The notes beneath the pieces were generated by a model. The model saw only the letters and a program-made list of their open reading frames with translations, was not told the DNA's origin and did no database searches. This document shows, piece by piece, positions 1 to 35,605 of a DNA stretch of 35,605 nucleotides (positions within the stretch are counted from its first letter, which is position 1; the number at the start of each line of letters is the position of its first letter). Origin of the DNA: Chrysochromulina tobinii (lineage: Eukaryota); contig JWZX01001991.1 of NCBI GenBank assembly GCA_001275005.1, forward strand, positions 1-35,605. Direction: 5' to 3'. Position numbers and translations under genes: made by a program.

Positions 1-274
1 AGGGACCGGGGTTTCGCGCCGTCACCAGGCTGCTTGTGTAGCTGTGATGAATCGCAATTCTACGTTTCAACGCGCGACCAGGTTTACGGAGGACTACGTG
101 TGTTGAATTTGTGTGTACTGTTAATATTTGAACTCACGGCGACATGTGAACCTTACGAGCTTGTTAAATTAAAACTGGCACGCATCCACCTTCCACGCAC
201 AACGGTTTCGGATATTGCTACACGTATACCTGGTATTAGATCTGAAGAATATACTTCACCACATCACCAGTCGT

Positions 275-1969
275 TCACTCGAAGTCGGAGTGCGCGGTCT
301 CGAAGTCGGACTGCGAGGACGCGGAGGAGCCGTCTGACGAGCCCTCCTCGTCACCGCTCGAGTAGATGATGCCGTACAGCCCGGGCGCTTCCTCGTCCAC
401 GAGGCCATACAGGCCGAGTGCCTCGTTCGGCTCGTCGGGATCGTCCGCTCGGGACGGCGCTCGTCGGCTTTCCCTTGGTAATAAGGTCGGCAGTGCGGTC
501 GTCAATGCGGCCCCAGTATCCATAGCGGAGTTCAAAGTGGGCACGTTCGGACGGCGGCTCCTCCAGCCGAGCGCTTCGGCCAGGGAGCGGCGGCGCGAGC
601 CGACCAGTCGCGCGGTCGCCACGAGGCTCTCCACTTCAGACACGGTCGGCTGGGCGTGCGAAGCAGCCAACGAGGTCCTCCTCTGGTTACTCTTGGTCGC
701 CTGCTCAAGCTTGGCGCGGGCGGACGCTACCGCCTCGAGCAGCTTGGTCGCCGACTGCGCGTCTTCACACCGGCACGTGTAACGGACGACCGGTGCGGTG
801 CACTCGAGCTCCAGCGCCGTGTTGAGCGCCAGCAGCTGCGACGCCTCCGCGCCCATGCTCGACACGGCGCCTGTGCTGGACACGTGGTGCGTGCTGCTCG
901 GCCGTTTTTCGGCCACACCACGCGCGCGCGCGTTGGGCCCATATCCATATTTGGCAACGCGCGCTGGCTCGAGCGTGAGCGATCGCAACGGCAGCACAGC
1001 CTTGAGCGCGAGCGTCGTATTGAGCGTCGGCCCACCACTCGAGAGCACGCGCCGTCGCGGGCGCTTCAGGCGGGCGACCACGAGGCCATCGGAGAGCAAC
1101 GCGAGCCGATAGAGCTTACGCCGCGCGACGCGCGACGGCTTCGACATCTTGACCTCAACCTCGAGCAGTAGCGATCGAGAGGGGGCCAGTAGCAGCGGGA
1201 GCTTGCCTCCAAGCTCATGGTAAAGCGCGATCAGTCGCGCCCCGTCGGCGGCGTGCTTAATCTTGTTGTTCACCTCCTCGTTCACGCGGCGCACCGCTGC
1301 GGCCGCCGCCTCGAGCTCCGGCCTTGGCCCTGCGCGTGCAGGCAGCACGCGCAGCAGCGACTCGAAGAAAAGCGGATACTTGCAGATGCGCTGGACCGGT
1401 CGGATGAGCAGCGAGTCGAGCCGCTCGCCGCGGGCGCCTTCGAGCTCGGCGAGGGCAGGCGTGCTCGCGCGCGCGTTCTTCACGCGTGAGAGCACCAGGG
1501 CATACCCGCTGCAGTACGAAGAGTAGATGCGCAAAAAGGGCGTCAGCGTCGTGAAGGCGCGCGAGACCGCCCAGACGTCAGCGATGCCCGCATGCTCGAG
1601 CCGCTGCAGCAGCTCCTGGTGCACGCCGCGCAGCGAGCACGCCGCCGTCAGAAGCTCCTCGCCCGAAGACGCATCGATCACGGGCCGGAGAAGCGGCACG
1701 AACGCCGTCACGAGCGCATCCAGCGCGGCCACGTACGAACGCTCCGTCTCGAGCACCTCGCGCAGGATCTTGGTTATCTCCGCGCGTGCCGCGTCGCCTA
1801 TCGGATCGGTATCAGAGGGGCCAGCGGCTTTTCCGGGCGGTGGCTGCTCACTCTCGACCGCCGCTCCATCCACAGCGGATGTAAGTGGCTCCGTGAGCTG
1901 TCCGTCGGCCGCAGCTCGGCCGCGGCCGAAGAGGCCCGGGCAGATGAAGCTGCAGCACATGGTGGCCAT
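275..1969 (-). CDS. RhoGEF (Dbl-homology DH domain followed by PH-like domain)
   Basis: DH motifs ILREVLETERSYV, FLRIYSSYC, LDSLLIRPVQRICKYPLFF; downstream PH-like segment (LYRLALLSDGLVVA). Probable start MATMCC ATG at 1969, because the longer ORF-track extension overlaps the divergent neighbour. Confidence 0.88.
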   Translation of the reverse strand: MATMCCSFICPGLFGRGRAAADGQLTEPLTSAVDGAAVESEQPPPGKAAGPSDTDPIGDAARAEITKILREVLETERSYVAALDALVTAFVPLLRPVIDASSGEELLTAACSLRGVHQELLQRLEHAGIADVWAVSRAFTTLTPFLRIYSSYCSGYALVLSRVKNARASTPALAELEGARGERLDSLLIRPVQRICKYPLFFESLLRVLPARAGPRPELEAAAAAVRRVNEEVNNKIKHAADGARLIALYHELGGKLPLLLAPSRSLLLEVEVKMSKPSRVARRKLYRLALLSDGLVVARLKRPRRRVLSSGGPTLNTTLALKAVLPLRSLTLEPARVAKYGYGPNARARGVAEKRPSSTHHVSSTGAVSSMGAEASQLLALNTALELECTAPVVRYTCRCEDAQSATKLLEAVASARAKLEQATKSNQRRTSLAASHAQPTVSEVESLVATARLVGSRRRSLAEALGWRSRRPNVPTLNSAMDTGAALTTALPTLLPRESRRAPSRADDPDEPNEALGLYGLVDEEAPGLYGIIYSSGDEEGSSDGSSASSQSDFETAHSDFE

Positions 1970-2185
1970 CGTGTTGCTGCTTTCAGTCGTCTGTGAGTGT
2001 GCGCAGGTCCGGCAACACGGAGTAAGTAGACACAAGGTTGGACTTTGCGGACTCCATTTATCAGGGGTTTCGTCTGTGCGTACACGTTCCTTCACAGTGA
2101 CGTTGCCGTACTTTGAGGCATCCGGGACTCTGGCCGGTAGGTTGTCTACCGAAGTTCCGCCATTTGGCGCGAGAGAACCTCCGCA

Positions 2186-3040
2186 ATGTCGACCACCGAC
2201 AAGTCCTTCAGTCCGCTCAAGGTGCTCGGCGCGACCGAGGATGAGGTGCACATCGAGCGCGCCTTCATCCTGTGCTCGAGCGCCAAAGAGAGGTCGTCCA
2301 CTGATAAGAGAGCCTTTGTTGAGTTCAGCATCGACACCGAGGAGGAGCTGGCGGCACTCGCAATCGCTCAAAACCCAAAGGTGGAGCGCGTGCTTGGTAT
2401 GAAGACCAATCCCCCACTCAACTGGCTCAATTTCGCATCGGACAAATCCAAAGACGACGCCATCAAGTCTAGCCGCGTGCTGCGCACCAAGGCGCTCAAG
2501 ACGCTCGGCGCCACAATAGACGACATCCGGATCGAGAAGGCGCTTCTCGTCCTCGGCGAGGCGACCGGGCGCGAGGTGCCCGCGGGCAAGCTGCCGCGGG
2601 CCCGGCCGCCGACGTGGGCCGCGCCGCCGCGCACAGCCGAGGCGGTGTCGGGCGTCTCGGTCTTCTTGCTCGCTGTCCTGCCGTGGGGCGTGCTCGCGCC
2701 GCTCAACATCCTCAAGCTACAGCTCAACAAGGTAAGTCCCGGCGCGCACCTATGGGTGCCAAGCGAGACTGAGCAGTGTCAGGCCGCGTGCGGCATCGCG
2801 CGCATGTGGGCCACTCTCTTCTGGTCCATGCAGTTTGCAAATGCGTGCGCGTGCCTCTACCTTCACTACAACCGAGAGCGCGGGCTCGCTCTGCTCGGCG
2901 CGTCGCACAAGATTTGCGTGGGCGCCATCCTGCTCAAGGCGTACCTGGGCGGGGTCATCTACTGGCCCATCGGCCTTGCCGGCTGTGCGGTCGAATGGGT
3001 CTTTGCGGCACTCTTTCTGCGTGAGCTGCGACTCCCTTGA
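2186..3040 (+). CDS. hypothetical membrane protein with an internally repeated N-terminal domain and about 4 C-terminal TM helices
   Basis: 284-aa ATG-started ORF with GC3-rich codons; hydrophobic segments VSVFLLAVLPWGVL, MWATLFWSMQFANACACLYL, ICVGAILLKAYL, IYWPIGLAGCAVEWVFAALFL. Confidence 0.7.
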   Translation: MSTTDKSFSPLKVLGATEDEVHIERAFILCSSAKERSSTDKRAFVEFSIDTEEELAALAIAQNPKVERVLGMKTNPPLNWLNFASDKSKDDAIKSSRVLRTKALKTLGATIDDIRIEKALLVLGEATGREVPAGKLPRARPPTWAAPPRTAEAVSGVSVFLLAVLPWGVLAPLNILKLQLNKVSPGAHLWVPSETEQCQAACGIARMWATLFWSMQFANACACLYLHYNRERGLALLGASHKICVGAILLKAYLGGVIYWPIGLAGCAVEWVFAALFLRELRLP

Positions 3041-3078
3041 GAGAGACCTCAATGCGCGCCGCCGCTGCGCGTGACGTG

Positions 3079-3200
3079 AGCGATCCGTCCCATCAAAATT
3101 GACGAACCCTGAGACTGGAGCAGCGATCCGTCCCATCAGAAGTGACGAACCCTTAGACTGGAGCAGCGATCCGTCCCATAAGAAGTGACGAACCCTTAGA
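3079..3200. repeat. 43-bp tandem repeat, about 2.8 copies
   Basis: AGCGATCCGTCCCAT..GACGAACCCT.AGACTGGAGC units start at 3079, 3122 and 3165, with no unique spacers. Confidence 0.9.
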
Positions 3201-3526
3201 GCTGAGACTGGCGCGCCACAGCTCAGGGCCCCCGCCACCGACGGCACGTTCACGTAGCACGGCTTCTCGTCTCGTCGCGCTCGGCGCACAACGTCAGCCA
3301 AATAGGGCGCACATCAGGCAGTCAGGCCCGCGGCCCTGCGGCCTCTGCTCGTCGGCCCGGTGATAAGCAACGCGAGATTTGACCTTTTGACGCGGTGAGG
3401 CGGTGACGGATCGTTCTCCGCACAATTTTGTATACGTTTTCACTTTAATTACAACTTTCTTGGTAGTAGTAGAGTGACACATCGGCCGCTCTTCCAGCGG
3501 CCATCCGTAGGGTCTTCCTACACACG

Positions 3527-3614
3527 CGCGCACGGCCCCAGTATTATCAGCTCTCAGCAAGCGGGCTCCCCGTGCGGGGCGATTTCCGCTCGAAGCTTCA
3601 TTTCGGCGAGCGCG
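3527..3614 (-). promoter_or_regulatory. candidate eukaryotic SECIS element (form 2) in the peroxiredoxin 3' UTR
   Basis: Minus strand reads AUGA (3601-3598), 12 nt, AAA (3585-3583), ministem CCCC-GCAC-GGGG, CCGCUUG pairing with CGAGCGG, then UGAG/UGAU 3' core; outer helix CGCGC..GCC / GGC..GCGCG. It begins about 60 nt after the stop codon. Confidence 0.8.
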
Positions 3615-3674
3615 AATGTGCGGAACGACCCGGATTTGGCCGCTAACGTTGTCTACTGAGCGTGGACCTCACGC

Positions 3675-4283
3675 TCACTTGAGACCCTTGATCGCGGCGA
3701 GCACGCCAGCGGCCGAGGAGTTGGCATTGGCGCCAGGGGCGTCACCGGAGGGGTCAGCGCCATCGTCCGGCGTGCCGCTGACGGCGACGTGCTTGATCAC
3801 GCCGTTGTCCACGTACAGCGCGAAGCGCTTCGAGCGCACTCCGCCCAGGGCCTTCATCGTGCCCGCCGCCTTCATCTCGAGGTCCAGCGCTTTCGTCAGG
3901 GCACCCGTCGTATCAGCGAAGAACGAGATGTTGGTGCCGGCAATCTTCTGGTCCTTGGCCCAAGCCTCCATGACGGCTGCATCGTTGACGCAGTAGACGA
4001 GGACCTCGTCGATGCCTGCATTACGGACGTCATCACGTGCCTTCTTGTAGCCAGGCACCTGGTCCTTGGATCAGGTTGGCGTGAAGGCGCCGGGCAACCC
4101 AACGATGATCACCTTCTTCATGGCGATCTTGTCGGCGAGGTTGAAGGGCGTGGGAGGCCACGAGGCCTTTTCCACTTCCACGGAAGGGAACTTGCTGCCG
4201 ACGGCAATCGCCATCGTGCGCGCATGGCGCTCCGCAAGCGGGCGACCCGCACCGACGACGCGACGCAGTGACATCATAATCAT
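3675..4283 (-). CDS. PRDX5: peroxiredoxin-5 type (Prx5/PrxII) selenoprotein, UGA=Sec at 4073-4071, with a probable mitochondrial transit peptide
   Basis: ORFs 4071..4283 and 3675..4058 are in the same frame. Read-through gives GLPGAFTPT-U-SKDQVPGY, matching Prx5 PGAFTPxCS; also VYCVNDAAVMEAW and RSKRFALYV. The N-terminus is Arg-rich and acid-poor. Confidence 0.92.
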
Positions 4284-4686
4284 AACAAGGACCTGTGAAT
4301 GTGAATGCGCATCTATTCGCTGTCGGACCCCCCTGGCTCGTGCGCTCCCTGGGTCGCTCCGGAGGCGATCTCCAAAACCGCGAAACCCGCCCCCCGGTTC
4401 GACGCGTACAGTCGTCTGCGCCGGGGGCCCTCTTGGGTGTAGCTACGTGGTAGGATTCCTATCCGGATACGGCGTACACGCGTCGCGGGGACACGACGAA
4501 TCGATACTTGTAGTACGACCTAACACCCATAATTTACAATTCGATTTTATAATGGTCGTTATCCCGGGTTCATCTCTACATCGTCTGTTTCGTCTCTTTC
4601 TGACAAATTATCTACTTCTTACCCCCTCAGGAGAGTACTCAGGAGTGAACAAGCGGCCGTATCGGGTCCTGCTGACTATACAAGTT

Positions 4687-7110
4687 TTACGCGCTGGTCT
4701 TGATCAGCACCGAGCGCAGCTTGCTCGTGCTCACGCCCTTTCTGCTCGCCGTCTTATGCTCCGATTTCGAGCCGTCGGCGATGGTCACGATGGCCCTCGA
4801 GAGGGCCGGCTGCTGCTTTGATGCCGCGTTGAGTGACGAGGACGGCTCACTCGAGAGCTTCTTTGGTGCCGAGGACGGCTCACTCGAGAGCTTCTTCGGT
4901 GCCGAGGACGGGTCCGGAGGCGCCTGCAGTGGCGGCGGGCTGCCGACTTTTCTGCGCGCGGCCAGCCGCACGCAGTCGAGCGGATTGAAGGGCTGGTTCT
5001 GGCTGTTGGCGCCGTCGATGGCTGCGCTCGCGCCCGCGGTGGGAGGCTCGCCGAGCGGGTTGCCGAGCTTCAGCTGGCTCACTCCTTCCTCCCAGGCCTT
5101 CTTAATGTCGAACGTACGTAGGCTGTCGCCCGTCTGCTTCGCCCAGAGCTCGAGAGAAAAGGCCCATGGCTTACCGGTACCTCCCATCGCGGCCTTCTGA
5201 AAGTCATCGCCCTGAATCCCCTCGAGGACCTCGTTGTAGTTGACACTTCCCGACCTGTCCTTGTCGAGCTTGTCGAAGAGAGCGTCCATTTGAGCCTCGG
5301 TCACTTGCGAGCTTGGCTCAAGTGACTTGAGCGCCTTGCGGAACTCGGCCGCATCGAGCTTGCCGGAGCCGTCCTCGTCCCACGTCTCGAAGACCTTCTT
5401 GAAGCCGTCTTTGGCCAAGCCTCCGAACCACTTTGCAAAGTTCTGCTCGCTCTCGCCGTGGTCCGGCTCGGGAGGTACCCTCGGTGTACTGGGCGGTAAG
5501 TGCATGCCCAGATTCTCCTTGAGCCGCTGCGCACAGCGTGCCACTGTGCGGAATACATGCTCTGCATGCTGCCACGCCTGGCGGGGATCGCCTCCGAAGG
5601 AGGTCTCCAGGTACGGCATGCGTCCGCCACAGGTGAGCATCCACTCGCGCACGTCCTCCTCGAACACTTGCCGCGGGCGCATCACGTCGACCTCTGCCTT
5701 GTTGCCCACGAGCACGAACGGGAAATTCTTTGGAGTTCGGCCCGTTAGCCGTGAGAACTCATGCAGCCAGCCACCGACCTCGCTCAGCGCGCGGAAGGAG
5801 CGCATCGACTTGACATCAAAGACGAGCAGCACGACATGAGCCTGCTTATAGAAGACCATCGAGAGGGCTTTATAGCGCGGGTTGCCCGCGGTATCAAGCA
5901 GTAGAAGCGGTAGCGGGTGGCTACCCGGGACAGTGACGCTCACCTCGTGGCACGTGGTGCCCATCGTCGGCCAATACGGCGCCTTGCTCTCGTATCCAGC
6001 ACGCTCCTCCAGCCCATCAGCGAGGTCGCGACTGAAACGAGGCGCGAGAGGTCCGCGAGACGTGCGCGTGCTGCGCGTGCTGCGCCCATGCATCGAGTCG
6101 CCGATGCCGGCGATGCCGCCGGCGCCGCCGGTAAGGCCGGCGAACATGCTTCCGCCGTGAAGGCTGATGCCGGCGACATCGCCGGCAAGGCTCCCGACGA
6201 TGCCGCCGAGCAGCCCGCCTGCCTGCGGTGGCCCTTTGCAGAAGGCCTCGATGAGAGTCGTCTTCCCCGCTCCGCTCGAGCCGAGCACCACGACTCGCTG
6301 GCGCTTGAGTGGTTCCCCATCGAGTCCAATCTCTCGCGGCAGGAAGGCCTGAAGCTCGCGCAGCATCGCCATCTCGTCCGCCTTCGCGTACGTACGAAGG
6401 AACGCGCGCACCCAGCACGAGCGGGGCATTCGCGAGAAGTGAGGCTGCACGATCGGAAGCTCGCTCACCGGCTTCGTCAAGTGCCATCGCAAGCGCCACG
6501 TCTCATCTTGGGCGTCGGGCGGCTTGCCGGGCGCGGTCGCGAGCGAGACGCGCAGAAAAAATGCTGGCCACTCGGTCTCCGGCCAGTCCAGCCACTTACA
6601 CAGCAGCGACGTCGAGTAGACCTCAAGGACCGTTGCACGGAACCAGCGGCCACGCCAGCACAAGGTACACAACTTGCCTGTGCGCGTCAGGATGCGCTTG
6701 ATCATGCCCGTCGAAAGCACGGCCTGCTCGGCGATGATGAGGTCCTCGAGGCTCACGAACGCGGGGTCCTTGAACACCGTGTCGCGCTCAAGCGGCTGCG
6801 GCGAGTAGTAGGCGACCAACTCGTTGCCAGAGTTGATGCTGTAGCGGTCGATGGCCATCATGTCGCGGAGCGGCACGCCGCGGAACTCGAGCTCGATCTC
6901 CTCAGCCTTTGGAACTACCTTGCTGCGAAGGTTACCCGTATCCTGCAGCAGGCGCAGCGCAATCTCAATCTTGACCTTCAGCACGAACACCATGTCGGAG
7001 TGGTCCACCGTCAGCGGCAGCAGCGGGCCCTCAAGCCCACGATCGAGCTTGACGCGCAGACGCACCGAGGTGTCAGCCACTGAGAAGGCGCTGCGCAGGC
7101 GTCGCTGCAT
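4687..7110 (-). CDS. multidomain protein: ubiquitin-like + Tudor/SH3-like + Rab-like small GTPase + 2 EF-hands
   Basis: G1 GSSGAGKT, G2 PTMG, G3 DTAGN, G4 NKAE, G5-like ETS; Rab7-like FPFVLVGNK; EF loops DEDGSGKLDAAE and DKDRSGSVNYNE; N-terminal Ubl-like pattern (LTVDHSDMVFVLKVKI..LEFRGVPLRD..YSI). Confidence 0.85.
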   Translation of the reverse strand: MQRRLRSAFSVADTSVRLRVKLDRGLEGPLLPLTVDHSDMVFVLKVKIEIALRLLQDTGNLRSKVVPKAEEIELEFRGVPLRDMMAIDRYSINSGNELVAYYSPQPLERDTVFKDPAFVSLEDLIIAEQAVLSTGMIKRILTRTGKLCTLCWRGRWFRATVLEVYSTSLLCKWLDWPETEWPAFFLRVSLATAPGKPPDAQDETWRLRWHLTKPVSELPIVQPHFSRMPRSCWVRAFLRTYAKADEMAMLRELQAFLPREIGLDGEPLKRQRVVVLGSSGAGKTTLIEAFCKGPPQAGGLLGGIVGSLAGDVAGISLHGGSMFAGLTGGAGGIAGIGDSMHGRSTRSTRTSRGPLAPRFSRDLADGLEERAGYESKAPYWPTMGTTCHEVSVTVPGSHPLPLLLLDTAGNPRYKALSMVFYKQAHVVLLVFDVKSMRSFRALSEVGGWLHEFSRLTGRTPKNFPFVLVGNKAEVDVMRPRQVFEEDVREWMLTCGGRMPYLETSFGGDPRQAWQHAEHVFRTVARCAQRLKENLGMHLPPSTPRVPPEPDHGESEQNFAKWFGGLAKDGFKKVFETWDEDGSGKLDAAEFRKALKSLEPSSQVTEAQMDALFDKLDKDRSGSVNYNEVLEGIQGDDFQKAAMGGTGKPWAFSLELWAKQTGDSLRTFDIKKAWEEGVSQLKLGNPLGEPPTAGASAAIDGANSQNQPFNPLDCVRLAARRKVGSPPPLQAPPDPSSAPKKLSSEPSSAPKKLSSEPSSSLNAASKQQPALSRAIVTIADGSKSEHKTASRKGVSTSKLRSVLIKTSA
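4836..4912. repeat. 33-bp coding tandem repeat (SSAPKKLSSEP), about 2.3 copies
   Basis: GAGGACGGCTCACTCGAGAGCTTCTTYGGTGCC repeated. Confidence 0.85.
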
Positions 7111-7678
7111 GGGTCAACGACCACGCGGTGGATCGGCGACGCAGAAGTGAGTGGACGGGATCGCGTTCAATATTCGAGAAATTCGCGAACGTTGGATTTC
7201 CATTAAAAGCAAGTTTATACATGTAACGCCCGTGACCCTCTTCGTGCCCCTCTGGGCTCCGTCCTGGTCCTCGCAGGCCTCGCTCCGCATGTCGCTCCGC
7301 CAGTATCCTCTGAGACGTCGCCCAATGACGTCGCCTCTCCCCGGGGGCTGGGCAACACCTGCGTGCGGGCGCCTCTTGTCGCTGTCCTTCGTGCCCCCTA
7401 GGTGCATTAGGGGGTTGGTATGGTGCGGGCGTGTGCCCCTTAACCTAAACGAACATGCACCGGTGGGCTCGCCGTTCCGCCGTCTACTTCCGTGCAGGGA
7501 CTTAAAGATCCTCACTTACGGCTTTATCTCATGTCTGCGCTGTTTCGCACACATGTTTATGACATGATTCATGCAGATGGAGTAGAGCGAACAGACTGTC
7601 CGTTGGCGTGTCTCGAAGCGCGTTGATCTCGACGAACCCCCCAGCCGCGGACTGGGTGATTCACGGGGCGGCGTCTGT

Positions 7679-8659
7679 TCACGGCGCGTCGGGCCATTTG
7701 ATCTCGCCGCACGCAAGGCGTGGGCCCGCGTTCCCCGTGATCTTCGAGACGAACCCGTTTCTCGGCGGCCCCGGCATGCTCGCCATCGAGTTATCTCCGT
7801 GTCCGAGATCATCCGGCTCCGCATGCACCAGGATGCTCCGGCCAATGACCGAGAACTTGCCGCTCAGCTGCACGAGGTTCGAGAAGAGCTTGCCTTTGGC
7901 TCGCCCGTCGCGATCGGCGATGATGTTGCCCAAGTCGCCCACGTGACGATTCTCGTCCTCCAGTCCGCCATGATCCTTCCCGTGAGGGTTATAGTGGCCC
8001 CCGGCACTCAGGCAGCCGTTCGAAAAGTCGGCTGTCTCGTGAATATGGAATCCGTGAGCGCCTTGGGCGAGCCCGACAATGTCGTACTCGATCAGGCAGC
8101 CCGAGCCCTGTGGCGTGAGCTTCACGGTGCCCTCCACCCGCGCAGCGATGGCGGGTGCAAACTGTGGCACGTTGTTCTTGGGCGCGTTCTTTAATTTGGC
8201 ATTGGGCGTCATCGACGGAGCGAGGGCGGCTTGTCCGCAGGGCTTGCCATTCGGGCTGATTTTGCAGATCGCGTACTTCGCGCCGAGCCCGCCGTCGCAC
8301 CGCAGGGCCTTTAGCACTGCGCCGTAGAGTGAGCAGAAGAAGTTGTCCATCGTGTTGTTCGACACGGTGCCCTTGACTTTCGTGGGTGACTCCACTCCTT
8401 TCCTGGGTGACAGCTCCTCCGCTGCCTTGATGAATGCCTTGACGCCACCAGGTAGTGAACAGGCCTTGACATCATCAGCTTGGGCATTAGGCGTCAGCGC
8501 CTGCGCCGCTTTGTCCCATCCCATGCTCTTTGTGGGCGTCTTTGTGGGAGACCTTGCTGCACGTGCCGAAGCGCGCTTTTCAGCATCGGCGCGCACCTGG
8601 GCCTGCACGCGGAGCGACTCCGCATCTGCGTCCGCGACTGCTGCTGGACCTGTGGCCAT
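7679..8659 (-). CDS. SOD1: Cu/Zn superoxide dismutase with a long N-terminal extension
   Basis: HGFHIH, CLSAGGHYNP, HGG, RHVGDLGN, GRSILVH, GNAGPRLACG: all metal ligands, the disulfide Cys pair and the catalytic Arg are present. Confidence 0.95.
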   Translation of the reverse strand: MATGPAAVADADAESLRVQAQVRADAEKRASARAARSPTKTPTKSMGWDKAAQALTPNAQADDVKACSLPGGVKAFIKAAEELSPRKGVESPTKVKGTVSNNTMDNFFCSLYGAVLKALRCDGGLGAKYAICKISPNGKPCGQAALAPSMTPNAKLKNAPKNNVPQFAPAIAARVEGTVKLTPQGSGCLIEYDIVGLAQGAHGFHIHETADFSNGCLSAGGHYNPHGKDHGGLEDENRHVGDLGNIIADRDGRAKGKLFSNLVQLSGKFSVIGRSILVHAEPDDLGHGDNSMASMPGPPRNGFVSKITGNAGPRLACGEIKWPDAP

Positions 8660-8913
8660 GACGGCTTCGTGCGTCGCCGCGAACGTTTTGATTCAATGGC
8701 AGGGGTCCGATGGCACACAAGCGAATCCTGGAGTGTGCAAAAAGATTCTTGACTTGATGACGCTGGATGATGTGGATGACGTTCATGTTCAAGTTCACGT
8801 TCACGTCAAATTGCCACACGTTCATGTTTCACGCGGGTTCATTGCAGTTGTTGTGGTGGTACTAGTACAACTGCAAGGATCCTTCTTAGATGAAAACAAC
8901 AATCGCGAGGGAG

Positions 8914-10803
8914 TTACGCTCGCAGACGAACCCACTCGCAGCCGGCTTCGCGCTTTGCCAGCACGAGGGTCACACGCGCCCGTTGCTTCGAGAGGACGCA
9001 CTGGCTCCTGCTCGGGTCGATCGCCCGATACAGCGCCCCCACGTCGAAGAAGAGGCGCTGCAGGCTGCCCGTACTCGAGAGTGCAACGACACGCAGCCGG
9101 CACGACGTCTCCGAAAACTCGCACGCCTCAACGGCAGGAGGTGCCCCCGGCGCCGTCACGGGCGCTGTAACGGCCGGAGGTGCGCCAGGCGCCGTCACGG
9201 GCGCTGTAACGGCCGGAGGTGCGCCAGGCGCCGTCACGGGCGCTGTAACGGCCGGAGGTGCGCCCGGCGCCGTCGCGGGCGCCATCGCGCGCGCCACCGA
9301 GCCGAGTGAGAGCACCACGCGTACCTGCCCGGCGGTTTGGCTCCACTGGTAGCCGCGCTTCTCAAGGGAGACGAGAGGGCCCAAACACGACGCCACGGCG
9401 CGCTCGCGATCGCTCACGAGAGTTCGCACGTCACCGACGCCATCAGCTTCATAGGGACCGTCCGCTAGTGGTTCGTCAGCTTCGTCAGCTTCATAGGGAC
9501 CGTCCGCTAGTGGTTCGTCAGCTTCGTCAGCTTCATAGGGACCGTCCGCTAGTGGTTCGTCAGCTTCGTCAGCTTCATAGGGACCGTCCGCTTTTGGTTC
9601 GTCAGCTTCGTCAGCTTCCTCAGCTTCCTCAGCTTTGTCAGTGGGACCATCCGTGAATGGTTGAGCGATTGGTGCCGCCGGCGCAGCAGGCTGCCCCCGC
9701 GACTGTGGCGACTGCGACTGTGGCGACTGCGACGATGGTGACGAGGTAGACGATGGTGGCGGCTGGGATGGTGGCGAGGAGGGGGGCGGCTGGGATAGTG
9801 ACGAGGAGGGGGGCGGCTGGGATGGAGGCGAGGAGGGGGGCGGCTGGGATGGTGACGAGGAGGCCGATGGTGGTGGGAGACGTGTGGGCAGCATGAGCGC
9901 CGTGCCGGCAGGCCGACCGTCACACAGCTCTGGCCACGAGCATGTGCACTGCTTCTCCGTCTCGAGGACGCGGCGAACGGTCACCGAGACTCGGCGCACT
10001 CGAGTATACCACTTCCAGGGCTCCTCCCGAGATCGCTCCTCCCGAGATCGCTCCTCCCGAGATCGCTCCTCCCGTGATCGCTCCTCCCGAGATCGCTCCT
10101 CCCGAGATCGCTCCTCCCGAGATCGCTCCTCCCGAGATCGCTCATCGTCGTTGAGTGCTTCCACAGAAGGCGTCGGCACTGCACAGCTGGCGGCAAGCTC
10201 CACGCGGTCGAACTTGCGGCCGCTGATCGAGTGCTTCCACTGATACCGTGCGGCTCCACGCAAGATCAGCAGCGAGCGCGGCGGCAGCCAAATGGACAGG
10301 TCCGCGCCGTCGCTCGCGCGCTGCAGTCGGAAGGCACAGCCGCCGCCGAGTGTGAGCGAGGCAATGCCGTCCTCAAACGCAGAGTGCGTGTCCACGTGCG
10401 ACGCAATGCCTATGCCCGGCACGTATTCGTTGATCGTGCACTGGATGCACGAGGCATCGGCGTTCAGCCAGGGCACCAGAGCTGGCTGCGCCGTGCACAA
10501 TCGCTGCACGAGCGGGATGCGCAAATCCTCTGGCAATGGCGTCGCGTCGTCGCCAACAGTCTTCTTATGGTAGTCGAACCGGCGGCCGTAATGCTGCGTG
10601 CGCCGCCGGATCGTCACATCCCACGACTGAGCGTCAATGGTCTTCAGCATCACGGACTCCTCATCTTCGGTGACGAAATCGTGGTGGAGAGTTAGTCCTT
10701 CGATGACACTCGGCACTAGCCGCAGTGCGAGCGGCACCTTTTCGGGGTCGTCGTCGGGCGGCAGCGAAGGAGGCTGGGACCGGGACGTGCCGTAAGGTGC
10801 CAT
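8914..10803 (-). CDS. ALKBH8-like 2OG-Fe(II) dioxygenase fused to a C-terminal CS (p23/SGT1-like) domain
   Basis: RRTQHYG.FDY, QCTINEYVPGIGIASHVDTHSAF, WKHSI, RRVSVTVR and the ALKBH8-type Zn motif CTCSWPELCD; CS motifs YQWSQT..VRVVL, LYRAIDPSRS, VTLVLAK..W. Probable start MAPYG at 10803. Confidence 0.85.
   Translation of the reverse strand: MAPYGTSRSQPPSLPPDDDPEKVPLALRLVPSVIEGLTLHHDFVTEDEESVMLKTIDAQSWDVTIRRRTQHYGRRFDYHKKTVGDDATPLPEDLRIPLVQRLCTAQPALVPWLNADASCIQCTINEYVPGIGIASHVDTHSAFEDGIASLTLGGGCAFRLQRASDGADLSIWLPPRSLLILRGAARYQWKHSISGRKFDRVELAASCAVPTPSVEALNDDERSREERSREERSREERSREERSREERSREERSREERSREEPWKWYTRVRRVSVTVRRVLETEKQCTCSWPELCDGRPAGTALMLPTRLPPPSASSSPSQPPPSSPPSQPPPSSSLSQPPPSSPPSQPPPSSTSSPSSQSPQSQSPQSRGQPAAPAAPIAQPFTDGPTDKAEEAEEADEADEPKADGPYEADEADEPLADGPYEADEADEPLADGPYEADEADEPLADGPYEADGVGDVRTLVSDRERAVASCLGPLVSLEKRGYQWSQTAGQVRVVLSLGSVARAMAPATAPGAPPAVTAPVTAPGAPPAVTAPVTAPGAPPAVTAPVTAPGAPPAVEACEFSETSCRLRVVALSSTGSLQRLFFDVGALYRAIDPSRSQCVLSKQRARVTLVLAKREAGCEWVRLRA
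9132..9282. repeat. 39-bp coding minisatellite (TAPGAPPAVTAPV), about 4 copies, inside the CS domain
   Basis: CGGCCGGAGGTGCGCCAGGCGCCGTCACGGGCGCTGTAA units. Confidence 0.9.
9443..9618. repeat. 42-bp coding minisatellite (EADEADEPLADGPY), about 4 copies
   Basis: TCAGCTTCATAGGGACCGTCCGCTAGTGGTTCGTCAGCTTCG units with period 42. Confidence 0.9.
9755..9862. repeat. 27-bp coding minisatellite (SQPPPSSPP), about 4 copies
   Basis: GGCGGCTGGGAT..GAGGAGGGG units with period 27. Confidence 0.85.
10021..10143. repeat. 15-bp coding repeat (ERSRE) x8 in an AlkB-domain loop
   Basis: CTCCTCCCGAGATCG x8, almost perfect. Confidence 0.95.
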
Positions 10804-11182
10804 CTTCGTGGAGCGGAGTGAGTGAGGGTAGGAGGAGCGTGCGCGAGAGTTTGCGTGAACCAAGGTGTGATCGCCGGTCCGGTGTCTTGGGTGTCGAATT
10901 ATAAACATTGGCTGTGAAGAAAAGAAGGAGAGATTGGGTGTCCTTGTACAATTGTATCTGAAGAGGAAGAAGCGGCCTCGGAATGGTTCCCCATCGTGCA
11001 GACCCGGACATCATGCTCGCGAGGGCGATCCGGCCGGGACCAGCCCGCACGCTCACAAACAGCACGCGCACACTCATATCCCAGCGTGGCAGCCCATCGG
11101 ATCTCACCCGACGCGAGACAACTCCGCCAGTTGGAGTGGCCGAGCTCGCGACGCCGCGCGACGCAGCCGTGGCCGAACAGAC

Positions 11183-11911
11183 TCACAATTCTGTCTCAGA
11201 GAGAGTGGCTGAGATTAAGTCCAAGAAGAGGTCATGCACCGGTTCGCCTTCAGGGCCGCCATCGTTCACGACGTCGGCATACCACGACTTCGTGGCCTCC
11301 GGGTGGGGCCCAATGACGCCCACTTTCCCATCACCAAACGGGACGACAATCGCAGCAGCATCGCCGTTGGTGTAGGTTGCGAGCACTTCTCCAGCGATTC
11401 GGCCCGTGACTTGTTCCGCCGGTAGCTTCACGAAAGACGGCCCGCCCTGGAAGAAGATGCGAGCATTATTTGATCTCCACTCAACTTCGACCAGTGTCTG
11501 GTTCATGTCTGTCACATCGGCGCCTTCCGTCTCCTTGTAATCGTGTGCATCCCAGCCGGCTTCAGAGAGCAAATCGAACCCTTCGAAGTCATCATCCTCG
11601 GCACCTTTTGACGAAAGGAAGGCACCCATGCAAATGCCGACATATCGCCCTCCGCCCCGAACGTACTCTCTGATAGCTGACTTCACTGGGCCTACAGCAG
11701 CCCACGCTTCAGCCATGTCATCACCCCCACCGGGTTGGATGTAAATGGCAGGTTGAAGTGTAGCCAGAGCAGTTGGCACGTCCATGTCGCAATGGTCACC
11801 AGCAAACACCACTTCGAAGTGCGATCCGAGCGCCTCCTGCACAGCTGCAGGGCATTCGGAGTCCTCAGGGGAGGCTGCTCCACAGTAGACCACCGCGACA
11901 GGGTTCGCCAT
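11183..11911 (-). CDS. stand-alone BPL_N / class I glutamine-amidotransferase-like protein
   Basis: YIQPGGG, IREYVRGGGRYVGICMGAF (nucleophile-elbow Cys), FFQGGP, GKVGVIGPHPE (His-x-Glu). Probable start MANPV at 11911. Confidence 0.85.
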   Translation of the reverse strand: MANPVAVVYCGAASPEDSECPAAVQEALGSHFEVVFAGDHCDMDVPTALATLQPAIYIQPGGGDDMAEAWAAVGPVKSAIREYVRGGGRYVGICMGAFLSSKGAEDDDFEGFDLLSEAGWDAHDYKETEGADVTDMNQTLVEVEWRSNNARIFFQGGPSFVKLPAEQVTGRIAGEVLATYTNGDAAAIVVPFGDGKVGVIGPHPEATKSWYADVVNDGGPEGEPVHDLFLDLISATLSETEL

Positions 11912-12418
11912 CGATCGGGAGAGAGCCGAGCGCGAGTTTGCGGCGGACGCTCGCGCGAATGTGGTCAAAATCTCAAAAACTCCAAGTCATTGCAAGCCAC
12001 GTGTCCATCTGGATCTACCGGGACCACCCACACCAGCTATCTGTATCTCCTGTACCCGATGGCAATATGGGCACTAAGCACTGATTCCGGTTATATCCCG
12101 CGCGGCCGATGTTACGTCTGAAGGTGACGTGTATTATTATAGGCCGATGGCGCTGCGACGTGCGAGCCAGCCGGATCCACACGCGCTTACGATTTAATGG
12201 ACGGTCGTATGAAAGAATTTCTTACTGATCTTAGACTCTCCGGCCGCCACAGCTCACTCGTCACTGGCGGCGCCCGACAGCACACTGTGGCGCACTCCAC
12301 TCGGTTTGTCGGTGATCGGTGCACGCACTGTCTGAAGTGTGCCGCACACCACATCAACACACCGCGCCCCTCCCAGACTGCACATAGGTCTGCGCCCCTC
12401 GCGCGCAGGCGTGGTGAG

Positions 12419-12994
12419 CTAGCGTGGCGAACCGCGCCCACCGAGCTGCGCGAGGGCCTGCCATCGCGCCATGTCTGCGCGTAGCTTCGAGAGCTCCCAC
12501 ACAATCCCTGCAAGGTCCTTGTGTAGGTCCATGAAGCGTGTCTCATGCGTACGCTGCAGAGCCTCAATTTGCTGCTCCACGCGCTCCACTGTCGCCTGCA
12601 CGTTTGATTCGCTGATGCTGAGTGCGGCCTCGGTGCGCATCGAGAACTCGGCGAGTTCACCATCAAGGCTGCTCGCCCTGCGGCCTGATAGTGACCGGAG
12701 TGATGCGACGAGCCCATAGCATAGAGGGAAGATCGTCATCAGCAGAAGGAAGAACTCGTCGATCTCGAGCTGCGAAAGTAGCGTGGTAGCCTCTGCAACC
12801 ACTGCTGCAAAAACGTCCCCCACGAGGAGTGGCGGATAGATGGGTGGATGCTGAGGCGGTGAAGGCCAAGGGTGCGGTGCGGCTGGCGGCGGGGGATGAT
12901 GTACGACGTGAGCAGCGTTCATCGGCGGGGGATGGTGTGCAGCCGCGTTGCATTGGACAAAGAAAGAGAACAAGAGGATCAAGGACGATTGCAT
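12419..12994 (-). CDS. hypothetical protein: signal peptide, His/Pro-rich segment, TM helix, coiled coil
   Basis: MQSSLILLFSFFVQCNA signal-like start; FFLLLMTIFPLCYGLV TM; heptad-like VERVEQQIEALQR..LSKLRADM. Confidence 0.6.
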   Translation of the reverse strand: MQSSLILLFSFFVQCNAAAHHPPPMNAAHVVHHPPPPAAPHPWPSPPQHPPIYPPLLVGDVFAAVVAEATTLLSQLEIDEFFLLLMTIFPLCYGLVASLRSLSGRRASSLDGELAEFSMRTEAALSISESNVQATVERVEQQIEALQRTHETRFMDLHKDLAGIVWELSKLRADMARWQALAQLGGRGSPR

Positions 12995-13068
12995 GTCTCT
13001 CAGCGTTATTCCCAGGGGAGGCGGGTTTTGCGGCAGCATTCGCACCCGCCAAATGCAGCACGGAGTGC

Positions 13069-13312
13069 GAAAAAGTCAAGTCAAGTCAAGTCAAGTCAAG
13101 TCGGCTCGAGATCGGCCCGTTTATTTCTCACCTACTTGTTCTCCGAGGGCACGTATGTCAGCACTTATGACGTGTCACCTCTAGATGGACCCCCTCCGTC
13201 ATCTCCGCCTACTCCCGTCCTCCCCTGCTGGCTTCCGGAGCACATTCGATAGGCTTCCGTATGGTTGTCTGTTGTTTATGTATAGACTTGACTTGACTTG
13301 ACTTGACTTTCG
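13069..13312. repeat. about 240-bp segment bounded by inverted pentanucleotide arrays (AAGTC)6 ... (GACTT)5
   Basis: (AAGTC)6 at 13073-13102 and its reverse complement (GACTT)5 at 13285-13309; outer flanks CGAAA / TTTCG. Confidence 0.85.
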
Positions 13313-13677
13313 AGGGCCTTTCTAAATTAGGTTTGGGTGGGAGCAATGTTCACATCAGACGAGAAAGGTCTTTAACGACAACGAGAGTACCGACCTTGGC
13401 TCCGTTGGCTAGCCAAATCATGGGCCCTGGTCGCGCCGACAGGGAACCGAATGTATCCTGTTAGCGGCCCCTGCAGGAATCCAGCTGATGCTGTTCAACA
13501 CAACGCGCAAGCTCCGGACCCCCAAGCACGAGAGTCTCTATCGCTATGGACGGAGTTGTGGCCGAACTTGTCTCATTCACATGAACAGGCAGCAGCAAGG
13601 ACGGCTGCACAGAATGCTGCAGGGCAGAACAAGAAACCTTCACTCGCGATTTCCTCGCAGCAACACCCGGGGCGCGG

Positions 13678-16600
13678 ATGAAAACATCGTGGGAATTACT
13701 CGTTGCCGCCGCCCTGCTGGGCGCGTGCGCCGAGAGCGCAAAGTCACTCGACCAGCACGTCGCCCCGACGCATGCACGCCGAGTGCTGTTCGCCGGTCTG
13801 CATTCGCCGCCTCGAGAGAATCTTGCACCACCGCAGCAACCGCTGGCGTCGCCGCCTTCGTCGCCGCCCTTGCCGCCTAAAAAGCCTCCCAGACCAGCGC
13901 AGCCTGGCTGGCACGTCGAGCGCCAGGGCCGCAGGCGTTACCCTCCCCCACGGGACTATGCGCAGGAGCTCCAGCCGGGCGGCCACCCGACGGCGTTCGC
14001 ACCACCCAACTGCTCGGCACGAGGGCGGGTGGGCTGCCTTGCGATGCCGAAGCCGGCCCGTGCGAAGCCTGCAGAAGGCGTTCGAGCTGCGCTCTTGCCA
14101 CCTACGTGCACCTTGTCCTCCGAGCCGGGGTGCCTGCGCCTTCCAAAGCCGTTGGCGAGGACGGGGCACGAGCTGCTTGATGGTGACGGACTTGTACTTC
14201 GATTCAGGAAGCTTCTGCCCAGCGGCAGCCCGTCCACGACATCGCTCGCGGTGGCGGACGTGGACGGCGACGGCGACCTCGACGTGCTGCTTGGGAACGA
14301 CGGCGATCCCAGCCTAGTGCTGCTCAACGCGGGCGACGGCACCTTCCCGATGAACATCACGCTGCCCGGCGGCGGCGCGACCACGCTTTCTATCGCGGCG
14401 GCGGACGTGGACGGCGACGGCGACCTCGACGTGCTGCTTGGGAACTGGGGCAGTTCCAGCGTAGTGCTGCTCAACGCGGGCGACGGCACCTTCCCGACGA
14501 GCATCGAGCTGCCACTGATTTCAAGCTTTTCTACTCTCACGGGCAACAAGTCGATCACGTACGCGATGACGTACGCGATCGCGGCAGCGGACGTGGACGG
14601 CGACGGCGACCTCGACGTGCTACTTGGAAACAATGGCAGTCCGAGCCGAGTGCTGCTCAACGCGGGCGACGGCACCTTCCCGACGAGCATCGACCTGCCC
14701 GGCGGCAGCGCGGTCACGCGCTCGATCGCGGCAGCGGACGTGGACGGCGACGGCGATCTCGACGTGCTGCTTGGGAACTGGGGCAGTTCCAGCCGCGTGC
14801 TGCTCAACGCGGGCGGCGGCACCTTCTTGACGAGCATCGAGCTGCCCGGCGGCGGCGCGAACACGCTTTCTATCGCGGCGGCGGACGTGGACGGCGACGG
14901 CGACCTCGACGTGCTGCTTGGGAACTGGGGCGATCCCAGCCGCGTGCTGCTCAACGCAGGCAACGGCACCTTCCCGACGAGCATCGCGCTGCCCGGCGGC
15001 AGCACGTACACGAGCGCGATCGCGGCGGCGGACGTGGACGGCGACGGCGACCTCGACGTGCTGCTTGGGAACTCTGGCAGCAGCCGAGTGTTGCTCAACG
15101 CGGGCGACGGCACCTTCCCGACGAGCATCGAGCTGCCCGGCGGCAGCGCGGGGGGCACGAAGTCGATCGCGGCGGCGGACGTGGACGGCGATGGCGACCT
15201 CGACGTGCTGCTAGTAAACGTTGGCAATCTCAGACTCCAAGTGCTCCTCAACGGGCTCAACGTGGGCGACGGCACCTTCCCGACGAGCATCGAGCTGCCC
15301 GGAGGCGGCGGCGGGGAAAAGACCTCGATCGCGGCTGCGGACGTGGACGGCGACGGCGACCTCGACGTGCTGCTTGGGAACTGGGGCAGTCCCAGCGTAA
15401 TGCTGCTCAACGCGGGCGATGGCACCTTCCCGACGAGCGTCGAGCTGCCCGGCGGCAGCGCGAACACGTTCTCGATCGCGGCGTCGGACGTGGATGGCGA
15501 CGGCGACCTCGACATGCTGCTTGCAAACGTTGGCAGTTCCAGCGTAATGCTGCTCAACGCGGGCGATGGCACCTTCCCGACGAGCATCGCGCTGCCCGGC
15601 GGCAGCGTGGGGGGCACGTACTCGATCGCGGCGGCAGACGTGGACGGCGACGGCGACCTCGACGTGCTGCTTGGTGGAAACGAGGGCCCCAGCCGAGTGT
15701 TGCTCAACGCGGGCGACGGCACCTTCCCGACGAGCATCGAGCTGCCCGGCGGCGGCGCGACCACGCTTTCTATCGCGGCGGCGGACGTGGACGGCGACGG
15801 CGACCTCGACGTGCTGCTTGGAAACTGGGGCAGTCCCAGCGTAATGCTGCTCAACGCGGGCGACGGCACCTTCCCGACGAGCATCGAGCTGCCCGGAGGC
15901 GGCGCGATCAGGTTCTCGATCGCGGCAGCGGACGTGGACGGCGACGGCGACCTCGACATGCTGCTTGGGAACTATGGCAGTCCCAGCGTAGTGCTGCTCA
16001 ACGTGGGCGACGGCACCTTCCCGACGAGCATCGAGCTGCCCGGCGGCAGCGCGAACACGTTCTCGATCGCGGCGGCGGACGTGGACGGCGACGGCGACCT
16101 CGACGTGCTGCTTGGGAACGATGACAGTTCCAGCGTAGTGCTGCTCAACGCGGGCGACGGCACCTTCCCGACGAGCGTCGAGCTGTCCGGCGGCAGCGCA
16201 AACACGCAGTCGATCGCGTTAGCGGACGTGGACGGCGACGGCGACCTGGACGTGCTGCTCGGGAACGAAGGCGGTCCCAGCCTTCTGCTGCCCTTTATCA
16301 GATGCTCTCAGCCTGGCACTGCACGCAGCCGCTTCGGCAACGGATGTGTTCGCTGCCCCGCTCCCTCCTCACGCCGCGACGACAGTTTTGATATCTGCTT
16401 CGAGTGTGAAGAGCACACGGAGCTCGACTACCGCGGCGAATGCTCCTCCTGCAAGCCCGGCAGCGATCGCTCCGTGGGAGCCGCGGAGTGCACCGCCTGC
16501 CCGCGCGGCAAGCGCCAAGGTAAGGCTGGCACATTCTGTGTCGACTGCTCCCCGGGCTCGTACGCTCCGTATGACGGCCTCTTTGGCCCCACGTGCTCGA

Positions 16601-18237
16601 CTGTTGATGCAGCCGCGAGTCTGGTTGCAGCAGCGCCTGCCGTAATACCGGTACAGATCGTGGCAGCCCTCCTCTCCATGGCTGCACTTCTCGTGGGACT
16701 TTGGTTGGCGGTTGCCTGCTGTCGCCGTCGCCGTCGGCGGCAGCTATGGCACAATCACATGTGCACCCAGCAAGATGAGGGTGTGAGCCTTCCGTTGGCC
16801 CAGTTGCGGGATCCTCTCAAGAGTTCGGGCGGAAGCTCCGACGCGGCAGTCCCAAGTGTGAGTTCCGACGAGTCGACGCACCTCGAGGTGGTGGACTTCT
16901 CGACGCTCACGATGGCCAGGCCGATCGGAAAGGGCGGCTTCGCAACCGTCTGGATGGCACGGTGGCAGGGCACGACCCTGGCTGTCAAAGTCCTTCACGT
17001 GGCGAATGAGAACTTTGACGGGTCGGCGCTCCAGGAGGTGGCCATCCTTCGTCGTCTGCGCCACCCGTGCATCTGCGCCCTCTTCGGCCACATGCGGTTT
17101 GAGCAGCAGCCCGCGCTCGTCCTCGAGTACATGGCCGGCGGCTCGCTCGCCGCGTACCTTTTCCAGCCTTCTCCGACGTCAAACGGGCATGTCCAGACCG
17201 GCCTGCACGACGCGTTCTCACGGGGGCTTTCGAGCCTGGCTTCCTTGTACCATCGTGTCACGAGTGGGGCGAGGTCCGTTTCCGCACGTGAAGCGGCGCC
17301 CGACGGCTACACACTGCAGGAGGCGCCGCGGTATCCGCGTCCAGCAACCCCTGATTTCGACAAGCACCTTGGGTTTGCTGTGCAGCTGGCAAGCGGGCTG
17401 AGCTTCCTCCACTCGAACGGCATCCTGCACTGCGACGTCAAGACGGATAATGCTCTGCTCGACGTGACCCTCACCGTGTGCAAGCTCGCCGACTTTGGCT
17501 TGGCGAGACTCTCCCTGAACCAGGTGAGGCGTACCGGGGGGGGCGCAGGCCTCCCCTGGGGGGGAGGGACACTGCGGTATCTGGCGCCTGAGATCGTGGA
17601 GGCGAACAATGCGAGCCTCGAACGTGGCGACTGTAGCAGCGTCAGCTCCAAACACCGCACGCTCGTCAGCTGCGCGGACCGCACGGATGTCTATGCCTTT
17701 GCACTGCTGCTCTATGAGCTCCTGCATGAGCGCCGCGCCTTTGAGGCGATGTCGGGGATAGATGCCTGCCTCAGCGCCATGCGGGGGCAGCGGCCGCCGA
17801 TCTCGCTACCCCCCAATCTCCATGGGCTCGCAGACCTTATGCAGGAGAGTTGGGCGCAGCGCCCAGAGGACCGCCCGATCATGAGCACCGTGCTCGAGAG
17901 GCTCGAAGCGTGCATGCAAGCCCATTGCGTGCGATCAGGCAAGCAGCCGCAATCTGTGATCTCAGAGGATCATGCTCATGGTCACGCTGAAGCATCCTCC
18001 TCTCGGCCCACTCATGTGGAAGCATCCTCTTCTCGGCCCACTGCTGAAGCATCCTCCTCTCGGCCCACTGCTGGAGCATCCTCCTCTCGGCCCACTGCTG
18101 AAGCATCCTCCTCTCGGCCCACTGCTGAAGCATCCTCCTCTCGGCCCACTGCTGCGCCTTCGAAGACCGACCAAATCGGAGAGCACATCCAGCGCAATCT
18201 CCAGTTTTGGCGCAACCTCAACATACACCAACCTTGA
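13678..18237 (+). CDS. receptor-like protein kinase: signal peptide, 14 FG-GAP/VCBS repeats, Cys-rich (ephrin-receptor-like) stalk, TM, TKL-type non-RD kinase
   Basis: Signal MKTSWELLVAAALLGACA; 14x AAADVDGDGDLDVLLGN; CxxC..G repeats; TM IVAALLSMAALLVGLWLAVACC then RRRRRR; kinase GKGGFA, AVK, HCDVKTDN, DFG, GTLRYLAPE, DVYAF. Confidence 0.93.
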   Translation: MKTSWELLVAAALLGACAESAKSLDQHVAPTHARRVLFAGLHSPPRENLAPPQQPLASPPSSPPLPPKKPPRPAQPGWHVERQGRRRYPPPRDYAQELQPGGHPTAFAPPNCSARGRVGCLAMPKPARAKPAEGVRAALLPPTCTLSSEPGCLRLPKPLARTGHELLDGDGLVLRFRKLLPSGSPSTTSLAVADVDGDGDLDVLLGNDGDPSLVLLNAGDGTFPMNITLPGGGATTLSIAAADVDGDGDLDVLLGNWGSSSVVLLNAGDGTFPTSIELPLISSFSTLTGNKSITYAMTYAIAAADVDGDGDLDVLLGNNGSPSRVLLNAGDGTFPTSIDLPGGSAVTRSIAAADVDGDGDLDVLLGNWGSSSRVLLNAGGGTFLTSIELPGGGANTLSIAAADVDGDGDLDVLLGNWGDPSRVLLNAGNGTFPTSIALPGGSTYTSAIAAADVDGDGDLDVLLGNSGSSRVLLNAGDGTFPTSIELPGGSAGGTKSIAAADVDGDGDLDVLLVNVGNLRLQVLLNGLNVGDGTFPTSIELPGGGGGEKTSIAAADVDGDGDLDVLLGNWGSPSVMLLNAGDGTFPTSVELPGGSANTFSIAASDVDGDGDLDMLLANVGSSSVMLLNAGDGTFPTSIALPGGSVGGTYSIAAADVDGDGDLDVLLGGNEGPSRVLLNAGDGTFPTSIELPGGGATTLSIAAADVDGDGDLDVLLGNWGSPSVMLLNAGDGTFPTSIELPGGGAIRFSIAAADVDGDGDLDMLLGNYGSPSVVLLNVGDGTFPTSIELPGGSANTFSIAAADVDGDGDLDVLLGNDDSSSVVLLNAGDGTFPTSVELSGGSANTQSIALADVDGDGDLDVLLGNEGGPSLLLPFIRCSQPGTARSRFGNGCVRCPAPSSRRDDSFDICFECEEHTELDYRGECSSCKPGSDRSVGAAECTACPRGKRQGKAGTFCVDCSPGSYAPYDGLFGPTCSTVDAAASLVAAAPAVIPVQIVAALLSMAALLVGLWLAVACCRRRRRRQLWHNHMCTQQDEGVSLPLAQLRDPLKSSGGSSDAAVPSVSSDESTHLEVVDFSTLTMARPIGKGGFATVWMARWQGTTLAVKVLHVANENFDGSALQEVAILRRLRHPCICALFGHMRFEQQPALVLEYMAGGSLAAYLFQPSPTSNGHVQTGLHDAFSRGLSSLASLYHRVTSGARSVSAREAAPDGYTLQEAPRYPRPATPDFDKHLGFAVQLASGLSFLHSNGILHCDVKTDNALLDVTLTVCKLADFGLARLSLNQVRRTGGGAGLPWGGGTLRYLAPEIVEANNASLERGDCSSVSSKHRTLVSCADRTDVYAFALLLYELLHERRAFEAMSGIDACLSAMRGQRPPISLPPNLHGLADLMQESWAQRPEDRPIMSTVLERLEACMQAHCVRSGKQPQSVISEDHAHGHAEASSSRPTHVEASSSRPTAEASSSRPTAGASSSRPTAEASSSRPTAEASSSRPTAAPSKTDQIGEHIQRNLQFWRNLNIHQP
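14215..16290 (+). repeat. about 147-bp coding tandem array, 14 FG-GAP units
   Basis: GACGTGGACGGCGACGGCGACCTCGAC recurs 14 times at about 147-bp spacing. Confidence 0.95.
17987..18153 (+). repeat. 27-bp coding repeat (AEASSSRPT) x6 in the kinase tail
   Basis: GCTGAAGCATCCTCCTCTCGGCCCACT units. Confidence 0.9.
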
Positions 18238-19405
18238 AACGGCTGTCGATAAAGGCGACGCGGCCGACCGTGTCGGCGGCACGCCCTACCGCATCTGCCG
18301 ACGGCAGAACATCAACCAGGCCAGCTACGACCGCGCTGGCGCTTGCGCCACCACCACGTCCGCTGGCCGCCCCAGCACCTCTGGGTCAAAGTCGCGGCCG
18401 AGGAAAACGAGCCCCCTGTGGCAGCGCCAGCCCCCTGTGGCAACGCCAGCCCCCCGCCATTTGCGTAAGCTGGCACACGTGTTCGTATGTGGGATCGTGT
18501 GGTGTGGTGTGAATGAAGCCTGGTGCGGGTGGGGCGGTGGCCTGGGATGATGTGATGATGCCGCTGTCGATGAGCCTGTGAGGCCGACCGCGGGCGTATC
18601 TACCATTGATAAAGCCTGGTGCCTGTCGTAGAGCCTATGAGCATGAGGCCGACGGCGGGCGCGTAGTCACTCGTGATACATTTCAATGTACATGTACCGA
18701 ACCCTATTCGATACGCATACCTCGACCGGCGAGTTCCGCGCGAGAGAAAGCTCGTTACGTGAATTTTTATGACTGGCGTGGAAGGTGAATGAAAAAACGA
18801 AAAATGTCCGGACGGGGGCGGCTCTAGCGTCTAGGGATCATTGCTAGGGATTCGAATCGAGTGCGTTGTTTCCTTCTTTACATAACCGCTACGGGACTAG
18901 CCCACCCGCACCCCATCGCGGCTCGCGGCCATCCGGGCGCTAAGAAGAAAGAACGCGGGGCGCTCTCGACGACTCGATCGAAACATCGAATAGCCGGCAG
19001 CTACGAAATGACAAGTTTGAATAATGAATTCGAGCTACACGTAGTTAGTATCAAAGTACTGGCCTACTGCCAGACAGATGACAGTGTCATTACGAACAGA
19101 TCCACAGTTTCACACCGTCATCGACACACACCGGATCACCGTGGGGCGTGGGCGCGGGCTCGTCTGGACGTGACGTACTCTGCACCTCTCACCAGCCTGT
19201 CGTCCGCTCGCGTTCGCGGACAGAGGCTTTTGCGGAGCCCGCGCGGGAGCGCGGGGTCCGAGAGCGACGCGCGAAGCGCGGAGCGAGGTAAGCCGCCCCC
19301 GCGCTCACGCCGGCGCGCCGCACTTTGAGATTTGCGGTATAGCTGTCGTGTGTAACTATGCGATTGCGAAGCAATGCGTGTTCCGCTTCCGGTGGCGTGT
19401 ACGAC

Positions 19406-21495
19406 CTAAGCCGCATCTCCCCCCTCAGCCTGTGCCTCGCCACGAGCCTCGGCGGCCAGACCGAGCAGCGTGAGGAGCCGCGGGCGGTGGCGCGCGAGCT
19501 TGGCGCGGAACTGTGCACGCGCGTGCCTGATGACGGAGGCAATCAGCATGCAATCAGCATGCCATCAGCATGCAATCAGGGTCGAGGATTTGGCGCGGAA
19601 CTGCGCACGCGCATGCCTGATGACGGAGGCAATCAGCATGCAATCAGCATGCAATCAGGGTCGAGGATTTGGCGCGGAACTGTGCACGCGCATGCCTCTT
19701 GAGACGCCCGTAGTGGATCCGATGCCCGAGCCAGATGACGGAGGCAATCAGCATGCAATCAGCATGCAATCAGCGTGCCTCTTGAGACGCCCGTAGTGGA
19801 TCCGATGCCCGAGCCAGATGACGGAGGCAATCAGCATGCAATCAGCATGCAATCAGCATGCAATCAGCATGCAATCAGCATGCCTCTTGAGACGCCCGTA
19901 GTGGATCCGATGCCCGAGCCAGATCTGATCTGGATCGAGATGCGCCGAGGTCCACGCGCTCCCGCCCGCCACCTTGCGCCTGCCCTGTGGAACGCCATTC
20001 GTTGCTGCCCAGCGCTTCGGTGCAACATCCTGTGGCCATCAGGGGCACTCAGAGGCACTCAGAGGCACTCAGAGGCACTCAGAGGCACTCAGAGGCACTC
20101 ACTAGCCCTCATAGTGGCACTCAATGGCAATCAACGGCCAGCACCTGCGGTGGCTCGCGGCTCCACGAAGGCGGTCGGCGCTGACGCCTCTCACGCACGC
20201 CGCCCGGATCGCCGTCGAGGGCGCCGTCGCGGGCGCCGTCGCAGGCACCCCCACCCGGTTCACTGCTGCTGCCGCCCGCCCCATCGCTGCGTGACCCTCC
20301 AACCGGGCGGCGGGCGAGTTCATCGGTCGCTGCAGCGCCCGCGCCGAAGCCGCCGCCGCCGTCGTCGTCGTCTGGACTGCCGTGCAGCTCCGGGTGTGAA
20401 TGTGAAGAGCCATGGCCGTCCTCCGGGTGTGAATGTGAAGAGCCATGGCCGTCCTCGGACGCAGGGGCGGCTGCATGCCGCTCCTGAGTAGGGGCGTCAT
20501 CAGCGGCTGCTTGCCGCTCCTGAGTAGGGGCGTCATCAGCGGCTGCATGCTCCCAGATCATCGGAATTTGGGTCGAGCCATACGTGGGGGCGCCGTCGCG
20601 AGCGGCTGCATGCTCCCAGATCATCGGAATTTGGGTCGAGCCATACGTGGGGGCGCCGTCGCGAGCGCCGTCGGAAGCCGCCGTGGCGCGCGCGGCGCTC
20701 GCGACGGCGCTCATCGACACGGCGCTCGCGACGGGCGCTCATCGACACGGCGCTCGCTTCGCCTCCCGCGTTGGCGCTCGCGACGGCGCTCGCGGCGACC
20801 ACTTCCCGTTTGACCGGTGCGCCATCACGACCGTCCGCCGCCTCGTCGAGCGTCGTCCTGAGCAGCTCGTCGCGCGTCGTCCTGAGCAGCTCGTCGCGCG
20901 TCCAATCCATGCCCTCCGCACCCTCGGCCTCTCCACGTCCCTCGGCTGCTGCCGCTGCCAGCGCACCTGCCGGTTCCGCCTCTTCGTCCTCGCCCTCCTC
21001 CTCCTCCTCCTCCTCCTCCTCCTCGTCCTCCTCCTCGTCCTCGTCCTCGTCGTCCTCCTCCTCGCCTTCTTCGCCGCCGCCGTCGTCCTCGCCATCGTGC
21101 TCACCATCGGCACCCTCGTCCTCGTCATTGTCCTGGTCGCCTGTGGCCATCCTCGCCGCCGCCGCCGCTGCGGGTGCTGCTCCCTCTGCCTCGTCGTCGT
21201 CGTCCTCCTCCTCCTCCTGATGATCCATGACGGCCCGCTGCTCGCGCAGGTACAAGTGCTGCCCTGGTGGGAGCTTGGTGGTTTGCAGCGGCCGACGCGC
21301 CCGCAGTTGCGCCGCCGTAGGCTCACCGAGCGGGGGCAACTTGATGTGCCGAAGCGTGGGAGCTGGGGCGGTGCTGCTGCCTCCGGACATGACCGCCGAA
21401 TGAGCGTGTAGCCACGCACGGGCGAGCTCGTATCCGGAGGAATCCACCAGACGGACGCTGTTGGAGGCCGAGTCCATCATGTCGCCGCCCTCCAT
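19406..21495 (-). CDS. LIN37: LIN37-like (DREAM/MuvB subunit) protein; exons 21495-20145, 20029-19884, 19526-19406; apparent +1 frameshift near 20734
   Basis: N-terminal SGYELARAWL..IKLPP resembles LIN37 LY.LCR.W..LP.P; the spliced C-terminus IWLGHRIHYGRLKRHARAQFRAKLARHRPRLLTLL resembles the LIN37 C-terminal basic helix. Exon phases fit (146 nt = 48 codons + 2; 121 nt = 1 + 40 codons ending in TAG). Confidence 0.6.
19527..19883 (-). other. predicted GC-AG intron made of (TGATTGCATGC)n modules and duplicated exon ends
   Basis: Donor AAGAG|GCATGC, acceptor CTCCGTCATCAG|G; splicing restores the reading frame. Confidence 0.7.
20030..20144 (-). other. predicted GT-AG intron containing a 10-bp repeat (TGAGTGCCTC) x6
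   Basis: CAG|GTGCTG donor, GGCCACAG| acceptor; contains in-frame stops and removal is phase 0. Confidence 0.72.
20390..20665. repeat. cluster of coding tandem duplications (three different units, each present twice)
   Basis: EDGHGSSHSHP x2, AAADDAPTQER x2, RDGAPTYGSTQIPMIWEHAAA x2. Confidence 0.85.
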
Positions 21496-21670
21496 GCACA
21501 AACGACTTCCGATGGGGCCGAAAAAAGGGTTTCACAGCACAATCGCGTGACCAGAAGGGAAACAGCTGTTTGAAGACTGGCATAACTAAGAACTTGCGCC
21601 GATCCCGCGAGATGCAGCCCTCGACCAATTGCCGCGACCGATTGCCATCGATCGCTATCAGCCTCCAGAA

Positions 21671-22462
21671 ATGCGTACGGGCCTGTACACGCTCTGCGGC
21701 GCGCTCTCTGCGGCGGCGGCCTTCCGGCCGGCCGGCGTGGCGCTGATGCCAGTGCACGCGCCCTCGCCCGTGCTGCGCGCGGCGCACGGCCTCGCGATGA
21801 CGGCGGCCACTGGGGAGGTGCCGTCCTTTGTCCAGACGGAGATGCGCGGCGCTGCGATGGCGCTGCACACGCGAGACCAGGCGCCGCGCGAGGGCAAGCA
21901 GCCAGCCCAGCGGCCGATGAGCTCCTGGCAGCCGACGCGCGCAGACTACCTGCAGTTCCTCGTCGACTCGCGCAAGGTCTACAGGACGCTCGAGGAGATC
22001 GTGGAGGAGACGGAGATGTTCGCGAGCTTCCGCGCGTCCGGGCTGGAGCGGGGCGCGGCGCTCGACAAGGACATTGCATGGTTTGCCGCAACCCACGGCG
22101 AGAAGGAGCCGGCCGTCAAGTCGCAGGGCGAGACGTACGCAGCCGAGCTGCGGAAGATGGTCGCGGACGGCGAGCTGGAGCGCTTCGTGTGCCACTTTTA
22201 CAACTTCTACTTCGCGCACACTGCCGGCGGCCGCATGATCGGCAAGCGGATGGCGGGCATGCTGCTCGACGGGCACACGCTCGAATTCTACCAGTGGGAC
22301 GGCGACGTCGATCAGGTGCTGCTGCCTGGGCTCCGCACCAAGATCGATGCGCTAGTGGCCGGCTGGTCGCGTGAGCAAAAGGACAAATGCCTCGCCGAGA
22401 CGGCGAACTCGTTCAAGGGCGGCGGCGCGATGATGCAGCACATCAGCCCGCCCAAGGAGTAG
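21671..22462 (+). CDS. HO1: plant-type haem oxygenase (HY1/HO1 family), plastid-targeted
   Basis: SFVQTEMRGAAMALHTRDQA, YLQFLVDSRKVY, FVCHFYNFYFAHTAGGRMIG, LEFYQW; the signal peptide ends AAAA-FRP (ASAFAP-like). Confidence 0.93.
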   Translation: MRTGLYTLCGALSAAAAFRPAGVALMPVHAPSPVLRAAHGLAMTAATGEVPSFVQTEMRGAAMALHTRDQAPREGKQPAQRPMSSWQPTRADYLQFLVDSRKVYRTLEEIVEETEMFASFRASGLERGAALDKDIAWFAATHGEKEPAVKSQGETYAAELRKMVADGELERFVCHFYNFYFAHTAGGRMIGKRMAGMLLDGHTLEFYQWDGDVDQVLLPGLRTKIDALVAGWSREQKDKCLAETANSFKGGGAMMQHISPPKE

Positions 22463-22527
22463 GCGGCAGTAGGCTGCTGCGTGGCGCCCCCGCCCCCTCG
22501 CGGTGCTCTGAGCGCCCATTATGGCGT

Positions 22528-22727
22528 GACACGGCGACAGACTACGGTACATGGGGGGTCGAGGCACCCCACCGCGCGAGATCAGAGACACGGCGACAGA
22601 CGACATACGGACATGGCGGGGTGAGGCACCACACAGCGCGGGGTTGCAGCACACCCGCGCCCACCATGGCGCCCACGCAGCTTCGAGTGGCGCGTGCCCA
22701 CTGTATGGCGCCCATGCAGCTTCGAGG
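22528..22727. repeat. two adjacent short tandem duplications downstream of the haem oxygenase
   Basis: GACACGGCGACAGAC..ACATGG..GAGGCACC x2, then ATGGCGCCCAYGCAGCTTCGAG x2. Confidence 0.7.
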
Positions 22728-23424
22728 GACGGCTTTCACCACTACTTATCATCGACATCTTGTGTTTAGCACGCCACACCGACGCGCGCGTGTAGTCGGC
22801 TGCGGCTGAGGAGCCCCGCCTTTCTTTCTGCGTGTGTTTACATAGACCAGATTTTTGCGGTGCCAATAGAGCGCGCGCTGCAGCGGGCGCCGCCGAGACG
22901 GACGACGCGCTCGCGAGCGACTGTCCATCTACAACGTCGCTCCGGCCGCGCGGCCGGGGCCCGCCGCTCCCCCCTCGCGCCGCCAAACATGCCCCTCCGC
23001 ACGGGATGGTCCTAACGGGGATGGTTGGGCACAGACCACATAATTGTTATCGACATCCGAGATCCGTTCAAACTTCAATCCGTTTTCAATGATCAATCCC
23101 CGCGGTTACCCCCGGGTGTACGTAACGTGCTGAATAACGTGCCACGCGCACAGTGCGAACCCGACAAAGCTCATGGGCGACACTCTCCAACGCCTCATTA
23201 CGGCACGCCAAGGCCATACAGCAACCTTTTCTCTGTATCTCCACTGCTACAGGGGCACCCCCATGATCAAGATAAGGTCGAGAAGGCCGAAGCCAAACAC
23301 GACACGGGCTCCTAATAAGCCCTTCTTGGCGTTCAGCCCGCCACCTGCCGCGGCCATCCCCGGCCCCCGTGCCGACACAACCTCTTCCGCTGTCGCCGAG
23401 GCCGCTGTCTCCATGTTTGACGAA

Positions 23425-23659
23425 TTAGGCTGCCTTGCGCTTCTTGCCTACTCCGGCAGGCGGCGGCGGCTCGGGTTCGTCAAACATGGCATCCGCGAGC
23501 GCCTGCTCCTTTTGCGCATCAAACTCGGCGACGCGCTTGGGAGCCTTCTTACCGGTATCCTTACCGGTACGCGCCGCCGCGGGCGCCGCAGGCTCTGCTG
23601 CGGCCACAGGCGCCAGGGGCGGCGCTGCCGACTGCTGCTGCTGCTGCTGCTGCTGCCGC

Positions 23660-23693
<34 letters not shown>

Positions 23694-25471
23694 CATCGAG
23701 GTAGTACCCCAACCCCTGGGCCCCACGCTTGAAGACGTACCCAATGCGAGCGCCCCCAAACTTGGCCGCCTGGACGAAGGCGGCGGTGGCGCTCGGGACG
23801 GCGCTCGTGCTGGCGGCGGCGGTGGCGGTGGGCGTGGCTTCCTTGGCTTCCTTGGCTTTCTTGGCTGGCTTGGCTGCCGCTTTCGCCGCCGCGGCTGCCG
23901 CCTTCGCCTCCGCTGCCTCCGCTGCCGCCGCTTTCTCCGCCGCCGCCGCCGCCGCCTCCGCCTCCGCCGCGGCCGCGGCCGCCGCCGCCTTGAGCCTGCT
24001 CTTGCTCAGCGCCGCCTCGGCCTTGGCTGCTTTTTTGTTGATTGATTTGGTAAGGAGATTGCGCACCGCATCAAGCTGCTGCGGCGCCGGTGCAGACGCC
24101 CGCGACGACGCCGCGCCCGCGCCGCTGGCCACGGCGGCGGCGGCGCCCGCGTCGGCGCTGCCCTTGCCAGCTCTGGCTGCCTTGGTGTCATTGACGCTGC
24201 CGCCTGCCTTCGCCGCTGCCGCCTTGGCGTTGCCCACCTGCGGCGTCACGCCCGCCTTGGCATTGGTGGGAACGTTCACACCCGCGTTCACACCCGCCTT
24301 GGCCTCCTCCTTCACGTTCACACCCGCCTTGGCCTCCTCCTTCACGTTCACACCCGCCTTGGCCTCCTCCTTCGCGATCGCCGCCGCCTTCTCAAGCCGT
24401 TGCTGCAGAGCGTAGAGCCGAGGGCGCGGTGGTGAGCACTGGCATGCAAGGCAGGTCATCAGAGGCCATCAACGTACCTGCAGCTCGTAGAGTTGCTTCC
24501 CGAGGGCGCTGTGGTGAGCACTCGCATGCAAGGCAGGTCATCAGAGGCCATCAACGTACCTGCAGCTCGTAGAGTTGCTTCCGGTTACGCTCGTGGGTCG
24601 TCTTCGCGCTGGCCAAGTCGAAGACACGCTCAGCGAGCCACCCCAACGGTCGCGGCAGCGGCACCTCCTCGTCGTCCTCGTCGTCCTCGTCCTCGTCGTC
24701 CTCGTCGTCCTCCTTCTCGTCCGTCTCGTCCTCCTCCATGTCCTTCCCGTCCGCCTTGCCCCGCCGCCGCGTCAGAGGCTCAAGGACGCCATTGACCACC
24801 CGTTGGATAACAACCGAATCCTCCGCGACGCCCAGCAGCGCCACAAAGGGCTCGAGGAGCACGCAGACGGCCTTCTCGGTGAGCCCGTCGGCCGCCTCGC
24901 GCCCCGTCGCCACGATCGCCCAAAAGTAGTCTGCCATGAAGAAGCGGATCGAAGCAGGGCACTCGACATTCAACGGTCCCGCTGAGAGTGCCGCGGCGAA
25001 CGCTTGCAGCTCGTCGTCGGACCAGCCGGACTCGCGCACGCGCGCGACGCAGTGGACGAGCGACCGGCGGATCAGCTTGTAAAACTTGTCGAGCCGCAGC
25101 CGGTCGATGCCGGTCCACTCGCGCACCATCGTCTGCCAGAAGACGCGCACGAAGAGCCACTCGCGCCCTGGGGCCACCGAGTGGACGAGGCCGCCGAGCT
25201 TGTCGGCGAGCTCGGCCTGGACCTTGGGCTTGTCCGAGTGCCACATGCAGTAGAAGAGCGCCTTCCAGATCTTTCGCAGCTCGAGCTCCTCGATGTCGTG
25301 CGCGCGCCGCAGGTACCGCTCGAGCGCTTTGACGGCCTTGTCGCGAACGTCCTTGTCGCTGGATGCCAGCGCCTGGCCAAATTTGGGCGTCGGCCCAGAG
25401 AGAGCGGCCTCCTCGGGGCGTGGCCGCGACGAGGTCGGCGAGGTGGTCGCAGGGGCCTTCTTCTTGCCCAT
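23425..25471 (-). CDS. RRP1: ribosomal RNA processing protein 1 (Nop52/RRP1); exons 25471-24560 and 24402-23425
   Basis: FGQALAS..RDKA, KIWKALFYCMWHSDKP, FWQTMVREWTGIDRLRLDKFY; a phase-0 intron joins YELQ to QRLEK. Confidence 0.9.
23632..23690. repeat. (CAG)n microsatellite encoding polyQ
   Basis: CTG repeats on the plus strand. Confidence 0.95.
24403..24559 (-). other. predicted GT-AG intron of RRP1 containing an 82-bp duplication that includes the exon end and donor
   Basis: CAG|GTACGT donors at 24559 and 24477; acceptor CTCTGCAG| at 24403. Confidence 0.82.
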
Positions 25472-25872
25472 GTGTCTCGCGCGAGCGTCGGGTCCGGCCA
25501 CTTGTTCAGGCACGTCGCCGTGTTCACCACGGCGCCTCCATCAAATTCGTAAGGCGAGCACATACGGGAAAATGTACGAATCATTCTCGCGCACTCGCGA
25601 GTTTCTATTCACGCTCTTAAAGAGTCCGGGTCGCGTTGGACGACCTTCCGGGACATGCCTTGCGGCCCCGTCGCACCCATCCGAGAACACAATCGAAAAC
25701 GAGCCTGTAGAGAAGCGGTGCTTCAAGAATCGCGAAGTAACGGTCTACCGGTACGTGCTCCATGCTTCGTCTGGAATGGAAAACCGAGCGTCCCACTGTC
25801 GCGTCCCAGCAAACTTGCCAGAGTCCTCGCCCTTCATCCCTCCTCCGCAGAGGGACGACGGAAGGAGAAGCA

Positions 25873-27604
25873 ATGCCGAGGCGCAATGAACGCGCACCGT
25901 CTGGAGCTGACTGGCTGGCGCCGGAAGCGGCCGTCGAAATCGTCATGCAGGACGAGGGTCTGGTCGGCTCGCGCTATCCAGCCATCATTTTGTCTGTTGA
26001 CCACGCCCAGAAGCAGGCTCGGGTTGAGCACGAGCAGTTACTTGAGGATGATGCTGCAGATGCACCACTTCGCGAGAACGCATCATTCGCGCAGATCACA
26101 CCACGCCCGCCACCGCCACCCGCCGATTTTGCCAAGAGCCTGTGCGTTGGCATGCCACTCGAAGTTTTCCATGAAGATGGATGGTGGGAGGTGACCCTGC
26201 ACGAAATCAAGCGCGGCAGCAGTTCGCAGATCAACTATCTGGTCCGGAACGACATGTACCGCACCAAGCGCTGGGTTGGCGTGGATGCGTTGCGGCCGCG
26301 GTGGCGCTTCTCGAGTGGCCACTGGCGAGCTGGAAGCGTCCCTGGCCCCGACGCAGAGGAGGCTGAGGAGGATGAGGCGGAGGAGGTGGAGGAGGCGGAG
26401 GAGGAGGAGGAGGCCGAGGAGACGGCGAGAGCCCCAGCGCCGCAGCCGCTCACGGCAGACGAGGCCAGGGCGGCCGCGGCGGCCGAGGGGCTCGAGCTGG
26501 TGCCTTCGTCGAAAGGTGAGACGGGCTTCAAGGGCGTGACCAGGAGTCATGGCAAGTACACAGCGCAGGTCTGGGAGAACAAAGACAAGCTGCGCTATCT
26601 CGGCATCTTTGCGACACCGGAAGAGGCGGCCTTGCACTACGCGAGGCATATCGGGGCGGAGCAAGCGGCGTTGGAGGCGGCGAAGGCGGCGAGGGCGGCG
26701 AAGAAGAGGGGAGGTTCTGTGTCGCGGGATGATGATGTCCCCCCAAAGGAGCTTCCTGATGAGGATGCGAAAAGGAATGCGCTGGCTTCAACAGAGAGTG
26801 CTAGCCGACCGAAGCGGCGGGCAGCAGTTGCGGCTGTTGAAAAAGCTGGCCGCTGCCTTCAGATAGAGAAAGCTACCATTGAAGAGGCATGCTATGGCAT
26901 GCCAATTACAGTTCGTCAGCCGCAGCCGTTTTATGTCGGCCAACGCGTAATGGCACGCTATGGATTTGATGCCGCCGCCGTCCGCAAGCCCACCCGCTTC
27001 TATCCTGGCGTGGTGCGCGCAGTGCATACGGCGCCCGGCGAATCAGCGTGCTATGATATCGAGTACGACGACGGCGATCGTGAGGTTGGCGTGCGGGCAG
27101 ATCTGGTCCGTGACGTTTCAGGCGACGCCGATAAGAGAGTGTGCGCTGCCGCCGTCCCCTGGCAACTGCCATCGCTGTACCAAAGTGCGCCGAAGGAAAA
27201 GAGCACCGTGCCACAGCCGCTCACGCGTGAAGAGGCCAGCGCGGCCGGGCCACCCTTGCTCAAGCGGCCCCCGGGGCGTGCGCCTGGGGGGAAGCAGTGG
27301 GATCCGAGGGCTGGGTGGGTACCAGTAGAGGCGGCGGAGGAGGTGGCGGAGGAAGAGGCGGCGGAGGAAGAGGCGGCCGAGGCGGAGGCCGACGCCGAGC
27401 CGATGAACAGCGAAGGCGAAGGTTGCGATTTGGGTTCCACTCTGGGGCCCGTGGCGGCGCCAAATATAACTCGGTGTGAGCAACTAGGCCCCGAGCGCGA
27501 CCTCGAGCAACAACCACCGCTGCCGCCAACGCCGCCTCCACCGCCGCCTCCGCCGTCAACTCCACCGCCGCCTCCACCGCCGCCTCCACCGCCGCCGCCG
27601 CCTC

Positions 27605-27635
<31 letters not shown>

Positions 27636-30600
27636 TCCACCGCCACTACCATCACTGTGGCAGCCTCCACCTGATGCTCTAAACTTGCCCATTCGGCAAT
27701 GGCTCGATACAATCTATCCTAATTTTGGCAATCTGTATGGCCCTGCGCTCGAAGCCGCGGGCTACGATGAACTCTTGCTCATCGACGGCGATGACGAAGA
27801 GTTCAACGAGATGATGAAGACGCTTCGGGAGTCGACCGGGAACAAGAGTGCACACTTTAGGAAGATAGAGAAGGCAGCACGAAAGGCCCTGGGCCTTCCC
27901 CCCGGCCTGAGCCAGCCTCACGCCGCGCCTGAGGCTGCCCCGAACCAGCCTCATCCGGCCACTTTCACGACCTCTCAACCCGTTTCCTCAGCTACCGTAC
28001 CCGAGGCTGCGGCCAGCCAGCCTCTACCAGCTGCCGCGCCTGAGGCTAGGGATCTCGCCCTTGCGCCTCCTGATGCTTTCACACCGATGGCGATCGCTTC
28101 AAAAACCACCTCATCAGAGCTTGAGAGTGCCGCACCGTCACATGCGGATACAGCGGAGGCGGAGGCGGCGGAGGCAGCTGGTATGGAGGAAGTGGAAGAG
28201 GCGAGAGAGGAGGAGGCGGCCGATGAGGAGATGGAAGCGGAGTCGATGAACGCCGTATCCACCACGTCAACGAACCTCGGATATTTGAGGGCTGAGGCAG
28301 AGGCATCCGAAGCGAAGGCGGCAGCCTTGAGCTCTGAGGCAGAGGCAGCCGAAGAGAAGGCGGCAGCCTTGGCCACCGAGGCTGAGCAAGCGGAAAAGGA
28401 GGCGGTCGGCCTCGCGCGCAAGGCCACGCCACCCGTGCTGCGGCTCACGGTGGTGGGGGAGATGGACAAGACCACAAAGGACACCGAAGTCCCAGCGAAG
28501 ACGCCGGCGCTGGCGGCGCTGCCGGAGCGCCAGCCTCCGATGGCTATCGCTTCGGAATCCACCTCCGACAAGGCCGATCTGATCCAGTGCGGTCGCGAGG
28601 CAATTGCGAAGAGCTCTTCAGCAGGAAGTGCACCACTGTCATCAGGAGAAGAGCCGGCCGCCGCCCAAGCGCCGCCTCCTGCATGCGCTCCCGCTGCAGC
28701 TTCCGCCTCCGCCCCCGCCCCCGCCACTGCCGTCAGGCCGGCTTCAGGTCACGATGTTTTGGTCGGAGCGGGATTGGACAGCGATGATGACGAGCTTCCC
28801 CTAAACGGCAGCCGCAAGCTGCCACGCACATGCTCCTCACCGCCTGCGCAGAAAGACCTTGAGAATGCAGATACAGCGGTGGCGGATGCAGTGAAGGCGG
28901 TAGAGGGGGAGGAGGAGTCAGAGGCGGCCGATGCGGAGATGGAAGCGGAGTCGGAAGCGGAGTTGACGAGTCAGCAGATGATACCCACCACGTCATCCGA
29001 AGCGAAGGCGGCAGCCTTGAGCTCTGAGGCAGAGGCAGCTGAAGCGAAGGCGGCAGCCTTGGCCACCGCGGCTAAGCAGGCGGCAAAGGAGGCCGAGGAG
29101 GCGAAGGCACGGGCCTCAGCGCTTGAGGCCACCAAGGCGGAGGCTGCACGGGCAGCCAGGGCTCAGGCGGAGGCGGCGGATGGGGAAGTGGAGGCGGGCG
29201 AGCGAGCGGTCAATCTTATACTTGGACTAACAGACCCTGGTCAGGCTGGCACTGCCACCGATGCGCCGCCGACTATCGCTTTGCCCGCCGCACAGCCGAT
29301 CCCCATCTCACCGGCCGAGGGGCCACCAGCTGCGGTCGGCGACCGCATGGAGCTCACTTATTTTGACGAGGGACTATTCGACAGATGTCGACCCGACCGA
29401 CAGATGGAAGAGGAGCGCGACAGATGGGGTCCCGACAGATGGGATGAGGTCAAGATTGTCGCGCTCGAAAAGGAAGGCGATGCCGACGCCGTCGCCGGCA
29501 AGCCCACAGGACCGCGCGCTCTCGTGACCTACACGGCGTACCCCGGAGAAGACCAGAAGTGGGTGTCATTCAATCGGCTACGACCCGCGCATCCCGCGAC
29601 GCCTACCGCGTGGACGCGCCGGCTTATAAAGGGCGACCAGGTCGAGCTCTTCTATGAAGGCGGCTGGTGGGAGGTTCAGTACCTCTGCCGGACAAAGAAG
29701 AAGCAAAGCCTCGTGCTCGCCGTGCGCTATGGAATAACGCACGAGGTGAATGCTCTGCAGCTGCGTCCAGGCTGGCAGCGCCGCGCTTCCGATGGCGAGT
29801 GGACGCTCATGCTTGGCGGCGTGGCTCGTACCGTCGCCGAGGTTGAGTCGATGCTTCACTCCAAGGCCTCATCGAACACCTCATCGAACGGAGAGATGAG
29901 GCTCCCTGCGAGCACTCCGGCGACAGATGGTACTGCTGCCGTCGCTGCCGCCGCTGCCACCGCGGCGCTATCGACACCAGACCTCGAGCAGTGTATCATC
30001 TGTGATCCCGAAGATGCCGGACGTCTTGGATACACTACCTGCTGCTCGAATTTGATTTGCTTCAAGTGTTTCAGGAAGCCGGGTATGGCGGGGTTCGAGG
30101 AGGCCGTCGCCTCAGATGACGACTCACAGGATGTCCATCAGCCAAGTCGTTGCCCATATTGTCGAGAACCTTTCAAAAGCTTGTCTCCCAGTCGCGCGCT
30201 CAACTCGATGCGATCAACTCGACGTTCACAGCGGGAGGACTTGATGTCAAAGACGCCTGGCGAGGAACTATTAGCAGGAACTATTAGCATCTTTGCACGC
30301 GATCTATGGACGAAGTGCAAGGTGGTCGAGTTCAATCCTCATCTGCGAGTCCATCGTATTGAAGGTCGTGACTTGCATCGGGTTGCCTCATCGAACACCT
30401 TCTGGGTGGATTTACAAAGAGATCCCGACAACTTGCTCGTGTCGATGCGCAAGCTTGCGCTCGAAGAAGCAGGATTGGCCAATGCAGGGCAAGATCCCTC
30501 GTCGCTGCCACAAGGTGCCCAACCGTATCGATGGGTGACTGGGACGGTGTGCTGGGCAGTGGGGACAAGCTGCATGAAAGAAGACCGACACACAGGGATA

Positions 30601-31611
30601 CATGAAAATGACTTGGGAGGAGTGGACAGTTCAGCGACTGCAAATCGAGACAACGACGGAGGAAGCCGCAGAAGCCTCAGAGATCGCAGTGGCAGTGGAA
30701 CCGCGCTCGATGAATCGTCAAAAACTGCCCCCCGTAAACGACCTGCAGAAGCTAGTTGTTCTGTGGATCCGGGTGCATCAACGTGCCCACGTAAGCGGTG
30801 GACTTTTGGGTCTGAAAAAGAGGGCAGTGATGACGATGATGACGAGTGCCCAAACCGTGCTGCGCTGGGTGCCAATGACAATACGGGCATTCGAGCTCCA
30901 ATCTCGAGCTCCAATCTCCCATCTCGAGCTCCAATCTGCGAGGAAGGGTATTGCGAGCTCGAATGCCCGTATTGCCATAAGCATTATAACCTCGCGAAAC
31001 GTATCCCCATGCAGCTAAGGCCGTGCGAGCACCAGATTTGCAACCTATGCCTACCTAAGTATACTCAGAAGGGCACTTGCCCGATGTGCGAAACAGTCCT
31101 CGACGACTCACAGCCTTCGTGTGAGGATGGCGTTTTGGTTGCAGAGCTTCGTCGCCTTAACGAGCGTACTTCCATGTTGACCGCAACAGCGTCGACCGTC
31201 CTCCAACTTGCTGCGGCAAAGGCACAACGTGCAGCCCTGAGCGCCGCTCCGCCCGCTGCAACGTCTGCTGATCAGCCCGCGGGCGGTGGGTATTCATGTT
31301 CACAGCCCGCGGGCGGAGGGCCAGCTGCAACGCTCACACTCGCTTCTGCAGGCGTGCAGGAGCACCGCCAACGGGACGACGCGATGCTTCGGTGGGCCAA
31401 GGAGCGCGGGCAGGCGGGGGTGCCATGGGCCCAGCACTGGGCGAGCCCATTGGGCGAGCCCGTATCGATGGCGACCGAGCTCGCGCGTCGAGATGCGAAG
31501 GCCGAAGCGGAGGGGACGGACGACTCCTTTTCGGGGCTGCGCGACGAGGATGAAGACGACGCAGGCGGCGGAGCAGCGGCTGAAGAGGAAGACGACGCCA
31601 TGGGCGACTGA
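25873..31611 (+). CDS. giant chromatin-associated protein: Agenet x2, AP2-like DNA-binding domain, Tudor, poly-Pro, SAM-like, coiled coil, Agenet x2, RING x2
   Basis: LEVFHEDGWWEV and VELFYEGGWWEV (Agenet); TGFKGV..YTAQV..YLGIFATPEEAALHY (AP2); VGQRVMARY..YPGVV..YDIEYDDGDRE (Tudor); CIIC..CC..CFKC..CPYC and CPYC..PCEHQICNLC..CPMC (RING). Probable start MPRRN at 25873. Confidence 0.88.
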
Positions 31612-32105
31612 GCCGGTCCGGCTTATCTTTAGCCTTTACAGCCGAACTTCAACTTGAAATGCACGTCGGTGGACCTCGCTCGGCCTGCTCCGAGGTCGGA
31701 CGCGAGATAAAATGGGCGCTAAATTCGGAAGTAGCGGACGGCTAGGAATTGCGTTGTGATGCTTTCTTCCGGTACTTTGCGACCGACGCACTATCCGTCG
31801 ATCCGCCTACGAGTACGACGGTACCACATGGTGCATGGTGTTAAGGTCGTGCGATGGTGTGCGTGTTTCTTTAATATTTTTAATATTTCACGGAGAGAGA
31901 ACTTCGTTCGTTCCTGTCCCGCCTCTCGCAAGAGATCAAGCTCACCACTGAGGTGTGGTTGTGCGACTCGACTCAGGTACCTCCGCCTACTCATTCTTTA
32001 CTCATTCAGCCGTACCGTACTGATGTCCTCATGACTGTCCTGTGTGTGCAATGGGGTCCAGCCCCGGTCGAAATGATTTCTGCTGAAATAAAAACGATAT
32101 ATTAC

Positions 32106-34024
32106 TCAATCCCGCCGATTAAGCATGCTCACCAGCTGGCGGTTGAGCGCCTCGTAAACTTCACAGCGATAGTGAAAATTGTCCGTGTACGGCTTGTAGC
32201 CGTGCGGCCTCGCCGTGCCCGTCGGATCGCCCGCAAGCGGTGAAGCCTCACGCAACAACAGATCTTGGAAGCCGGACTGGTTCTGTCTGAAGGGAAGCAC
32301 GAGCGACGATGCCCAAAGCGCATCGGTGGTACGGAAGGCATCAAGAAGCTCCCAGCCAGTCTCGTTGAGCAAGTCGCGCCACGTTTGGTCGCAGCTCGGG
32401 CCGTTGGAGCAACCGCGTGTCTCGCGCACCGTGTCTGATGTAGAGAAGACCTGGGCGAGTGTTGGGTAGGGTGAGGGTGCGCATGAGAATATGGGCGTGC
32501 GTTCAGGAGTGTGCATGGGAGGCAGATCCATGCGAGCTCAGGCCAGATCCATGCGAGCTCCGGCCAGATCCATGCGAGCTCCGGCCAGATCCATGCGAGC
32601 TCAGGCTAGAGCAGCCACGCTTGCACGATGGCAGCAGGCGCGTGATGGCGCGGTCGCGCGCGTGTGCGAGAATAACCGAGGATGGCCGCAGCCCAGCCCT
32701 CCCCTTCGCGTCAACCTGGGCACTGCCCTGTCACTCACTGCTCCTCTCGGGCAATCAGTGGCAATCAGTGGCAACTCCCCTTCACGTCAACCTGGGCACT
32801 GCCCTGTCACTCACCGCTCCTCTCGGGCAATCAGTGGCAATCAGTGGCAACTCCCCTTCACGTCAACCTGGGCACTGCCCTGTCACTCACCGCTCCTCGC
32901 GGGCAATCAGTGGCAATCAGTGGCAATCAGCATGCACTCACCGCCCCTCGCGGGCAGCTCTTGAAGATCGCGTGACCACTCGCGCCCACCAGCTGCTTCA
33001 CCGCATGCATGAACCGCCGAAGCTCGTCGAGGTCCTTGTCGGCGGGCGTGTACCATGGGCCCATCCCAAGGACAAGCGCGTCACCCTCGCGCAGCAGGTG
33101 GCGCATCCGTCCAGTCACATTGGTCCAGCCGTTGAACACTTGCGGCGTTGCCTTGCACTGCGGGCTGAGAAGGCTTCTGGCACAAGCGTCGCCAGCGGCG
33201 CGGCGGACGGCGCTAAAGCCTCTGGACCACGTCGTGTCCTCCTCTCGCACAAGGCTCAGCAGGCTCGGGCCGGATAATTTCAGGAAGGCGAGTCGAGCAC
33301 TGCCGAGCTCAAACCAGCGGTTCTCCATTCCGCGCTCCTGGTTGCACTCGCAGACCTCGCGGCCTTCGAGCAGAGTCGTGCTTTGGTTGTGAAAGGCAGC
33401 CCACTTGAGTGTGAGCCACGTTGAGTGCACGCCACGCCGTGCGAGCCACTTGGCGTGGCTCGCATTCAAATCGTTGGAGCGCCATGGGACTGTCGTTTTG
33501 CTCAGTGGCACCGAAACGTTCGTGGAGCTCTCGCTGCATATGCTGAACGCAGCGTCGCGTGGTGACCTCGGATACGACCCGGAGCTCAGCATCATCGCGA
33601 GCGACAGGTACTGGTAACGCGTATTCGAGTCTCCCATGAAATAAGTGGTGCGTCCAGCGAGGCTACGTGGCGGCCACCCAGGCACATGGCGGCCAAGTTC
33701 CTCGTGCGCCAAGTTTTCTTCCGAGAAGGTGAGCCTTCCATCTGAGAGTGACCAATGAAGCGGCGAAGATGGCGCGATGACGGCATTGCAATACCCGTGC
33801 GCGACGCTCGAATTCACGCGCCTCACCACACGGTTTGCCGGGTGGTTGGTCAGAACCCTCTCGCACTCAGTCGCAGGTAGACGGTCCTCGCACGAGCTGC
33901 CATTGACTGCAATGCAGAAGCCACAGGTCCTCTGGCAGTGGGAGCATGCGAAGGTGGTCGCTGTGCACGATGTCGGCGCTGCACCCAGCGGTAACTGCGG
34001 TAGTTGAAAGCAGGGTTGTGCCAT
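32106..34024 (-). CDS. SGNH-like / PC-esterase (TBL-type) protein with an N-terminal ShK-like Cys-rich segment; exons 34024-32942 and 32450-32106
   Basis: YFMGDSNTRYQY (GDS motif) in exon 1 and TDNFHY (DxxH) in exon 2; CSHCQRTCGFC..CED. Splicing joins FKSCPRGA to VFSTSD in phase 0. An alternative upstream ATG lies at 34117. Confidence 0.78.
32451..32941 (-). other. predicted GT-AG intron with a 76-bp x3 repeat (junction copies + TGATTGCCAC) and a 21-bp x4 repeat
   Basis: GCG|GTGAGT donor; pyrimidine-rich ..ACTCGCCCAG| acceptor. Confidence 0.78.
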
Positions 34025-34223
34025 GACTTTCGCAGGCTCGGCACTCAGCGCGGTCCCGCCATGATGTGAATGCGTGTGTGTGAATGTGAATGTGTGTCTG
34101 TGTGACTTCTGACACATATGAATAGGAAACTTCAGTCAATCACAGTTTCGTCGCGGTCCCCCCGCGCTCAAACATGACGTATTATGTTGCGATGATAAGT
34201 TAATGAGTGCGAGCTGACTACCC

Positions 34224-34262
34224 GGTACATGTACATGTACCTCAGTCAGTCAGTCAGTCAGT
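34224..34262. repeat. palindromic GTACATGTACATGTAC plus (CAGT)5 microsatellite
   Basis: Read directly from the sequence. Confidence 0.8.
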
Positions 34263-34398
34263 TTCATCGCGCCCCCCCCCGCGCTCACCACACACCACCG
34301 TCTCAGGGGACGGCACCACGGCTCCGCTCCCCTCGGTCAACACAAGTACTGAGTACTACCTCGAATAAACGCCCACCCCCCGTATACAGAGTAAACAT

Positions 34399-35604
34399 CT
34401 AGATTCGTTGGAGAGGAGAAGCGGTGTCGTCACCAGCATCTTCTGTGCCAGATCCCGCACGCTTGGCAAGGATGCGTAGCGCGCGGAGTCTGCGACGGGC
34501 TCGCGCGTACGAAAGCACCGCTTCGGGATAAAAGTCATCGAACTGCACGCCCTCTGGCAGCTGCGAGAGAACCTGGTTCTGAACGCCCTGCGTCATCTGC
34601 TCGGTGATCGTGCCTCGCACTTCGAAGCAGTCGTCTGGCAGCGCTGACTGTGCGGCCAGGGAGTCCCAGCAGGCCAAGCATCGCCCTGCGGGATGGTGCG
34701 TGATCGGTGTCGCCACCGCCGTCAGCCGCGCTGCTTGGAGCGTGGCATGCGCGGCGCTGCTACTTGGGCGGGCTGCGAGGGTGGCAGAGCCCACGGGGAG
34801 TGAGGCGTGCCATCTCTCGAGATGATCCCGCACCACTTCACGGCAGGCTGTCTCGCCGTGCTCGGTCATTTCGACGCCGCTGTCGACATCCCGCTTCTTT
34901 CGGGGCCTGCGCTCGCCACGCCTTAGCTCCGCGAGTTGCTTGCCTCTGATTGCGGCTGATTGCCTCTGATTGCCGGTGCCGAAGGCTCCTCGGATTGCGG
35001 CTGATTGCCTCTGATTGCGACGACGAATCATGTAAAGAAGTACGAGTAGCGTGCACGCGCAAGCGGCCGCGAAAGCTCCAGCCATGATCCAAGCGATCAT
35101 GAGCAAGGACGACGACGAGGCACTCTCGCTGGCCGGGAGCGCTGCGGCCGAGTTGCCCATGTTTGGCGGTGGCGCCGGCTCGACGAGACGAATGGTGGGC
35201 GTGCTGAGGACCGTCGCTCCAAGTGTGGCAGACAGAGCCGATGGCGGCTGATCCAAGGTATTTTGGACGCGCGAACGGCCTGATGCACTCGAAAGGAAGA
35301 AGGACGCGGTGACTGTGAGCGATCCTGACACGATGTTGAGCGCAATGGCGGAGGCTGTGACGCCAGTTGCACGAGCCAGCTGTAGAGTGAAATGGGTTGC
35401 GTTGAAGGACTCAATGGTGCCTGCAATCTGGAACGTCGCAACTAGAGATGGTTCCGTCTGAGGCCTTGACGGCGGTGGTGGCCTCGGCGACGGCGGTGGA
35501 GGGGACGGCTCTGGAGGGTCTGGCGATGGCGGCGGCGGTGGAGGCAGGTGAGGCTCGGGGAGGTTGTAAGAAGGGGGTGGGGGAGAAGGCTCCGGAGGCG
35601 ACGG
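34399..35604 (-). CDS. 5'-truncated Pro-rich type I membrane protein (runs off the window end)
   Basis: The frame is open from 35604 (PSPPEPSPP..) through a beta-rich juxtamembrane module (VATFQIAGTIESFN..IVSGSLTVTASF), TM LLMIAWIMAGAFAAACACTLLVLLYMI, RRR and a cytoplasmic tail. Confidence 0.75.
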   Translation of the reverse strand, partial: PSPPEPSPPPPSYNLPEPHLPPPPPPSPDPPEPSPPPPSPRPPPPSRPQTEPSLVATFQIAGTIESFNATHFTLQLARATGVTASAIALNIVSGSLTVTASFFLSSASGRSRVQNTLDQPPSALSATLGATVLSTPTIRLVEPAPPPNMGNSAAALPASESASSSSLLMIAWIMAGAFAAACACTLLVLLYMIRRRNQRQSAAIRGAFGTGNQRQSAAIRGKQLAELRRGERRPRKKRDVDSGVEMTEHGETACREVVRDHLERWHASLPVGSATLAARPSSSAAHATLQAARLTAVATPITHHPAGRCLACWDSLAAQSALPDDCFEVRGTITEQMTQGVQNQVLSQLPEGVQFDDFYPEAVLSYARARRRLRALRILAKRAGSGTEDAGDDTASPLQRI

Positions 35605-35605
35605 G

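What the first reader, a model, noticed from the sequence alone, without database searches (positions are those of the whole stretch)
19527..32941. A recurring intron architecture: junction duplications plus branch-point-like TGAT/TGAG repeats (candidate intron-generating system)
Seen: all four predicted introns carry related short motifs on the sense strand (CTGATTGCATG, CTGAGTGCCT, CTGATGAC/TTGATGGCC, CTGATTGCCA), and three contain tandem copies of their own exon ends or splice sites. No terminal inverted repeats or transposase are visible. Known: CTGAT fits the YTRAY branch consensus, and described introners are mostly TIR-type DNA elements. Inference: a slippage or repair-based process may seed branch-point repeats and recruit duplicated exon AG/GY as splice sites. 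Repeat-rich introns are known in haptophytes, so the novelty lies in the mechanism.
Basis: inference. Interest (0 to 1): 0.8.

Follow-up and report, generated by a model that had tools for sequence, protein, structure and literature searches.

The report
New introns from duplicated exon ends
In this haptophyte alga many predicted introns are short inserts framed by a 10-47 base copy of the gene's own exon and filled with shared splice-signal-like sequence, and at four genes some close relatives lack the intron, so new introns are likely still being made here, probably by error-prone DNA repair rather than by a classical transposon.

Summary
The four predicted introns are 19883-19527, 20144-20030, 24559-24403 and 32941-32451, all on the minus strand. 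In related contigs TGATTG arrays lie sense in genes 107 times against 6 antisense, with none intergenic. 80 of 155 array introns hold a copy of 12 or more bases of their own exon (shuffled: 0.1%). Two forms exist: the intron starts with a 10-47 base copy of the next exon (donor co-opted) and ends in one of two shared modules, or it ends with a copy of the previous exon (acceptor co-opted). At 4 of 9 loci tested, near-identical relatives lack the intron on genomic contigs. The RRP1 intron is absent in distant homologs. The same inserts also land at existing splice sites, so not every copy marks a birth. Best reading: repair-type insertion with filler copied from other introns, kept when it splices. 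No enzyme, spliced read or branch point was shown. A published introner survey scored this species zero. This scan noted a similar footprint earlier on another piece of this genome.

The parts
20145..21495 (-). Gene A, first exon (no Pfam match); the frame changes near 20733, where one DNA contig lacks one base
   Evidence: one base left out at 20733 at depth 84.8 of 188.4 in run X2
20030..20144 (-). Intron I2, 115 nt, GT-AG, 10-bp CTGAGTGCCT array (6.3 copies); no long exon copy
   Evidence: predicted, not seen spliced
19884..20029 (-). Gene A exon between I2 and I1; its last 41 nt are copied inside I1
19527..19883 (-). Intron I1, 357 nt, GC-AG, 11-bp CTGATTGCATG arrays; built of two exon-end-copy units and two exon-start-copy units
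   Evidence: weak RNA hint: an RNA contig leaves the genome at 19523 while a DNA contig runs on to 19553
19669..19736 (-). Copy of the uninterrupted exon-exon junction inside I1 (41 + 27 nt, 67 of 68 match)
19527..19545 (-). M1-type end module (branch-like TGAT, pyrimidines, CATCAG acceptor); second copy at 19635-19617
19406..19526 (-). Gene A last exon; its first 27 nt are copied inside I1
24560..25471 (-). RRP1/Nop52 exon 1
   Evidence: Pfam PF05997 E 2e-66; homologs
24403..24559 (-). Intron I3, 157 nt, GT-AG: short TGAT units, an M2-like core (about 24449-24420), and an end that resembles the exon-1 end (13 of 15 nt); 82-bp duplication 24418-24582
   Evidence: present in 20 of 20 listed close relatives that reach the site, absent in homolog ORFs on 35-474 kb contigs
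23425..24402 (-). RRP1 exon 2
   Evidence: continues the homolog motif after the junction
32942..34024 (-). Gene D exon 1 (family with 38 representatives, no Pfam match)
32451..32941 (-). Intron I4, 491 nt, GT-AG; 10-bp CTGATTGCCA arrays and three 76-bp units carrying exon-1 end and donor (32699-32926); 21-bp repeat 32523-32610
32106..32450 (-). Gene D exon 2
   Evidence: matches 18 homolog representatives; joined to exon 1 in P0490 and P0497
34919..35041 (-). TGATTG array in antisense orientation inside an open frame (34399-35604); 123 nt that other gene copies appear to lack
   Evidence: joint 34918-35042 in two RNA runs and one DNA run, letters between not known

Best explanation
New introns likely arise in this alga when repair of a break or nick inside a gene duplicates 10-47 bases of exon and fills the gap with sequence probably copied from existing introns. 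Shown: the predicted introns start with a copy of the next exon or end with a copy of the previous one. The filler is TGATTG-type 10-11-mers and/or one of two shared end modules (M1, about 19 nt ending CCTCATCAG; M2, a core of about 25 nt usually followed by pyrimidines and CCCACAG). The filler is almost always in the gene's sense direction. Alleles without the insert exist. Inferred: the upstream exon copy supplies the GT/GC donor, or the downstream copy supplies the AG. The filler supplies the branch point and the other splice site. Inserts that splice out exactly survive, and sense arrays that do not splice are removed because they carry stops in all three frames. The same process also hits existing splice sites and, with ordinary tandem duplication, builds the complex interiors of I1, I3 and I4.
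For: Strand bias 107:6 and 24:1; 0 of 126 arrays inside the 45.6 kb called intergenic, 3 at a contig end. Exon copies in 80 of 155 array introns vs 0.1%. Exon-2 copy at the intron start in 26 of 89 M1 and 7 of 23 M2 introns, null 1% or less; exon-1 copy at the intron end in 11 of 74 other array introns and 0 of 112 M1/M2 introns. The same 16-nt end in 16 of 155 introns and CCTCATCAG in 45 of 155. The ProRS intron is only a 23-nt exon copy plus 15 nt of M1, twice, and is absent in three 98%-identical ORFs that read into a downstream intron. Also absent in relatives at TRM1 (contig 17 kb), a GH127 gene (25.6 and 29 kb, reading into the next intron) and L076 (up to 30 kb). A repeat unit spans the copy/filler boundary in 5 of 32 cases vs 1.0 expected. 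Copy length is variable, unlike the fixed 3-8 nt duplications of dinoflagellate introners. Sense arrays give stops in all frames, antisense in none.
Against: No enzyme or template was identified. No spliced read was seen for I1-I4. Introns come from my own gene model, which misplaced I4 and missed several M2 introns. One ortholog pair (L035/L086) showed no clear intron presence/absence and differed in arrays and junction copies, and I4 and the second ProRS intron gained arrays later, so many copies postdate the intron. Polarity by outgroup was checked only for RRP1 and ProRS. Five of 9 loci gave ambiguous results. Microhomology was found in only 5 of 32. M2 cores also occur antisense (4 of 49) or without an acceptor. 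Similar 10-mer arrays occur in 17 prokaryote contigs, so the motif alone does not imply splicing.
Confidence: 0.55

Rival explanations
1. M1 and M2 are very short non-autonomous mobile elements moved by an element-encoded enzyme, either a non-LTR reverse transcriptase (target-primed, variable duplication, truncated 5' ends) or an HUH/Replitron transposase.
For: Variable duplication length. Two unlinked introns share about 50 nt of near-identical 3' end with different 5' start points. Replitron-1 inserts in fixed orientation with variable duplications, and one Replitron protein is reported in C. tobinii (PMC10288648). A non-LTR introner that co-opts its 5' site is listed for another haptophyte (PMC12130899 supplement).
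Against: No fixed element ends: M2 cores occur without the acceptor end, and arrays differ at each locus. No terminal repeats seen. No arrays in intergenic DNA, where a mobile element should accumulate. No transposase or RT domain in the 148 ORFs or exons scanned, which is a small part of the genome.
Confidence: 0.25
2. The introns are older. The exon copies come from later tandem duplication or from partial repair on spliced mRNA, and the intron-less alleles are losses.
For: Tandem duplication is frequent everywhere: 114 exonic arrays (109 with period a multiple of 3), 51 intronic, 30 across junctions (only 9 multiples of 3). Arrays and junction copies were added to existing introns at I4, ProRS J2 and L086. 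mRNA-templated repair would also give a junction copy.
Against: RRP1 and ProRS introns are absent in all outgroup ORFs seen on long contigs. Exon copies are near-perfect at the polymorphic loci (27 of 27, 27 of 28, 22 of 23 nt). The ProRS intron has no unique body that could be old.
Confidence: 0.12
3. The filler is made locally by polymerase slippage and fold-back, and selection for splice signals alone makes the ends look alike.
For: Repeat spacers differ by locus and sometimes match adjacent exon; M1's end is close to an inverted repeat unit.
Against: An exact 15-nt M1 sits in an intron that is still polymorphic, and a 25-50 nt M2 recurs in 25 of 248 introns. Local synthesis cannot easily produce these.
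Confidence: 0.08

Closest known systems
Intron gain by staggered double-strand-break repair in Daphnia pulex (PMC4202315, passages seen)
   Same: A direct repeat of an exon end at the opposite end of a new intron; internal repeats from later events; polymorphism in populations.
   Different: Daphnia repeats are 4-12 bp and the filler source is mostly unknown. Here copies are 10-47 nt and the filler is shared between genes and carries splice-signal-like motifs in sense orientation.
Introners of marine Chrysochromulina MAGs and E. huxleyi (PMC9860276 section 7 and supplement rows; PMC12130899 supplement rows)
   Same: No TIR; one splice site co-opted from the target duplication and the other carried. 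E. huxleyi fam24 is listed as 'co-opt 5', carry 3'' with 10-bp terminal direct repeats.
   Different: The Chrysochromulina example has a fixed 4-bp duplication, and those families are defined by whole-intron similarity. C. tobinii scored 0 families in the 2025 survey. Here only end modules are shared and duplication length varies.
Symbiodinium and Polarella introner-like elements (bioRxiv 10.1101/2020.10.14.339549, parts 1-2 of 4 read)
   Same: Donor recruited from the start of the duplication, acceptor carried; exon 2 starts with a donor-like dinucleotide.
   Different: Fixed 3-8 nt duplications, inverted repeats in Symbiodinium, and often both orientations.
Tandem genomic duplication of AGGT exon segments (PMC3443670, passages seen)
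   Same: Splice sites arise from duplicated exon sequence.
   Different: Only one site comes from the duplicate; a foreign filler supplies the rest.
Replitron-1 of Chlamydomonas (PMC10288648, section 9 part 1 read)
   Same: Variable-length target duplication and fixed orientation at the target.
   Different: 0.9-3.6 kb elements with 6-bp terminal direct repeats and a Rep transposase; none of these seen here.
10-11 bp intronic repeats of Emiliania huxleyi (Read et al. 2013; recalled, paper not held)
   Same: Recalled: 10-11 bp repeats concentrated in introns with strand and positional bias.
   Different: As recalled, that work did not tie the repeats to exon duplications or intron gain; not verified here.

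Membership tests
Introner | Related sequence in introns of many unrelated genes | tested here: met
   M1-type ends in 89 and M2 in 23 of 248 predicted introns; M2 in 25 by a looser rule
Introner | Copies similar along the whole intron | tested here: not met
   Only end modules and repeat units are shared; the rest is local exon copy. C. tobinii has 0 families in the PMC12130899 dataset
Introner | Insertion absent from orthologous alleles | tested here: met
   4 of 9 loci clear, 5 ambiguous
TIR DNA-transposon introner | Terminal inverted repeats and fixed-length target duplication | tested here: not met
   No bracketing TIR in the window introns examined; duplications of 10-47 nt
Introner | Autonomous partner element | tested here: inconclusive
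   None in 148 ORFs or exons scanned; no whole genome held
Break-repair intron gain (Daphnia type) | [quoted passage not shown] | tested here: met
Break-repair intron gain (Daphnia type) | Filler unique to each locus | tested here: not met
   M1 and M2 recur across genes
Break-repair intron gain (Daphnia type) | Dependence on end-joining or polymerase theta | not testable with these tools
   needs mutants or de novo events
AGGT tandem-duplication gain | Intron made only of duplicated exon | tested here: not met
   filler present even in the shortest case, ProRS
Non-LTR (target-primed) retroelement | Variable duplication with fixed 3' end and truncated 5' end | tested here: inconclusive
   fits many M1/M2 introns, but M2 cores also occur without the acceptor end; family features recalled
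Replitron | Short terminal direct repeats and Rep HUH transposase | not tested
   no terminal repeats noticed; the C. tobinii Rep locus was not examined
U2 spliceosomal intron | Excised in mRNA at GY-AG with branch A in the TGAT/CTCAC motif | tested here: inconclusive
   junctions agree with database models or ORFs for gene D, ProRS, TRM1, GH127 and L064; last YTGAY lies 15-19 nt from the end in 67 of 233; no lariat data

The most novel reading that the evidence does not exclude
Introns copy themselves without any transposon: a host repair polymerase with reverse-transcriptase activity uses excised intron RNA or pre-mRNA as the patch at breaks in transcribed genes. That would explain sense-only filler, its absence between genes, and inserts that stop exactly at an intron's AG or GT. 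The ProRS insert is essentially the branch-point-to-AG tail of an M1 intron joined to an exon TGAT.
Probability: 0.2. Interest if true: 0.92.

Novelty: new variant of a known kind. Interest (0 to 1): 0.74.

Why it matters
Where new introns get their sequence is a long-open question, and the largest recent survey attributes gain mainly to transposons and scores this species zero. Here a culturable alga appears to gain introns now, with segregating empty alleles and a footprint that names both the target (duplicated exon) and a likely donor (other introns' ends). That makes the repair and RNA-template models testable by population genomics and mutation accumulation. It also explains broken gene models in this genus, such as the RRP1 protein recorded as ending inside intron I3.

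Tried and rejected
No whole genome was held, so the statistics rest on metagenome loci. Three pattern scans of viral contigs gave 0, 1 and 0 hits. The genome-contig scan gave 17 prokaryote hits. A ProRS scan of viral contigs gave only distant matches. A homolog search with gene A's middle exon found nothing, so I1 and I2 have no ortholog test. RNA laying showed no joint at I1-I4 among the 15 of 171 joints listed; direct splicing stays open. An Rfam scan of an M2 intron region found nothing. I first took 32714 as the start of gene D exon 2 and rejected it on homolog evidence. I first read I3's end as preserving the ancestral LYALQ peptide; this is weakened because part of that end belongs to the M2 module. 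L026/L079 antisense arrays lie in what looks like a TIR element, not an intron. Five loci were not counted as polymorphic: filamin, L056, L064 and gene D (read-through ORFs on contigs of 1-3.3 kb, possibly cDNA) and L027+ (unclear structure); two more queries were not in the collection. Assembly collapse as the source of the intron-less ProRS alleles was considered: by my reading the identical stretches are under 20 nt, and three other loci show the same on 17-30 kb contigs. Ten literature searches found no description of this architecture in C. tobinii; subscription papers, bioRxiv supplements, the cut part of the PMC9860276 table and files 13-14 of PMC12130899 were not seen.
Full report
What the window is. 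GC-rich, gene-dense eukaryotic DNA with mostly intron-free genes. The spliced protein of the gene at 34024-32106 is listed as Chrysochromulina tobinii on a contig of this window's length (P0497). No whole genome was held.

The four introns. All lie on the minus strand. A gene model I wrote, with strand-neutral intron emission and seed splice motifs partly read from this window, placed I1 at 19883-19527 (GC-AG), I2 at 20144-20030 and I3 at 24559-24403. It placed the I4 acceptor near 32744. Homologs and two database proteins, one an ORF read from a contiguous 1.6-kb contig (P0490), show the real acceptor at 32451. The named motifs are all sense: TGATTG occurs 14, 1, 0 and 7 times and TGAGTG 0, 7, 0 and 4 times, with none antisense. 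I1 contains a 67-of-68 copy of the uninterrupted exon junction. I3 has an 82-bp duplication over the donor and ends in 15 nt resembling the exon-1 end. I4 has three 76-bp units with exon end and donor. I2 has no long copy. RNA contigs gave no listed joint at these introns (15 of 171 joints shown). That is a weak hint only.

Beyond the window. One pattern scan returned 139 loci and estimated about 4,400 stretches from 2 of 64 parts scanned. I used 33 long-contig loci plus the window (393 kb) and 27 further loci. I left out 59 loci under 900 nt, 4 duplicates and 14 judged bacterial or doubtful. One long-contig gene, ProRS, is 100% identical over the queried exon to a C. tobinii protein. Of 126 arrays in the first set, 107 were sense and 6 antisense in introns with at least 100 nt of exon on both sides; 8 and 3 had weaker flanks and 2 were called exonic. 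In the second set the counts were 24 and 1, plus 15 and 2 weak, of 42. With intron and intergenic emission made equal, none fell inside 45.6 kb of intergenic DNA and 3 lay at a contig end. Pfam profiles continue across several predicted junctions, for example kinesin positions 298 to 299.

Junction copies. 80 of 155 array introns hold an exact copy of 12 nt or more of a flanking exon, 38 of them 20 nt or more; shuffled pairs gave 0.1% and 0%. Allowing one mismatch, the intron starts with 10-47 nt of the next exon in 26 of 89 introns ending in module M1, 7 of 23 with module M2, 6 of 74 other array introns and 4 of 62 others (null 1% or less). It ends with 10-32 nt of the previous exon in 11 of 74 other array introns, 2 of 62 others and 0 of 112 M1/M2 introns. 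So the duplicate supplies whichever splice site the filler lacks. M1 (typically TGATTGCCTCCCTCATCAG) gives the same last 9 nt in 45 of 155 introns and the same last 16 nt in 16. In 64 of 69 such introns the next exon begins GT or GC. M2 has the core TGCATGCAAGTGCTCACCACGGCG, sense in 45 of 49 places; I3 carries a diverged copy. The last YTGAY lies 15-19 nt from the intron end in 67 of 233 introns, as a branch point would, but this was not tested.

Gain and polymorphism. The RRP1 intron I3 is in 20 of 20 listed close relatives that reach the site and is absent from 43-53% identical homolog ORFs, some on contigs of 35 to 474 kb. The ProRS intron in L027 is two 38-nt units, each a 23-nt exon copy ending in TGAT plus 15 nt of M1. 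Among 15 listed cluster members, 8 stop in this intron and 3 run through the site yet read into a later intron on contigs of 2.8-4.8 kb; partly spliced RNA is not excluded for these three. Outgroups at 76-86% lack it, including contigs of 217 and 23 kb. Of eight more loci found, three show intron-less alleles on long contigs: TRM1 (6 ORFs, 97-98%, up to 17 kb), a GH127 gene (3 ORFs, 99%, 25.6 and 29 kb, reading into the next intron) and L076 (10 ORFs, 94-97%, up to 30 kb). Five were ambiguous. Only up to 15 members per cluster were listed.

Results against a simple birth story. The ortholog pair L035/L086 showed no clear intron presence/absence and differed in arrays and junction copies, including an M1-like filler without AG inserted twice at an old donor. 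The second ProRS intron exists with and without an array-plus-exon-copy at its donor, and a relative of gene D (89%) appears to start I4 without the array. Plain tandem duplication is common: 114 exonic cases, 109 with period a multiple of three, against 22 of 51 in introns and 9 of 30 across junctions, so frame-breaking duplications survive mainly where an intron absorbs them. A repeat unit spans the copy/filler boundary in only 5 of 32 cases, though this exceeds 2,000 shuffles (mean 1.0, maximum 4). Similar 10-mer arrays occur in 17 prokaryote contigs. An antisense array sits inside an open frame at 34919-35041; antisense arrays have no stops, sense arrays have stops in all frames.

Mechanism. 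Shown: duplication plus filler, shared modules, sense bias, empty alleles. Inferred: that the footprint comes from repair synthesis with template switching, of the kind described for synthesis-dependent end joining (PMC7407515, passages); that the template is other introns; and that selection keeps only spliceable outcomes. I put about 0.85 on ongoing gain, 0.55 on host repair, 0.25 on a mobile-element enzyme, 0.12 on old introns with losses and 0.08 on purely local synthesis. The lack of intergenic arrays suggests targeting to transcribed genes, which motivates the RNA-template reading (0.2).

Comparison with known systems. Daphnia neointrons carry 4-12 bp exon repeats and filler of mostly unknown source (PMC4202315, passages). 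Marine Chrysochromulina introners have a 4-bp duplication, no TIR and a co-opted acceptor; 72 of 177 families show TIRs (PMC9860276, section 7). The 2025 survey lists 0 families for C. tobinii and a five-member E. huxleyi family with 10-bp direct repeats (PMC12130899, supplement rows). Dinoflagellate classes have fixed 3-8 nt duplications (bioRxiv 10.1101/2020.10.14.339549, parts 1-2 of 4). Replitron-1 makes variable duplications, and one Replitron locus is reported in C. tobinii (PMC10288648). The C. tobin genome paper passages mention only about one intron per gene (PMC4580454). Strand-biased intronic repeats in E. huxleyi are recalled from Read et al. 2013, which was not held. It works like an introner but fails the whole-length-similarity and fixed-duplication tests; it resembles repair-type gain but with shared filler. 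Ten searches found no description of it; unseen supplements and subscription papers could hold one.

Verdict. Real, general in this lineage, probably still active, mechanism partly open. New variant of a known kind; interest 0.74.

Noticed in passing
window 34919-35041: A TGATTG array in antisense orientation lies inside a 401-codon open frame; contigs of other gene copies skip these 123 nt in both RNA and DNA runs, so it may be an in-frame insert that became coding.
   Followed up: partly
window 20733: One extra base relative to one DNA contig shifts gene A's frame; likely an assembly error or allele.
   Followed up: partly
L026 about 100-1690 and L079: An element with terminal C-rich/G-rich inverted ends and TGTGTTTT subterminal repeats, found at two different flanks, carries TGATTG arrays; it looks like a TIR DNA transposon.
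   Followed up: partly
L002-L018: 17 bacterial or MAG contigs carry the same 10-bp CTGATTGC(A/C)(A/T) tandem units, apparently between genes.
   Followed up: no
L035 6059-6123 and L086 3767: M2 core without an acceptor inserted with a duplication across the stop codon, in sense orientation, with different copy number between the two alleles.
   Followed up: partly
window 13678-18237: Intron-free 1,519-aa receptor-like kinase with about 13 FG-GAP repeats (147-bp unit).
   Followed up: no
window 25741-31611: Intron-free 1,956-codon frame with Agenet/Tudor and RING domains; RNA contigs cover much of it.
   Followed up: no
window 13073-13102 and 13285-13309: AAGTC pentamer runs in inverted orientation about 180 bp apart between divergent genes.
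   Followed up: no
P0010-P0012, P0024, P0025: Other haptophyte-like RRP1 genes appear to have an intron near the N-terminus that this gene lacks, pointing to high intron turnover in the group.
   Followed up: partly
L054 3227-12457: A gene with a bacterial-type alpha-2-macroglobulin domain carries M1 introns with 17- and 30-nt exon copies; if laterally acquired, its introns must be later gains.
   Followed up: no
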